Of a stretch of 47,782 nt of DNA, positions 1 to 47,782 are shown one piece after another. The stretch lies in the NCBI GenBank assembly GCA_964605545.1, contig CAZSCX010000002.1:1-47782 (forward strand), read 5' to 3'. The stretch is from an uncultured Gammaproteobacteria bacterium (GTDB taxonomy: Bacteria; Patescibacteriota; Microgenomatia; UBA12405). The position numbers and the translations under genes were made by a program. Each line of letters begins with the position of its first letter. The first letter of the stretch is position 1. Under the pieces are notes generated by a model. The model made no database searches. It was not told where the DNA came from and worked only from the letters and a program-made list of their open reading frames with translations.

Positions 1-1632
1 CCAAACAAAGGGAAATAAAGAAGCCGAAGCCCCAACAATTTGATTGGGAAACAGATCGATATAAGATACTTGATCGATTGGACCTTCAATAAATTCACCT
101 TGATAACGAATAGGTACCCAGTCTTGCTGGATAATACCGGAATCATCAATTTTGATACCCAAATGGGTAACTTGATGATCATATTCATCATCAGCATCAA
201 GATAAATATAATCATCTGAGACTTTGAATTTTTTGCCTGATTTTTCTACTTTTCTAAAAGGAGCTTCGAGAAAACCATAGTCGTTAATTTTGGCATAGAG
301 GGCAAGATAAGTAACTAAACCAATATTTGGACCTTCAGGAGATCGAACAGCACAAATACGACCATATTGAGAAGAATGAACGTCACGAATAGAGAAAGCG
401 GCTCTTTCTCTGGTTAAACCACCTTGACCGACAACGGTGACACGACGAAGCAAATCCAATTCCGAAAGAGGATTGGTTTGGTCTAAAATAGCTGATAACT
501 GATTTGATCTAAAGAAAGTATTGAGAGCAGAAATAATTGGTTGAGGATTGATAATTTGGGAAGGATTACATTTGTCTTTTGTGGAAATCAAGGACATTCT
601 TTCTTTGACCATTCTTTCAAAGCGAGCTAAAGCCGGTCGAAGTGCAATTTGAGAAACAATTTCTCCAGCACAACGAAGACGACGATTAGCCAAGGAATCA
701 ATATCGTCAAGACGGGTAACTTCACCTTTTTGAAGTTTGATCAAATATTTGATAGTTTCGATTAAATCCTCTTTTCTAAGAATCCAATTTTCTTTGTTTT
801 TGTCATCAAAATTAAATTTAAATTTTTTATTGACCTTGAAACGACCAACAGGTCCAAGTTCGTAAGTGCGTAAATCAAAAAATCTTTCTTGAAAGAATTT
901 TTGGGCATTTTCCATGACAACTGGTTCACCTGGTCTAAGTTTCTTGTAAAATTCTATTATGGCTTCTTCGGAAGTTTTTGAGGGATCGGCAGAAATGGTA
1001 TTGTTGATAAAATCACCAAATTCAGAGACTAATTGTTTGTCATTGTAGCCGCAAGCAGCTCGAAGAATGATAGTAGCAGGAAATTTCTTTTTTCGATCAA
1101 TTCTGGCAAAAATAACATCTTTTTTACCAATAAAAAATTCCAACCATGAACCGCGAACTGGACGAAGTTCGGCATTGTATAGTAATTTACCGGTAGCAGC
1201 ATCGTTTTCGCCGGTAAAATAAACACCGGGTGAACGAACTAATTGATTGATAACACCTCTTTCGATACCATTAATAATAAAAGTACCTTCTTCGGTCATA
1301 GTCGGAAGATTTAGGAGAAAAACATTTTCTTCGACGGCGGAACTGGTTCTTTTGTTGACAAGTTTAGTAGCGATTTTTATGGGAACGGTATAGTTTAGAC
1401 CTTTGTGTTTGGCGGCTTCTGGACTGACAGAAATGGGGTCAAAATATAATTGACCAAGATTTAATTCCCAGTTATTACCGGTATAATCTGAGATTGGTGA
1501 AATCGATTGAAGAGTTTCTTGGAGATCTTTCTTGAGGAATTGTTGCCATGATTTTTTTTGAATCTCTATTAAATTAAGTTCTGGAAGTTTAGGGTATTTT
1601 TTACCCCAGTTGATTCTTTTTGCGGAAGACAT
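1..1632 (-). CDS. rpoB: DNA-directed RNA polymerase beta subunit, N-terminal 544 codons (gene runs off the left window edge)
   Basis: Open minus-strand frame from ATG at 1632 to the window edge; it is absent from the ORF track because it has no stop in the window. My translation starts MSSAKRINWGKKYPKLPELNLIEIQKKSWQQF and contains GTFIINGIERGVINQLVRSPGVYF and GLTRERAAFSIRDVHSSQYGRICAVRSPEGPNIGL, which are hallmark RpoB segments. Confidence 0.95.
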   Translation of the reverse strand, partial: MSSAKRINWGKKYPKLPELNLIEIQKKSWQQFLKKDLQETLQSISPISDYTGNNWELNLGQLYFDPISVSPEAAKHKGLNYTVPIKIATKLVNKRTSSAVEENVFLLNLPTMTEEGTFIINGIERGVINQLVRSPGVYFTGENDAATGKLLYNAELRPVRGSWLEFFIGKKDVIFARIDRKKKFPATIILRAACGYNDKQLVSEFGDFINNTISADPSKTSEEAIIEFYKKLRPGEPVVMENAQKFFQERFFDLRTYELGPVGRFKVNKKFKFNFDDKNKENWILRKEDLIETIKYLIKLQKGEVTRLDDIDSLANRRLRCAGEIVSQIALRPALARFERMVKERMSLISTKDKCNPSQIINPQPIISALNTFFRSNQLSAILDQTNPLSELDLLRRVTVVGQGGLTRERAAFSIRDVHSSQYGRICAVRSPEGPNIGLVTYLALYAKINDYGFLEAPFRKVEKSGKKFKVSDDYIYLDADDEYDHQVTHLGIKIDDSGIIQQDWVPIRYQGEFIEGPIDQVSYIDLFPNQIVGASASLFPFVW

Positions 1633-1689
1633 CGATAAATTTTAAAATTTTAAGTGTAAGGGCACACCTAGCCCTAGTAAATGTCATGT

Positions 1690-1718
1690 ATTATATCTAT
1701 AAATTGAACCTAATTCAA
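1690..1718 (-). promoter_or_regulatory. Putative sigma70-type promoter for rpoB (TTGAAT-N17-TATAAT), leader of about 50 nt
   Basis: The minus strand reads TTGAAT (1718-1713), a 17-nt spacer, then TATAAT (1695-1690). The downstream leader contains the hairpin AGGGC-N7-GCCCT. Confidence 0.35.
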
Positions 1719-1770
1719 CAGGCAAATTTAAATTAGATAATAGGTCGTAGATATCAAAAAATTGATAGTG

Positions 1771-1776
1771 TATATT
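1771..1776 (+). promoter_or_regulatory. Putative -10 box (TATATT) 6 nt upstream of ATG 1783 (leaderless pattern)
   Basis: The sequence reads gtgTATATTtattgtATG. The same -10-to-ATG geometry occurs at about a dozen other unit-first genes in this window. Confidence 0.35.
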
Positions 1777-1782
1777 TATTGT

Positions 1783-2274
1783 ATGAAGACAATAAAAATA
1801 TTTCTTTTTATGTTAGTTTTGGCTTTGTTTGTTTCGAAATCAGCTTGGGCAGGAGGTTTTACCGTTAGTTCAATAGGGGGCGTAACGACCAATAATTTAC
1901 AGGTATCGAAATTTTGGCACACCTCACTCAAACCTGTTTTTAGAGGAGTAGCACTACCAGGAGCTGATATAACAATTACAATTGACGGTACCGCTTTTCA
2001 AATTGCGGCTGATTCGGCAGGTGATTGGGTTTTTACTCCAACTGCTGATTTGACAGCAGGAGAACATCAGGTTGTTTTGACTAGTGGTGGTTCAACTCAA
2101 ACAATTACTTTAACAACAGGCAGTGTGGGAAGTGATCTTGGTGGTTGGTCTGATGCTAGTAGTAGTGCTTTGCCGGCTTCAGGGGTAGCCTGGCCGACAA
2201 TATTACTTTTAAGTGTGGGTGGACTAGGAATGGTTTTGGGTCTAAAATACCGAAATGCGAAAGTTTTATCTTAA
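1783..2274 (+). CDS. Secreted Ig-like-domain surface protein with C-terminal sortase sorting signal (LPASG + hydrophobic segment + KYRNAK)
   Basis: From ATG 1783 the protein begins MKTIKIFLFMLVLALFVSKSAWA, a signal peptide. The C-terminus is LPASG-VAWPTILLLSVGGLGMVLGL-KYRNAK, a tripartite cell-wall sorting signal. The track start at 1762 is a TTG; I prefer ATG 1783. Confidence 0.75.
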   Translation: MKTIKIFLFMLVLALFVSKSAWAGGFTVSSIGGVTTNNLQVSKFWHTSLKPVFRGVALPGADITITIDGTAFQIAADSAGDWVFTPTADLTAGEHQVVLTSGGSTQTITLTTGSVGSDLGGWSDASSSALPASGVAWPTILLLSVGGLGMVLGLKYRNAKVLS

Positions 2275-3241
2275 AACATTTGGTTGTGCCCAAAATACGG
2301 CTGATTCTCAAAGGATTAGAGCAAAGTATTTAATGGATGGGTATAAGGAAGTGGATAATTATGAAGATGCAGATGTGGTTATTATTAATAGTTGTATAGT
2401 GCGTGAGTCAGCAGAAAACAGGGTTTATGGGCTGGTGGATAATATTCGTAAAAGATATAAAAAGAATATATATATTATAGTAACGGGGTGTCTGGCTGGA
2501 ATTACAAAAAAAATAAAGAATGTAGACGAAATCTTACCGATAAAAAATATCTCATATGATATTGAGCCTTTGAGAAATACGGAAACTGCTTTGGTTCCAA
2601 TTTCCAGTGGTTGTAATAATTTTTGTTCATATTGCATTGTCCCCTATGCTAGAGGCAGGGAAATTAGCCGAAGTGAAAAAGAAATTTTGAGTGAAATCGA
2701 TAAAATTATTGCCGATGGCTACAAAAAAGTTTTGTTAATAGGCCAAAATGTGAATTCATGGAATAAAGATAAATTTTATGAATTATTGGAAAAAGTGGCC
2801 CAAAAAGATTTAGAGAAAATAAGTTTTGTATCGAGTAACCCTTGGGATTTTTCAGATAAATTGATTGAAGTAATTGCCAAATATAAAAATATTGACCGAT
2901 TAATTCATTTGCCATTACAATCGGGTGATGATGAGATATTAAAGAAAATGAATCGAAGATACACCAGTAAAGAATATTTGGATTTAATTAAAAAAATTAA
3001 AGATAAAGTTGAAGGAGTAAGATTTTCAACAGATATTATTATTGGGTTTTGTGGTGAAAATGAGAAGGCATTTGAAAATACAGTTAAAGTTTGCAAGAAA
3101 GTAAAATTTGAAATTGCTTATTTAAATAAATATTCGCCACGTCGGGGAACAGTCAGTGCCAAACTTTACAAAAACGATGTACCGCAGAAAGTAAAGAAAG
3201 AGAGGTGGGTAATTCTAAATAATCTGATTAATAACCAATAA
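2255..3241 (+). CDS. Radical-SAM methylthiotransferase, MiaB/RimO/MtaB family, lacking a C-terminal TRAM domain
   Basis: The N-terminus YLKTFGCAQNTADSQRI matches the UPF0004 domain, and CNNFCSYCIVPYARGRE is the CxxxCxxC radical-SAM motif. At 328 aa the protein ends right after the radical-SAM core. Its start overlaps the upstream gene by 20 nt. Confidence 0.85.
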   Translation: MRKFYLKTFGCAQNTADSQRIRAKYLMDGYKEVDNYEDADVVIINSCIVRESAENRVYGLVDNIRKRYKKNIYIIVTGCLAGITKKIKNVDEILPIKNISYDIEPLRNTETALVPISSGCNNFCSYCIVPYARGREISRSEKEILSEIDKIIADGYKKVLLIGQNVNSWNKDKFYELLEKVAQKDLEKISFVSSNPWDFSDKLIEVIAKYKNIDRLIHLPLQSGDDEILKKMNRRYTSKEYLDLIKKIKDKVEGVRFSTDIIIGFCGENEKAFENTVKVCKKVKFEIAYLNKYSPRRGTVSAKLYKNDVPQKVKKERWVILNNLINNQ

Positions 3242-3260
3242 CCAACTTCCAAAAAACAAA

Positions 3261-4172
3261 CTATTTCAGATACTTAGCAATGTTGGCGTTGTGTTCGGAA
3301 AGAGTTGTAGCATAGTGCATTTGATTGTCGTTACCGGTGATGTAAAACATATAGTTAGATTCGGTGGGATGAAAGGCGGCATAAATTGAATCATAACCAG
3401 GATTGCAAATTGGGCCAGGCGGTAACCCCCTATTTTTGTAGGTATTGTAGGGAGAAATAATATTGATATCACTGGATTTGATAGGTAACCAATAATCTTT
3501 TGGCGGTTTTAAGGTATCACGCAGATATTGGATAGTAGCATCGACTTGAAGAGCCATACCAATTTCTAGACGATTCATTAAAATACCGGCAACCATTTTT
3601 TTGGCTTCAAGAGATCTGGCTTCTCTTTCTACCAAAGATGCTAAAATAATAATTTCTTTATCTGATAATTTAGAAGTAAAACCTTCCTTGGCTTGAGCAA
3701 ATTTTTTATCAAAATTATCTTGAATTATTTTTAAAATTTGATCAGAGGTGTAATAGTCCGGTACTAAATAACTGTCCGGGAATAGATACCCTTCAAAAGA
3801 ACGGCTAAATCTAGGAGTAATTTCTTCAACTCTTTGACCTTCAATAATTCTTATCCAATAATCGGAAGTACCACCGGTAGTAAGTTTTTTGATGATTTCC
3901 GGAGTAGAAAGATTTTGAGAAAGACGATATTTTCCGGCTTGAATCTTGCTTTTTTGACCGGAAATATAGACGTTATAAAGAAAGAAATATTTATGACGAA
4001 TTAAAGAATTTTCTTGAAGACGAGTAGCGATTGAAGTTAATTTTTCACCTTTATTGATGACAAAATCTTGATTGTTTTTATTTGAAGAAACAGGTAAATT
4101 GCCTATTTTCAGGATAATAACAGGTACCAATAAAATTATTATCAAAAGAAAAATAAAACCGAATTTTCTCAT
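3261..4172 (-). CDS. mltG: Endolytic murein transglycosylase MltG (YceG family)
   Basis: N-terminal TM segment, LASLVEREA and YNTYKNRGLPPGPICNPG signatures, and the conserved position downstream of ruvX. Confidence 0.9.
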   Translation of the reverse strand: MRKFGFIFLLIIILLVPVIILKIGNLPVSSNKNNQDFVINKGEKLTSIATRLQENSLIRHKYFFLYNVYISGQKSKIQAGKYRLSQNLSTPEIIKKLTTGGTSDYWIRIIEGQRVEEITPRFSRSFEGYLFPDSYLVPDYYTSDQILKIIQDNFDKKFAQAKEGFTSKLSDKEIIILASLVEREARSLEAKKMVAGILMNRLEIGMALQVDATIQYLRDTLKPPKDYWLPIKSSDINIISPYNTYKNRGLPPGPICNPGYDSIYAAFHPTESNYMFYITGNDNQMHYATTLSEHNANIAKYLK

Positions 4173-4363
4173 TAGATTTCTGAAAATAAAGCGCGGCGAT
4201 AGTGATGATTATTTTTTATAAAAATACGACCGCATTTACATGTAACAGTCACCTGACCACGAACAGTTTTTTCAACACCTTTTTTTAGTGGAGCACCACA
4301 TCCAACACATCGTCCTTGTGATAGTAAATATGCCTGTATTGGTGCAATTAAATTTTTTATCAT
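4172..4363 (-). CDS. Small zinc-ribbon-like protein (63 aa), unknown function
   Basis: CVGCG...CKCG gives two Cys pairs. The ORF is translationally coupled on both sides (ATGA with ruvX, TAATG with mltG). Confidence 0.6.
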   Translation of the reverse strand: MIKNLIAPIQAYLLSQGRCVGCGAPLKKGVEKTVRGQVTVTCKCGRIFIKNNHHYRRALFSEI

Positions 4364-4728
4364 ATTGCCCTCCTTAAAATAACAGCGGCACTGACTGAGT
4401 CGATTAAAGATTTATATTTTTTCTTTGGTTTCTTGTTTTCCTTATAAATCTCGTCGGCTTCGATTGTTGAAACCGCTTCTTCAACAAGTTCGATATCTAA
4501 TTTTACCATGAGCTCTAGTTTTTCAACAAACTTTTTTGTCTTTTGAGCAAACACTCCTTCTGATATACCAACATAGATTTTGTCTATTTGATATTCTTTG
4601 ATAATTTTCTTTAAGTTATCAATCAAAGAGTTATCGTTTTTGACGGGAGAAATTGGAGAAATTACGCCATTGACGGCAGTTGCCAAACCAATGCGCTTGG
4701 TGCCATAATCGATTGCGAGAAAATTCAT
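4360..4728 (-). CDS. ruvX: Putative pre-16S rRNA nuclease / Holliday-junction-resolvase-like protein YqgF
   Basis: N-terminus MNFLAIDYGTKRIGLA is typical of the YqgF/RuvX family; the size is 122 aa. Confidence 0.9.
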   Translation of the reverse strand: MNFLAIDYGTKRIGLATAVNGVISPISPVKNDNSLIDNLKKIIKEYQIDKIYVGISEGVFAQKTKKFVEKLELMVKLDIELVEEAVSTIEADEIYKENKKPKKKYKSLIDSVSAAVILRRAI

Positions 4729-4734
4729 ATGATT

Positions 4735-4740
4735 ATTATA
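4735..4740 (-). promoter_or_regulatory. Putative -10 box TATAAT, 6 nt upstream of the ruvX ATG (leaderless pattern)
   Basis: The minus strand reads ctgTATAATaatcatATG within the 26-nt sortase-ruvX gap. Confidence 0.4.
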
Positions 4741-4754
4741 CAGTAAAATAGGTA

Positions 4755-5495
4755 CTATTCGGCGATTTTGGCTTTCACAACAAGACGTTTAATATAAGTT
4801 CCTGGAGGATAGCAAGTGACAAGGGTAAGAAAACGGCCATCATAACGTTGATCAAGAATGGAAAAATCTGTCGCTTTGACCTCAAAAATATCTTCGATAG
4901 AATAGGTATAATTTACGTTATCGTATTTTATAAAAATTTGATCATTGGCTTTTAATTTGAAAAGAGTTGAAAAAATAGTCAAATAAGATTTCGGGTTAAA
5001 AAACTGGGGTAAAACAGAATGACCAAAAATAACAGTGTTTCCCTTTTGGCCGGGCATGGCGGTCTGAGGATAATGAATTATACTTTTTTTGAGATCCATA
5101 CTGCCAATTTGGACTTCGGCATTGTTGATACCAAGTTTTGGAATAGAAATATAATATTTTTGGCCATTTTCCGGAGTCAATTCTTTTGATTGACTGACAT
5201 CTTGATTCTTATCTTGGATAAACCAACTGGAAAGTTGAGTATAATCGGCAGTGATACCGCCAATATTACTGTCTTGATTGTAAAAATTTGAAGATACCGG
5301 ACTTACTATTTTTTTGAAACGACTAGAATAAAAAAACTGAAAACCTAAAATTGGATAAAGAACTGAAAGGATGGCAAAAATACCCAATGAAAATAAAATA
5401 TACGAAAGATATTTTTTATTTAATTTCTCAAGTTTTGGAACCTTAAGAGATTTTTTTTGATGAGAAGTTTTCTTCTTGACGTAAACGTAGCCCAT
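4755..5495 (-). CDS. Sortase-family transpeptidase (membrane anchored)
   Basis: N-terminal TM segment; catalytic His in VIFGHS, the TLVTC active-site motif (FLTLVTCYP), and a downstream Arg (KRLVV). Confidence 0.85.
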   Translation of the reverse strand: MGYVYVKKKTSHQKKSLKVPKLEKLNKKYLSYILFSLGIFAILSVLYPILGFQFFYSSRFKKIVSPVSSNFYNQDSNIGGITADYTQLSSWFIQDKNQDVSQSKELTPENGQKYYISIPKLGINNAEVQIGSMDLKKSIIHYPQTAMPGQKGNTVIFGHSVLPQFFNPKSYLTIFSTLFKLKANDQIFIKYDNVNYTYSIEDIFEVKATDFSILDQRYDGRFLTLVTCYPPGTYIKRLVVKAKIAE

Positions 5496-7606
5496 TAATT
5501 TATTTTTGAAATGATTGTAATTCTAGAACCGATAATGGGCAGAGGAATTATTTTTCCAATTAAGGGTAAATTTGAATCAAATTCCCAATTATAAAAAGCA
5601 GATAAATCTTTTTTGAAATAGTTAAAAGCGCTGTTTTTGGTTTTCCCGGCAATTTTTGATCGAACAACGTTGATATTCAAAAGAGGAGCAGCTTTACCAT
5701 CAATAATTAAATTGCCAGTAGCTTGTGATGAATCTATTTTTTCAACTTCCATTTTTAAATTAAAAATTAAATTGTTTTGGTCCCATTTTGATTTGTCGGG
5801 AGAATCAATAAGAGCAGAAATTATTTTATTTTTTTCGGTGGGAGAGAGAGCAAAAACAGTGACATTTGATTCGAGAGTGGCACTAAGTTGATCGGTTTGT
5901 TCATTGACATCTCGATTAAATTCAATTCTTTTCGTATCAGTTTGAATTGTATCCAAGAGGACACCGGAAAGGTTGCTGACATCATTTTGGATTTTTTGGT
6001 CGACTTCTTTTTGGATTTCTTCTTTTAATTTGGCTTCTAAACTAGTTTTGTCATTTTTACTGACAACTTTTACTTCTTCTTTGATACCGCCAGAAAAATC
6101 CAGTTCAACTTTGGCAATAATTAAATTTTCGGAAAAATCTTTGAAGGTTAATTTGGTGTCCTTGGTAATATTAAATTCAGGACCAATTTGGGAGGCGGTA
6201 ACAACTGTTTTGGTTTGACCAAATTTCATTATGCCTTCAGCAAAATCAGATGTAGAACCAGCAATTTGGATAGGAGTAAGAAGTTCAAATTGTTTTCCGT
6301 CGGCCGAGGTGAGAATAGCACCTTTGGGAATATTTTGAACCTTGTCTTGTTTATTATAAACAATAATACTGCCACGAGCTTTTTCACCAACTACTTGTTT
6401 ACCGGTAGTTTCAATTTCTCCATTTACTTTAATTTCAAAAGTCTTTACCGTGACAGGAATTTTTTTGTTATTTAAGTCAGATTCGGTAATTTGAGAATCA
6501 AGTGTAATAGGAATGGTAGCAGTAATTGGATATGGATTAAGATAGAGAGTAATATCGACCTGATTAAGCAAAAGGATAGCTAGAAATAAAAGGGGAATAA
6601 AAGCAATAGGCCAAAGAAAAGAAACTAATTTAAATTTTGGTAATTTAAACTTGGGAAAATGTGGAAGAATTATTTTTCTTTTTTTCTTCTCTACTTTAAC
6701 TTCTGAAAAACCAAAATTTTCCATAGGAACAGTATCAAAATTAGTTTCCGGAATTGGTTCTTCATTTTTTTCCGGTTCTAATTGTTCAGCTTCAATCTCT
6801 AATTTTTCTTCTGGCTCAGGCAATATTTCCTCTTCTTTTGTTTCTTCTTTGATCGGTTCTGGAATAGTCGAGCTGATATTACTACCAATAATTTGATAAT
6901 TAATAAAATCACTCCAAATTTTAGTTATATCTTCGATGCTGTAAAATTTTATTTCCGGAAGATGAAAGAAGATGTCACCTATTTTTTTGCCTATCCATGG
7001 GTAATTTTTAATATCTTCAAGAGGCATTTGTTGGGTATCACCAAAAAAGATCAAAACTGGTGGCAGAGCAGATTCAAGAGATAGGGTATTTAATTTATTT
7101 TCGATTGTTTTTGGCGAAAATCCATCTTCGAAAACTTGGGAAAAGCGTTCTTTAATTTTGCCAAAATAGACTAAGGACAGATTGAATTGATGTTGTTTAA
7201 GATTTATGAGAATGTAGCTGTTGAGATTTGATTCATCGATTGATTGATTTTCGACAAAGGCATCGTCGTTGCTAATAAAGCCTAGCGGTTTAAATTTAAG
7301 TTTTCTACATATTTTTTCGACTAAAGCAATTTTATCTTTGGAAATTTGACCATCGATATCAATCCAAAAAGGAGAAAGGATAAAGGCGGCTGATTCCGGT
7401 TCTTCTTCTTCGGTGATACCGGATTGGAGACTAGTTTCACTCAAAGAGGCGTCAACAGCAAAAACAAGAGAATCTTCATCGGCTACTTCATAATTTCTAG
7501 GCTTGCCAATGATAATCCGAGACGATTGGGTCTCGTCAAAGAGAACCAAAGAAACATTGACTTCTTCTTCATCAATTGAAACTAACCAATAATCATGGCT
7601 ATTCAT
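5495..7606 (-). CDS. 703-aa bitopic membrane protein of unknown function (cytoplasmic N-domain, acidic linker, one TM segment, beta-rich ectodomain)
   Basis: Long ORF coupled by TAATG overlaps to alaS upstream and the sortase downstream. It has an acidic EEILPEPEEKLEIEAEQLEPEKNEEP linker and the TM segment LVSFLWPIAFIPLLFLAILLL. I do not securely recognise the family. Confidence 0.8.
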   Translation of the reverse strand: MNSHDYWLVSIDEEEVNVSLVLFDETQSSRIIIGKPRNYEVADEDSLVFAVDASLSETSLQSGITEEEEPESAAFILSPFWIDIDGQISKDKIALVEKICRKLKFKPLGFISNDDAFVENQSIDESNLNSYILINLKQHQFNLSLVYFGKIKERFSQVFEDGFSPKTIENKLNTLSLESALPPVLIFFGDTQQMPLEDIKNYPWIGKKIGDIFFHLPEIKFYSIEDITKIWSDFINYQIIGSNISSTIPEPIKEETKEEEILPEPEEKLEIEAEQLEPEKNEEPIPETNFDTVPMENFGFSEVKVEKKKRKIILPHFPKFKLPKFKLVSFLWPIAFIPLLFLAILLLNQVDITLYLNPYPITATIPITLDSQITESDLNNKKIPVTVKTFEIKVNGEIETTGKQVVGEKARGSIIVYNKQDKVQNIPKGAILTSADGKQFELLTPIQIAGSTSDFAEGIMKFGQTKTVVTASQIGPEFNITKDTKLTFKDFSENLIIAKVELDFSGGIKEEVKVVSKNDKTSLEAKLKEEIQKEVDQKIQNDVSNLSGVLLDTIQTDTKRIEFNRDVNEQTDQLSATLESNVTVFALSPTEKNKIISALIDSPDKSKWDQNNLIFNLKMEVEKIDSSQATGNLIIDGKAAPLLNINVVRSKIAGKTKNSAFNYFKKDLSAFYNWEFDSNLPLIGKIIPLPIIGSRITIISKIN

Positions 7607-9276
7607 TATTTAAGGATAGCATAAATACGACGTTTTCCACTACCTGCCGACTCTTCTTTTTGAATTTTGAAAATTCCCAAGCTATTTGTATTGACAACAT
7701 GAGGACCGGTACATATTTCTTTACTAAAATCCCCAATAGTATAAACACTGACGATTTCAGGATATTTGTGACCAAAAAAAGCAAGAGCACCTGTTTTTTT
7801 GGCATCTTCTAAACTCATTTCTTCCTTTGATATTGGTAAATTTGATTTAATTACTTCATTTACAAGAGTTTCAATGGCACAAATCTGATCGGGATTCAAT
7901 TTTTGATCATAATTAAAGTCGAAACGAAGTCTTTCAGCAGTAATATTTGAACCAGCTTGTGAAACACTATTACCTAAAATTTGCCTCAATGCGGCGTGGA
8001 GAATATGAGTGGTAGTGTGATATTTAATTATGATTTCGGATGAATTTTCAAGACCACTTTTGAATTCCCCCACTTTTAGAGTTTTGGAAACTTCTTGGTG
8101 ATCTTTTAGGGCTTTTTCAAATTCATCATGATTAATTTTTTGACCGAGTTCTTCTTCAATTAATTCGAGTGGAAAACCAAAACTTTCATAAATTTTAAAT
8201 GCTTTAAAACCGTCAATATCTTTTGTTTTTCTGAGTTCTTTAAGACCTAGTTCCAAAGTTAATTTAAATTTATTTTCTTCGGCTTCCAAAATTTTTAGAA
8301 TATTTGGATTATTTAATTCTGGGTAAATACCAGCATAATTATCTTGATTATCGATAACTGATTGGGCAATTTCCAATAAAGAATTAACATTCAATTTTTT
8401 GGCAACACGCAAGGATTTACGAATTAAACGGCGTAAAACGTAACCGCGTTCTTTGTTACTGGGCTCGACTCCGTCGGCAATGATGAAAACAGAAGCCTTT
8501 ATATGATCGGCGATTAACCTCATCGACTTTTTGTCATCAATATATTTTTTGCCGCTTAATTGCTCAATTTTTTTGATAATCGGCAACCAAATATCAGTGA
8601 GATAATTATCGTCTAAGTGATTTAACATAGCGAGAGTGCGCTCGACACCCATACCTGTATCGACATTTTTGTAGCCCAAATCTTTATAATTTCCCTTGCC
8701 ATCGGTGTATTGATCCATAAAAACATCATTCCAAATTTCAACTAAATTTCCCTGTTTATCGGGAATAAACATTTCGGTATCAGGGCCGCAAGGACCATCA
8801 ATTCCTCCCCTCTCCCACCAATTATCAGATTTATCCAAAATTCGAATCCTATCATCACTAATTTCTAGGTTCTTCCAAATTTCTAAACTTTCTTTGTCGT
8901 CTTTGTAAACAGTAACATTAATAATATTTGGATTGTAATTTAAGACTTTGGTAAGAAATTCATACGACCAAAGAATTGTTTCTTTCTTAAAATAATCGTT
9001 TAAAGACCAGTTTCCCAACATTTCGAAAAAAGTATGATGGACGGTATCGCCTACGCTATCTATATCTCCTGTTCTAAGGCATTTTTGAACATTGACTAGT
9101 CTTTTTCCGAGGGGATGCTTCTCCCCCATTAGATAAGGGACAAGGGGGTGCATACCAGCGCTTATGAAAAGCGTTGAGGAGTCGTTGTCGGGAACTAAAG
9201 GAGATGAAGGAATTTCGACATGTTGTTTCTCGACAAAAAATTTAATATATTTTTCTTTTAATTCCCTCGCATTCAT
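7606..9276 (-). CDS. alaS: Alanine--tRNA ligase, compact 556-aa form (catalytic plus editing-type HxxxH region, no C-Ala domain)
   Basis: N-terminus MNARELKEKYIKFFVEKQHVEIPSSPLVP, FISAGMHP, and HTTTHILHAALRQILG (the editing/second-additional-domain HxxxH motif). Confidence 0.92.
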   Translation of the reverse strand: MNARELKEKYIKFFVEKQHVEIPSSPLVPDNDSSTLFISAGMHPLVPYLMGEKHPLGKRLVNVQKCLRTGDIDSVGDTVHHTFFEMLGNWSLNDYFKKETILWSYEFLTKVLNYNPNIINVTVYKDDKESLEIWKNLEISDDRIRILDKSDNWWERGGIDGPCGPDTEMFIPDKQGNLVEIWNDVFMDQYTDGKGNYKDLGYKNVDTGMGVERTLAMLNHLDDNYLTDIWLPIIKKIEQLSGKKYIDDKKSMRLIADHIKASVFIIADGVEPSNKERGYVLRRLIRKSLRVAKKLNVNSLLEIAQSVIDNQDNYAGIYPELNNPNILKILEAEENKFKLTLELGLKELRKTKDIDGFKAFKIYESFGFPLELIEEELGQKINHDEFEKALKDHQEVSKTLKVGEFKSGLENSSEIIIKYHTTTHILHAALRQILGNSVSQAGSNITAERLRFDFNYDQKLNPDQICAIETLVNEVIKSNLPISKEEMSLEDAKKTGALAFFGHKYPEIVSVYTIGDFSKEICTGPHVVNTNSLGIFKIQKEESAGSGKRRIYAILK

Positions 9277-9281
9277 AAGGA

Positions 9282-9290
9282 ATTATAGCA
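9282..9290 (-). promoter_or_regulatory. Extended -10 promoter TGcTATAAT, 5 nt upstream of the alaS ATG (leaderless pattern)
   Basis: The minus strand reads cctgcTATAATtccttATG. Confidence 0.45.
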
Positions 9291-9316
9291 GGAAAATATT
9301 GTATTATATTTTGATT

Positions 9317-10183
9317 TTACTTAGTAAGAATAAAGGTTGTTATCTCTTTTTGTTCATCGACATTCATAGAATTAATTTCACGATTAGGCACACTTCTTTT
9401 GGTAAATTGGTCTATGTCTTTTCTTCTAAAAAATGAAAGAGTTGGTCTATATTGAATTTGGCTAAAATTATTACTAGTTAAGTTAAGTTTTTTTATTTCT
9501 TGATTATGTTCAATATCAATAAATTTTCCACCTGGCTTTAAAATACGATAAACTTCGGCAATCATTTTTTTCTTGGCCTCAAAATTGCCTAAATTTTGAT
9601 TATTTTCAATCATACCTAAAATGAAATTGGCTTGAATGAGGTCAAAGGAATTATCTGAAAAATTTTTTTTCATATCAGTAGCATCAACTTGACTAAAGAA
9701 TTTTTCTTTAAGAAATTCTGGATTAGGATCGATATCGATAATTTTGCATTGAGCATGAGGGTAAATGGATTTAACTCCGGCTAAATATTCCTTCATAGTT
9801 TCTTCGTAAAGACAGCCTATTAATAAAGATTTGTAGGGTAAATTTTTATTGGAAAAGGCTTCCTGTAAAATTGGAATGTAAGTGGGATAGAAAAAACCAT
9901 AAGTATTGGTTTCTGAAATTACGTTATTATACTCCTCTAGCAAAAGGTCTAACTTAAAAAAATTTCTGTCAAAAGGACGATGCCCATCAAGAGTATCGTA
10001 TATATTGAGTGTTGTATCAAAATGTAAATTTTGATTTTTTAGATAAAGTTTATTGTTCCAGTAAGTTACCACTGATTCTATATCGTTGGTTGGTTTTTTG
10101 TAGAGATTGGAAATAGAAGAGATCACTCGTTTTTTACAAGCGATATCACTCTCAGACATAATAAATCCCGTTTCTTTACTCAT
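9317..10183 (-). CDS. Putative class I SAM-dependent methyltransferase-fold protein (atypical motif I)
   Basis: KIIDIDPNPE, VDATDM, FDLIQANF and ILKPGGKFIDIE resemble Rossmann methyltransferase motifs II to post-III. The glycine-rich motif I is degenerate (LLIGCLYEE). Confidence 0.55.
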   Translation of the reverse strand: MSKETGFIMSESDIACKKRVISSISNLYKKPTNDIESVVTYWNNKLYLKNQNLHFDTTLNIYDTLDGHRPFDRNFFKLDLLLEEYNNVISETNTYGFFYPTYIPILQEAFSNKNLPYKSLLIGCLYEETMKEYLAGVKSIYPHAQCKIIDIDPNPEFLKEKFFSQVDATDMKKNFSDNSFDLIQANFILGMIENNQNLGNFEAKKKMIAEVYRILKPGGKFIDIEHNQEIKKLNLTSNNFSQIQYRPTLSFFRRKDIDQFTKRSVPNREINSMNVDEQKEITTFILTK

Positions 10184-10189
10184 TTGGGT

Positions 10190-10198
10190 ATTATATCA
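10190..10198 (-). promoter_or_regulatory. Extended -10 promoter TGaTATAAT, 6 nt upstream of ATG 10183 (leaderless pattern)
   Basis: The minus strand reads tatgaTATAATacccaaATG. Confidence 0.45.
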
Positions 10199-10219
10199 TA
10201 TTATGGGATATATTTCAAG

Positions 10220-10474
10220 CTATTTTCGAGGTTTGAGGAAGGTTTTGGGGACGGAATGGGGTTCTTTTGGTTCGGAGTGACGAGAGGGTTTTTCGAAATC
10301 TTTGAGTTTGTTGATAAATTTGCCAACCGCTTCAAACAGATTGGAAACGGTAGAAACAATGCCGGTAACTTTTTTGACATCTTTTAAAATACTGATGACA
10401 TAGATGCCAACGATAACAATAATGGTAGTAATAGCGAGAAGGCTAATTATAATGACAATTTGGGTTATATCCAT
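10220..10474 (-). CDS. Small membrane protein (84 aa; one N-terminal TM segment plus a helical tail), unknown function
   Basis: The segment IVIIISLLAITTIIVIVGIYVISIL is followed by a charged helical region. The family is not firmly recognised. Confidence 0.6.
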   Translation of the reverse strand: MDITQIVIIISLLAITTIIVIVGIYVISILKDVKKVTGIVSTVSNLFEAVGKFINKLKDFEKPSRHSEPKEPHSVPKTFLKPRK

Positions 10475-10480
10475 ATGTTT

Positions 10481-10486
10481 AGTATA
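10481..10486 (-). promoter_or_regulatory. Putative -10 box TATACT, 6 nt upstream of ATG 10474
   Basis: The minus strand reads ggggtTATACTaaacatATG. Confidence 0.3.
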
Positions 10487-10494
10487 ACCCCAGT

Positions 10495-11094
10495 TTACTT
10501 AAAAACAAAGTCTTGTTTGGAAGTTTTGTTGCTGGGTGAAAAAGCTTCAACCACTATTTTGTTATCCTTGGGAGGATAAGGGATGATTTTTGAGAAATGC
10601 CCATCATTTTTGACAACAACCAGATCACCATTAATGCGAACAGTAGAATCATAATTGGTGTTACCACTGATTTCAATTTCTTGACTTGTAACCGGTAGTT
10701 CAGGCCAATTAACTTTTAGCGGTGGAGGGGAATTAAATTGATAATATTCAAAAACCAAATAGGCAATAAAAAGGAAAATGCCGGTATAGATTGCAAAACC
10801 AAAAGTGAACTGAGGAGTAAAACTAAATTTTGGACGGCGAATATTGATGGGTTTGTTTTTAACATCAAAGTCACGATGAAATAAAGAGAGGATATAATCA
10901 CCGTTCAATCCTAAAAAAACAGCATAATCTTTGACCATCAAAGAACAATATGGTTCTGAAGGAAAATTCTTTTTGTCTTCGTTTTCAAAAGCTTCTAAAT
11001 ATTTTTGAGGAATTTTTATTTTTTGAGAAATTTCGGCAACAGTAAAATCCTTATCAAGACGAGCAGTCTGTAAAATATTTGAGGCGCGATACAT
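10495..11094 (-). CDS. RodZ-like HTH/transmembrane cytoskeleton-associated protein
   Basis: An N-terminal XRE-type HTH (FTVAEISQKIKIPQKYLEAFENED) is followed by one TM segment and a beta-rich extracytoplasmic domain, which is the RodZ architecture. Confidence 0.7.
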   Translation of the reverse strand: MYRASNILQTARLDKDFTVAEISQKIKIPQKYLEAFENEDKKNFPSEPYCSLMVKDYAVFLGLNGDYILSLFHRDFDVKNKPINIRRPKFSFTPQFTFGFAIYTGIFLFIAYLVFEYYQFNSPPPLKVNWPELPVTSQEIEISGNTNYDSTVRINGDLVVVKNDGHFSKIIPYPPKDNKIVVEAFSPSNKTSKQDFVFK

Positions 11095-11096
11095 AA

Positions 11097-13211
11097 TTAG
11101 AATTCAGGCGAATTAGCAGGTTTGTTATGAGGAATGAGAATATCGCGGGGTTTCGCACCCTTGGAAGGACCGATAATACCGGCTTTTTCTAGTTGATCGA
11201 TAACCCTGGCAGCTCTGGCATAACCAAGTCTAAGACGACGTTGTAAAAAGGAGGAAGAGGCTTGACCGCTTTCGGCAATAGCAGCAACAGCATCATCAAA
11301 AAGTTTATCACGATCTTCCCCACCGATAGAAACAATATTTTTACTGGTAGTGTTTTTGCTGGTAATAGGTTGAGAAGTAATTTCTAAATTATATTCTGGT
11401 TTACGTTGAGCTTTAATGAAATTTAATAGAGTATCTCTTTCTTTGTCGGAAACAAAACAACCTTGGACACGAATTGGTTTGGCCAATTCTGGGGGAATAT
11501 AAAGCATGTCTCCCCTGCCTAACAACTTTTCGGCTCCAGGTAAATCTAAAATAACCCGAGAATCCATCATTGAAGTGACGGCAAAAGCCATACGTGCAGG
11601 AATATTGGCTTTGATGAGACCAGTGATAACGTTGACCGAAGGACGTTGGGTAGCCAAAATTAAATGGATACCAACAGCTCTAGCTTTTTGAGCGATACGA
11701 CAAATAGCTTCTTCGACCTCGGTTGGTGCGGTCATCATTATGTCGGCAAGTTCATCGATAATAATTAGGATGTAGGGCATTTGGACAAAACCGGATTTGT
11801 CGTTGAAAGCTTCAATATTGCGAACACCGGCTTCGGTTAAATCTTTATAGCGACGCTCCATTTCTACAACAGCCCATTTTAGAGCAGAAACTACTTCATT
11901 CGGATCAGTAATAACCGGTTGTAATAAATGAGGAATGTTGTCATAACAACTTAGTTCGACTCTTTTGGGATCAACTAAAATTAATTTAACTTCTTCCGGC
12001 GAGGCTCGATAAAGCAAGGTAGTAATCCAAGAATTAATACAAACAGATTTACCGGAACCGGTCTGACCAGCAATCAAGACATGGGGCATTTTGGCAATAT
12101 CGGCAATTTTTGATTTACCGGCAACATCAAGTCCAAGAGGGACGGCGATTTTTGATTTGGCCTGTTTCATTGAATCTGATTCCAAAATGGAACGAATGGG
12201 AACGACTTGAAGACTATGATTGGGTACCTCAATACCTACGTAAGAACGACCGGGAATTGGAGCTTCGACACGAATCTGACCACCAGGAGCAGCCAAGGCC
12301 ATAGCCAAATCGTTACTTAATGAAAGAATTTTGGCCAATTTAGTACCCAAGGCAACCTCTAGAGCATATTGGGTAACAGAAGGACTGTCGTTAATTTCAA
12401 CAACTTTGGCTGTAATACCAAATGAATCAAGGGTGTCTTCGATGGTTTTGGCATTTTTGGAAACATTACCTCGATCGGCCGGAGCACCCTGATTATTATC
12501 AAAAATAGAAATAGGAGGATATTGCCAGATCTGATTGTTGTTGTTTAAACCGAGAGGTTTATTGACATCAGGTTTAAAAACTGGAGGGATATTTAAAATA
12601 TTGTCGTCGACAGTTTCTTTTTCGATCTCCAAAGACTGTTGTTTGGGAAGATTTTTAGCAGCTAGTTTTGGAATAATTTTACCCCTATTTCTGGGAATTT
12701 TTAGACCGTCACCAAGAGTATATTTTTTGATTGTTTTGAAAATGCGACTAATAAATTTAATCAACTGGACGACATTGGTGTCAAAAAGAATGACAAAACC
12801 GGCAATTAAACAAGAAGAATAAACAATAATACTAATGGCGTTGCCAAGTGGGTTTAGCAATAAATCCCATAGGTATTTACCGGCAAGACCAGCTTTAAAA
12901 AGAGAGATAAGGGAAATAAAAGAAATAACAAAACCAATAAAAATATTTGGTTCCTTAAGTGGAAATTTGGCTTTAACAAAAAGAAAAGCAATTAAAAGTA
13001 AAAGGAAAGGAACTAAAATAGAGAAAAAGCCAAAATAATTTTGAAGGGTAAGACTAATTTGAAGAGGCACCGGCCCAAGCTCTAAAAAGGAAAAAATTGA
13101 AACAACGGCAAGAAGTAAAAAAATAAGAAAAAGAATGGTATGAAAAGTCTCTGTTTTGAGACGAAAAAAAGCGAGAAATCTTCGTTTTCTTTTTCTACCT
13201 CGTTTTGCCAT
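11097..13211 (-). CDS. ftsK: DNA translocase FtsK/SpoIIIE
   Basis: N-terminal TM segments, Walker A GQTGSGKSV, Walker B IIIDELAD, and a C-terminal gamma winged helix (FLQRRLRLGYARAARVIDQLE). Confidence 0.92.
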   Translation of the reverse strand: MAKRGRKRKRRFLAFFRLKTETFHTILFLIFLLLAVVSIFSFLELGPVPLQISLTLQNYFGFFSILVPFLLLLIAFLFVKAKFPLKEPNIFIGFVISFISLISLFKAGLAGKYLWDLLLNPLGNAISIIVYSSCLIAGFVILFDTNVVQLIKFISRIFKTIKKYTLGDGLKIPRNRGKIIPKLAAKNLPKQQSLEIEKETVDDNILNIPPVFKPDVNKPLGLNNNNQIWQYPPISIFDNNQGAPADRGNVSKNAKTIEDTLDSFGITAKVVEINDSPSVTQYALEVALGTKLAKILSLSNDLAMALAAPGGQIRVEAPIPGRSYVGIEVPNHSLQVVPIRSILESDSMKQAKSKIAVPLGLDVAGKSKIADIAKMPHVLIAGQTGSGKSVCINSWITTLLYRASPEEVKLILVDPKRVELSCYDNIPHLLQPVITDPNEVVSALKWAVVEMERRYKDLTEAGVRNIEAFNDKSGFVQMPYILIIIDELADIMMTAPTEVEEAICRIAQKARAVGIHLILATQRPSVNVITGLIKANIPARMAFAVTSMMDSRVILDLPGAEKLLGRGDMLYIPPELAKPIRVQGCFVSDKERDTLLNFIKAQRKPEYNLEITSQPITSKNTTSKNIVSIGGEDRDKLFDDAVAAIAESGQASSSFLQRRLRLGYARAARVIDQLEKAGIIGPSKGAKPRDILIPHNKPANSPEF

Positions 13212-14409
13212 ATTTCAGTATAACATCATCAAAAGACATTATGCTGATATTAGTGCTGTTTCGTTCTTTCACTTCAATACCGCCGCTTTGTAAACTTTTT
13301 TCGGAAACAACAAGTCTGACAGGAATACCAATTAGATCGGCGGTAGCAAATTTAACACCAGCAGAAATATCTTCACGATCATCAAAAAGAACATCATTTT
13401 CGTTTAACAAATGATAGATTTCTTCAGCTTTAGGATCTAAACCAATTAAATGAAATTTAAAAGGAGCAACAGAATTAGGCCAAATAATACCTTTGTCATC
13501 ATTGAAAACTTCAACAAGAGTACCCATAATTCGACTTGGACCAATACCATAACAACCCATGACTATTTCGTCCAAATCACCATCGGGTGAGGCAACTTTG
13601 AAACCAAAGGCGTTGGTAAATTTTGTGCCAAGTTTAAAAATATTGCCGGTTTCGATAGCTTTCTTTTCGACCAATTCTTTGTTACCACATTCTGGACAAA
13701 CAGACAATTCTTCGATTAATTCTTGATTAATAGCAACATTACATTTTTGGCAAACATGAATTGTATCTTCTCCGGTATTACAAATAGTTTGAAATTCATG
13801 TGAATATTTACTAAAAGAACCTCCTGAAGCATAGGTTAAAAGAGTCTCTTTGCCTATACCAAGGCGGTCGAATATTTTTTTGTAGGCGGTAATTATTTCA
13901 TTGTAATATTTGTCTAAATCTTCGTTGTGAAGATGAAAAGAATATAAATCTTTCATGTTAAATTCCCTGCCTCGCAATAATCCAGATTTAGCTCTTGGCT
14001 CATTTCTAAATTTTTCTTGAATTTGATAGACGGCGGTAGGAAGATCTTTATAAGAAAAAACATATTTTTGAACAAGCGGAGTGATGATTTCTTCGTGTGT
14101 AGGATTGAGAACCATATTGTTTAAAACAAAAAGAATTTCGGCCATTGATTTATCACGACCGGTTTTTTGCCAAGATTCCAAAGGTGACAAAACCGGCATC
14201 AAAATTTCCTGGCCACCGGCGGCGTCAATTTCTTCACGAATAATTTGTTGAATTTTTTGGAGTACTTTTAGACCTAGGGGTAAAAAGCTGTAAATACCGG
14301 ACATTTCTTTGTTGATAAATCCGGCTTGGGTTAAAAGTTTGGCATTGATGCTATCGACATCCGAAGGAATATTTTTACTGGTTTTGCCGAAAAGTTTTGA
14401 GTAACGCAT
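13195..14409 (-). CDS. proS: Proline--tRNA ligase, bacterial type, with the INS editing domain deleted (404 aa)
   Basis: N-terminus MRYSKLFGKTSKNIPSDVDSINAKLLTQAGFI, motif 2 FRNEPRAKSGLLRGREFNMKD, motif 3 GCYGIGPSR, and an anticodon-binding C-terminus. Confidence 0.9.
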   Translation of the reverse strand: MRYSKLFGKTSKNIPSDVDSINAKLLTQAGFINKEMSGIYSFLPLGLKVLQKIQQIIREEIDAAGGQEILMPVLSPLESWQKTGRDKSMAEILFVLNNMVLNPTHEEIITPLVQKYVFSYKDLPTAVYQIQEKFRNEPRAKSGLLRGREFNMKDLYSFHLHNEDLDKYYNEIITAYKKIFDRLGIGKETLLTYASGGSFSKYSHEFQTICNTGEDTIHVCQKCNVAINQELIEELSVCPECGNKELVEKKAIETGNIFKLGTKFTNAFGFKVASPDGDLDEIVMGCYGIGPSRIMGTLVEVFNDDKGIIWPNSVAPFKFHLIGLDPKAEEIYHLLNENDVLFDDREDISAGVKFATADLIGIPVRLVVSEKSLQSGGIEVKERNSTNISIMSFDDVILKYGKTR

Positions 14410-14410
14410 A

Positions 14411-14530
14411 TTAAATTATTTTTCTAATTTTAAAGGTATTGCCGATTTTGCCTTTGCCAAAATTTTTCATTTGGTTTTGGGTATTTTGACGAAACTGTTG
14501 CATTAAATTTTTGATGTTATTGTCGGTCAT
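14411..14530 (-). CDS. Candidate 39-codon small ORF (MTDNNIKNLMQQFRQNTQNQMKNFGKGKIGNTFKIRKII)
   Basis: Below the track threshold. The ATG is 4 nt after the toxin stop and the TAA is 1 nt before the proS ATG. A TATAAT lies 7 nt upstream of its ATG. It may instead be a proS leader. Confidence 0.3.
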   Translation of the reverse strand: MTDNNIKNLMQQFRQNTQNQMKNFGKGKIGNTFKIRKII

Positions 14531-14534
14531 ATAG

Positions 14535-14831
14535 CTAATTATACACTTTTTTGCTACCAGAATGACTACCGATATTGAGTAATAAAATAATTAATTTGTC
14601 ATCAGGGCCAAAATTCCAAATAATCCTGATATCGCCGGTTACCCGTGAACTCCAATTGGTTTTGTAAATTCTGGCGTTGACTTTGTGACTTAATAGTTTT
14701 GAATCAAAAGGATTATTTTGTAATATTTTTAGAGTTTGTATAATTTTGTCACCTAATTTACGGTCTTTTTTGATTAATTTCTTAACAGATAAAGAAAAAT
14801 ATTTGGTATAAATGAGTTGGTATCGGTTCAT
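14535..14831 (-). CDS. Type II toxin, RelE/ParE superfamily (YafQ-like mRNA interferase)
   Basis: 98 aa. VTGDIRIIWNF...LIILLLNIGSHS matches the RelE/YafQ core (RxxY/W-strand...GxHS). There is a 4-nt ATGA overlap with the upstream antitoxin. Confidence 0.8.
   Translation of the reverse strand: MNRYQLIYTKYFSLSVKKLIKKDRKLGDKIIQTLKILQNNPFDSKLLSHKVNARIYKTNWSSRVTGDIRIIWNFGPDDKLIILLLNIGSHSGSKKVYN
14538..14543 (-). promoter_or_regulatory. Putative -10 box TATAAT inside the 3' end of the toxin gene, 7 nt upstream of ATG 14530
   Basis: The minus strand reads agtgTATAATtagctatATG. Confidence 0.35.
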
Positions 14832-15127
14832 TTTTGACCAAACAATTTCTTAATTGATGCTGGAGAATCAAGATCTAGGGCAAAATAATTACCTTTGGCT
14901 AAATCTTGATAAGATTTGCCCAGTTCGACAATTTCTTTTTTTGACATCACAGGTATTTTTTCTAAATCTAAATCAAGAGGAATGCTTTTTTTGAGTCTAA
15001 CTTGGGTTAAAAACATTTTGATTGCTTGCGATAAAGTAATTCCTAAGTTATCTAAAATTTTAGTAACATCGTTTTTTAAGTCAGCTTCGACTCTGACATT
15101 GATTATTTCGCTTGAAATATTGGTCAT
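14828..15127 (-). CDS. Type II antitoxin, RelB/DinJ family (ribbon-helix-helix)
   Basis: INVRVEADLKNDVTKILDNLGITLSQAIKMFLTQV is a typical DinJ/RelB N-terminal RHH. The gene lies immediately upstream of the toxin. Confidence 0.85.
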   Translation of the reverse strand: MTNISSEIINVRVEADLKNDVTKILDNLGITLSQAIKMFLTQVRLKKSIPLDLDLEKIPVMSKKEIVELGKSYQDLAKGNYFALDLDSPASIKKLFGQK

Positions 15128-15132
15128 AATTT

Positions 15133-15161
15133 ATTGTAGTACATTGTATATACATTGTCAA
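15133..15161 (-). promoter_or_regulatory. Consensus promoter TTGACA-N17-TACAAT of the TA operon with an embedded palindrome and phased repeats (likely operator); the ATG is 5 nt after the -10
   Basis: The minus strand reads TTGACA (15161-15156), a 17-nt spacer, TACAAT (15138-15133), aaatt, then ATG (15127). The spacer holds the perfect palindrome TGTATATACA (15145-15154) and two TACATTGT repeats spaced 11 bp apart (plus-strand 15140-15147 and 15151-15158). Confidence 0.65.
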
Positions 15162-15170
15162 TACACCAAA

Positions 15171-16904
15171 TTATACTTCAATGACCAATGGTAGAACCAT
15201 GGGCTGGCGGCCGGTTTTGTCAAATATGATTTTTTCGATGTGAGATTGAACTTCAGTACGAATAAATTCAAAGTTGGCGGGTTTACTGGTTGTTTGTTTG
15301 AATTTATTGGCAATTTCCAATTTAAGATATTGCATTAATTCATTGTTTTCTTTAACAAAAACAAAACCTCTTGAGAGAATAACCGGTTCTTTGAAAAGCT
15401 CTCCGGTTTCTTTGTTGACCAAAAGAACAACAGAAAACATACCGTCTTCGGCCAGTAATTTACGATCACGGAGAACGGTAACACCGACATCGCCAACTCC
15501 TAATCCATCAATCAAGACTTTTTTGAGTGGGACTTTAAAGAGAGTATTGACTTGACCGTTGCCGGAGAAAGTGACGGCACTATCGACTTCCGGAGAAAGT
15601 AATTGATCGTCTTGATAACCAAGTTTTTTGGCCATAACATGGTAGCTTTTGACATGACGAAAATTACCGCCGATGGGAAGTAAATATTTTGGTTTAACTA
15701 AATCGATAAGAATGGCATGTTCTTTTTGGTAACCGTGACCGGAAACGTGGAGTTCTTCTTTTTCACCATAGGCCACTTCGGCGCCAAGTCGGGCAAGGGT
15801 ATCGATCATGGCATAAATATCGGAAGTAGTACCGGGGATATAATCTGGTGAAGAAAAAATTACTTTGTCGCCAGGTTTAACTTTAATACGATGCTTCCCC
15901 ATTACCATTTTACTAAGGGCAGAATCCGGTTGACCGGAAAAGCCGGCAATTAAAAAGATTAATTTGTTATCGGCAAAATTCTTGATTCTTTCAATTGGAA
16001 TAATATCCGATTCGGTTAAATTTAAATAGCCTAGTTCTTTGGCAATATTGATTGCTTTTTCGACAGAAAAACCAACTAAAACAATTTTGCGTCCAGTGGA
16101 TTTGCCATATTCGATGGCCTGTCCCCAACGGATAATATTACTGGAGATTGAAGTAACAAATACTCGACCTTTACTTGAAACAATTTCGTGTTTGAAATTT
16201 TCAGCGATAGAACTTTCCGAAGGAGAATAACCATCCTGGTCAGATCCAAGAGAGTCAGAGAGTAAACAGAGAACTCCTCGATTACCTATTTGAGCAATGT
16301 GAGCAAGATCGGTAGCTTTGCCATCAAGTGGAAATAAATCAAATTTATAATCAGAACCGTGATAGAAAATACCAATAGGAGTGGTAATGGCAAAGTGATA
16401 AGTGTCTGGAATGGAATGAGTGACTCTGATTGGTTCAATAGTAAATGGTCCGGATTTTAAAGGTAAAGGACCTTCATAAACATTTAATTGAACTTTTAAA
16501 TTAAATTCGATAAGACGGGATTGGATAAAAGCGGCCGCTAATTTGGGAGCAAAAATAGGAAATTTATTGCCCAAAAGATTGACCACAAAACGAACAGCGC
16601 CAATATGATCTTCATGACCGTGGGTAATGAACATACCTAGAATTCGGTCTTTTTTGTCATTTAAATAAGTGGTATCGGGGATTTGCAAATCAACACCAAA
16701 GGTGTCTTCTTCGGGAAAACCGACGCCACAATCAACAATAATAATTTGGCTTTTGTTGATTTCGCCATTGGGTATATATTCATAAACGAACATGTTTTGA
16801 GTGACATCACCAAAACCACCAAGGGAAATAACACGGACTTGGTCGCGTGAATTTTTGAATTCACGTACCGGATTTTTTGTAAAATTTTGTTTTATATTTT
16901 GCAT
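15171..16904 (-). CDS. rnj: Ribonuclease J (metallo-beta-lactamase / beta-CASP RNase)
   Basis: HGHEDHIG motif, beta-CASP region, 577 aa, and typical RNase J N-terminal layout (VISLGGFGDVTQNMFVYEY). Confidence 0.92.
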   Translation of the reverse strand: MQNIKQNFTKNPVREFKNSRDQVRVISLGGFGDVTQNMFVYEYIPNGEINKSQIIIVDCGVGFPEEDTFGVDLQIPDTTYLNDKKDRILGMFITHGHEDHIGAVRFVVNLLGNKFPIFAPKLAAAFIQSRLIEFNLKVQLNVYEGPLPLKSGPFTIEPIRVTHSIPDTYHFAITTPIGIFYHGSDYKFDLFPLDGKATDLAHIAQIGNRGVLCLLSDSLGSDQDGYSPSESSIAENFKHEIVSSKGRVFVTSISSNIIRWGQAIEYGKSTGRKIVLVGFSVEKAINIAKELGYLNLTESDIIPIERIKNFADNKLIFLIAGFSGQPDSALSKMVMGKHRIKVKPGDKVIFSSPDYIPGTTSDIYAMIDTLARLGAEVAYGEKEELHVSGHGYQKEHAILIDLVKPKYLLPIGGNFRHVKSYHVMAKKLGYQDDQLLSPEVDSAVTFSGNGQVNTLFKVPLKKVLIDGLGVGDVGVTVLRDRKLLAEDGMFSVVLLVNKETGELFKEPVILSRGFVFVKENNELMQYLKLEIANKFKQTTSKPANFEFIRTEVQSHIEKIIFDKTGRQPMVLPLVIEV

Positions 16905-16906
16905 AA

Positions 16907-17482
16907 TTAATTGAATAATAAGAAATCACCTATGGTTTTAAAATCATCCTCTAGTGCTTTTAACATAGCGCCATTTCTTAGAGCGGCCGAGGGATGATAA
17001 ACGGGAATAATAGTTAATTCTAACCCTTCCCAATTAATTTGTTTAACTTGACCACGAATACTAGAGATAAATTCACCAGGAAAAAAATAATTCATAGCAA
17101 AACGACCAAGAGTAATGATAATTTTTGGCTGTAATATTTTTAATTGAGCTTTAAGATAAGGAGTACAAACTTTAATTTCTTGCGGAAGTGGATCACGGTT
17201 TTCCGGCGGTCGGTGTTTCAAAATATTACAAATAAAAACGTTGTCTCTTTTTAAATTGATGGAAGCCAATAATTTGTCCAGTAAATGACCGGATGGACCA
17301 ACAAAAGGTTTCCCTTGAACATCTTCCTGGAAACCGGGCGCCTCACCGATAATGACAATACCTGATTGAGGATCGCCTGAACCTGGAACTGGATTTTTGG
17401 CAGTTTTAAAAAGTGAACACTTTTGACATTTGGCGATTAAATCGGCAAGATATTTAAGTTTTAGTTCTTTAGTAGAAATCAT
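16907..17482 (-). CDS. Uracil-DNA glycosylase, family 4 (Fe-S type)
   Basis: CQKCSLF...GSGDPQSGIVIIGEAPGFQEDVQGKPFVGPSG and HPSAALR motifs. Confidence 0.9.
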   Translation of the reverse strand: MISTKELKLKYLADLIAKCQKCSLFKTAKNPVPGSGDPQSGIVIIGEAPGFQEDVQGKPFVGPSGHLLDKLLASINLKRDNVFICNILKHRPPENRDPLPQEIKVCTPYLKAQLKILQPKIIITLGRFAMNYFFPGEFISSIRGQVKQINWEGLELTIIPVYHPSAALRNGAMLKALEDDFKTIGDFLLFN

Positions 17483-18495
17483 CCTGATAAGAATTGTTTA
17501 ATATTATTGTTATCGATAATAATTTTTCCATTTACTTTTTTGGAGAAAATTAAAAGTGAAGCCTTGCGGGCAATGGTTTCTAAATTCCTTTTTAGAGTTC
17601 TGACACCGGCATCAAATCCAAGAGGACGAATAATTGATGGCCATACTGATTCTTCAATAATTAAGTCGTTTTGAGTAAGACCAGAATCAGAAAGAACTTT
17701 AGGTAAAATGTATTGCTGACCAATAACGGTTTTTTCCTGATCATTGTAAGAAGGCATTTGAATTGGTTCAAGACGGTCTAAAACGGCAGTGGCTAAACGA
17801 TTGGTATTGTTGCAGGTGGCACAAAAAATAACTTGAGATAAATCAAAAGGATAATCAAGATAATGATCAACAAAACGATTATTTTGTTCTGGATCCAATA
17901 GTTCAACCAATGTTCCCATAATAGTATTAAAAGCTTCATCGGCAATGCGATCAATTTCGTCAAGTAATATTACTGGATTGTTAGTTTTTGCTGTAATTAG
18001 TGATTTAATGATAGCACCAGGGTCAGCTTCCGGAGAAAAACGGGAACGACCACGAAGATAATAAGGATCACCAAGTCCACCAAAGGGAATGCGAACAAAT
18101 TGACGATTAAGAGAGGCAGCAATACTTTGAGCCATAGTTGTTTTACCGGTACCGACAAGACCAGAAAAAAGAAAAATCGGAGCTCGAGAAAGAGAGACAG
18201 AGCCTCTTTCTTTTTGTAATCCCAAAACTGAAATATATTCTAAAACCCGTTCTTTTATTTCTTCTAAACCGTAATGAAATTCGTCTAATTTTTCTTTGGC
18301 ATAATTTAAATCCAATATATCCTTACTGGAAGCAGTCCAGGGTAGTTGTAAAAATATATCGATATAACGAGATAGTTGGTGAATATTAGTTGGATTTAAT
18401 TCCATTTCGGCGACTAGTTCGTTGACTTTATCTTGAACTCCCAGAGGTAATCTGGCCGCATCAATTCTAGCTTTTATTTTTTTAATTTCGTCCAT
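17479..18495 (-). CDS. Stand-alone Lon-type AAA+ ATPase module (no LAN N-domain, no S16 protease domain)
   Basis: Collinear with the central part of Lon: LPW...HYGLEEIKERVLEYISV, Walker A GLVGTGKTT, FVRIPFGGLGDPYYLRGRSR, Walker B ILLDEIDR, LLDPEQNNRFVDHYLDYPFDLSQVIF, LDRLEPIQMPSY, AGVRTLKR. The ORF ends at 338 aa. Confidence 0.8.
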   Translation of the reverse strand: MDEIKKIKARIDAARLPLGVQDKVNELVAEMELNPTNIHQLSRYIDIFLQLPWTASSKDILDLNYAKEKLDEFHYGLEEIKERVLEYISVLGLQKERGSVSLSRAPIFLFSGLVGTGKTTMAQSIAASLNRQFVRIPFGGLGDPYYLRGRSRFSPEADPGAIIKSLITAKTNNPVILLDEIDRIADEAFNTIMGTLVELLDPEQNNRFVDHYLDYPFDLSQVIFCATCNNTNRLATAVLDRLEPIQMPSYNDQEKTVIGQQYILPKVLSDSGLTQNDLIIEESVWPSIIRPLGFDAGVRTLKRNLETIARKASLLIFSKKVNGKIIIDNNNIKQFLSG

Positions 18496-18502
18496 TATAT
18501 TC

Positions 18503-18508
18503 AGTATA
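18503..18508 (-). promoter_or_regulatory. Possible -10 box TATACT, 7 nt upstream of ATG 18495
   Basis: The minus strand reads tgTATACTgaatataATG in the 24-nt pnp-to-Lon-like gap. The gene may simply be co-transcribed with pnp. Confidence 0.25.
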
Positions 18509-18519
18509 CATTAATTCTC

Positions 18520-20718
18520 TTATCTTTGAGGTCTTCGGGGACGTAAGTTGGGATTGAAATTTCCAAATTGTTGTCTGTTTTGAGGACGAGAAGGTGATTG
18601 AAATTGAGGTCTTTCTTCACCAAGGTGTGCTGCTTTAAATTCCGGAGCCGATAGTTTTATCTGATGATTTTCGTTGAACCCAGAGACTTTAACTTTCAAT
18701 TTATCACCAATTTTAATAATTTTACTGGGGTCGGAAATAAAACCGGAACTCATTTCGGAAACGTGAAGTAAGGCTTCGCGACCGGGTAAAAATTCAACAA
18801 AGGCACCGTATTGTTCAACACGAGTTACTGTACCGTTTTCGAATTCCTCGCCAACTTGAATTTCTCTAACCATAGAAGCAATTTCAAATGTAGCGGCCTT
18901 AACTTTACTTATATCGGATGAAGAAACAAAACAACGACCATCATCTTCGATATCGATTTGAACACCGTATTTTTCCATCAAGGCTTTGATGGTTTTGCCT
19001 CCGGAACCAATAACGTCACCAATTTTTTCTTCCGGAACTTGAACAATTTCGATCTTGGGAGCATAGGGTGACAATTCTTTTCTGGCTTCCGGTAAAGTCT
19101 TATCCATTAAATCAAGGATCTCTAATCTGGCTTTCATACTTTGAGCAAAGGTTTCTTTGATCATTTTGAGAGTCAATCCTTGACGTTTTATATCCAACTG
19201 AATTGCAGTAATACCATTTCTGGTACCGGTGATTTTGAAATCCATATCACCACAATGATCTTCGATACCGGCAATGTCGGTTAAGAGAAGATATTTTTCG
19301 TCACCATCACTGACCATACCAACGGAAATACCAGCAACTTTATCTTTTAAAGGAATACCGGCATCGAGCATGGACATGGTAGAACCACAAGTTGAAGCCA
19401 TAGAAGAAGATCCGTTTTGGGACAAGACTTCTGAGGTCAACATAATGGTATATGGGAATTCGTCTTCGGTAGGAATGACGGGAATTAAGGCTTTTTCGGC
19501 AAGAGCACCATGGCCAATTTCGCGACGGCCAGGACGTCCAACACGACCGGCTTCACCGGTTGAAAAAGGCATGGCGGAATAATAATGAATATAACGCTTG
19601 GTAGTTTCGCCGGATGAATCTTGGAGATATTGTTTGTCAGCAAGAGTCGAAAGAGTAGTGACGGTCAAAGCCTGGGTCAAGCCTCTTTGAAAAAGAGCCG
19701 AACCATGGGTACAAGGAAGGACACCGGCATTGATAGATAAGGGACGGATTTCGTCAACCTTTCTATTGTCGTAGCGTTTTCCTTCGATAGTTCTGGCACG
19801 GAAATATTGTCTGATTAAAATGTTTAAAGATTCATTTAAAAGATTGCCATTAACTTCACCTGATTCGATTTTTTCTTTATATTGTTCATTTAATTTTTCA
19901 AATAATTTTTTCTCTTGTGCAAGATGACCACCATCATAACCGGTTTCCAAGAATTTTTCGATATCTTTTTTTATGAAAGTATCAACTTCTTTGATTAATT
20001 CTTCTGACGGTAAATATGGTTCAAAAGTTATTTTTGGTTTCTTGATATCCTTGATAAATTCAGAGATATTGTTATTTATTTCATCAGCAGTCTTTTTTGC
20101 AAGTTCAATAGCCTGATAAACAACATCATTGTCAACAATCTTGGCATCGGCTTCGATCATATTGACACCTTCTGGACCGGAACAAACCAAAAGATCCATT
20201 TCGGATTTGCTTAATTCGGAAACAGTGGGAAATAATTTGTATTGTTTATCTATCAAACCAACCCGAACGGCGGAGACTGGACCATTAAAAGGAATATCGG
20301 ACATGGTACAGGCGGCGGCGGCGGCGATAAAAGCGGGAATAACCGGATCATGATCTTTGTCGTTACTCAAAACAGTCGCAATAACCTGGACTTCATTATG
20401 AAATCCAGCTGGAAATAACGGACGGATAGAACGATCGATAATGCGGCCAAAAAGAACCGAGGCATCGGAAGGACCACCTTCGCGTTTCATCCATTTGCCA
20501 CCTTTGATAATACCACCGGCATAAAGTTTGTCGGCATATTCAACCGAAAGAGGAAAATAATCCTTACTTTCGTCAAGTTTGCCTAATTCGACAGTAGCTA
20601 AAACTACTGTACCACCCCATGTAGCAACGACTGAAGCGTTGGTTTGTGGAGCTAATATACCCGTTGATAGGGTGAGTTTTGTATCGCCAAGAGCGATATC
20701 ACATGATATTTTTTTCAT
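18520..20718 (-). CDS. pnp: Polyribonucleotide nucleotidyltransferase (PNPase) with an R/Q/P-rich C-terminal tail
   Basis: Two RNase PH domains, a KH domain (GDVIGSGGKTIK) and an S1 domain (GTVTRVEQYGAFVEF). The position after rpsO is canonical. Confidence 0.95.
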   Translation of the reverse strand: MKKISCDIALGDTKLTLSTGILAPQTNASVVATWGGTVVLATVELGKLDESKDYFPLSVEYADKLYAGGIIKGGKWMKREGGPSDASVLFGRIIDRSIRPLFPAGFHNEVQVIATVLSNDKDHDPVIPAFIAAAAACTMSDIPFNGPVSAVRVGLIDKQYKLFPTVSELSKSEMDLLVCSGPEGVNMIEADAKIVDNDVVYQAIELAKKTADEINNNISEFIKDIKKPKITFEPYLPSEELIKEVDTFIKKDIEKFLETGYDGGHLAQEKKLFEKLNEQYKEKIESGEVNGNLLNESLNILIRQYFRARTIEGKRYDNRKVDEIRPLSINAGVLPCTHGSALFQRGLTQALTVTTLSTLADKQYLQDSSGETTKRYIHYYSAMPFSTGEAGRVGRPGRREIGHGALAEKALIPVIPTEDEFPYTIMLTSEVLSQNGSSSMASTCGSTMSMLDAGIPLKDKVAGISVGMVSDGDEKYLLLTDIAGIEDHCGDMDFKITGTRNGITAIQLDIKRQGLTLKMIKETFAQSMKARLEILDLMDKTLPEARKELSPYAPKIEIVQVPEEKIGDVIGSGGKTIKALMEKYGVQIDIEDDGRCFVSSSDISKVKAATFEIASMVREIQVGEEFENGTVTRVEQYGAFVEFLPGREALLHVSEMSSGFISDPSKIIKIGDKLKVKVSGFNENHQIKLSAPEFKAAHLGEERPQFQSPSRPQNRQQFGNFNPNLRPRRPQR

Positions 20719-20729
20719 ATTTTTTCTTA

Positions 20730-20999
20730 TTACTTTTTCAAATCAAGATCTTTGATTAGTTTATTGTAGCGTTCCGTGGCATGAGATGATAGATAGCGAA
20801 GCAATCGGCGTCTCTTGGCAATCTTGGTTAAGATGCCACGTTTAGCCGGTGAATCGTGCTTATTTTCGGTTAAATGGAATTGGAGTTTTTCGATTTCTTT
20901 TGACAGGATCGCAACTTGTATTTCCGGTGAACCAGTATCCCCTTTTGCTTGGGAAAATTTTTTAATAATTGTTTCTTTTTCTTCTTTGGACAAGGCCAT
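20730..20999 (-). CDS. rpsO: 30S ribosomal protein S15
   Basis: 89 aa, GDTGSPEIQVAILSKEI...HLTENKHDSPAKRGILTKIAKRRRLLRYL. Confidence 0.95.
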   Translation of the reverse strand: MALSKEEKETIIKKFSQAKGDTGSPEIQVAILSKEIEKLQFHLTENKHDSPAKRGILTKIAKRRRLLRYLSSHATERYNKLIKDLDLKK

Positions 21000-21063
21000 A
21001 GAATAGGGCTATTTTCGGATGCCAATTAATAAAGAGCGGCATCTGATGATAGTTACAGGAAGT

Positions 21064-21072
21064 ATTGTAGCA
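21064..21072 (-). promoter_or_regulatory. Extended -10 promoter TGcTACAAT for rpsO-pnp, about 58-nt leader
   Basis: The minus strand reads aacTGTGcTACAATacttcc. The leader contains the hairpin GATGCC-N14-GGCATC (21018-21043). Confidence 0.45.
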
Positions 21073-21089
21073 CAGTTGTTCATTTATTT

Positions 21090-21360
21090 CTAGAAACGAA
21101 GACGAATACAAAGACGGTTAGAATTAACCGGAGTACCCATTGAACCACATTTGTCTGGCACATTACCATAAACTACCTTTTCATTGCTAGTTTGTTGATC
21201 ATCCTCAAGACGTTCTCTTAGTTTTGGATCGATATCGGGATTATTTAAAAGACGTTTACCGGAAGTAAGATCTTCCTGGCGTTGATCTTCGTGATCAAAG
21301 TTTTGAACAATAATAAATTTTGGGCATTCACCACAGCGAAGATTTTTTTCTTTTGACATA
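21090..21360 (-). CDS. Hypothetical 89-aa protein with 4 Cys (CGEC...C...C)
   Basis: From ATG 21360 the protein begins MSKEKNLRCGECPKF. The track start at 21377 is a GTG that lies inside the putative -10 box. I recognise no family. Confidence 0.5.
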
Positions 21361-21367
21361 TGAAGGG

Positions 21368-21376
21368 ATTGTAGCA
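21368..21376 (-). promoter_or_regulatory. Extended -10 promoter TGcTACAAT, 8 nt upstream of ATG 21360
   Basis: The minus strand reads taagTGcTACAATcccttcatATG. The same 10-mer GTGCTACAAT occurs upstream of rpsO. Confidence 0.4.
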
Positions 21377-21377
21377 C

Positions 21378-22187
21378 TTAGACTGAAGAAACGGAACTGG
21401 GTTGATTGGTACCGAACAAATTACCGGATTTTTCGACACTTTCGATTGGTTTTTGGTTGTCAAAAGCATTTTGGGTAGGAGTAACCGGGGTTTCGATTTG
21501 AGTAGCCCGCAAACAAGCGGCGCCGGCTTCGAAGGTTTCCGGTGAAACGTTAACAGAGAAGGATTGAGTGGCTACACGAAGACCAATCAATAAGTCCTTG
21601 GCAGAATCAAAATGGAAAGGTAATTCCAACATAGGTATCAAAAAGGACATAATTTCGGAATAAGGAGCATCGGGATCAATAATTGAGGTTTGAGCCCAAG
21701 TTTTTTCGATAGGAATTGGAGAAATAGAAACCCAATTGCCTCGATTGACAATTTCGGCATCTTTACCCAATTTAGTTTCATCACCAAAAAGAATATTGAG
21801 ATCAGCGAGACTGGATTGATTGTTTATGACAATTTGGTCACGTTCGATTTTGAGAGAATTTGGTTTAACTTTAACAACAAGATTTAAACGACCATTGTCT
21901 TCGTTATAAGACACTGTTTCGATATTTTCTTGCGGATAGTTGAGGGAAATAGTCAAATCGTTAGCATTATAGGTATCTGTCAAAAGTTCTAAACCGCTTA
22001 ATTTTGAGTAGTTGGTATCTGTTTTTTGAGGGCAAAAAACAGAGACACTTCTACCTGATTCTTTGACAGCAACGGCCAAGGCCAAAGCTGAACTGATGCC
22101 GTCTAAACTTAGTTCCGGCACAGCAATAAAGACCGATTTAGCGGTTGAAAGTAGACCTTTTAGTGTTGCGATATTATAGGTTTTCAT
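21378..22187 (-). CDS. DHH/NrnA-like fold protein with degenerate catalytic motifs
   Basis: The N-terminus KSVFIAVPELSLDGISSALALAVAVKESGRSVSVFC aligns with the NrnA motif I region (HxxPDGDxxGSxLAL) but lacks the metal-binding Asp/His residues. No DHH triad is visible. The gene sits just after infB, where rbfA/nrnA/truB usually lie. Confidence 0.5.
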   Translation of the reverse strand: MKTYNIATLKGLLSTAKSVFIAVPELSLDGISSALALAVAVKESGRSVSVFCPQKTDTNYSKLSGLELLTDTYNANDLTISLNYPQENIETVSYNEDNGRLNLVVKVKPNSLKIERDQIVINNQSSLADLNILFGDETKLGKDAEIVNRGNWVSISPIPIEKTWAQTSIIDPDAPYSEIMSFLIPMLELPFHFDSAKDLLIGLRVATQSFSVNVSPETFEAGAACLRATQIETPVTPTQNAFDNQKPIESVEKSGNLFGTNQPSSVSSV

Positions 22188-23563
22188 CTAGTGAACGCTA
22201 TTATAGCATCTTTTATCTTGAAATCAACATAAGGCTTAAAAGTCATACCACATTCAGTACCAGATTTGACCTTATCGATAATGTTTTTCCCCTGCCGGAT
22301 ACCCTCAACTTTGGTATCTTTGGTAGTGCCATCTTCGCGTTTTATATGCACCAAATCACCTTTTCCTACCTCACCTTTATTGATTTTTACCCCAGCTATA
22401 CGGACTTTTTCAATTTTAAATTCTGCAATTATTTGACCTTCGCCAACAATGGTTTCATCGATGTTTGGCTCCAATAAATGAAGAATTTTATCTTGAATAT
22501 CATCAATAATCTCATAAATAATTTTTGAATCGATAATTTTTACTTTTTCGTTTTCGGCTAATTTTTTTATAAAAGGAGCAGTTTTGAGGTTAAAAGCATA
22601 AATAATTGTTTTACCTGCACTTGCCATAAAAACGTCATTGTCGCTAATGGCACCAACACCAGATTGAACCAAAACGACATCATCGGTAAGACAGCCTTTT
22701 ATAGCTTCTAGAGTACCCTGGGTATCGGCTTTGAGAATGATTTTTAGTTTTGGAGTGTCTGTTTCAATAATTTTTTCCTCTTTTACGCTAATATTTTCGT
22801 TTTTTTGGGTTGAAACAACAGAACCGACTTCGGGAACTTTGATAAAACCAAGGATTTCAACCGGAGTGGCCGGACCGGCAGAGGTAATATTTTTGCCTGT
22901 ATGATCAATTAATGCCTTAACTTTGGCACAGATATCGTTTGCATAGACAGTGTCTCCAAGAGAAATAGTCCCTTTTTCGACAATAACCGTAGCTAGAGGA
23001 CCTTTGTTTTTGTCCATTTTTGATTCAATAACTGGAGCGATTAAGGGAGCTTCAGCCTCACTTTTAAGGTTTAAAAGATCGGCAATCATTTTAATCGTTT
23101 CTAAAAGTTTATCGATACCTTCGCCTGATTTTGCAGATATTGGAATAACTGGAACTTCACCACCATATTCTTCTGGAGTAAAACCGGCTTCAACCAATTG
23201 ACCCTTGACTTTATCGGGAGAAAAATTTGGAAGGTCTTTTTTATTTAAAGCAACAATAAAGGGAGTATTTAGTTTTTTAATAAGATTAAGACATTCCTTG
23301 GTTTGAGCCATAATGCCTTCGGTTCCGGCAATAACCAGGACAATAATATCGGTGATTTGAGCCCCACGAGAACGCATGTTTATAAAGGCAGCATGGCCAG
23401 GAGTATCAATAAAGGTGATACCACAGGCAGAATAAGCACCAATGTGTTGGGTAATACCACCGGCTTCTTTGGCACAGACATTGGCAGATCTTATCTTATC
23501 TAAAAGAGTCGTTTTACCGTGGTCAATGTGACCCATGATGGTGACAATGGGTTGCCTGGTCAT
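22184..23563 (-). CDS. infB: Translation initiation factor IF-2, short form (G domain onward, 459 aa)
   Basis: The protein starts directly at the G domain, [22 protein letters not shown], with DTPGH and NKKD. The position after nusA is canonical. Confidence 0.93.
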
Positions 23564-23583
23564 AATTATTTTTTAAAGCCTCT

Positions 23584-23620
23584 CCCGCCTAGGCGGGTTT
23601 CTCCCTTTGACAAAAGGGAG
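23584..23620 (-). promoter_or_regulatory. Two adjacent GC-rich perfect hairpins in the nusA-infB spacer
   Basis: The minus strand reads CTCCCTTT-tgtc-AAAGGGAG (23620-23601), then aaa, then the palindrome CCCGCCTAGGCGGG (23597-23584). GGGAG occurs twice, allowing alternative pairing with CTCCC. There is no U-tract directly after either hairpin. Confidence 0.5.
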
Positions 23621-23629
23621 ATTAATAAA

Positions 23630-24640
23630 TTATTTTTTGGTTTTATCCTCTCCCTCTTTGCGACTGGTGATTTTTATTTCTAAATTGGTTAAAACACCGG
23701 CAAGATGGACATTTTCGCCACCAGAACCAATAGCCAAAGCTAATTGATTTTCGGGTACAGAAACTAGAGCAATCCCATCTTTAATACTTTCGATTTGAAT
23801 ATCGGAAGCCGGAGAAAGAGCAGAAATGATAAATTGATTTAAGTTTTTGGAATAAGGAATCACGTCAACTTTTTCCTCTTTGGGCAATTCATTTAAAATG
23901 GATTGGATGCGGCTACCTTTTTGGCCAATACAGGAACCAACCGGATCAACACCAGATTGGGTGGAAGTAACGGCAACTTTAGTTCTTTCACCTGGAGTAC
24001 GGGCAATTTTTTCGATACTGACTGCGCGATTACCAACTTCTGGAACTTCTCTAGCAAAAAGTTCTTTAATAAACTCATTATCACGACGAGAAAGAATAAT
24101 ATCACTGCGTCCAGTTTCTTCTTCCTTAATTATTTCTTTAAGCAAAAATAATTTTTTGACACCAAGAGGAATAATTTCACCCTTGATTTGCTCGTCTTTG
24201 GGACAAATAGCTTCTGTTTTTCCGATACCTACCGTTAATTTGTATGGATCGGAACGAAGTATAACACCGGAAATTAAATTACCGATTTTCTTTTGAAATT
24301 CGGCAATTAAAACACTTTTTTCGGCCTCGTGAATTTTTTGGTCAATTACTTGTTTGGCAGTTTGCGCAGCAATGCGACCAAAACCAGGAGGGGTAACATC
24401 TGTCTGTTTTTCCCCTTCTACTTTGAAAACCTTGAAAGAACCACTTGTAGGAGATAATTCAACTGTGAATTGGTCTTCTTCGGGAACGATAATACCATGT
24501 TCTTTTTGGTCTCTTTTGTAAGCAGAAATTAAACCGGCATCAATAGAATCCAAAATTAATTGAGGATCGATATTTCTTTCGCCAGCAATTTGAGCCACTG
24601 CTTGGGCAAATTCTGTTTTTGGTAACTTTTTAATATCCAT
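23630..24640 (-). CDS. nusA: Transcription termination/antitermination factor NusA (336 aa; no C-terminal acidic repeats)
   Basis: NTD, S1 and two KH domains: GNRAVSIEKIARTPGERTKVAV, DPVGSCIGQKGSRIQ, LAIGSGGENVHLA. Confidence 0.93.
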   Translation of the reverse strand: MDIKKLPKTEFAQAVAQIAGERNIDPQLILDSIDAGLISAYKRDQKEHGIIVPEEDQFTVELSPTSGSFKVFKVEGEKQTDVTPPGFGRIAAQTAKQVIDQKIHEAEKSVLIAEFQKKIGNLISGVILRSDPYKLTVGIGKTEAICPKDEQIKGEIIPLGVKKLFLLKEIIKEEETGRSDIILSRRDNEFIKELFAREVPEVGNRAVSIEKIARTPGERTKVAVTSTQSGVDPVGSCIGQKGSRIQSILNELPKEEKVDVIPYSKNLNQFIISALSPASDIQIESIKDGIALVSVPENQLALAIGSGGENVHLAGVLTNLEIKITSRKEGEDKTKK

Positions 24641-24657
24641 AATATTAATAATCTTTC

Positions 24658-24684
24658 AAAAAAAATGGAGACTTATCGTCCCCA
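24658..24684 (-). terminator. Rho-independent terminator-like hairpin plus U-tract, downstream of dnaJ and inside the nusA leader
   Basis: The minus-strand RNA is UGGGGAC-gauaa-GUCUCCA followed by 8 U (plus-strand A-run 24658-24665). The stem needs one G-U pair, which forms only in the minus-strand transcript. Confidence 0.55.
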
Positions 24685-24726
24685 CCTCTTTGAACTTAAA
24701 TTGTGATTAATTTATATAATGTAAGT

Positions 24727-24735
24727 ATTATACCA
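24727..24735 (-). promoter_or_regulatory. Extended -10 promoter TGgTATAAT upstream of the nusA leader
   Basis: The minus strand reads tcggTGgTATAATactt, between the dnaJ stop (24749) and the terminator hairpin. Confidence 0.4.
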
Positions 24736-24748
24736 CCGATTTGGGAAA

Positions 24749-25609
24749 TTAAAAATCTTTGAGGATCTGTTTTTGGTGAAAAGTCAGGTTGGTAGGAATT
24801 AAAACATTGAGACGGATATAGAAATCACCTCGACCTAGGCCATGAAGATTCTTTATACCTTTGCCTTTGAGTCGAATTAAAGTATTAGCTTGCGTGCCTG
24901 GTTGAACCCGGACTTGAAGAGGTTCGTCAAGAGTGGGTACTTTTATAATATCGCCTAAAATTGCCTGTTTAATGGTAATATCGTAGGTAACATATACATC
25001 ATTACCATCTCTTTTGAAGGTTTTATCGGGTTCTACATCCACATAAAGAATAAAATCGGAAAAACGAATCCGTTGACCATCGTCTACCCCACCAGGTATT
25101 TTGACAGTTTTAGTTTTACCGGCAACTTTGATTGTTTTTTCGACTCCATTGGCAGCTTCTAAAAAGCTTAATTTAATTTTGTAGGTTTCAAGACGTTGTT
25201 GTTGACGGGCATTGCCAGGATTAAATTGACCTCCGAAGAACTGTTCAAAAATATCAAAAGGGTTGGAAAATCCGCCAAAATCGAAATCAGCATTGTTGCC
25301 GAAAGGATTTTGACCACTGGAAGTCCAAGTATAGTGAAAAGGACCATTTTGTTGGGTATAAGTATGACCACCCATACCACCATAACTGGGATCAAAAGCG
25401 GCGTGACCGTAATTATCATAGGCGGATCTTTTGTCTTGATTACTTAAGACTTCATAGGCTTCGTTGATTTCTTTGAATTTTTCCTCAGCATCAGGTTCTT
25501 TATTTCGATCAGGGTGATATTTCATCGCCATCTTGCGATAGGCCGACTTGATGTCGGCCTGACTCGCAGATTTATTTACACCTAATGTTTCGTAAAAATC
25601 TTTTTTCAT
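24749..25609 (-). CDS. dnaJ: J-domain co-chaperone, DnaJ/CbpA type, without the Cys-rich zinc-finger domain
   Basis: J domain DFYETLGV...YHPDRNK, a G/F-rich region and C-terminal substrate-binding domains. No CxxCxGxG repeats are present. Confidence 0.88.
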
Positions 25610-25615
25610 TGAAGA

Positions 25616-27508
25616 TTAATTGACAATTTCGCCTTCCTCGGCTTTTTTATCCTCTTTTGGAGTTTCCTCTTTTTGAGGTTCTTCACCAGTAGGTGGAGGA
25701 GTTTGCTGTTGACCATAGACAGCCTGGCCAACTGTTTGCAAAATTTGTCCTAATTCTTCGGACATTTTGTCGAACTGATCTTTATTGACTTCGGGTTTTG
25801 TCAATAATTCTTTAGCTTCTTTAATTTTGTCTTCAATTTTACCCTTATCATCCGGTTTAATTTTTTCGGCAAATTCTTTTAAAGTTTTTTCACCGGAGAA
25901 AATAGTAGCATCAAGACGATTTTTACTTTCAGCCAGAGTACGTTTTTCCTCGTCTTCCCGAGCATGAGCATCGGCTTCTTTTTTCATTTGCTCGACTTCT
26001 TCTTTGGAAAGATTGGTAGCATTTTGAATAGTAATTTTTTGCTCTTTATTGGTACCTTTGTCTTTGGCAGAAACAGAGAGAATACCATTACTATCAATAT
26101 CGAAAGTAACTTCGATTTGAGGAACTCCACGAGGTGCGGGAGCAATACCATCTAAAATAAAGCGACCAAGAGATTTGTTGTCGGCAGCCATAGGACGTTC
26201 TCCTTGTAAGACATTTATTTCTACCTGAGGCTGATTATCGGAATAGGTAGTAAATATTTGTGATTTCTTTGTAGGTACAGTTGTATTTCGTTCTATCAAA
26301 GGAGTACGGACACCACCGGCTGTTTCGATACCAAGAGTTAAAGGAGTGACGTCGAGTAAGACGATATCTTTTACTTCACCGGTTAAAACAGCACCTTGGA
26401 TAGCGGCACCGATAGCAACAACTTCGTCGGGATTTACGGTAGTATCCAAGTCTTTACCAAAGAAGTTTTTGACCACTTCCTGGACTTTTGGCATACGAGT
26501 CATGCCTCCGACCATGATAACGTCGGTAATATCGGATTTACTAAGCTTGGCATCTTTGAGACATTTTTCTACCGGAGCGATAGTTTTTTGAATCAAATCG
26601 TCGACTAATTTTTCCATTTCGGCCCGAGTTAATTTGGCAGTTAAATGGAGCGGTTGACCATCTTTTGAAGTAATGAATGGTAAATTAATATCAGTTTCAA
26701 CTGAATTACTTAATTCAATTTTGGCTTTCTCGGCAGCTTCACGAACGCGCTGTAAAGCTTGTGGATCTTTGGAAAGATCGACACCGTTTTGTTTCTGAAA
26801 ATCATCAACCATCCAAGATATAATTTTTTGATCAAAATCATCTCCGCCAAGGAAGGTGTCACCGTTAGTAGCTTTAACTTCAAAAACACCATCGCCGATT
26901 TCCAAAATAGAGATATCAAAAGTACCTCCACCCAAATCGTAAACGGCAATCATACCTGATTTCTTTTTATCTAAACCATAGGCTAAAGCAGCAGCGGTTG
27001 GTTCATTAATGATACGTTCAACTTTAAGTCCGGCAATTTCTCCGGCTTGTTTGGTAGCTTGGCGTTGAGAATCATCAAAATAAGCAGGGACAGTAATGAC
27101 GGCTGATTCTACTTTTTCGCCTAAATACTTCTCAGCGTCGGTTTTGGCTTTCTGTAAGATCATGGCAGATATTTCCTGAGGAGTGTAAGTCTTACCGGCA
27201 ATTTCGACTGAAGCCAAATTGTCTTTGCCAGCAATGATTTTATAAGGAGCAACTTTTTGGGTCTTTTTGACTTCGGCATCGTTGATACCACGACCCATAA
27301 GACGTTTAACCGAATAGACCGTGTTTTGGGAATTTAACACCATTTGTCTTTTGGCTAAATCACCGACTAATTTTTTAACTGGCTCGACCACAGAAGGAAT
27401 AACATTGCGACCTTCTGAGGTAATGATGACTTTGGGACGACCGGCTTCCATAACAGCAACACAGGAGTTGGTAGTGCCCAAATCAATTCCGATTATTTTG
27501 TTTGACAT
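25616..27508 (-). CDS. dnaK: Molecular chaperone DnaK (Hsp70)
   Basis: [33 protein letters not shown]; 630 aa. Confidence 0.97.
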
Positions 27509-27512
27509 AATT

Positions 27513-27947
27513 TTAATTTTTTCCTACGACCACTTGGGCGGGTCGAAGGCATTCTCCATTTAATATATAACCTTTTTTACTAACGGATATGACCGAATCT
27601 TGTTTGCCTGGAGCGACGTTGACACAATCCATTATTTTTGGATCAAATTCCTTGCCTTGAGCATCGATCTCATCAAGTCCTTCGGTTTTGAGGACATTTT
27701 TTAGTTTATCTAAGGCCATAGAAAGGCCAGGGTCTTTGAGATGATCGGCGGCAAGATTTAAGTCGTCGAGGGCATCAATAATTTTGGTCATAATTGAAGC
27801 AGAAGCGAGAGTGGCAAAAAATTGACGTTGGGACTCAATGCGTTTTTCCAGATTGCTATAATCAGCTAAAGTTCTGGCTAATTTGTCTTCGAGTTCAGAG
27901 ATTTTTTGCACTTCTAAGGATAATTTTTTAGATTTTTTTTGAGTCAT
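27513..27947 (-). CDS. grpE: Nucleotide exchange factor GrpE (short, 144 aa)
   Basis: Coiled-coil N-terminus and C-terminal beta domain ([16 protein letters not shown]). Its position between hrcA and dnaK is canonical. Confidence 0.9.
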
Positions 27948-27954
27948 AAAAAGA

Positions 27955-28695
27955 TTAACGAGTAATGGTTGAAATTAGATCGGCAAAATAGTCGATCATA
28001 GGAATAATGTTGGGATAGTGAAAACGAGCGGGGCCAAGAACTCCTAAGATTCCCCGATGAGGACCAGCTTGATAAGTTTGATATACAAAACCACAGGGCT
28101 CTAAATGTTCCATACCCAAATCTTCACCAATTAATAGATGAACTAGTTGTTTTTCACCAACTTCAGGAATGGCATTGCTTTTATTGATAATGTCAAACCA
28201 AAATTTATTGTTATCGATTAAAGATAAAACCGTTTTGGTGACATCGATATTAAAAAATTCGGGTTCTTCAAGTAAATTTGAAGCACCATAGGAATAGATG
28301 GCACCCTGATCAGTAGTGGCCAAGGCACAAGAACGAGTTCTGGTAGCTAATTCTTTGGTAGCTTCTTTAAGTAATTTTTCGAATTCATTGCGATAATCCC
28401 AAACCCTTTCTTTAACACCAATTTCCTCGGAGGCAGTGAGATTTTTGGGAGCCATTAAATTACGGACATAGTATTTCAAACCCATAGAAGTAGGACAACG
28501 ACCGGCAGAAAGATGGCTCTTTTTTAGGTACCCAAGCTGGGTTAAGGCGGCCATTTCGTTTCTTATTGTTGCCGAAGAGATACCCAAGGAGTATTTTTTT
28601 TCCAAAGTTTCCGAACCAACCGGAGAAGCAGTTTCAATAAATTCTTCGGTAATACATTTTAAAATTTTGATCTGGCGCTGAGTTAAATCAGTCAT
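27955..28695 (-). CDS. hrcA: Heat-inducible transcription repressor HrcA (short, 246 aa)
   Basis: LTQRQIKILKCITEEFIETASPVGSETLEKKY...SSATIRNEMAALTQLGYL is the typical HrcA winged-helix N-terminus. It is the first gene of the hrcA-grpE-dnaK-dnaJ cluster. Confidence 0.88.
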   Translation of the reverse strand: MTDLTQRQIKILKCITEEFIETASPVGSETLEKKYSLGISSATIRNEMAALTQLGYLKKSHLSAGRCPTSMGLKYYVRNLMAPKNLTASEEIGVKERVWDYRNEFEKLLKEATKELATRTRSCALATTDQGAIYSYGASNLLEEPEFFNIDVTKTVLSLIDNNKFWFDIINKSNAIPEVGEKQLVHLLIGEDLGMEHLEPCGFVYQTYQAGPHRGILGVLGPARFHYPNIIPMIDYFADLISTITR

Positions 28696-28696
28696 A

Positions 28697-28723
28697 TTAG
28701 CACTATAATAGCGTGTCTGCTAA
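28697..28723. promoter_or_regulatory. CIRCE-like inverted repeat (HrcA operator)
   Basis: The plus strand reads TTAGCACTA-N9-GTCTGCTAA against the consensus TTAGCACTC-N9-GAGTGCTAA, matching 8/9 and 7/9. It ends 1 nt from the hrcA ATG and overlaps the rmuC stop codon. Confidence 0.6.
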
Positions 28724-28733
28724 TTACTGTCAA
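28705..28733 (-). promoter_or_regulatory. Promoter TTGACA-N17-TATTAT for hrcA; the ATG is 9 nt after the -10
   Basis: The minus strand reads TTGACA (28733-28728), a 17-nt spacer, TATTAT (28710-28705), agtgctaat, then ATG (28695). The CIRCE repeat covers the spacer, the -10 box and the start region. Confidence 0.55.
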
Positions 28734-29802
28734 GGGGTAAATGCTTGGTAGTGCTCTCTAACTTTATTTTATCGATACATCGGAGTAATTTATGAGTTCT
28801 GGTAGTATTTACTTCACCATATTGTTTTGTGACGGATTCAATTTTGGCACCTAGTTTTTCAAATTCTTCATTGTATTTGCCAAATTCGTTTTCGAATGTC
28901 TTGATATAACCGATTATTGACTGAATATTTTGTTTGAAGCGGAAATTGTCATAACTTTGATAAACCATTCGAAGAATGGCGGTAAAACTAAATGGGCCGG
29001 CGAAAATAACCTTTTTATTTAGAGCTTCTTCCCAAATATCGGACATCTTGTCATATATAAAACTAAAAATCATTTCGTTTGGAATAAATAAAATAACAAA
29101 ATCAACGGTATTGTCCTCTGGATTTATATAATCACGGCTGGTAACTTGCTTGATTTTATTTTTTACATCCTGTTCAAATAACTTTAGGTGTTCACGACGC
29201 TCCGATGCCGAAGTGGATTCGGTGAGTTTTTGAAGATTACTGTAAGGAAATTTGGCATCAACATTTATTTTTGTACCATCTGGTAATTTAATCGTAAAAT
29301 CGGGACGGGTATCATTTTCTCCCTGAGCCTTGTTGTAATCATACTGAACACCACGGACAAAACCGGACATTTTTAGTAAGTCTTCGGCAACTTTTTCGCC
29401 AAAAGCACCGCGTAATTGATTATTGCTCAAGACTTTTTTGAGACCTTCGGTGGTGATGGATAATTCTTGAGTTATTTTTTTGTACTCATCCAAAGACGTT
29501 TTGAGTGATTCAAAATTCCCTATTCGTTGATTTTCGGCTGTTTCCAATTTTTTTTGATTTTTTTCCAATTCAACTTTGACTTGTTTGACCAGATCTTCGA
29601 TAGCCGTTTTTTTGTTGGAAAGATCGGTGCCAATTTTTTGGTCAGCGAGAATAATCAATTGCTCGTTGGCGCTTTTGAGAATTTCGGGAAAAACAGCTTT
29701 CAGTTTTTGGCTCAATTCTTCTTTGTTTTCTTTTTTGGATTTAAGAATAAGAAAAATCAGAGCGACAAGGATACAGACTAATAGAATGTAAACAAGAACC
29801 AT
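28720..29802 (-). CDS. rmuC: DNA recombination protein RmuC
   Basis: N-terminal TM segment, long coiled coil, and a C-terminal RmuC nuclease-like core (RPDFTIKLPDGTKINVDAKFP, DFVILFIPNEMIF). Confidence 0.85.
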   Translation of the reverse strand: MVLVYILLVCILVALIFLILKSKKENKEELSQKLKAVFPEILKSANEQLIILADQKIGTDLSNKKTAIEDLVKQVKVELEKNQKKLETAENQRIGNFESLKTSLDEYKKITQELSITTEGLKKVLSNNQLRGAFGEKVAEDLLKMSGFVRGVQYDYNKAQGENDTRPDFTIKLPDGTKINVDAKFPYSNLQKLTESTSASERREHLKLFEQDVKNKIKQVTSRDYINPEDNTVDFVILFIPNEMIFSFIYDKMSDIWEEALNKKVIFAGPFSFTAILRMVYQSYDNFRFKQNIQSIIGYIKTFENEFGKYNEEFEKLGAKIESVTKQYGEVNTTRTHKLLRCIDKIKLESTTKHLPLDSN

Positions 29803-29808
29803 ATGTTG

Positions 29809-29814
29809 ATTATA
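29809..29814 (-). promoter_or_regulatory. Putative -10 box TATAAT, 6 nt upstream of the rmuC ATG
   Basis: The minus strand reads ttacttTATAATcaacatATG in the 18-nt gap. Confidence 0.35.
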
Positions 29815-29820
29815 AAGTAA

Positions 29821-30762
29821 TTATTTATTTAATTTACTTATCACTTTTGATAAACGGGAAACATGATCGGGAATACTACCAGGGACAATACTGACTCCCG
29901 ATGATTCAAAGTCTTCTTTGTTCTTTCTAATTAGTGCAAAAGAAGCTGTTTCGGTGGGATTAAGTTTTCTAATGGGGTAATAAAGATTGTCGGAATGAAC
30001 TATCTCTGAGTTTAAACTTATTTCATTTAAATAAACATTTTGTTTGCCTGAATCAAATTTTTTAGCTACGGATTCAATCGCATCAGAACCTCCTCTAACA
30101 TAGCAATCATGTTCACCATCATTAATAATTCCTAATTTATATCTGGCCATGTGATTGGTAGGATTAAGTTTTTCATTTGTTTTGGTAAGCCAGGTAATAA
30201 CGGCTTCTGGACTGTCTTGAACTTCGGCATAATTTAAAAAGTTATCAATTAAACGAAATTCGCCATTGGTAGTGTCATAAACACCTAATTTTATTTTCCC
30301 GTCGATTATATAATTCGCATCATCTTTTTTTATATCAAGGAGGGCAATGGTGTCGGGAAGAAGTAAGGTGCCATTTTCGAAAGGCTTTAATTGTTCTTCA
30401 CCTACCCTTCTATATACTTCATTTGATAGAGCTCCTAAAGCATAAAGATCAAGGCCAACATTGCCGGTATCAATAATTTGTTTCTCCTCAATGATCTTTT
30501 TTTGAATTTCTATTAATTCATTGGTTTCATTCTTTATCCTTTTTGCATCTTCAGTTTCAAATTTTCTTCTTGCTTCTTCGTCCATACCGACAGATTTATA
30601 AGCTTGGCCTAAACCAACGAGGGTAGCTAAGGTAGCAATACTGGCAGCAATTTTTTGAGCTGGCGTCCATTTATGTTGTTCTTTTGATCCCGATTTTTGC
30701 TGTTCCTCGGAAACCCCCATGTCTTTTGAGCTGGGTGATATATCTGGAATTTGTAGTGGCAT
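29821..30762 (-). CDS. Hypothetical 313-aa protein (weak N-terminal hydrophobic anchor, coiled coil, globular C-domain)
   Basis: Long ORF tightly packed between dut (5-nt gap) and rmuC. It has the hydrophobic stretch IAASIATLATLVGLG followed by a charged helix. I recognise no family. Confidence 0.75.
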   Translation of the reverse strand: MPLQIPDISPSSKDMGVSEEQQKSGSKEQHKWTPAQKIAASIATLATLVGLGQAYKSVGMDEEARRKFETEDAKRIKNETNELIEIQKKIIEEKQIIDTGNVGLDLYALGALSNEVYRRVGEEQLKPFENGTLLLPDTIALLDIKKDDANYIIDGKIKLGVYDTTNGEFRLIDNFLNYAEVQDSPEAVITWLTKTNEKLNPTNHMARYKLGIINDGEHDCYVRGGSDAIESVAKKFDSGKQNVYLNEISLNSEIVHSDNLYYPIRKLNPTETASFALIRKNKEDFESSGVSIVPGSIPDHVSRLSKVISKLNK

Positions 30763-30767
30763 ATGAA

Positions 30768-31211
30768 TTATTTTACCCCAGTGGAACCCATTCCGCCACG
30801 GTTGGGATGGTGTTTAAAATTTTTTAATTCTTTAATATTAAAAATGTTATTTTTAATAAGCATAATTTGGCAGATGCGAGTGGCTTTTTCGATATGAACC
30901 GGATGGTCGGTGTAGTTGTAAGCAACAAAATGATATTCATCATTGTCGCCACAATAATCACGGTCGTAGACTCCAACACCATTTGCGGCCATTAAGCCTA
31001 ATTTGGAAGTTGAACTACGAGCAAATTGTAGAATAGCGTAACCTGCCGGTATTTCTATGGCTACATTGAGAGGAATAGGAAATATACTATGAGGGGGAAT
31101 ATCGACATCGATACGAGTATACATATCGGCGGCGACAGCACCACTGGTTTTAAAAACCGGTAAAGGGATGGTTTTGTCAAACCTTTTGAAATTGATGGAT
31201 ATGGTTTTCAT
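30768..31211 (-). CDS. dut: dUTP diphosphatase (trimeric dUTPase)
   Basis: PVFKTSGAVAADMY, GVGVYDRDYCG (motif 3), and the C-terminal RGGMGSTG (motif 5). Confidence 0.9.
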   Translation of the reverse strand: MKTISINFKRFDKTIPLPVFKTSGAVAADMYTRIDVDIPPHSIFPIPLNVAIEIPAGYAILQFARSSTSKLGLMAANGVGVYDRDYCGDNDEYHFVAYNYTDHPVHIEKATRICQIMLIKNNIFNIKELKNFKHHPNRGGMGSTGVK

Positions 31212-34143
31212 CTTTACACTTTTCCCCTATTTGATTAAATTCTAAATTAAGAATTCTATTATAAACATCTTTGATCAAAATTTTTAAATCAGATAAATCT
31301 TTTTCTTTTATTTCAATATTTTTCCTTTTGGTTTTTTTGATGTAATCGAGAACCCCTGAATTTATCTTATATTTAAATTGAGGACAATTGTCGGCTAAAA
31401 TTTTATAAAACAATATTTGTCTTTGATAATCATCATCGTTGTCACGTTTATCGGGATTGCCGGTTTTAAAATCAACAGCAATTGCGTGAAGATCTTTTTG
31501 AATTTCAATTTTGTCGATATTGCCGGTAATAGGAATATTGTCCAAATGAACATTAAAAGGTTTAAAACTAAATTCAGAAAGATTTTCGTTTTTAAAGGTG
31601 TCGAGGTATTTATCATAATAAAGAGATAGTTCGTCAAGGCCATTGGCCAATAAATTTTGAAATTCTTTTTTAATTAAATTTTCTTGTTTTAAATGTTTGG
31701 TAAAGGATTCTAAAAATTTCTTTTTGGATAAATTATTTTTTAGCAAATCAGAGAGAGCGGCGTGAACAGCGGTACCGTAAGAGGCATATTTATTTTTGGT
31801 TTGAGGAATTTTTAAAATTGTTTTGTAAAAAAAACAGAGAGGACATTTGAGATAAGAATTTAAATTGGTGGGGCTTAAAACATAATTTTCTTTTAAATAA
31901 GTTTTAAGATATTTTTCAAAATCGTTATCAGAAATTATTTGGGGATATTTTTGAAAATTAAAAAGAAGAGCCTTTCTGCCAAGCTCTGAAGAGGAAATAA
32001 TATTATTGATTAATTCCGGTTTAATTTCTGATAAAAATTGTGAAGGGGTAGTGGCACCATAAGATAAAAATAAATCTTTTTTGGCTCGGGTTAGAGCAAC
32101 ATAAAAAAGACGGCGGTCTTCTTCACTTAAATCATTTAAATCCTTATTGATTTCATATTTTAAAATACCCAAGGGTAGACGTAAATTATTATGATCACGA
32201 CTTTCACCCCAGCGAGCAGAAATAGTATTGATTACAAAAACATATTCGAATTCCAAACCCTTGGCCTTGTGAATTGTCATTAAATTGATTGAGTCGTTTA
32301 AGGTAATATCGGATTCGATTTCCAGGGGAATATTATTTTCGGAAAAGAGATCGAGGCGATAAATAAAATCTTTTAAATTAATATTTTTTTCGTAAGATAA
32401 TTTTTTGAGATGGTCATAAAAGGCATTAAATTTTTGAAGTAAATCAAAATTTTTACTTTTAATTATTTGTTTTAAAATTTTAAATTTGCGAATAATTTTA
32501 TTAAAAGCTTTATTTAAATTATAATTTTCTAAATATATTTTGGCTTTAGCAATTCTTTTTTCAAATTTTTTTATTTTTGAACAAGTTTTTCCGTATTTAT
32601 AGAAATCGTATAATTCCCGTTCTTTTAAGCCGATAAAATCAAAAGCGAGTATGGGAAAAAGTAATTCACCAGATGGGTTGTTAATATATTTTAAAAGAGT
32701 GATGAGTTGTTTAATTTTGATATCCGATAAAATATTATTGCCATTACTTAGGGTATATTTTATATTTAATTTTTCCAATAAAGGCAGCAAATCCAAAACA
32801 TCAGTATTGTTTCTGTAAATAACAGCGATTTCTTTTGGACTAACTTTTTGTTTAATTAACTCATGTATTTTTTGGGCGACAAAATAGTTTTCTTCCAGTT
32901 TACTTGATGAAGAAAATATGGTTATTGGTTTACTTGGATCATCAATGGCTGATTTTAGTGATTTGTCGATATCGGTTAAAAAGCCGGTGATACGATTTTT
33001 GTTTTTTTCGATGACACATTGAGAGCTGTCGAGAATGGTTTGGTGAGAGCGATAATTATTGTTGAGAGTAATTACTTTGGGTTTATATTTTTGGACAAAT
33101 TCATAAATATTTTCGAGATTGGCACCTTGAAATCTAAAAATTGATTGATCGTCGTCGCCGACAACAAAAAGATTTGGGATGTCGTCATTTTTGGTTAAAA
33201 GATTTAAAATTTCATTTTGAGAGGAATTGGCATCCTGATATTCGTCAACTAAAATATATTGGTATTTCTCCTGATAATCAAAAAGTAAATCAGCATCTTC
33301 GTTGAAAGAACGAATGGCAAAAAGAATTTGATCTTCGTAATCGTAACGATTAATTTCACTTAATATTTTTTGATATTTTTGATAGATTTTTTGAAGCTCA
33401 AATTGTTTGGGGATATTTTTTTCCAAATCCAAATAAAATTTTAATAAAGCATTCTTAAAATTAATTAAGGGATTTTTGGCCTTTCCAACATCAAAGACTC
33501 CTTGATCAAGTTGTATTTTTTTAAATTTTAGATAATTTAAAATTTCACTGTCGGCAAATTTTAAAATTTCGTTAAAAATCTCCAATGTTTCTTTGGGATG
33601 GGTTTTCAATTTTAAAAATAAATTGGTGGATTTTTTTAAAAATTCTTTTTGAATATCAATTAATTCAAATAATTTTTCCGGACTAATGTTTTCTCTTTTT
33701 AGAGTTTTAATATTATTGATTAAATCGTTTTGATAAAAATAGTTGTCACCCCAAGGTTTGAGAGGAGAATCATGAGGTAACTCATCGATAAGAGAGATAA
33801 TGATTTCCAGTCTTTCCAAATCGTCTAAGAGTTCAATATTGATTGCATTATTTTTGATAACTTCGGAGCAAAAAGAATGAAAGGTGTGAATACGGATTTT
33901 GTAGCCATCGGGACCGATGTATTTGACGAGACGGTCACGCATGTTTTTGACGGCATTGTTGGTAAAAGATAGACAGAGAATACTTTCGGGAGAAGTATCG
34001 GTTTTTGTCAAAATATGGGCAATCCTAGCGGCAATTGTTTGAGTTTTGCCGGTACCGGCACCGGCGAGTACCAAAACCGGACCATCAATAGCCTCCACAG
34101 CCTGAAGCTGTTTTGGATTGAGATTTTTTAGATATTCCGCCAT
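31177..34143 (-). CDS. UvrD/PcrA-type SF1 helicase fused to a C-terminal RecB/Cas4-like PD-(D/E)XK nuclease domain (988 aa)
   Basis: N-terminus LNPKQLQAVEAIDGPVLVLAGAGTGKT, DEYQD, and the later helicase motif VALTRAK. The C-terminal 250 aa carry SYLKCPLCFFYK, GNIDKIE...VDFKTG and YQRQILFYKIL (nuclease motifs I-III plus QxxxY). Confidence 0.88.
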   Translation of the reverse strand: MAEYLKNLNPKQLQAVEAIDGPVLVLAGAGTGKTQTIAARIAHILTKTDTSPESILCLSFTNNAVKNMRDRLVKYIGPDGYKIRIHTFHSFCSEVIKNNAINIELLDDLERLEIIISLIDELPHDSPLKPWGDNYFYQNDLINNIKTLKRENISPEKLFELIDIQKEFLKKSTNLFLKLKTHPKETLEIFNEILKFADSEILNYLKFKKIQLDQGVFDVGKAKNPLINFKNALLKFYLDLEKNIPKQFELQKIYQKYQKILSEINRYDYEDQILFAIRSFNEDADLLFDYQEKYQYILVDEYQDANSSQNEILNLLTKNDDIPNLFVVGDDDQSIFRFQGANLENIYEFVQKYKPKVITLNNNYRSHQTILDSSQCVIEKNKNRITGFLTDIDKSLKSAIDDPSKPITIFSSSSKLEENYFVAQKIHELIKQKVSPKEIAVIYRNNTDVLDLLPLLEKLNIKYTLSNGNNILSDIKIKQLITLLKYINNPSGELLFPILAFDFIGLKERELYDFYKYGKTCSKIKKFEKRIAKAKIYLENYNLNKAFNKIIRKFKILKQIIKSKNFDLLQKFNAFYDHLKKLSYEKNINLKDFIYRLDLFSENNIPLEIESDITLNDSINLMTIHKAKGLEFEYVFVINTISARWGESRDHNNLRLPLGILKYEINKDLNDLSEEDRRLFYVALTRAKKDLFLSYGATTPSQFLSEIKPELINNIISSSELGRKALLFNFQKYPQIISDNDFEKYLKTYLKENYVLSPTNLNSYLKCPLCFFYKTILKIPQTKNKYASYGTAVHAALSDLLKNNLSKKKFLESFTKHLKQENLIKKEFQNLLANGLDELSLYYDKYLDTFKNENLSEFSFKPFNVHLDNIPITGNIDKIEIQKDLHAIAVDFKTGNPDKRDNDDDYQRQILFYKILADNCPQFKYKINSGVLDYIKKTKRKNIEIKEKDLSDLKILIKDVYNRILNLEFNQIGEKCKDENHIHQFQKV

Positions 34144-34152
34144 TACTTTATT

Positions 34153-34332
34153 TTAGCAAGTTATTGATGTGGACTTCAAAACTCTGGACTTTATTAAAAA
34201 GTTTTTCATTTCTTCTGGAGTCATTTTGTGCATTCTTCTCTCAAGATCCATATATTCAGGGTTGCATCCTTCGCACTCTGACTGACAACCATTACAATTA
34301 TCCCTTTCTAAACACTTTTCATGCTTCATCAT
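34153..34332 (-). CDS. Untracked 59-codon cysteine-rich ORF (MMKHEKCLERDNCNGCQSECEGCNPEYMDLERRMHKMTPEEMKNFLIKSRVLKSTSITC)
   Basis: It is one codon below the apparent 60-aa track cutoff. GGAGGTG (34345-34339) lies 6 nt upstream of the ATG, and the TAA stop is 9 nt before the helicase-nuclease ATG. The Cys pattern is Cx5CxxCxxxCxxC. The opposing 72-aa plus-strand ORF has no comparable signals. Confidence 0.55.
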   Translation of the reverse strand: MMKHEKCLERDNCNGCQSECEGCNPEYMDLERRMHKMTPEEMKNFLIKSRVLKSTSITC

Positions 34333-34398
34333 TTTTTACACCTCCAAAAGAAAATATTAATATTTGGATTTTCTTTCAGTAAATACTGATTCGTAATC

Positions 34399-34407
34399 AT
34401 TGTAACA
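34399..34407 (-). promoter_or_regulatory. Extended -10 promoter TGtTACAAT for the Cys-rich ORF / helicase operon (about 60-nt leader)
   Basis: The minus strand reads tacaTGtTACAATgattacg. Confidence 0.4.
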
Positions 34408-34448
34408 TGTAGACAAGTGATAAATCAGCTTATTTATTGTTAATTATT

Positions 34449-34474
34449 GCCAAATATAGGCTAATATATTTGGC
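34449..34474. repeat. Perfect 10-bp inverted repeat GCCAAATATA-N6-TATATTTGGC in the divergent intergenic region
   Basis: Read directly from the sequence. It lies 43 nt upstream of the transposase-like ATG (34517). Confidence 0.85.
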
Positions 34475-34516
34475 CATTACCCTATTTTAACAAAAATACA
34501 ATTGGTATTATTAATC

Positions 34517-35140
34517 ATGTTACCAAAAAGAAAATTTGTCCGATGGCAAGGATATGATTATTCCCAATCGGGATATTATTTTGTAACAATTTGTACCCAA
34601 AACCGAAAATGTATGTTTATTGATTCCGTAGGGGCGGACCGATGTGTCCGCCCGTCGATGGAATTGACGAATCCATGTGTCCGCCCGTCGATGGAAACAA
34701 ATCATTGCCCGTCGATGGAAAATATTCACACAAAAACAAAATTAAATGATGTAGGCAAAATGATTGATTATTGGTGGAATGAATTACCAAAACATTTTGA
34801 AAACATTGAATTGGATGATTATGTAATAATGCCAAACCATATACACGCAATAATTATTATTCGTAATGATTCATGCGGGCGGACACATCCGAATGTATGC
34901 GGGGCGACACATCGGTCGCCCCCTACGACGTTGGGTAATATAATTCAATGGTTTAAAACGATGGCGACAAATGAATATATTCGAAATGTAAAAACAAAAA
35001 AATGGCCAATATTTGTAAAACGAATATTCCAAATAAATTATTATGAACACGTGATTAAATCCGAAAAAAGATATTTGATTATAAAAAATTATATAAAAAA
35101 TAATCCTGTAAATTGGGAAAACGATATTTTATTTCAATAA
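34517..35140 (+). CDS. IS200/IS605-type Y1 (HUH) transposase-like protein, RAYT-like, single copy without recognisable IS ends
   Basis: GYDYSQSGYYFVTICTQNRKCMF, the HUH motif IMPNHIHAIIII, TLGNIIQWFKTMATNEY, and the catalytic-Tyr region QINYYEHVI. The track start at 34502 is TTG; ATG 34517 lies 14 nt after a TACAAT box (34497-34502). Confidence 0.85.
   Translation: MLPKRKFVRWQGYDYSQSGYYFVTICTQNRKCMFIDSVGADRCVRPSMELTNPCVRPSMETNHCPSMENIHTKTKLNDVGKMIDYWWNELPKHFENIELDDYVIMPNHIHAIIIIRNDSCGRTHPNVCGATHRSPPTTLGNIIQWFKTMATNEYIRNVKTKKWPIFVKRIFQINYYEHVIKSEKRYLIIKNYIKNNPVNWENDILFQ
34628..34926. repeat. GC-rich hairpins, an inverted repeat pair and 33/24-bp tandem repeats embedded in frame in the transposase-like ORF
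   Basis: Hairpin L is GGGCGGAC-cgatgt-GTCCGCCC (34632-34653). Hairpin R is GGGGCGAC-acatcg-GTCGCCCC (34901-34922). The 26-nt blocks 34628-34653 and 34901-34926 are inverted copies (22/26). ATGTGTCCGCCCGTCGATGGAA occurs at 34642 and 34675, GCCCGTCGATGGAA occurs again at 34707, and GGGCGGACACAT occurs at 34877. Confidence 0.9.
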
Positions 35141-36529
35141 TTTTTCTAATATTTCTTTGGCGAGGGAGGGATTGGCGGAGCCGGAGGAAACTTTCATTAA
35201 TTGGCCGATTAAAAAGCCAATAGAGTTGGGATTCTTTATGTAATCCTGCACGGCTTTGGGGTTGTCGGCGATAATTTTTTTGGCAATTTCTTCAATGACA
35301 CCAGTATCGGAATTTTGTAAAAGATTTTTGGATTTGGCTATGTCGAGGGGATTTTGGTCACTTTCGTAGGATTCTAAAATTATCTGTTTGACAACAGTTG
35401 ATGAAATTTCATTTTTGTTTAATGATTCAATTATATCTTTGAAATAGACAGAATTTATTTTGTTTATATCAAGATCTTTTTTAAGCGGGCCTAAAAATAA
35501 ATTGGAGATTTGTTTGGCAAAATTGATATTATCACCGACGGCTTTTTCAAAACAAAGGGCAAAATTTTTATTGCTAACAAGACTTTCGGCGTCAATTTGA
35601 GAAATACCCCAATTTATATATTTCTTAATTTTGATATCGGGTAATTCGGGAATATTTTTGTCATATTGATAATCGATAAAAGGTGGAATATCTGGCTCGG
35701 GAAAATAACGATAATCATCACTTCCCTCTTTTTCTCTTTGAATAAAAGTTCTTTTGTGATCTGCATCCCAACCACGAGTTGTTTTTCCGCCAGCGGGTGG
35801 GTTGTCTTTTTCCTGATGAGTTTTGGTAAAGTCATCAGTTTGTCTTTTTATTTCAAAATTTATCGCATCTAAAACTCCCGATAATCCGGCAATATTTTTG
35901 ACTTCAACTAAGGGGGTAAAAAATGTTTTATCACCATCTTCTATTTTTAAATTTATTGTCGGCTCACAACGCATGGAGCCTTTTTCAATATCGGCATCGG
36001 AAATTTCTAGATAACGAACTATCTGTTGTAAACGGATTAAATATTTTTTGGCGATTTCGGCTGAGGTTATATCCGGCTCGGAAACAATTTCGACCAATGG
36101 CACACCAGCACGATTAAAGTCGACTTTAGTTTCATTGTTTTCATGAATATTTTTACCGGCATCTTCTTCCATATGAGCCCGATTGATTCTTATTTTTTGG
36201 CCATCAATTTCTAGATAACCATTAATGCAAAATGGTTTAAGCGATTGGGTTATTTGATAACCTTTTGGTAAATCTGGATAAAAATAATGTTTGCGCTCAA
36301 AAAAAGATATTTTGTTTATTTCGCAATTTAGAGCAAGTCCCAGCTTTATACAATAACCAATGGCAGTTTCGTTTGGAGTTGGGAGAGTACCGGGGAGACC
36401 AAGACAAACCGGACAAGTATGGGTATTGGCTTTGGCTTGAAAATGAGAGGCGCTACAAGCGCAAAACATTTTTGATAAGGTGTTTAATTCAATATGGACT
36501 TCAAGTCCTATTATTGGTGTTACTTTCAT
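35129..36529 (-). CDS. gatB: Asp/Glu-tRNA(Asn/Gln) amidotransferase subunit B
   Basis: MKVTPIIGLEVHIELNT...CPVCLGLPGTLP, 466 aa, last gene of the gatCAB cluster. Confidence 0.95.
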   Translation of the reverse strand: MKVTPIIGLEVHIELNTLSKMFCACSASHFQAKANTHTCPVCLGLPGTLPTPNETAIGYCIKLGLALNCEINKISFFERKHYFYPDLPKGYQITQSLKPFCINGYLEIDGQKIRINRAHMEEDAGKNIHENNETKVDFNRAGVPLVEIVSEPDITSAEIAKKYLIRLQQIVRYLEISDADIEKGSMRCEPTINLKIEDGDKTFFTPLVEVKNIAGLSGVLDAINFEIKRQTDDFTKTHQEKDNPPAGGKTTRGWDADHKRTFIQREKEGSDDYRYFPEPDIPPFIDYQYDKNIPELPDIKIKKYINWGISQIDAESLVSNKNFALCFEKAVGDNINFAKQISNLFLGPLKKDLDINKINSVYFKDIIESLNKNEISSTVVKQIILESYESDQNPLDIAKSKNLLQNSDTGVIEEIAKKIIADNPKAVQDYIKNPNSIGFLIGQLMKVSSGSANPSLAKEILEKLLK

Positions 36530-37736
36530 ATTGAAGTCCTAAATTGATAATTAAGTTTTCAGAAAGGGCAGGGCCGATTATCTGGAAACCGACGGGTAGT
36601 TTGCCAACAAATCCGCAAGGAATAGACATTCCCGGGAGACCGGCAAGAGTACTTGGTTCGACTAATTGATCAGCTTTTTCGCCATACATTGGGTCATTTT
36701 TTGATGAACCAATTTTTTGAGCAAGGGTGGGAGTGGTAGGAGAAATAATTAAATCAATTTTTTCCTGATTAAATTTTTTATCAAAATCTTGAGCAATTAA
36801 ATTTCTGACTTTTAAGGCTTTGGTGTAATAAGCGTCATAATAACCTGCCGATAAGGTGTGAGTACCAAGAAGTATGCGGCGTTGATTTTCTAAATTAAAA
36901 TTTTCTCTGGTATTACCATAACGAATACCATCAAACCGAGATAAATTACTGGATACTTCAGATCTTTGAAGAATGGTATAGACAGCAATGGAAATGGAGG
37001 GATCCATCATATCGATTTCTACAATTTCGTGGCCTAAACTTTCAAATATTTTTTTGGCGTCGTTAAATTTTTCCAAAATTTCAGGACTAACTATTTTTAA
37101 ATAAGATTTGGGAATTCCCAATTTTAATTTCGGTCCAACGGTTGATGGATTCTTTACAAATTTAAATGGAGATAAAGGTAGTGATGTTGCATCATGAGGG
37201 TCGTGACCAGAAATTACTTCCAAAACTTTGGCGGCGTTGGTAACATTGTTGGCAATAACGCCAGGGCAATCCATACTGGAAGCCATAGCAATTATTCCAT
37301 AACGAGAAACCAGACCATATGTCGGCTTGAGGCCAACAACACCGCACCAAGCAGATGGCTGACGAATAGACCCGGCAGTTTCGGTGCCAATAGCTACATC
37401 GACAAGGCCAGCGCCAACAGCGGCAGCAGAACCACCGGAAGAACCGCCAGGAAGGTAATCAAAATCATGAGGATTATGGGTAACACCAAAATCAGAATTT
37501 TCAGTAGACGAACCATGGGCAAAAGCATCAAGATTCGTTTTGCCTATAATTGAATAACCATTTTTTTCTAATCTGTCGACTAAAGTTGCGTTATATGGAG
37601 GAAAATAATTTTCTAAAACTTTCGAACCGGCAGTAGTTTTTATATTTTTGGTACAAATATTATCTTTAATGGCAATTGGAATTCCCGAAGAGGGTTTATC
37701 GACAATAGTTATAAAGGCGTTTAATTTATTATCCAT
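36501..37736 (-). CDS. gatA: Glutamyl-tRNA(Gln) amidotransferase subunit A (short N-terminus)
   Basis: Amidase signature GGSSGGSAAAV and IPIAIKDNI. I prefer ATG 37736 (MDNKLNAFITIV, 8-nt overlap with gatC) over the track start 37772 (44-nt overlap); both are ATG. Confidence 0.88.
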   Translation of the reverse strand: MDNKLNAFITIVDKPSSGIPIAIKDNICTKNIKTTAGSKVLENYFPPYNATLVDRLEKNGYSIIGKTNLDAFAHGSSTENSDFGVTHNPHDFDYLPGGSSGGSAAAVGAGLVDVAIGTETAGSIRQPSAWCGVVGLKPTYGLVSRYGIIAMASSMDCPGVIANNVTNAAKVLEVISGHDPHDATSLPLSPFKFVKNPSTVGPKLKLGIPKSYLKIVSPEILEKFNDAKKIFESLGHEIVEIDMMDPSISIAVYTILQRSEVSSNLSRFDGIRYGNTRENFNLENQRRILLGTHTLSAGYYDAYYTKALKVRNLIAQDFDKKFNQEKIDLIISPTTPTLAQKIGSSKNDPMYGEKADQLVEPSTLAGLPGMSIPCGFVGKLPVGFQIIGPALSENLIINLGLQYESNTNNRT

Positions 37737-37980
37737 TTTTATTGATGACGGCTTTGGTAACAAAATAACCATCTTTTATTGGCGGGGTTTCAATAACTTT
37801 ATCTTCCCGATAAACATTTTTTAGACTATTAACCTGATAAAGCGGTTCGACATTGTTGGTGTTTATTTTTTCTAAAACTTCAAAGTGAGAAGTGATACTT
37901 TCCAAATCTTTTAGGAGATTGTTATTTTCTTTTATTGGTAGATTGGCTAATTTTGATAATTTAGCAATGTCTAGACTCAT
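37729..37980 (-). CDS. gatC: Glutamyl-tRNA(Gln) amidotransferase subunit C
   Basis: 83 aa, IAKLSKLANLPIKEN...VEPLYQV, positioned immediately upstream of gatA. Confidence 0.9.
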   Translation of the reverse strand: MSLDIAKLSKLANLPIKENNNLLKDLESITSHFEVLEKINTNNVEPLYQVNSLKNVYREDKVIETPPIKDGYFVTKAVINKNG

Positions 37981-38912
37981 AGATGTAGTTTAGCTTTAAA
38001 GCGTAAAATTTTCCAGCGTATAAAATCGGTAAAAATAAATAATTTATACATAATTGGATTGATAATATAATCATAGGTACCAACAAATTTTACCAGTTCA
38101 CCGCCATAACCCATTTTAAAACGATGGAATCCAAATCCAAGATCTCCTTCTTTGGCATCGGGAGAAAGGGCACCCCACATATCAAATAATTTACATTTTT
38201 CTTTCTTTCCCCATTTAATTACTTCCCACATGAGTAAATTTGGAGCCATAACTTGACGGTTATTGTCTGATGAAGCTCCATAGGGATAATAAATTTTATC
38301 TTTATATTTAAAAATCATAAAAGCCGATAAGACTTGATTTTGATATTTTGCCAAAAAAATATGAGGGATATCTGAACCTTTTAGGGAATCCCAAAGATTT
38401 TGATGATATTGTTGGTTGTGAATAAAAAATCCCTGTCTTTTGCCTGTTTCTGCTAAAAGCTTGAGATAGGCGGTAAAACCTGTTTGATTAGTTTGTTCTT
38501 CAATTTTGACTCCGTGGCGGGCGGCAACTTTAATATTGTAGCGAGTTTTGGGATGCATATTTTCCAATAATTTTTCTTCACTAGGAGTTAAATCAAGAAA
38601 GATTGAATGAGGATAAAAATTAACCTTGGGGGAAGAAACTAGATTTTTGAAATTATAGACTTCCGTATTTTTTGCCAAAACATTTGGTTCGATTTTTACA
38701 AAAATAACTTTTTCTTTTTGACAAATTGGTCTAATTTCATCAAGCATTGACTGAGTAATTTGAGGACCACGAAGAATAGTGCCTATTTTGTGCGGTATTT
38801 TTGGAAGATGGTGAAGAACTAAAATATAATCTTTAAAAGAAAAAACGAGATGGCCTTGTTTTTTTTGAAACTCTGCCCACTCTTTGGAATGAAGTGGATG
38901 ATTAATGCTCAT
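37977..38912 (-). CDS. FemAB/FemX-family aminoacyl-tRNA-dependent peptidoglycan interpeptide-bridge transferase
   Basis: SKEWAEFQKKQGH, TRYNIKVAARHGV, and IFLAKYQNQVLSAFMIFKYKDKIYYPYGASS...APNLLMWEVIKWGKKEKCKLFDMWG fit the FemX/MurM-type fold. Confidence 0.82.
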   Translation of the reverse strand: MSINHPLHSKEWAEFQKKQGHLVFSFKDYILVLHHLPKIPHKIGTILRGPQITQSMLDEIRPICQKEKVIFVKIEPNVLAKNTEVYNFKNLVSSPKVNFYPHSIFLDLTPSEEKLLENMHPKTRYNIKVAARHGVKIEEQTNQTGFTAYLKLLAETGKRQGFFIHNQQYHQNLWDSLKGSDIPHIFLAKYQNQVLSAFMIFKYKDKIYYPYGASSDNNRQVMAPNLLMWEVIKWGKKEKCKLFDMWGALSPDAKEGDLGFGFHRFKMGYGGELVKFVGTYDYIINPIMYKLFIFTDFIRWKILRFKAKLHL

Positions 38913-38915
38913 ACA

Positions 38916-40802
38916 TTAGTATATATCAGGATCGTAGATAAAATCGTCTTCGGTTTCATTTTTCCTTTTGGAAGAAGTTTTACCTTGACTTAATTCTTGT
39001 AAATGAGAAGGGATATCAAGCAAAAAGCGACTTGGTTCATTAAGAGAACTTTTGCCGATATAAAGACGTTTTGAGGCATAGGTAATTTCCAAAAAATCCT
39101 TAGCTCGAGTGACACCAACATAACAAAGACGACGTTCTTCTTCTAATTGAGCCTCGTCGACAAGACAACGAGAATGAGGTAAAAGTCCTTCTTCGAAACC
39201 GACCAAAAAAACAACTTCAAATTCCAATCCCTTTGAACCATGAAGAGTCATGAGACGCACTCCTTCCCTGCTTTCTTTCTTTTTATTTTTTTCCTGAGCT
39301 GAGTATTCTTGTTGAACAAGGGCAATGTTTTCCAGAAAATCATTTATTTTTGGAAAAGAAGTGGCAACCGATTTTAATTCTTTAATATTTTCGATTCGTT
39401 TTTGATCATCATCATCTTTTGGATCAAAACGATTGAGATAAGTAGAAGAATTGATCAAAGATTCTAAAATTTGAACTGTATCTAAATTTTTATATTTAAA
39501 ATCTTTAATAAATTCAAAAAAATGACGGGATTTGATTTTGCCAAGTGATTTAATAATTCTGGTTTCGGATATTTTGTCATTTTGATTTACTAAATAACGC
39601 ATTAGGGAAAGAATATCTTTGACTTCTGCTCTTTCATAAAAACGAATACCCCCCAAAAGAACATAGGGTAAGCCAAATTTCAAAAAGGCTTCCTCTAAGA
39701 CACGAGATTGTGCATTCATCCGATAAAGAACGGCAATATTTTTGTAAGGAATATGGACTATATTGTGGTAAAAATTAATACGATCGGCAATATATTCGGC
39801 TTCATCCATTTCATTTGAAGCTTCATAGATTCTGATTAAATCATTAGATTTTTTGGCAGTAAATAGTTTTAGAACGGGATGGCTATTATTCTTTGAAATA
39901 ATATTATTAGCGGCATCAAGAATAATTTGAGTCGAACGATAGTTTCTTTCCAGATTGATTATTTTGGCATCTTTAAAGTCGGTGGTAAAACTAATAAGAT
40001 TTTTGTAATCGGCACCACGCCAACCATAAATTGCTTGAGAAGCATCGCCGACAGCTGTTATTTGACGATACTTTTTGGCTAATAGCTTGGTTAAGAGATA
40101 TTGGATTTGATTGGTGTCTTGATATTCGTCGACTAAGATAAATTTATATTTATTTTGATATTTTTCTAAGATTGATGGATTTTTTATAAAAAGATCAACG
40201 GTTTTAAAAAGTAAATCATTGAAATCTAGAGCTTTGAATTCTTCTAATCTTTTTTGGTATTGACGATAAATTTTTACGGCATATTCCGCCCAAAAACCAC
40301 TGGCTTCTTCTAATGCTTGATGGGGATTTAAATAATTATTTTTGCAATTTTCGATAAAATAGGCAATTGAGGATGGTTTAAATTCTTTGGGATTGAGATC
40401 CAGATCAATTAAAACTCTTTTAATTAAATTTTCTTGATCATCAGAATCATAGATAATAAAATTATTATTAATGCCGATCTTATCACCATCAATCCTTAAT
40501 ACCCGACAACAAAAAGAATGAAAGGTGCCGGCAAATAAATTATTGGAATTGTCTGCCGACAAGCAGTTTTTGGAAAGAAGTTTTGCCATTCTTTCTTTCA
40601 TTTCATTGGCGGCTTTGTTGGTAAAGGTTAATAGAAGAATTTCCTGAGACTTGGCAATTTTTTGATAAATAAAGTAAGCTGCCCGATGAGTTAAAACTCG
40701 AGTCTTACCCGATCCGGCACCGGCTAATAATAACAAGGGAGAACCTTGAAAAGTAACGGCTTGGCGTTGTTCTGGATTTAAATCTTTTAAGATATCGGAC
40801 AC
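38916..40802 (-). CDS. pcrA: UvrD/PcrA/Rep-family SF1 DNA helicase (628 aa, GTG start)
   Basis: LNPEQRQAVTFQGSPLLLLAGAGSGKTRVLTHR, LVDEYQDTN, TLHGSKGLEFEVVF, YVGVTRAK. Confidence 0.9.
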   Translation of the reverse strand: MSDILKDLNPEQRQAVTFQGSPLLLLAGAGSGKTRVLTHRAAYFIYQKIAKSQEILLLTFTNKAANEMKERMAKLLSKNCLSADNSNNLFAGTFHSFCCRVLRIDGDKIGINNNFIIYDSDDQENLIKRVLIDLDLNPKEFKPSSIAYFIENCKNNYLNPHQALEEASGFWAEYAVKIYRQYQKRLEEFKALDFNDLLFKTVDLFIKNPSILEKYQNKYKFILVDEYQDTNQIQYLLTKLLAKKYRQITAVGDASQAIYGWRGADYKNLISFTTDFKDAKIINLERNYRSTQIILDAANNIISKNNSHPVLKLFTAKKSNDLIRIYEASNEMDEAEYIADRINFYHNIVHIPYKNIAVLYRMNAQSRVLEEAFLKFGLPYVLLGGIRFYERAEVKDILSLMRYLVNQNDKISETRIIKSLGKIKSRHFFEFIKDFKYKNLDTVQILESLINSSTYLNRFDPKDDDDQKRIENIKELKSVATSFPKINDFLENIALVQQEYSAQEKNKKKESREGVRLMTLHGSKGLEFEVVFLVGFEEGLLPHSRCLVDEAQLEEERRLCYVGVTRAKDFLEITYASKRLYIGKSSLNEPSRFLLDIPSHLQELSQGKTSSKRKNETEDDFIYDPDIY

Positions 40803-40819
40803 CTGTCTATTTAACCATT

Positions 40820-42901
40820 TTATTTGATGACTTTATAGATTTTAGTTTTTCCGGTTTCAAAGATAGTCGAAAATCCTAGATCAATAAAGTTCTTTTCATT
40901 AAGAGCTGGGTATTTTTTGCGTTCATTGACTCCAAGAAAAACATAATCGACATTATATTTTTGAAGCAAACGACGAACTTCGTTGCGATCCTTATTGGTA
41001 TAAATTTTTTCGACATCAGCAGCACGGGCACCAGGCTGATCATAACCACCTCGCCAAAGCCATTCATGAACCAACCAACCTTGAACTGTGGGAAGACCGG
41101 TAGTAGCAGAAATTTGATTATAAAGAGTATAGCTATCTCCAACAGCTTCCAGCATTATTGGTTGACCGGTAATATTTTTATTTATCCAATCGATCGCTTC
41201 AAGATTATCCGAAAATTGATCTTTAAGAAAATTCATACCATAGAGACCCTTATATTCTTTTAGACCATAATAAGAACGAATGGCAAAGAATGGATATATT
41301 AAATGGGATACAAAAATTAGTAAAAATAATATTTTATAAATTAAATATTGACGATGATTTTTGATCAATGTGGAAAGACGAACCAAAACATAACCAGTTA
41401 TTAGGGAATATATGATAAAAGCTTGGTAAACTAATTTGAACATAGTATTGGCTCGACGATGAGAAAAGATATAAATATCTTTTAAATATACACATTCGGG
41501 AAGTACAACCAGGAGAGTGGCGGTCAAAAATAACCCCATGACAAAAAGATCGGTATACAAAAATGATTTCTTGCGATTTTTGAGTTGGTAAGAAAAGAGA
41601 GAAAAGATGTAAGGAATGATAATTAGCCAAAAACCACCATAGAGAATGAAGAGTTGATAAAAAGGTGTTTGAGCATCAGATAATTTTATGCCTTGGGCCA
41701 TAGGAATAAAATTGAGAGAAAAAGGGAGAGTAAAAATATACCAGGCAATAATTACACCTAGACCATTAACGATAGTTTTCCAAAGACTAATGTTGATCAA
41801 AAAATAAGTAACGGCAAACAATAAACCATAAATTGCAAAATCCCAAGCATTGGTCATAAAGGCCAAAGAAAGAGTCAAACCGGAATAAATTATCAACCGC
41901 CAATTAATGAAATATGAAGTGGGGGCGTTTAAAACCAAAAGCATAGCGATAAAAAAGAGAATAATGGGAATATCGTTCATGTGGCCATGGAGATCGGCGA
42001 CAACAAAACTATAAATGGGAAACTCATGAATTGTTTTGTCGTTAACATCAGGATCAAAACCAATAAATCTAGTAGCATCGGGATACCAATATGAGTTAGC
42101 AGCCCTTTGAAAAGCATTTTTGCTGAGAACTAGTTGACCATTATTTTGCTTGATATTGAGTTTAGATATTTTGTAAATAGCGTGAAGATTACCACCAAAA
42201 GTTAAGAATAGAGCAGAAAAAAGACCGCCGATAAGGATAAATTTAAATTGGGTTTTTTTGGTAAAAAAATGATGGATAATATTGCCCACTAAGGAAAAAC
42301 CGGAAACAAAAGTGAGAGCACAAACAGTAGCGATAGAAAGATTATAAGTAATAGCTGATATAAGTCCGGAAAATTTGGTTAATAGGCTAAAATATAGATG
42401 ACCGAAATAATAATAATTAATTGATTCACCAGCAAACCACATATCAGCTGGAGGCATATATTTAGCTCTAAGCATGGAATTAATAAAACCCCAATCCATG
42501 AATTTCTCTAAGCCTTCAATCATGGGATTGTAACCACGAACAAAAGACCAAAAAATCAAGATAATAAAAAATAATATTTCTTCAAAAATTAAAATTTTAT
42601 AATTATTTTTTAGTAATTTTATAAAATCAGCAAATTTTTGTTTTTTGAAAAGATAAAAATAATTTAAAAAAGAAATTAATAATAGAATCAAAAAAATCGA
42701 TGGAGTAGAAAAAGTGACAAGTTTAAAAATACCTAAAACAAAAATACAATAAGTGGTAAAAGTAATACCAATGATTTTGGAAAAAATATAACCTTTGTCA
42801 AAAAATTTTTTGAATAAATTAAAAGTAAAAGGAAGGACTGAAGTACCAAAAAGCAAAATAATAAACCACCAAAATAATATGTATTTTAAGTCAGCGAACA
42901 T
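40820..42901 (-). CDS. DUF2298 / YYY-motif polytopic membrane protein (GT-C-like putative glycosyltransferase)
   Basis: Many TM segments and the diagnostic AGESINYYYFGH motif. I prefer ATG 42901 (MFADLKY, 11-nt overlap with the PAP2 gene) over the TTG at 42946 in the track. Confidence 0.78.
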   Translation of the reverse strand: MFADLKYILFWWFIILLFGTSVLPFTFNLFKKFFDKGYIFSKIIGITFTTYCIFVLGIFKLVTFSTPSIFLILLLISFLNYFYLFKKQKFADFIKLLKNNYKILIFEEILFFIILIFWSFVRGYNPMIEGLEKFMDWGFINSMLRAKYMPPADMWFAGESINYYYFGHLYFSLLTKFSGLISAITYNLSIATVCALTFVSGFSLVGNIIHHFFTKKTQFKFILIGGLFSALFLTFGGNLHAIYKISKLNIKQNNGQLVLSKNAFQRAANSYWYPDATRFIGFDPDVNDKTIHEFPIYSFVVADLHGHMNDIPIILFFIAMLLVLNAPTSYFINWRLIIYSGLTLSLAFMTNAWDFAIYGLLFAVTYFLINISLWKTIVNGLGVIIAWYIFTLPFSLNFIPMAQGIKLSDAQTPFYQLFILYGGFWLIIIPYIFSLFSYQLKNRKKSFLYTDLFVMGLFLTATLLVVLPECVYLKDIYIFSHRRANTMFKLVYQAFIIYSLITGYVLVRLSTLIKNHRQYLIYKILFLLIFVSHLIYPFFAIRSYYGLKEYKGLYGMNFLKDQFSDNLEAIDWINKNITGQPIMLEAVGDSYTLYNQISATTGLPTVQGWLVHEWLWRGGYDQPGARAADVEKIYTNKDRNEVRRLLQKYNVDYVFLGVNERKKYPALNEKNFIDLGFSTIFETGKTKIYKVIK

Positions 42902-43460
42902 AAAAAATAAAATTAAATATTTTTTCGATAAAATTATTGATAACAAAAGGAAGATGTATAGGAAGAGAAAATAAATACATGGCTATACCAATAATGGCTC
43001 CACCAAGGACATCAATTGGATAATGCAGGCCGACAAAAACTCTAAATGAAAGAAGAGGCAAGACAATTAGCCAATAGAGAATGGGATTGAAAACTTGATA
43101 TTGCAGAATAAAAAAGAAAAAGAAAACAGCTTTTATGGTATGACCCGAAGGAAAAGAGCCGTTGGTATACCAATGTTTAATTAATCCAGAAGGAATAGAA
43201 TTTTTGTTTTTATGAACGGGGCGATGCCAAATTTTTTTGGTTTTAAGATATTTTTCGATTATTTCCCCTATTAGTGTGGCAAAAAATAATTGACAAAAGA
43301 TATTAATATCTTTCTTGATTAAAAGATAAGAAATATAAAAAAGAAAAATCCAAATAATATAATTAGTGGCAACTAAAACAAAACGGCCAATTGGAAATTG
43401 GCAAAAATGTTTAAAGTAGTCTTTTTTTGGTTGCCAAAAAAACAATTCTTTGTTGGTCAT
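42891..43460 (-). CDS. PAP2-superfamily lipid phosphate phosphatase
   Basis: Three PAP2 motifs: KTKKIWHRP (Kx6RP), PSGH, and RVFVGLHYPIDV (Rx5Hx3D). The protein is polytopic. Confidence 0.85.
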   Translation of the reverse strand: MTNKELFFWQPKKDYFKHFCQFPIGRFVLVATNYIIWIFLFYISYLLIKKDINIFCQLFFATLIGEIIEKYLKTKKIWHRPVHKNKNSIPSGLIKHWYTNGSFPSGHTIKAVFFFFFILQYQVFNPILYWLIVLPLLSFRVFVGLHYPIDVLGGAIIGIAMYLFSLPIHLPFVINNFIEKIFNFIFYVR

Positions 43461-44509
43461 TAGAAAAATATTTTAATAATTTTTAATATTCCCTGACTCC
43501 AGGGAACTCGATGAGAAACACCACTTTGATTTTGAAAATTGTCGAGATTGGCAAGATACCATTTATAATTTCTAATCAAAGCTTCGGCATTGGAATATTT
43601 TGGTTGGAAATTAAGTTTTTCTTCGGCTTTTTTTATAGAAACAAAAGAATCTTTACCGGCAGTTTCGTAAACCCATTTATAAAGAGGTGAAAGATGGAAA
43701 AATTCTAGAATCTTTAGAGCCGCAATAACAGGAGCGGCAGGAAAACCAATAATTTTTTTGCCAAAACCGGCATAATCAAGAACTTTTTGATAATCTTCTC
43801 TCATAGTGCTAAAACGTTTAGCACCAATATTAAAGGTATCGTTTACCTTTTTAGAATTAAGAGTTAAACAGGAATGAATGACAACACATAAATCTTGGAC
43901 ATCCAATAGTTGATAGGGATTGTTGCCATTGCCTATCACAGGAAAATTTTTGCCGGATTTAGCCCAATCATAGAGGAGAGAAAAAACACCTAGTCTCTCG
44001 GGACCAATAAATGATTTGGGTCTTAGTACCGGAATGATCATCCCCTTTTTACGATATTCTTGACAATATTGTTCAGAGATAATTTTGGCTTCGCCATAAG
44101 GCCCAACACCATGTAATTTATCAGTTTCGTAAAGAGGATGATGATCGGGAATACCGTAAACTGCAGTAGATGAAATATAAACGAAACGTTTAATTTTTTT
44201 CTCTTTGGCTTGTTTTAATAAATCTTTAGTGGCATAAGCATTGGTGGACATAATATCCTCTTTGGAATAAAGAGGTAAGGCAGCGGCGGCATGGACGATA
44301 TAATCGACACCTTGATAGGATTTTTCGATAGTTTTAGGATGACGAATATCACCTAAAATAAAATCGATTTTTCTTAATTCGGGATAATTGAATGGAGCAA
44401 TATCAAGAACCCTAACCGAATAGTTGTTTTTGAGAAGGTGACGAACAAGATTGATACCCAGAAAACCTGAACCGCCGGTAACTAAAACTAAGGGTTTTTT
44501 GTTAGTCAT
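43460..44509 (-). CDS. NAD-dependent sugar epimerase/dehydratase/reductase (extended SDR)
   Basis: VLVTGGSGFLGINL Rossmann motif and the YGEAK catalytic YxxxK. Confidence 0.9.
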   Translation of the reverse strand: MTNKKPLVLVTGGSGFLGINLVRHLLKNNYSVRVLDIAPFNYPELRKIDFILGDIRHPKTIEKSYQGVDYIVHAAAALPLYSKEDIMSTNAYATKDLLKQAKEKKIKRFVYISSTAVYGIPDHHPLYETDKLHGVGPYGEAKIISEQYCQEYRKKGMIIPVLRPKSFIGPERLGVFSLLYDWAKSGKNFPVIGNGNNPYQLLDVQDLCVVIHSCLTLNSKKVNDTFNIGAKRFSTMREDYQKVLDYAGFGKKIIGFPAAPVIAALKILEFFHLSPLYKWVYETAGKDSFVSIKKAEEKLNFQPKYSNAEALIRNYKWYLANLDNFQNQSGVSHRVPWSQGILKIIKIFF

Positions 44510-44517
44510 ATGGGTAT

Positions 44518-44523
44518 ATTATA
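44518..44523 (-). promoter_or_regulatory. Putative -10 box TATAAT, 8 nt upstream of the SDR ATG, overlapping the upstream stop codon
   Basis: The minus strand reads aaagaTATAATatacccatATG. Confidence 0.35.
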
Positions 44524-46033
44524 TCTTTTTATAAATTAATACTTGAGGATGATCATAAACCGTAAATGATTCATCGGCGTTCTGATCATTAATAGTAACA
44601 CCAAAAATTGCAGGAAAACGCGTAAATTCTTTGACTTTTTGATAATTTAACTTGCCTTCAAATAGATCTTGATAATACTTGGCACTAATAGGATATTTGT
44701 CCTTTAGATCGGTAATAGGTTTCCAAAGGCGATTGCTGGCAATGACCAGATAGTCTCCCCGATTTAATTGGTCATTAATTTTTAACCATTTTTGAGGGTT
44801 ATGATCAGACTCATACATAGCCAATTCTTCTGTTTTGTGGCCAAAATCACTACCAAGCGGAAGGCCATCGTCCCAATGTTCTCGAAGAATTGTTGAATTT
44901 GGAGGAAGGTTGTTTTTGAGCCAAAGAGAAGCATCGAGGCGTGTATTAGGATAAAAATAAATACTTAGGAAAGCCAGGAGTATAAAAAAATGAGGGATAA
45001 AAAACAGAAGAAAGAGATTCTTGTTTTTTTTCAGATAAAGGGCAGCTGTGAGACAAATAAAAGGATAAAGGGGCAACATGTAGCGCATGAATTTAACAGC
45101 AAAACATCCGGTAATGGCAAAATATATGAAAACAAAAATAAACATAAAAATAAAACCCTTTATTTTTATGTTTCTGAAAAATTTAGTAAAAAATAAAAGA
45201 GAAGCAAGACTAAGAAAGGGGCCAGCTCCCCATAAAAAAATATTTTTTAAAGGATATAGATAAGCAGTAGTTTTAACATACTGGAGAGTGTAAGGAAAAA
45301 CATAGGCATTTTTGGTCATGGCTTGCTGCTCCATAATCTGACGATAAAAAGTTTTAAAATCTAAAAAAGCATAAGGCATGCCGATAAAAAGAAAAAAAAG
45401 AGAAAAGAGACCAAAAAGAAACAAGTGTTTGATTTTGTTTGGTTTAAGAAAAATTATTAAAATTATGGGAAATAAAATCGGAAAGGCGCTGACCTTGGTA
45501 GCAAAAGCAAGACCGGTAAAAATACTGCTGAAGACAAGATATTTTGAGGTAGTATAAAAATAAAAAAGAAGAGCAAAATAGAGAGATAAATAAATAAAAC
45601 AATTTAATATGGTATCGACGGCGTAAAAATGAGAAAGTTGAACGGCGAAAATACAAGTAGCATAAAAAATTGCTGATATTAGTGATGTTTTTTCCGATTT
45701 TGTAAATAATTTGCAAATTAGATAAATAGTATAAATAGTTATGACGTCAAAAATTGAGGAGATAAAACGGCCAATTAAATTTATATAATCATAGGAAGAT
45801 GAAGGCGGAAAAATGTGAGCCAAATTATTTGATACAATTTTTAATAAGTAAATAGGAAAGGAACCATAGGCAAAAAATTTAGGGTTGAGATTGTTGGGAT
45901 AAGTAATTTTTTCGGTAACCATAATAATCATTCTTTCATCGGGATGAAGGTGATAACCTTGATCCCAATTAAGACCGAAAGTTCTAAACAAAAGACCAAT
46001 AACTAAAATGAAATAGATTAAATATTTCTTCAT
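44519..46033 (-). CDS. GT-C-fold polytopic glycosyltransferase (ArnT/PMT, GT39-like), paralog 1
   Basis: About 12 TM segments and a first-loop acidic motif, NWDQGYHLHPDERM. The soluble C-terminal domain ends FTVYDHPQVLIY. It is a clear paralog of the next gene. Confidence 0.72.
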   Translation of the reverse strand: MKKYLIYFILVIGLLFRTFGLNWDQGYHLHPDERMIIMVTEKITYPNNLNPKFFAYGSFPIYLLKIVSNNLAHIFPPSSSYDYINLIGRFISSIFDVITIYTIYLICKLFTKSEKTSLISAIFYATCIFAVQLSHFYAVDTILNCFIYLSLYFALLFYFYTTSKYLVFSSIFTGLAFATKVSAFPILFPIILIIFLKPNKIKHLFLFGLFSLFFLFIGMPYAFLDFKTFYRQIMEQQAMTKNAYVFPYTLQYVKTTAYLYPLKNIFLWGAGPFLSLASLLFFTKFFRNIKIKGFIFMFIFVFIYFAITGCFAVKFMRYMLPLYPFICLTAALYLKKNKNLFLLFFIPHFFILLAFLSIYFYPNTRLDASLWLKNNLPPNSTILREHWDDGLPLGSDFGHKTEELAMYESDHNPQKWLKINDQLNRGDYLVIASNRLWKPITDLKDKYPISAKYYQDLFEGKLNYQKVKEFTRFPAIFGVTINDQNADESFTVYDHPQVLIYKKI

Positions 46034-47553
46034 TTGCTTCTTTGATAAAGTCTAATTTTGGGATGATCAAAAACTGTCCAGGTTTCTTCGGCATTTTCCG
46101 GATCTAACAAAAAATAATTTTTAATTTGGAAAGTTTTTAGAGATTTAAAACCAGATTTTCCGGAAAAAAGATCTTTATAATATTGACTGCTAAAAGGAAA
46201 AGAAATTCCTTTTTGGTTTTTGAAAACACGACGTGATGGAATTAATACATAATCGGAATTTTTTTGATATCTTTGTAGTTCTGCCTGATTATTGGAAGAA
46301 TTTTCTAGACTATAAAAATCAAAATTGATAGTTTTAAAATGATTATTGGTATTAATGGGAATGTTTATGACATTGCCACCTTCAGAAAGAATTGTCTTGC
46401 CGGAAACAATGTTTTGATCAATCCATTTTGAAGTCTGAAGACGAATATCGGGCTTTAAATAAAGATTGATAAAAAGTAAACCAGGCGTAAGACAAAGAAT
46501 GGTAAATAGATAAAATAATTTTTCCGATTTAATTTTACTGATAAATAATACAGCGAAAAATGGAAAAATAAAAAATATGGGAGCCATAAAACGAACCCAT
46601 TTAGTATAAAGCTGACCAAAATAAATAAAATAAATTAAACAAGGAATAAGGAGAATAAAATATTTTTGATTAAAAAGTTTTTTCTTGATAAAAAGAAAAA
46701 ACCCAAAAATAGATAAAATAAAAGTAGATAACCCAGACACATAGGGAAATATTTTATGAAACTGAAAAATATATGGAAGACTGTGAAGAAATTGATTGGT
46801 ATAGAAAACCTTGATTTTGCCGGTGGCGACACCGGTTTCATAGTTCATTGAGGAAAGAAATTCATGAAAATTGATCAAATAATAAGGGGTGGAAATAAGG
46901 GTAATTGAACCAGTAATTAGTAAATAGTAAACAGTAGTTAGTAAATTAAATTTTAAGGCAAAAATAATAGGTAAGATAAAAAAGACAGCAGTAATTTTAC
47001 TACCGATGCCAATTCCAGTAACCAAAGCAGACCAAAAAATATATTTTAATTTTATTTTTTCGTGCAACATTAACGCCATATAGATATTGAAAACAAGAAC
47101 AAAAGATAGAATTGATTCCGTGGTACCAAAATGGGCAATTTGAATTAAACCTGGATTTAGGATAATAAAGAGAAATAAAAGCAGTTGATATTTTGGTTTT
47201 TTAAAAAATATTTTTGAAATTAGATAAATAAAATAAGCAGTAAAACAGGAAAATATTGCTGATAAAATCCTTAACCCAAAAACCGCTTGAATAAAACTAA
47301 GATTGATACTCAAAGACGGATTAAACCAAAAATTAAAAAATTTAAAAATAAAATAAACAATATAAAGTGGAAATTGACCATAAGCATAAAAACCAGGATC
47401 AAGATTTTGGGGTGATAATTGAGAAATGGCTCGAGCCATATTACTTTCATCGGGATGAAAGAAATAATTGTTTCCCCAATTTATTTTTAGAAAACGAGTA
47501 AAACACAAGAGTAGCACCAATAAGATAAAAAAATTTTTTGGTTTAGAGAACAT
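46030..47553 (-). CDS. GT-C-fold polytopic glycosyltransferase (ArnT/PMT, GT39-like), paralog 2
   Basis: NWGNNYFFHPDESNM, NLDPGFYAYGQFPLY (paralog 1 has NLNPKFFAYGSFPIY), and a C-terminus WTVFDHPKIRLY. It has an ATGA overlap with paralog 1. Confidence 0.72.
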   Translation of the reverse strand: MFSKPKNFFILLVLLLCFTRFLKINWGNNYFFHPDESNMARAISQLSPQNLDPGFYAYGQFPLYIVYFIFKFFNFWFNPSLSINLSFIQAVFGLRILSAIFSCFTAYFIYLISKIFFKKPKYQLLLFLFIILNPGLIQIAHFGTTESILSFVLVFNIYMALMLHEKIKLKYIFWSALVTGIGIGSKITAVFFILPIIFALKFNLLTTVYYLLITGSITLISTPYYLINFHEFLSSMNYETGVATGKIKVFYTNQFLHSLPYIFQFHKIFPYVSGLSTFILSIFGFFLFIKKKLFNQKYFILLIPCLIYFIYFGQLYTKWVRFMAPIFFIFPFFAVLFISKIKSEKLFYLFTILCLTPGLLFINLYLKPDIRLQTSKWIDQNIVSGKTILSEGGNVINIPINTNNHFKTINFDFYSLENSSNNQAELQRYQKNSDYVLIPSRRVFKNQKGISFPFSSQYYKDLFSGKSGFKSLKTFQIKNYFLLDPENAEETWTVFDHPKIRLYQRSK

Positions 47554-47782
47554 AAACTAAGGTGATCATTAGAATTCCCCAAGAGGCAACGGCAATGATG
47601 AGGGGAATATCGGTAGACACAACTCTTTCTGGACGTTCACCTTCTTGCATTTCAAAAATGATTTGACCATAACGCATAAGACCAAAGATAACCGGAAAAA
47701 GAGTAATCATATACCATTTACGATCAAGTAATAAGGGAAAATTGGCCAGTAAATATTTATGAATACTGCCATCAAAAGAAAT
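47543..47782 (-). CDS. UbiA-superfamily prenyltransferase C-terminus, decaprenyl-phosphate phosphoribosyltransferase-like (partial, last 79 codons)
   Basis: My translation is ISFDGSIHKYLLANFPLLLDRKWYMITLFPVIFGLMRYGQIIFEMQEGERPERVVSTDIPLIIAVASWGILMITLVYVL*. The RY-x(n)-GE-x-PE-x(n)-D-x-L...W tail resembles the C-terminus of DPPR synthases. It overlaps the next gene by 11 nt. Confidence 0.65.
   Translation of the reverse strand: MSFDGSIHKYLLANFPLLLDRKWYMITLFPVIFGLMRYGQIIFEMQEGERPERVVSTDIPLIIAVASWGILMITLVYVL

Follow-up and report, generated by a model that had tools for sequence, protein, structure and literature searches.

In-frame REP-type hairpins in two predicted loops of a probable TnpA-REP/RAYT gene from a low-GC genome fragment

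Rickettsia palindromic elements are in-frame insertions in many unrelated ORFs. Intragenic in-frame REPs of the GTAG/CGTC kind are likewise present in many unrelated genes, especially those of replication and repair (Di Nocera et al. 2013, PMC3733652). Closest to the case described here are the REPs inserted in the tnpA-REP genes of subclass 2.4 (Quentin, Siguier, Chandler and Fichant 2018, BMC Genomics 19:475, PMC6006769), a subclass equal to RAYT group 4 of Bertels et al. 2017 (PMC5581495). Quentin et al. deemed the in-gene loop of this subclass peripheral and probably neutral, and extragenic REPs lie near most 2.4 genes (PMC6006769). The E. coli enzyme, TnpA-REP, recognizes the GTAG at the foot of the REP hairpin, a tetranucleotide implicated in the choice of the CT cleavage site (Corneloup et al. 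2021, PMC8266576), and it contacts GTAG through W94, Q95, W99, E100, H101 and R104 (PMC6006769).

Here we report on what appears to be a further gene of this type, located in a 47,782-nt stretch of DNA (the window; 34.5% GC). The original prediction was of an IS200/RAYT-like ORF of the Y1/HUH class, and the matches in fold and profile, which were Y1 transposases and TnpA-REP 4ER8, agreed with it. All Foldseek matches ranked 1–30 were Y1 transposases, namely IS608, ISDra2, IS200 or TnpA-REP structures (probability 1.00, E-values down to 6.5e-6), the E. coli TnpA-REP 4ER8 was the sole PDB sequence match, and a protein search identified 4637 homologs. A profile search of the 207-aa protein gave a match to NCBIfam REP_Tyr_transpos (NF047646) with an E-value of 6.9e-12 that covered residues 95–198 only and scored below the curated cut-off (45.5 vs 80 bits); under this model the protein appears to be a relative and not an equivalog. 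The protein alone also missed the gathering score of Pfam PF01797 Y1_Tnp (14.4 vs 23 bits), and a precomputed PF01797 match is present in many of its homologs; both scores likely fall short because two inserts split the Y1 domain. H108, H110, Y192 and N196 were invariant in an alignment of 47 sequences, with I193 and P197 nearly so. Alignment to 4ER8 placed substitutions at two of the equivalents of the GTAG-contacting residues, W to F and the final R to K. The WQ that is conserved before the (W/Y)EH segment consequently reads FQ, as it does in several close homologs, and this appears to be a conservative variant of the motif that leaves the catalytic residues unaffected. Judged by its sequence matches and predicted fold, the ORF encodes an enzyme of the Y1/HUH class, most probably a REP-associated tyrosine transposase (TnpA-REP/RAYT); the features of the gene are collected in Table 1.

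Table 1. Positions in the window of the RAYT-like gene, its motifs, its REP-type DNA and the predicted disordered loops.
Feature	Position	Strand	Remarks
RAYT / TnpA-REP-like Y1 HUH gene	34517..35140	+	207-aa ORF, stop codon included
Predicted disordered loop, residues 38–72	34628..34732	+	AlphaFold2 pLDDT <50, secondary structure absent; coincides with REP1 and the repeat block
REP1	34628..34653	+	GTAG foot, 8-bp stem and 6-nt loop: GTAG GGGCGGAC CGATGT GTCCGCCC; site 1, after strand beta1; encodes VGADRCVRP
Tandem partial-REP repeats	34635..34720	+	REP 3' arm + GTCGATGGAA twice (34642–34663, 34675–34696), third GCCCGTCGATGGAA at 34707–34720; encode CVRPSME / CVRPSME / CPSME
HUH motif codons (N107 H108 I109 H110)	34835..34846	+	NHIH; between REP1 and REP2
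Second predicted disordered loop, residues 120–135	34874..34921	+	AlphaFold2 pLDDT <50; coincides with the site-2 REP DNA
Partial REP	34877..34890	-	+ strand reads GGGCGGACACATCC, complement of REP1 3' arm and loop
REP2	34901..34926	-	minus strand GTAG GGGGCGAC CGATGT GTCGCCCC; site 2, just before helix alphaC; + strand encodes GATHRSPPT
FQINYYEHVIK	35027..35059	+	counterpart of WQ..(W/Y)EH..R in E. coli TnpA-REP; aligned to 4ER8 residues 90–123
Catalytic tyrosine motif YIKNNP (Y192; residues 192–197)	35090..35107	+	matches the subclass 2.4 signature YIxNNP

Two hairpins with 8-bp stems had been predicted in the gene, and we recovered both, GGGCGGAC-cgatgt-GTCCGCCC at 34632–34653 and GGGGCGAC-acatcg-GTCGCCCC at 34901–34922. 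A feature absent from the original prediction is that a GTAG foot precedes each of these perfect GC hairpins, so that REP1 (GTAGGGGCGGACCGATGTGTCCGCCC) and REP2 (GTAGGGGGCGACCGATGTGTCGCCCC on the minus strand) fit the canonical GTAG REP, that is, a 5' GT[AG]G at the foot of a GC-rich palindrome of 20–40 nt. This architecture strengthens the proposal that the gene carries candidate substrates of its own enzyme class. The inverted blocks, noted before as lying about 250 bp apart, have arms of 28 nt (34627–34654 and 34900–34927) that are 86% complementary, and REP1 and REP2 enclose 245 nt encoding alphaA-beta2-beta3/HUH. In a REPIN, inverted REPs with a short spacer form one long hairpin; here the orientation is inverted but coding sequence lies between the copies. 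The minimum-energy fold predicted for single-stranded DNA nevertheless pairs REP1 with REP2 across this distance, and folding of the single strand from 34610 to 34940, which the original prediction had called for, gave a z-score of -4.5 against dinucleotide shuffles. The repeats around the hairpins were also as described: direct copies at 34635–34663 and 34668–34696 with a 33-nt period (90%), a third copy further on, and the complement, GGGCGGACACAT, at 34877, where the second arm of the partial REP is incomplete and CTAC is absent. The three occurrences of GCCCGTCGATGGAA (34650, 34683 and 34707) compare with an expectation of 0.13, and three copies were seen in none of 100 shuffles. All of these hairpins and repeats stay in frame within the 207-aa ORF, in agreement with the earlier reading.

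We found the REP-type DNA of the window to be confined to this gene. There are four exact GGGCGGAC 8-mers, every one in the 624-nt gene. The 47,782 nt contain just two GT[AG]G-footed GC hairpins and just two perfect GC-rich hairpins whose stem is at least 8 bp, and all of these belong to the RAYT-like gene. Searches of the 47.8-kb window with the 8-mer (≤1 mismatch), the 14-mer (≤2 mismatches), footed hairpins, or perfect GC hairpins with stems of ≥8 bp identified no REP copy beyond the gene. GC hairpins, footed or unfooted, were absent from all of the window outside the ORF, which leaves no canonical GT[AG]G REP within 1000 nt on either side; the full REP copies in these 47.8 kb of genome number two, plus fragments, all intragenic. 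Extragenic REPs were also absent within 10 kb on each side (less at contig ends) of five related loci (L002, L204, L205, L206 and L207). Together with the window these loci amount to ~141 kb from genomes of 34–44% GC, with perfect 8-bp GC stems and no extragenic REP, and the usual "REPtron" picture of a REP-flanked gene with an extragenic exchange population is therefore not seen here. A general absence of extragenic REPs from CPR genomes was rejected as a rule, a Doudnabacteria contig (L019) having an intergenic REP doublet. Of the further copies of the hairpin that the original prediction called for, the 47.8 kb searched had none outside the gene. The same stem is widespread in GTDB genomes, where among the matches listed (at least 120 loci) 90 of the 134 GGGCGGAC-N6-GTCCGCCC hairpins had a GT[AG]G foot, in many phyla, and only two lay inside RAYT ORFs. 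Scanned in full against Rfam with gathering thresholds, the window matched none of the families, which means that the hairpins do not belong to a curated RNA element; ARAGORN found no tRNA in it. The gene is also flanked by long AT-rich inverted repeats (74–75% complementary), which were judged to be chance matches in DNA of such composition.

The REP-type DNA coincides with those parts of the protein that are predicted to be unstructured: AlphaFold2 gave the core a pLDDT >90, which dropped below 50 exactly over residues 38–72 and 120–135. The first of these segments is absent from most homologs, in keeping with the prediction that the N-proximal block is an insertion after beta1. A relative with ~97% identity, L001, differed almost only by in-frame indels of REP units; it is without exactly one 33-nt unit at site 1, and at site 2 its REP units differ in number and order, all in frame. 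The called product of the L001 gene starts at MENIH, and we rejected an N-terminal truncation because the DNA gives an intact 212-aa ORF, the short call being a gene-calling choice. Of the nucleotide differences between the two genes, 12 are synonymous and 2, both in a single codon, are non-synonymous, with a 14% difference at synonymous sites and a pN/pS of ~0.04 outside the REP zones. Outside these zones the gene is under strong purifying selection; the zones themselves change as REP units are gained or lost in frame. Two of the suggestions made for the repeats, hairpin invasion tolerated in loops and a hotspot of recombination or indels, gain direct support from the predicted disorder of the loops and from the in-frame, rearranged REP units of L001.

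Hairpins inside the gene are also common among its homologs (76 of 83 loci). When sites were assigned in 79 metagenomic relatives by motif-based mapping with loosened patterns, GTAG hairpins were found between the HUH motif and alphaC in 70 (~89%), from many phyla, 45 of them with a "+-" pair; hairpins between beta1 and HUH were seen in seven relatives, only nine hairpins lay elsewhere in the ORFs, eight relatives had a hairpin at neither site, and some others had one orientation only. Among the 120 closest proteins, 110 of which were analyzed, 52 had a canonical and 11 a split layout, the commonest layouts keeping one + and one - copy. The family usually has its two REPs inverted (+ then -) and placed together between the HUH strand and alphaC; in the lineage of the window the pair is split. 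Two homologs, P0004 and P0019, have the two orientations at the sites swapped relative to the window; an inversion of the inter-REP segment was rejected for these, the inter-REP coding sequence being collinear in all homologs. The identical 26-nt REP1 recurs in L001, L002, L003 and L205, and this 26-nt REP is identical between genes whose proteins share 47% identity. In addition, 82 hairpins were found within 300 nt of the gene in relatives, and at 21 of 31 loci a stem was shared inside and outside the gene (5.9 +/- 1.9 on permutation).

These comparisons bear on what is being conserved. If the segments were functional peptide motifs (VGAD..VRP and G.TH.SAPT) with palindromy as a by-product, one could account for the Pro and Thr just before alphaC (..APT LG.II), which are nearly invariant in the protein alignment, and for the + orientation, which is read in a single frame in 67 of 70 cases; the latter is a consequence of GTAG, whose TAG is a stop in one of the other two frames. 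However, in the minus orientation there are two main reading frames, which yield unrelated peptides (GQPQGIAPT x29-type and GEHTGSPL x42-type), either orientation can occupy either site, the segments are predicted to be disordered, and identical GTAG-footed hairpins occur outside genes in many genomes. The stems also covary: there were 16 distinct perfect stems, and pairs 9-22, 10-21 and 11-20 showed 21–27 double changes each, the 98.6% pairing in this set being partly circular as the set was picked by a hairpin scan. The peptide-motif reading is already contradicted by these observations, and we regard it as extremely improbable. The alignment of homologs proposed in the original prediction showed a palindrome that is kept by compensatory changes in its stem, in either orientation and in several frames, with the peptide not kept, rather than amino-acid conservation with broken stems; the conserved unit is the DNA hairpin and not the peptide. 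We consider it very improbable that a palindromic miniature element with no relation to the enzyme landed in the gene by chance or in a recent invasion. In-frame REPs are indeed known in many unrelated genes (PMC3733652) and the repeat zones are fluid, but every copy in the window lies in a single gene, relatives across phyla use the same two loops, and the architecture, a GTAG foot and then a hairpin, is exactly that recognized by RAYTs.

Based on this evidence, we think it highly probable that the gene is a TnpA-REP/RAYT with copies and fragments of a canonical, cognate-type REP in frame in two surface loops of its Y1 fold. The REP copies may have entered and been renewed via the enzyme's own single-strand cleave-and-join activity, or by gene conversion with other REPs; the survivors would be only those placements in tolerant loops that are in frame and free of stops, and partial REP arms that slipped or exchanged unequally could have produced the 33-nt repeats. 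As extragenic REPs are absent from the window and the five related loci, a purely passive renewal is harder to explain. A further reading sees selection on the in-gene pair for a cis-acting role, rather than mere tolerance of cargo: a putative site at which the enzyme binds its own gene or mRNA for autoregulation, or a protected "master copy" that would keep REP and enzyme inherited together and seed extragenic REPs. We hold this reading to be rather unlikely. It would fit the persistence of perfect 8-bp GC stems in genomes of 34–44% GC with no extragenic REP in ~141 kb, the recurrence of hairpins at the same site across many phyla (70 of 79 relatives), the retention of one + and one - copy in the commonest layouts even when split, and the predicted pairing of REP1 with REP2. 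In-gene REPs also match the local REP population, but gene conversion leads to the same expectation for extragenic REPs. Against this reading, the number and order of units already differ at 14% synonymous divergence, which points to turnover more than to a fixed structure; the eight relatives with neither site occupied, and the others with a single orientation, also speak against it, and Quentin et al. judged the loop peripheral and probably neutral (PMC6006769). Such a cis-acting role overlaps with the explanation of cognate REPs in tolerant loops rather than excluding it.

We can only speculate that in REP-poor, small, AT-rich genomes selection may keep the in-gene inverted pair at the core of a self-contained REP-RAYT unit, as a protected master copy that ensures co-inheritance of enzyme and substrate or as an autoregulatory site on its own gene or transcript; we regard this as unlikely, and were it true, the split layout around the HUH-coding segment would be a functional variant. 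The principle itself is not new, in-gene REPs of subclass 2.4 tnpA-REP having been reported in 2018. What the window offers is a clear form of the trait, a low-GC genome fragment with REP copies solely in the enzyme's own gene, and the survey puts numbers on it: hairpins at one loop in ~89% of 79 relatives, in both orientations and several frames, in-gene REPs that match local extragenic ones, and rapid in-frame indels in the REP zones of a protein under purifying selection. This bears on why domesticated RAYTs and REPs persist together, and provides a compact system in which to ask if REPs inside the gene have a function or are neutral passengers. There are also consequences for annotation: because of such inserts genuine RAYTs miss the cut-offs of Pfam and NCBIfam, and translated REPs give rise to recurrent "motifs", VGADxCVRP and GRTHRSAPT among them.

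Compared with described systems, the locus shares with REPINs (the inverted REP doublets of Bertels and Rainey) its two inverted REPs, and most relatives have a compact in-gene doublet; in the window, by contrast, the REPs stand 245 nt apart around coding sequence. With the E. coli TnpA-REP and its REPtron (4ER8; Messing et al. 2012, PMC3479197) it has the Y1 HUH fold and a GTAG at the foot of the REP hairpin in common, at a sequence identity of only ~16% and with the window enzyme known from sequence and predicted structure; the E. coli gene belongs to subclass 2.2 and is flanked by imperfect, bulged REPs, none of them inside. Like intragenic REPs (PMC3733652) and Rickettsia palindromic elements, the hairpins are short palindromic repeats tolerated in frame in a functional coding gene; those elements, however, are scattered over unrelated genes, whereas the hairpins described here lie in the gene of their presumed cognate enzyme, at sites shared by relatives across phyla. 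The likeness is greatest to subclass 2.4, with its NH[IFV]H and YIxNNP motifs and length of ~194 aa, its variable insertion between beta3/HUH and alphaC built of short DNA repeats (here REP2 and the partial REP, 34877–34926), its GT[AG]G-footed "long" REPs with a stem base of three G-C pairs, and in-gene REPs that leave the reading frame intact; the same stem (GTAGGGGCGGAC...GTCCGCCC) is in the supplement of PMC6006769 for Nitrosococcus oceani and Desulfomonile tiedjei. The window gene differs in having one REP between beta1 and alphaA, in being without flanking REPs within 1 kb or elsewhere in the window, in reading FQ for WQ, and in its host, which, going by the closest named homologs, is probably a low-GC Patescibacteria-like organism rather than one of the Cyanobacteria or Bacteroidetes. 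On its motifs, REP type and in-gene REP trait we assign the gene to subclass 2.4, an assignment that is probable at the level of sequence. The REP pair split between the positions after beta1 and before alphaC, with no extragenic REP in the window, is a local variation on an arrangement published for this subclass in 2018; the window gene adds an example of that arrangement rather than a phenomenon of its own.

The RAYT protein scored below the curated cut-offs of two family models when searched alone, with 14.4 bits against Pfam Y1_Tnp (cut-off 23) and 45.5 bits (E = 6.9e-12) against NCBIfam REP_Tyr_transpos (cut-off 80). We found 4637 homologs, and a profile from 47 homologs had the E. coli TnpA-REP (4ER8) as its only PDB match. 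The AlphaFold2 model has a core pLDDT >90, and its best 30 Foldseek matches were all Y1 HUH transposases (IS608, ISDra2, IS200, 4ER8). H108 and H110 (HUH) and Y192 (in YIKNNP) are invariant across the alignment, and the 4ER8 GTAG-contact residues W94, Q95, W99, E100, H101 and R104 align to F-Q-Y-E-H-K, with conservative substitutions at two GTAG-contact positions.

A rescan confirmed every detail of what the original prediction had described from the sequence of this gene, i.e., GC hairpins, inverted blocks and tandem repeats. The two hairpins, REP1 (GTAGGGGCGGACCGATGTGTCCGCCC) at site 1 and REP2 (GTAGGGGGCGACCGATGTGTCGCCCC) at site 2, are enclosed by 28-nt blocks that are mutually inverted copies (86% complementary) in a window of 34.5% GC. 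The upstream part of the ORF has a direct repeat of 33-nt period, each unit of which joins the first hairpin's 3' arm to GTCGATGGAA, and a third, incomplete copy comes after it; there are three occurrences of the 14-mer GCCCGTCGATGGAA, where 0.13 would be expected. The window (47.8 kb) has four exact GGGCGGAC words, every one of them within the gene, and the same two hairpins were the only ones in the window both among perfect GC-rich hairpins with stems of at least 8 bp and in an independent scan for GT[AG]G-footed GC hairpins. In addition, GTAG lies directly 5' of each hairpin on its own strand, a detail absent from the original prediction; canonical REPs are defined by a GC palindrome with GT[AG]G at its foot (PMC3733652, PMC6006769). 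Among ORFs of 150 aa or more, the gene is the only one on the + strand in its region, where + strand GC skew is positive almost throughout despite the minus-strand ORF run, and AT skew reaches 0.24–0.26 at 41–46 kb.

Features of the window and of DNA loci of homologs (L-numbers)
Locus	Positions	Strand	Feature
Window	3261-47553	-	Run of 31 ORFs, ~44 kb
Window	31177-34143		Neighboring ORF, 988-aa UvrD/PcrA-like helicase
Window	34153-34332	-	59-aa Cys-rich ORF (..CNGCQSECEGC..) between helicase ORF and RAYT gene
Window	34517-35140	+	RAYT-like ORF, 207 aa
Window	34628-34732		Residues 38-72, REP-derived
Window	34632-34653	+	Hairpin of REP1, perfect 8-bp GC stem, 6-nt loop
Window	34874-34921		Residues 120-135, REP-derived
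Window	34877-34890		Half-copy of hairpin element, opposite orientation
Window	34877-34926		Stem variants GGGCGGAC and GGGGCGAC
Window	34901-34922	-	Hairpin of REP2, perfect 8-bp GC stem, 6-nt loop
L002	10001-10642		RAYT homolog just upstream of convergently oriented rplL-rplJ
L205	10001-10663		RAYT homolog just upstream of convergently oriented rplL-rplJ
L019 (Candidatus Doudnabacteria)	7557-7625		Intergenic inverted REP doublet, feet inward (..GTCCGCCCCTAC ... GTAGGGGTTGAC..), downstream of CTP synthase gene
L146	2969-10752		Coexistence, within 11 kb surrounding a single RAYT homolog, of several distinct REP families, including 3-nt-loop types (GTAGGGGCGGATTGAATCCGCCC, GTAGGGGCAGGTTTCAAACCTGCCC) beside the 6-nt-loop type found inside the gene
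L148	1-355		Two different REPs alternating, 91-nt period, upstream of RAYT homolog; stems GGGCACAC (+) and a GGGCGGAC variant with extra base (-)
L186	35-337		At least eight head-to-tail GTAG REPs, 39-nt period, directly upstream of RAYT homolog
L186	990-1166		Four more GTAG REPs downstream of RAYT homolog
L206 (Daviesbacteria)	10929-14066		Intein with LAGLIDADG domain interrupting FtsH gene, two genes downstream of RAYT homolog
L207 (Patescibacteria)	15327-16700		bAvd-like gene adjoining reverse transcriptase (RVT_1), ~8 kb from RAYT homolog

Peptides like VGADRCVRP and GRTHRSAPT, which are translations of opposite strands of one element, recur in the protein alignment in two positions: site 1 follows strand beta1, and site 2 separates the HUH strand from helix alphaC. 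The homologous proteins P0004 and P0019 have the two peptides exchanged between these sites, compared with the window. A footed-hairpin scan of DNA fetched for 80 metagenomic homologs found at least one hairpin inside the ORF in 76 of 83 loci. Among the 79 loci mapped to protein landmarks, 70 have site-2 hairpins (an inverted +- pair in 45 of the 70) and seven have site-1 hairpins, with only nine hairpins elsewhere in the ORFs. The + orientation is almost always read in the VGA....P frame, as would be expected with the TAG of GTAG falling in one alternative frame, and for the - orientation two frames predominate, with unrelated peptides (GQPQGIAPT-type, 29; GEHTGSPL-type, 42). Sixteen different perfect stems occur among the homologs; across 61 distinct hairpin sequences the GGGC/GCCC base and loop ends are constant and stem pairs 9-22, 10-21 and 11-20 each show 21–27 double (compensatory) changes, the percentage paired being partly circular as the sequences were chosen by hairpin scan, which leaves the diversity of matched arms unaffected. 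In addition, the 26-nt REP1 recurs unchanged in genes encoding proteins that share only 47% identity with that of the window. The in-gene REPs are thus conserved at the DNA level: the frames, orientations, compensatory stems and REP1 identity place the constraint on the DNA (or RNA) hairpin. The original prediction had proposed asking of homologs whether palindrome or peptide is conserved; it is the hairpin that is kept, with compensatory changes and in several frames.

The REP copies occupy two tolerant loops of a gene under selection. Both low-confidence stretches of the AlphaFold2 model are without secondary structure and are encoded by REP-derived DNA (Table). The gene in L001, a JGI contig, is ~97% identical to that of the window, and beyond the REP zones the pair show 12 synonymous and two non-synonymous nucleotide differences, with both of the latter confined to a single codon (pN/pS ~0.04). 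L001 has exactly one 33-nt unit fewer at site 1, and at site 2 its REP units differ in number and order, the reading frame being kept in both genes. The low pN/pS and these in-frame differences indicate that selection maintains the protein and that the REP zones are hotspots of in-frame indels, the in-gene REPs turning over through gain and loss of units. L001, too, has both stem variants, GGGCGGAC and GGGGCGAC, with their site-2 order swapped, which looks like recombination between units rather than point mutation.

As a REP, the window's hairpin is ordinary and widespread. Scanning GTDB genomes identified the GGGCGGAC-N6-GTCCGCCC hairpin in at least 120 loci from many phyla, and among the GTDB matches listed 90 of 134 such hairpins are footed by GT[AG]G, with only two located in RAYT-like ORFs. 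REPs immediately flank the gene in many other relatives. Of the 31 homolog loci that have perfect REPs both within the gene and outside it, 21 share an identical 8-nt stem between the two (5.9 ± 1.9 by locus permutation; 21 reached in 0 of 2000 permutations). In-gene REPs of relatives therefore match local REPs and are part of the local REP population. No extragenic REPs were found either across the window or in the 10 kb on each side (less at contig ends) of the gene in five related low-GC loci (L002, L204, L205, L206 and L207), about 141 kb in all. As a general CPR property this absence is ruled out by the intergenic doublet on the Doudnabacteria contig, i.e., extragenic REPs of the window's type do occur in CPR genomes. 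The tandem array in L186 is unusually regular, and the bAvd-like and RVT_1 layout in L207 resembles a diversity-generating retroelement.

We propose that the in-gene REP copies arrived and are renewed by the enzyme's single-strand cleave-and-join chemistry, acting near its own gene, or by gene conversion, and that selection then retains in-frame, stop-free placements. A function of the in-gene pair itself, whether as autoregulatory site or as master copy, would best account for the persistence of perfect GC stems in an AT-rich genome without nearby extragenic copies; we consider it unlikely. The view of the original prediction, that the gene carries candidate substrates of its own enzyme class, is supported by the DNA-level conservation, the canonical REP form and the Y1 fold matches.

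Layouts were assigned by peptide pattern for the 110 analyzable of the best 120 protein matches: 52 have the canonical layout (site 1 empty, +- at site 2), 11, mostly the window's closest relatives, have its split arrangement (site 1 +, site 2 -), and at least two have the reverse split. In two related genomes, L002 and L205, the RAYT homologs are at the same locus, and their REPs have exchanged orientations compared with the window's; in L002 the reverse-oriented site-1 copy has a degenerate GTAC foot, and there is a partial-arm duplication (AAAATAGGGCGGA twice). TnpA-REPs are known to co-evolve with their REPs, with GTAG implicated in cleavage-site choice (Corneloup et al. 2021, PMC8266576), and in-frame REPs in other genes were documented by Di Nocera et al. 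2013 (PMC3733652). Subclass 2.4 of Quentin et al. 2018 (PMC6006769), equivalent to Bertels group 4, is characterized by NH[IFV]H, WQ and YIxNNP, a length of ~194 aa and, separating beta3 from alphaC, a variable insertion built of repeats. That study described REPs within genes of the subclass that leave the reading frame intact, and the subclass 2.4 REPs in its supplement include GTAGGGGCGGACCTATGTGTCCGCCC together with close variants. The window's gene is a further example of this already published kind, departing from it locally in its site-1 REP, its FQ variant and the absence of flanking REPs.

Follow-up and report, generated by a model that had tools for sequence, protein, structure and literature searches.

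A putative lipid-linked pentofuranose glycosylation operon in a wall-bearing Patescibacterium

In strains O1 and O2 of Citrobacter youngae, a three-component system for the extracytoplasmic addition of pentofuranose residues has been described (Kelly, Duong, Nothof, Lowary, Whitfield, PNAS 2024; PMC11127046). In this system a single GalE-like SDR (ORF13) converts lipid-linked ribofuranose into xylofuranose (PMC11127046). The corresponding gene orf13 is present in C. youngae O2, the xylofuranose (Xylf) form, and absent in O1, the ribofuranose (Ribf) form (PMC11127046). The group IV pilin of Pseudomonas aeruginosa undergoes D-arabinofuranose (D-Araf) glycosylation by TfpW together with DPPRS, DprE1 and DprE2 homologs. 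The mycobacterial decaprenyl-phospho-arabinose (DPA) system comprises Rv3806c (DPPRS), Rv3807c (PAP2), DprE1/DprE2 and the Emb/Aft enzymes.

Patescibacteria (CPR) live attached to host cells, and to our knowledge almost nothing is known about their surface glycans. Nothing on a pentofuranose system of this kind in CPR was found in the literature, which was searched for DUF2298, for Patescibacteria/CPR together with arabinofuranose, polyprenyl or phosphoribosyltransferase, and for follow-ups on GT136. The supplement of Kelly et al. contains no Patescibacteria, DUF2298 or PAP2 term (PMC11127046). Here we analyzed a stretch of 47,782 nucleotides from a tiny uncultured Patescibacterium, referred to in its full length as the window. 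As judged by comparison of its sequences, the operon located at its end probably codes for a system of the C. youngae kind, which glycosylates by way of a lipid-linked pentofuranose and is related to mycobacterial DPA synthesis. The C. youngae pentofuranose side-chain pathway is the closest known system.

The composition of the operon is given in Table 1. Seven co-directional genes had been announced in the original prediction but only six were listed; all of these were found in place on the minus strand, and the seventh co-directional gene encodes a UvrD helicase. The spacing along the operon was -11, -4, +9, -1, -11 and +17 nt, an operon-like arrangement. For the DUF2298 gene the databases use the ATG at 42901 (693 aa), while the longest ORF opens with a TTG at 42946. 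The envelope genes named earlier, encoding sortase, MltG/YceG and FemX, were all confirmed. A 703-aa ORF adjoining the sortase gene carried no sorting signal. The remainder of the window had a housekeeping content, and no PRPP synthetase, DprE1 or flippase was found in it.

Table 1. Genes of the operon and envelope genes of the window, with their positions
Feature	Position	Strand	Remarks
UbiA C-terminus	47543-47782	minus	79 codons; cut at window end
GT-C 1 (GTC1), PMT_2-like, 507 aa	46030-47553	minus	Pfam PMT_2 34.2 bits
GT-C 2 (GTC2), PMT_2-like, 504 aa	44519-46033	minus	Pfam PMT_2 44.8 bits
Extended SDR, 349 aa	43460-44509	minus	Pfam Epimerase 1e-38; TGGSGFLG, YGEAK
PAP2 phosphatase, 189 aa	42891-43460	minus	PF01569 50.2 bits, three motifs
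DUF2298/Chlor_Arch_YYY, 693 aa	40820-42901	minus	PF10060, TIGR03662
FemX	37977-38912		
Sortase	4755-5495		
MltG/YceG	3261-4172		

The locus was compared among 57 species-level relatives with Shapirobacteria-type genomes. The core order UbiA, GTC1, GTC2, variable slot, PAP2 and DUF2298 recurred in 55 of the 57 related loci, so that the arrangement is not one of chance. The other two loci retained just UbiA, PAP2 and DUF2298 in this order, without both GT-C paralogs. The slot between GTC2 and PAP2 was hypervariable and contained GT4 genes, methyltransferases and extra GT-Cs, a pattern typical of surface-glycan loci. The SDR was present in 10 of the 57 loci and was distributed patchily on the UbiA tree. 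Conservation of the cluster, which the initial proposal required, was found for the core, but the cluster including the SDR is not fixed. Upstream of UbiA and beyond the window, PilN/PilO-like genes and a conserved Thr/Pro-rich surface protein with a sortase signal were located.

The window itself holds the last 79 residues of UbiA, and the full protein (301 aa) was taken from 99%-identical contigs (P0002/P0003). The 79-aa fragment alone had no Pfam match, and its sole NCBIfam matches were weak ones to decaprenyl-phosphate phosphoribosyltransferase models (E=2e-4). The full protein reached 204.9 bits against NCBIfam NF008978, just below the cutoff of 207 (relatives 213-223). The best-scoring UbiA family outside DPPRS reached about 50 bits, and models of quinone, heme and lipid prenyltransferases gave about 50 bits or less. 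Among solved structures M. tuberculosis DPPRS (8j8j) was matched with E=1.9e-35, other UbiA enzymes with 4e-8. The loop motif N-D-x-x-D-x-x-x-D was complete, N56, D57, D60 and D64 being invariant in 15 homologs. UbiA-type genes in four actinobacterial records shared 33-34.5% identity over 92-98% of the length, and three of the four are annotated as decaprenyl-phosphate phosphoribosyltransferase. UbiA is hence a predicted polyprenyl-phosphate 5-phosphoribosyltransferase homologous to DPPRS/PPPRS. The NCBIfam scores and the match to 8j8j place it with the DPPR synthases and not with the quinone or heme prenyltransferases, as had been expected.

All three PAP2 motifs (KTKKIWHRP, PSGH and SFRx5Hx3D) were present in the second enzyme, which is predicted from its sequence to remove the 5'-phosphate from polyprenyl-P-ribose-5-P. 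Its membership in the pathway is in agreement with the distribution of the gene, since PAP2 was found in 56 of the 57 related loci and a HAD-like phosphatase gene took its position in locus L065 as well as in L093, a sister lineage. Beyond these relatives the phosphatase partners of UbiA were of the PHP-domain type in haloarchaea, the EEP family in Streptomyces and HAD-IB in Lactococcus.

GTC1 and GTC2 belong to GT39/PMT_2: both scored above the Pfam PMT_2 gathering cutoff of 26.1 bits, and in both the first extracytoplasmic loop has an Asp followed by a Glu. GTC1 was also above the cutoff for Pfam PMT (23.0 bits). Comparison by hhalign showed the two to be paralogs (probability 100%, 26% identity), and the PDE of the HPDE motif was invariant in both, with P34, D35 and E36 after TM1 in GTC1 and P31, D32, E33 and R34 in GTC2 (41 orthologs each). 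These results bear out their description as paralogous GT-C proteins. The ortholog profile of GTC2 (n=41) matched yeast Pmt1 (6p25, E=2e-4), TMEM260 (0.08) and ArnT (0.8) among solved structures. For GTC1 neither the single sequence nor the profile of 41 orthologs detected a solved relative; it is a predicted lipid-linked-sugar transferase. GTC2 was modelled with AF2 on an alignment of two sequences, and the result was set aside for its pLDDT of 44.7.

The last gene of the operon encodes a member of the DUF2298/YYY family, with 308 bits for PF10060 (cutoff 27.8) and 487.8 bits for TIGR03662 (cutoff 300). The YYY motif INYYYFGH was conserved among the orthologs, and D35 in the first loop was at least 90% conserved. 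Neither the single sequence nor the ortholog profile found a solved relative, so that a structure was required to call this protein a third GT-C. Its AF2 model (pLDDT 82.7, pTM 0.88) includes a globular C-terminal domain, and the best 11 Foldseek matches in the PDB were all GT-C enzymes (DPY19, STT3, AglB, AftA, PglB; E 1.6e-5 to 3e-3), with modest TM-scores of 0.30-0.44. The best TM-score was that of the arabinofuranosyltransferase AftA (0.44/0.50). On the basis of this model the protein has a GT-C fold, in line with the three GT-C enzymes originally proposed for the cluster. A comparison with GTC2 by hhalign gave a weak match, in the C-terminal domain only (probability 38%). In Acidobacteria, Deltaproteobacteria and one unassigned MAG, DUF2298 domains were joined in a single protein with domains similar to GTC2. 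Some distant DUF2298 genes had no donor-pathway neighbour. The whole family comprises 6452 clusters at 50% identity.

Taken together, the DPPRS-type UbiA, the PAP2 phosphatase and the GT-Cs support the proposal that a pathway for a polyprenyl-phosphate-pentose donor is linked here with GT-C enzymes. By homology, the UbiA-type enzyme would move ribose-5-phosphate from PRPP onto polyprenyl phosphate, and PAP2 would then take off the 5'-phosphate to give polyprenyl-P-ribofuranose. In the least secure step, which would take place here and in a minority of the relatives, the extended SDR may epimerise the lipid-linked ribose; by analogy with ORF13 its product would be xylofuranose. After flipping, the two PMT_2-like GT-Cs and the DUF2298 GT-C would transfer the pentose onto extracytoplasmic acceptors. 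As a matter of conjecture, the Thr/Pro-rich surface protein whose gene lies shortly before UbiA, beyond the end of the window, is a candidate acceptor.

The SDR had been regarded as a DprE2-like step of a decaprenyl-phospho-arabinose-like pathway. On this reading it would represent the reductive half or the entire 2'-epimerisation, and in either case the GT-Cs would be arabinofuranosyltransferases. The enzyme classes DPPRS, PAP2 and GT-C are indeed those of the mycobacterial locus, AftA has the best TM-score to the DUF2298 model, and epimerisation of C2 by one NAD-bound extended SDR is conceivable in principle. However, probes for DprE1 and DprE2 that had been validated against the PDB (1058 bits, and 546 bits with 21gq_C, respectively) had no match at E<=10 in the window and 86 loci (1.4 Mb), covering 10 kb around UbiA in 80 genomes. 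As a positive control, both were detected beside UbiA on a Bacteroidota (Chondrinema) plasmid (279 and 98 bits, respectively). The absence of a visible DprE1-like oxidase from the window, as noted before, was therefore reproduced with a validated probe. The SDR itself is of the extended and not of the classical type, was not matched to DprE2 by phmmer even with a threshold of E<=10, and is missing from 47 of the 57 relatives. Moreover, all published cases pair Araf with DprE1/E2 homologs and a single SDR with Xylf (PMC11127046). Within the sequence covered, the arabinose/DprE2 reading is thus not supported and we consider it unlikely; arabinofuranose would still be a possible product.

A further point concerns the flippase. 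No MATE, SMR or GtrA flippase was found between UbiA and UvrD, where the gaps between genes are at most 17 nt. The only nearby MOP-family gene was MurJ, located five genes upstream. It was set aside as a pentose-lipid flippase, as it passes the MurJ equivalog cutoff (275.5 versus 235.6 bits) and is missing from the L093 locus. One of the PMT_2-like paralogs might therefore be the missing polyprenyl-P-pentose flippase, as proposed for the GT-C-looking archaeal Agl23. In vitro, lipid-linked glycans are translocated by the purified Agl23 protein (PMC11182771), TIGR03663 bears the NCBIfam title 'flippase activity-associated protein Agl23', and the GT39-like protein beside the haloarchaeal UbiA-SDR pair matches this model weakly (45.8 bits). 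In contrast, neither GTC1 nor GTC2 matched any NCBIfam family at E<=1, TIGR03663 included. The invariant Asp and Glu of the PDE in both paralogs fit catalytic GT-Cs, and the two loci lacking both paralogs still have UbiA, PAP2 and DUF2298. A flippase role for one paralog is improbable in our view.

The SDR could also be a nucleotide-sugar epimerase or dehydratase of the ordinary type that supplies a different glycosyltransferase of the locus; all genomes would then use plain polyprenyl-P-ribofuranose as the lipid donor. Besides the TGxxGxxG and YxxxK motifs, the SDR (349 aa) has the triad serine within SST and a conserved C-terminal tail. The Pfam matches to Epimerase (residues 8-229) and GDP_Man_Dehyd (residues 9-309) span it wholly or nearly so, and its nearest solved structures are NDP-sugar enzymes. 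In four related loci a canonical dTDP-glucose-dehydratase/GalE-like SDR even fills the same slot. These canonical enzymes scored 149-182 bits on NDP-sugar models, whereas the SDR of the window reached 75-104 bits on them and stayed far under all NCBIfam cutoffs. In addition, no Leloir glycosyltransferase is present in the slot of the window for the SDR to serve. In a tblastn search of plasmids the top 15 matches shared 33-48.5% identity (E 1e-55 to 1e-103), and at least 8 of these 15 were located 0.1-5.5 kb from a DPPRS-like UbiA gene. Below this subfamily the identity falls abruptly from at least 33% to at most 30%. Its members are linked to DPPRS-like genes in haloarchaea, actinomycetes and rhizobia and thus in two domains of life. 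One is carried by the Rhizobium CCGE531 locus, a candidate system in Kelly et al. (PMC11127046). The SDR does not group with the canonical NDP-sugar enzymes but forms its own subfamily physically tied to DPPRS-like genes, and a nucleotide-sugar role appears quite unlikely to us. From this analysis we rather predict an auxiliary epimerase acting on the lipid-linked pentofuranose.

Whole-region gene order is conserved in the lineage, where UvrD, FemX, MurJ and the PilN/O-like genes are as syntenic as the cluster, so that synteny within Shapirobacteria alone proves little. That the genes are merely neighbours in a streamlined genome, with UbiA in an unrelated prenyltransferase role, is nevertheless very improbable, even with some distant DUF2298 genes lacking donor-pathway neighbours, given that UbiA, phosphatase, SDR and GT-C modules recur in unrelated lineages, that the phosphatase is displaced at the same position, and that UbiA scores so low on quinone, heme and lipid prenyltransferase models.

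The favoured pentofuranose reading has several consequences. Conservation of the operon over a class-level lineage together with a hypervariable slot suggests that a pentofuranose glycan of the cell surface is subject to diversifying pressure. The range of the 2024 concept of pentofuranose addition would come to include a new phylum as well as megaplasmids of archaea. Testable functions are gained by the extended-SDR subfamily that accompanies DPPRS-like genes in Bacteria and Archaea, and by the large orphan family DUF2298 in the role of a GT-C enzyme. The interchangeable phosphatase partners of the UbiA enzyme (PAP2, HAD, PHP and EEP) become testable as well. More speculatively, DUF2298/YYY might be a GT-C family for polyprenyl-phosphate-linked furanose donors, acting with or fused to a PMT_2-like GT-C. 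The donor could be PRPP-derived Ribf or its epimers (UbiA and phosphatase) in Patescibacteria, and Galf (UDP-galactopyranose mutase or a related flavoenzyme and a small GT2) in Acidobacteria, Deltaproteobacteria and others. In Shapirobacteria the product would then be a surface glycan that is conserved but carries hypervariable decorations, and its carrier may be a mucin-like protein anchored by sortase. We regard this generalization as tentative.

Compared with known systems, the Pseudomonas aeruginosa pilin system has in common that a GT-C uses a lipid-linked pentofuranose; it O-glycosylates Ser/Thr of a surface protein, and protein glycosylation is a conjecture here. The surface protein is the substrate there, and here PilN/PilO-like genes and the Thr/Pro-rich surface protein lie just upstream. 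Unlike the present locus, the pilin system has DprE1/E2 homologs and makes Araf.

In the mycobacterial DPA system, too, DPPRS occurs together with several GT-Cs and with a phosphatase of the PAP2 family that is a protein of its own, and this system provides the best solved relative of UbiA (8j8j) as well as the best TM-score for DUF2298 (AftA). It differs in DprE1/DprE2, for which none was found here in the window and 86 loci, the SDR being of another class, and in its Emb/Aft enzymes, to which the GT-Cs of the operon show no detectable sequence relationship.

Megaplasmids of the haloarchaea Haloterrigena, Natronococcus and Halostagnicola carry putative UbiA-SDR-GT39 loci, and these encode the proteins most similar to the SDR of the window (45-48.5% identity, E about 1e-100, residues 8-346). 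In these loci the SDR likewise has as its neighbours a UbiA gene annotated as DPPRS, a phosphoesterase gene and two genes for PMT-like GT-Cs. In contrast to the window they carry a PHP-domain phosphatase and a DMT transporter and lack DUF2298.

In C. youngae the pathway serves the LPS O-antigen of a Gram-negative bacterium, whereas the present operon belongs to a wall-bearing Patescibacterium. The phosphatase is a fused HAD domain there and a separate PAP2 here, a MATE flippase is present in that locus and none in this one, and a single GT136 GT-C is replaced by two PMT_2-like proteins and one DUF2298 protein. Both systems share a UbiA-type PPPRS homologous to DPPRS, predicted here and using PRPP in C. 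youngae, followed by 5'-dephosphorylation to polyprenyl-P-Ribf, and a GT-C with an acidic residue after TM1. Both also have an optional extended SDR with TGXXGXXG and YXXXK, which sets the pentose in C. youngae; ours is likened to ORF13 by motifs and locus context. Finally, the patchy presence of the SDR among the relatives of the window mirrors the presence and absence of orf13.

The region 40820-47782 contained six minus-strand genes orientated into the same direction, which overlap or adjoin each other with gaps of -11, -4, +9, -1 and -11 nt. The original prediction had described these genes and their features correctly but had counted seven. The two PMT_2-like membrane proteins of the operon, here named GTC1 and GTC2, are paralogous (hhalign probability 100%, 26% identity), and within their HPDE motif the residues PDE were invariant in 41 orthologs each. 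A UvrD helicase gene follows 17 nt downstream of this six-gene glycosylation operon. Outside the operon the window carried housekeeping genes, among them the Gram-positive-type envelope genes sortase, FemX and MltG, as had been noticed before. The window also carried a second UvrD-family helicase and three ORFs without a Pfam match; a sorting signal was looked for in the largest of these ORFs, which abuts the sortase gene, and none was present.

Coordinates of features in the window and in relative loci (L-numbers)
Feature	Coordinates	Strand	Remarks
UbiA C-terminus	47543-47782	minus	79 codons within window
GT-C 1 (GTC1), 507 aa	46030-47553	minus	Pfam PMT_2 34.2 bits
GT-C 2 (GTC2), 504 aa	44519-46033	minus	Pfam PMT_2 44.8 bits
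Extended SDR, 349 aa	43460-44509	minus	Pfam Epimerase 1e-38; TGGSGFLG, YGEAK
PAP2, 189 aa	42891-43460	minus	three PAP2 motifs
DUF2298/YYY	40820-42901	minus	PF10060 308 bits; TIGR03662 488 bits, cutoff 300
UvrD-family helicase	38916-40802	minus	PcrA/UvrD-like, directly 3' of the operon
UvrD-family helicase	31177-34143	minus	C-terminal PD-(D/E)XK nuclease, AddA-like
ORF, 313 aa	29821-30762	minus	no Pfam match
ORF, 269 aa	21378-22187	minus	no Pfam match
ORF, 703 aa	5495-7606	minus	no Pfam match
Small HAD-like gene	L065:17722-18267; L093:9344-9928	minus	DLDGV motif; also L041, L045
Canonical NDP-sugar SDR	L054:15043-16056; L071:6481-7515		also L030, L034
GTC2-like/DUF2298 fusions	L088:745-4731; L089:5233-10008; L091:1106-5902		PMT_2 + DUF2298 domains
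PRK07233/NF005560 oxidoreductase	L093:5523-6752; L087:8640-10004		334 and 431 bits; cutoff 252
Surface protein, 410-470 aa	L003:4340-5668		directly upstream of UbiA, past window end
PilN-like/PilO-like genes	L003:2976-4144; L093:586-1787		weak Pfam matches
S. fredii NGR234 pNGR234a locus (L100)	299625-307690		symbiosis plasmid

The full-length UbiA (301 aa) was taken from contigs 99% identical to the window. It scored 204.9 bits against the NCBIfam model for decaprenyl-phosphate phosphoribosyltransferase (DPPRS; NF008978, cutoff 207), with close relatives at 213-223 bits, versus at most 50 bits against models for quinone, heme, chlorophyll and archaeal-lipid prenyltransferases. The top solved relative was the M. 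tuberculosis DPPRS (8j8j, E=1.9e-35), other UbiA enzymes reaching only 4e-8. Furthermore, the N-D-x-x-D-x-x-x-D motif, proven essential in the Citrobacter enzyme (PMC11127046), was invariant. UbiA is thus of the DPPR synthase type, as proposed. By the names of its homologs, the organism falls into Patescibacteria, within the Shapirobacteria/Woesebacteria group.

To determine the conservation of the operon one genome was scanned for each species, which yielded 80 loci with UbiA identities of 61-74%; gene order was assigned by local phmmer and presence was counted in the 57 loci having both UbiA and DUF2298. The conserved order reads MurJ, PilN-like, PilO-like, a small ORF, a Thr/Pro-rich surface protein, UbiA, GTC1, GTC2, a variable slot, PAP2, DUF2298, UvrD and FemX. 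The block is headed by a bona fide MurJ and the PilN-like/PilO-like genes. PAP2 was present in 56 of the 57 loci and GTC1 together with GTC2 in 55, while two loci carried UbiA, PAP2 and DUF2298 alone. Taxonomic mislabelling or mis-binning seems to affect many of the GenBank MAG records with a Shapirobacteria-type locus: L008, L010, L015, L019, L020 and some 30 others mostly bear the title 'uncultured Gammaproteobacteria bacterium', and in one case the title reads 'Candidatus Methanoperedens sp.'.

The variable slot is occupied by the SDR in the window. An ortholog of it (488-521 bits) was found in only 10/57 loci, scattered across the UbiA tree, and it is therefore an accessory module and no core step. 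The cluster is conserved in its core of UbiA, PAP2, the GT-Cs and DUF2298, but not as a fixed unit. In four loci the slot held a different, canonical dTDP-glucose-dehydratase/GalE-like SDR (178-182 bits with the dTDP-glucose 4,6-dehydratase model), each time with a minus-strand GT4 gene as well. Further slot contents were GT4 (30 loci), SAM and FkbM methyltransferases, extra PMT_2-type GT-Cs, DUF362 and a HAD-like gene.

A phosphatase partner of UbiA is expected because of the ribose-5-phosphate intermediate. The small HAD-like gene, with sub-threshold HAD matches, took the position of PAP2 in L065 and in L093 of a sister CPR lineage; elsewhere it lay beside PAP2. In other lineages UbiA genes were partnered by HAD-IB (Lactococcus plasmid), PHP (haloarchaea) or EEP (Streptomyces) phosphoesterases. 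Such non-orthologous displacement of PAP2 is the best in silico evidence for a dependence of UbiA on a partner phosphatase. Together with its three motifs and its near-constant presence, this agrees with PAP2 as the pathway component that had been suggested.

The SDR of the window is of the extended type; its Ser-Tyr-Lys triad is intact and its C-terminal tail, GVSHRVPWSQGILK, is conserved. It stayed far under all NCBIfam cutoffs; the top match, HpnA, reached 104 bits and covered only the N-terminal half, while NDP-sugar models gave 75-80 bits. A tblastn search of 72,556 plasmid and megaplasmid records returned 15 full-length matches (33-48.5% identity, E 1e-55 to 1e-103), beneath which there was a sharp break in identity, down to 30% or less. 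A gene matched by the UbiA protein was located at a distance of 0.1-5.5 kb from at least eight of the 15: in Haloterrigena, two Natronococcus and Halostagnicola among the Archaea, and in Streptomyces SAT1, Nonomuraea, Rhizobium sp. CCGE531 and S. fredii NGR234 among the Bacteria. The analysis thereby yielded, as a by-product, a DPPRS-linked SDR subfamily spanning both domains. The haloarchaeal loci run from a PHP-phosphoesterase through UbiA and the SDR to two PMT-like GT-Cs; that of Haloterrigena also has a DMT transporter. Kelly et al. (PMC11127046) include the CCGE531 plasmid in their list of candidate systems. On pNGR234a, next to nodS/nodU, the series is SDR, SMR transporter pair, GMC oxidoreductase, a 658-aa membrane protein, second SDR and HAD-UbiA fusion; this locus beside nodulation genes is pentofuranose-type.

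The original prediction had invoked the mycobacterial arabinose pathway, with the SDR as DprE2. M. tuberculosis DprE1 and DprE2 sequences, checked at full length against the PDB (1058 and 546 bits), were searched against every ORF in the window and in 86 loci (1.4 Mb altogether) and gave zero matches at E<=10; at this threshold DprE2 did not match the window SDR either. A Chondrinema (Bacteroidota) plasmid served as positive control; here the probes found both genes, with 279 and 98 bits, adjoining a DPPRS-like gene and GT39 genes. The arabinose/DprE2 reading is not supported, and the noted absence of a DprE1-like FAD oxidase from the window was borne out. The window SDR may yield either xylofuranose (Xylf) or arabinofuranose (Araf).

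For DUF2298 no relative of solved structure was detected by sequence profiles. An AF2 model based on 43 homologs (pLDDT 82.7, pTM 0.88) was therefore compared with the PDB by Foldseek, and the top 11 matches were all GT-C proteins (DPY19, STT3, AglB, AftA, PglB), with the highest TM-score for AftA (0.44/0.50). The earliest non-GT-C matches were CLC-type chloride transporters with a probability below 0.1, and the C-terminal domain resembled AglB globular domains. This supports the third GT-C assumed for the operon and provides a fold assignment for a family of 6452 clusters at 50% identity.

Among distant members, DUF2298 adjoins a UDP-galactopyranose mutase and a small GT2 in a Deltaproteobacteria locus, and a GT2 and a mutase-related flavoenzyme in Acidobacteria and one other MAG. 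In three of these loci a GTC2-like PMT_2 domain is fused to DUF2298 (1328-1598 aa), next to a small GT2 and the mutase or a related flavoenzyme, an arrangement suggestive of lipid-linked galactofuranose systems. One distant member lies within a clostridial polysaccharide locus, and near some others donor genes were not found. The FAD-dependent oxidoreductase PRK07233, located directly upstream of UbiA in L093 and, in the 3.2-Mb genome of L087, directly upstream of DUF2298, may provide another way of modifying the sugar. The GT-C-like model, the neighbours and the fusions support DUF2298 as a putative lipid-sugar-dependent GT-C working with PMT_2-like proteins; a preference for furanose donors is hinted at and remains conjecture.

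No flippase gene is encoded in the operon. The MurJ upstream of UbiA was missing from L093, and GTC1 and GTC2 had no match to the Agl23 family, whose GT-C-looking proteins have flippase activity (PMC11182771). The surface protein upstream of UbiA had orthologs in 66 loci. It consists of an N-terminal TM anchor, a weak FN3 match, a stalk with a mean of 59% S/T/P over 60 aa and a sortase-signal-like C-terminus (e.g. SSG[VI]PxTG; strict xPxTG in 34/66) after which come a hydrophobic segment and, in most cases, a basic tail. The protein is a plausible candidate O-glycosylation target for the GT-Cs; since the whole region is syntenic, this stays a lead.

In Citrobacter youngae a UbiA-type polyprenyl-phosphate phosphoribosyltransferase with a HAD phosphatase domain converts PRPP to undecaprenyl-P-ribofuranose (Ribf), a MATE protein is the predicted flippase and the pentose is added in the periplasm by a GT-C of GT136 (Kelly et al. 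2024, PMC11127046). ORF13, a single GalE-like SDR present in serotype O2 and not in O1, switches Ribf to Xylf; in their survey Araf glycans always occurred with DprE1/E2 homologs and Xylf ones with an ORF13 homolog (PMC11127046). Neither Patescibacteria nor DUF2298 is mentioned in the main text or supplement of that study (PMC11127046). The operon of the window fits this scheme better than the mycobacterial one: it has a UbiA of the PRPP-dependent type, a phosphatase and GT-Cs, and its extended SDR is optional. The general proposal that the operon encodes a lipid-linked pentofuranose system has good support and is probably correct. The operon is of the kind described in 2024, now in a new phylum.
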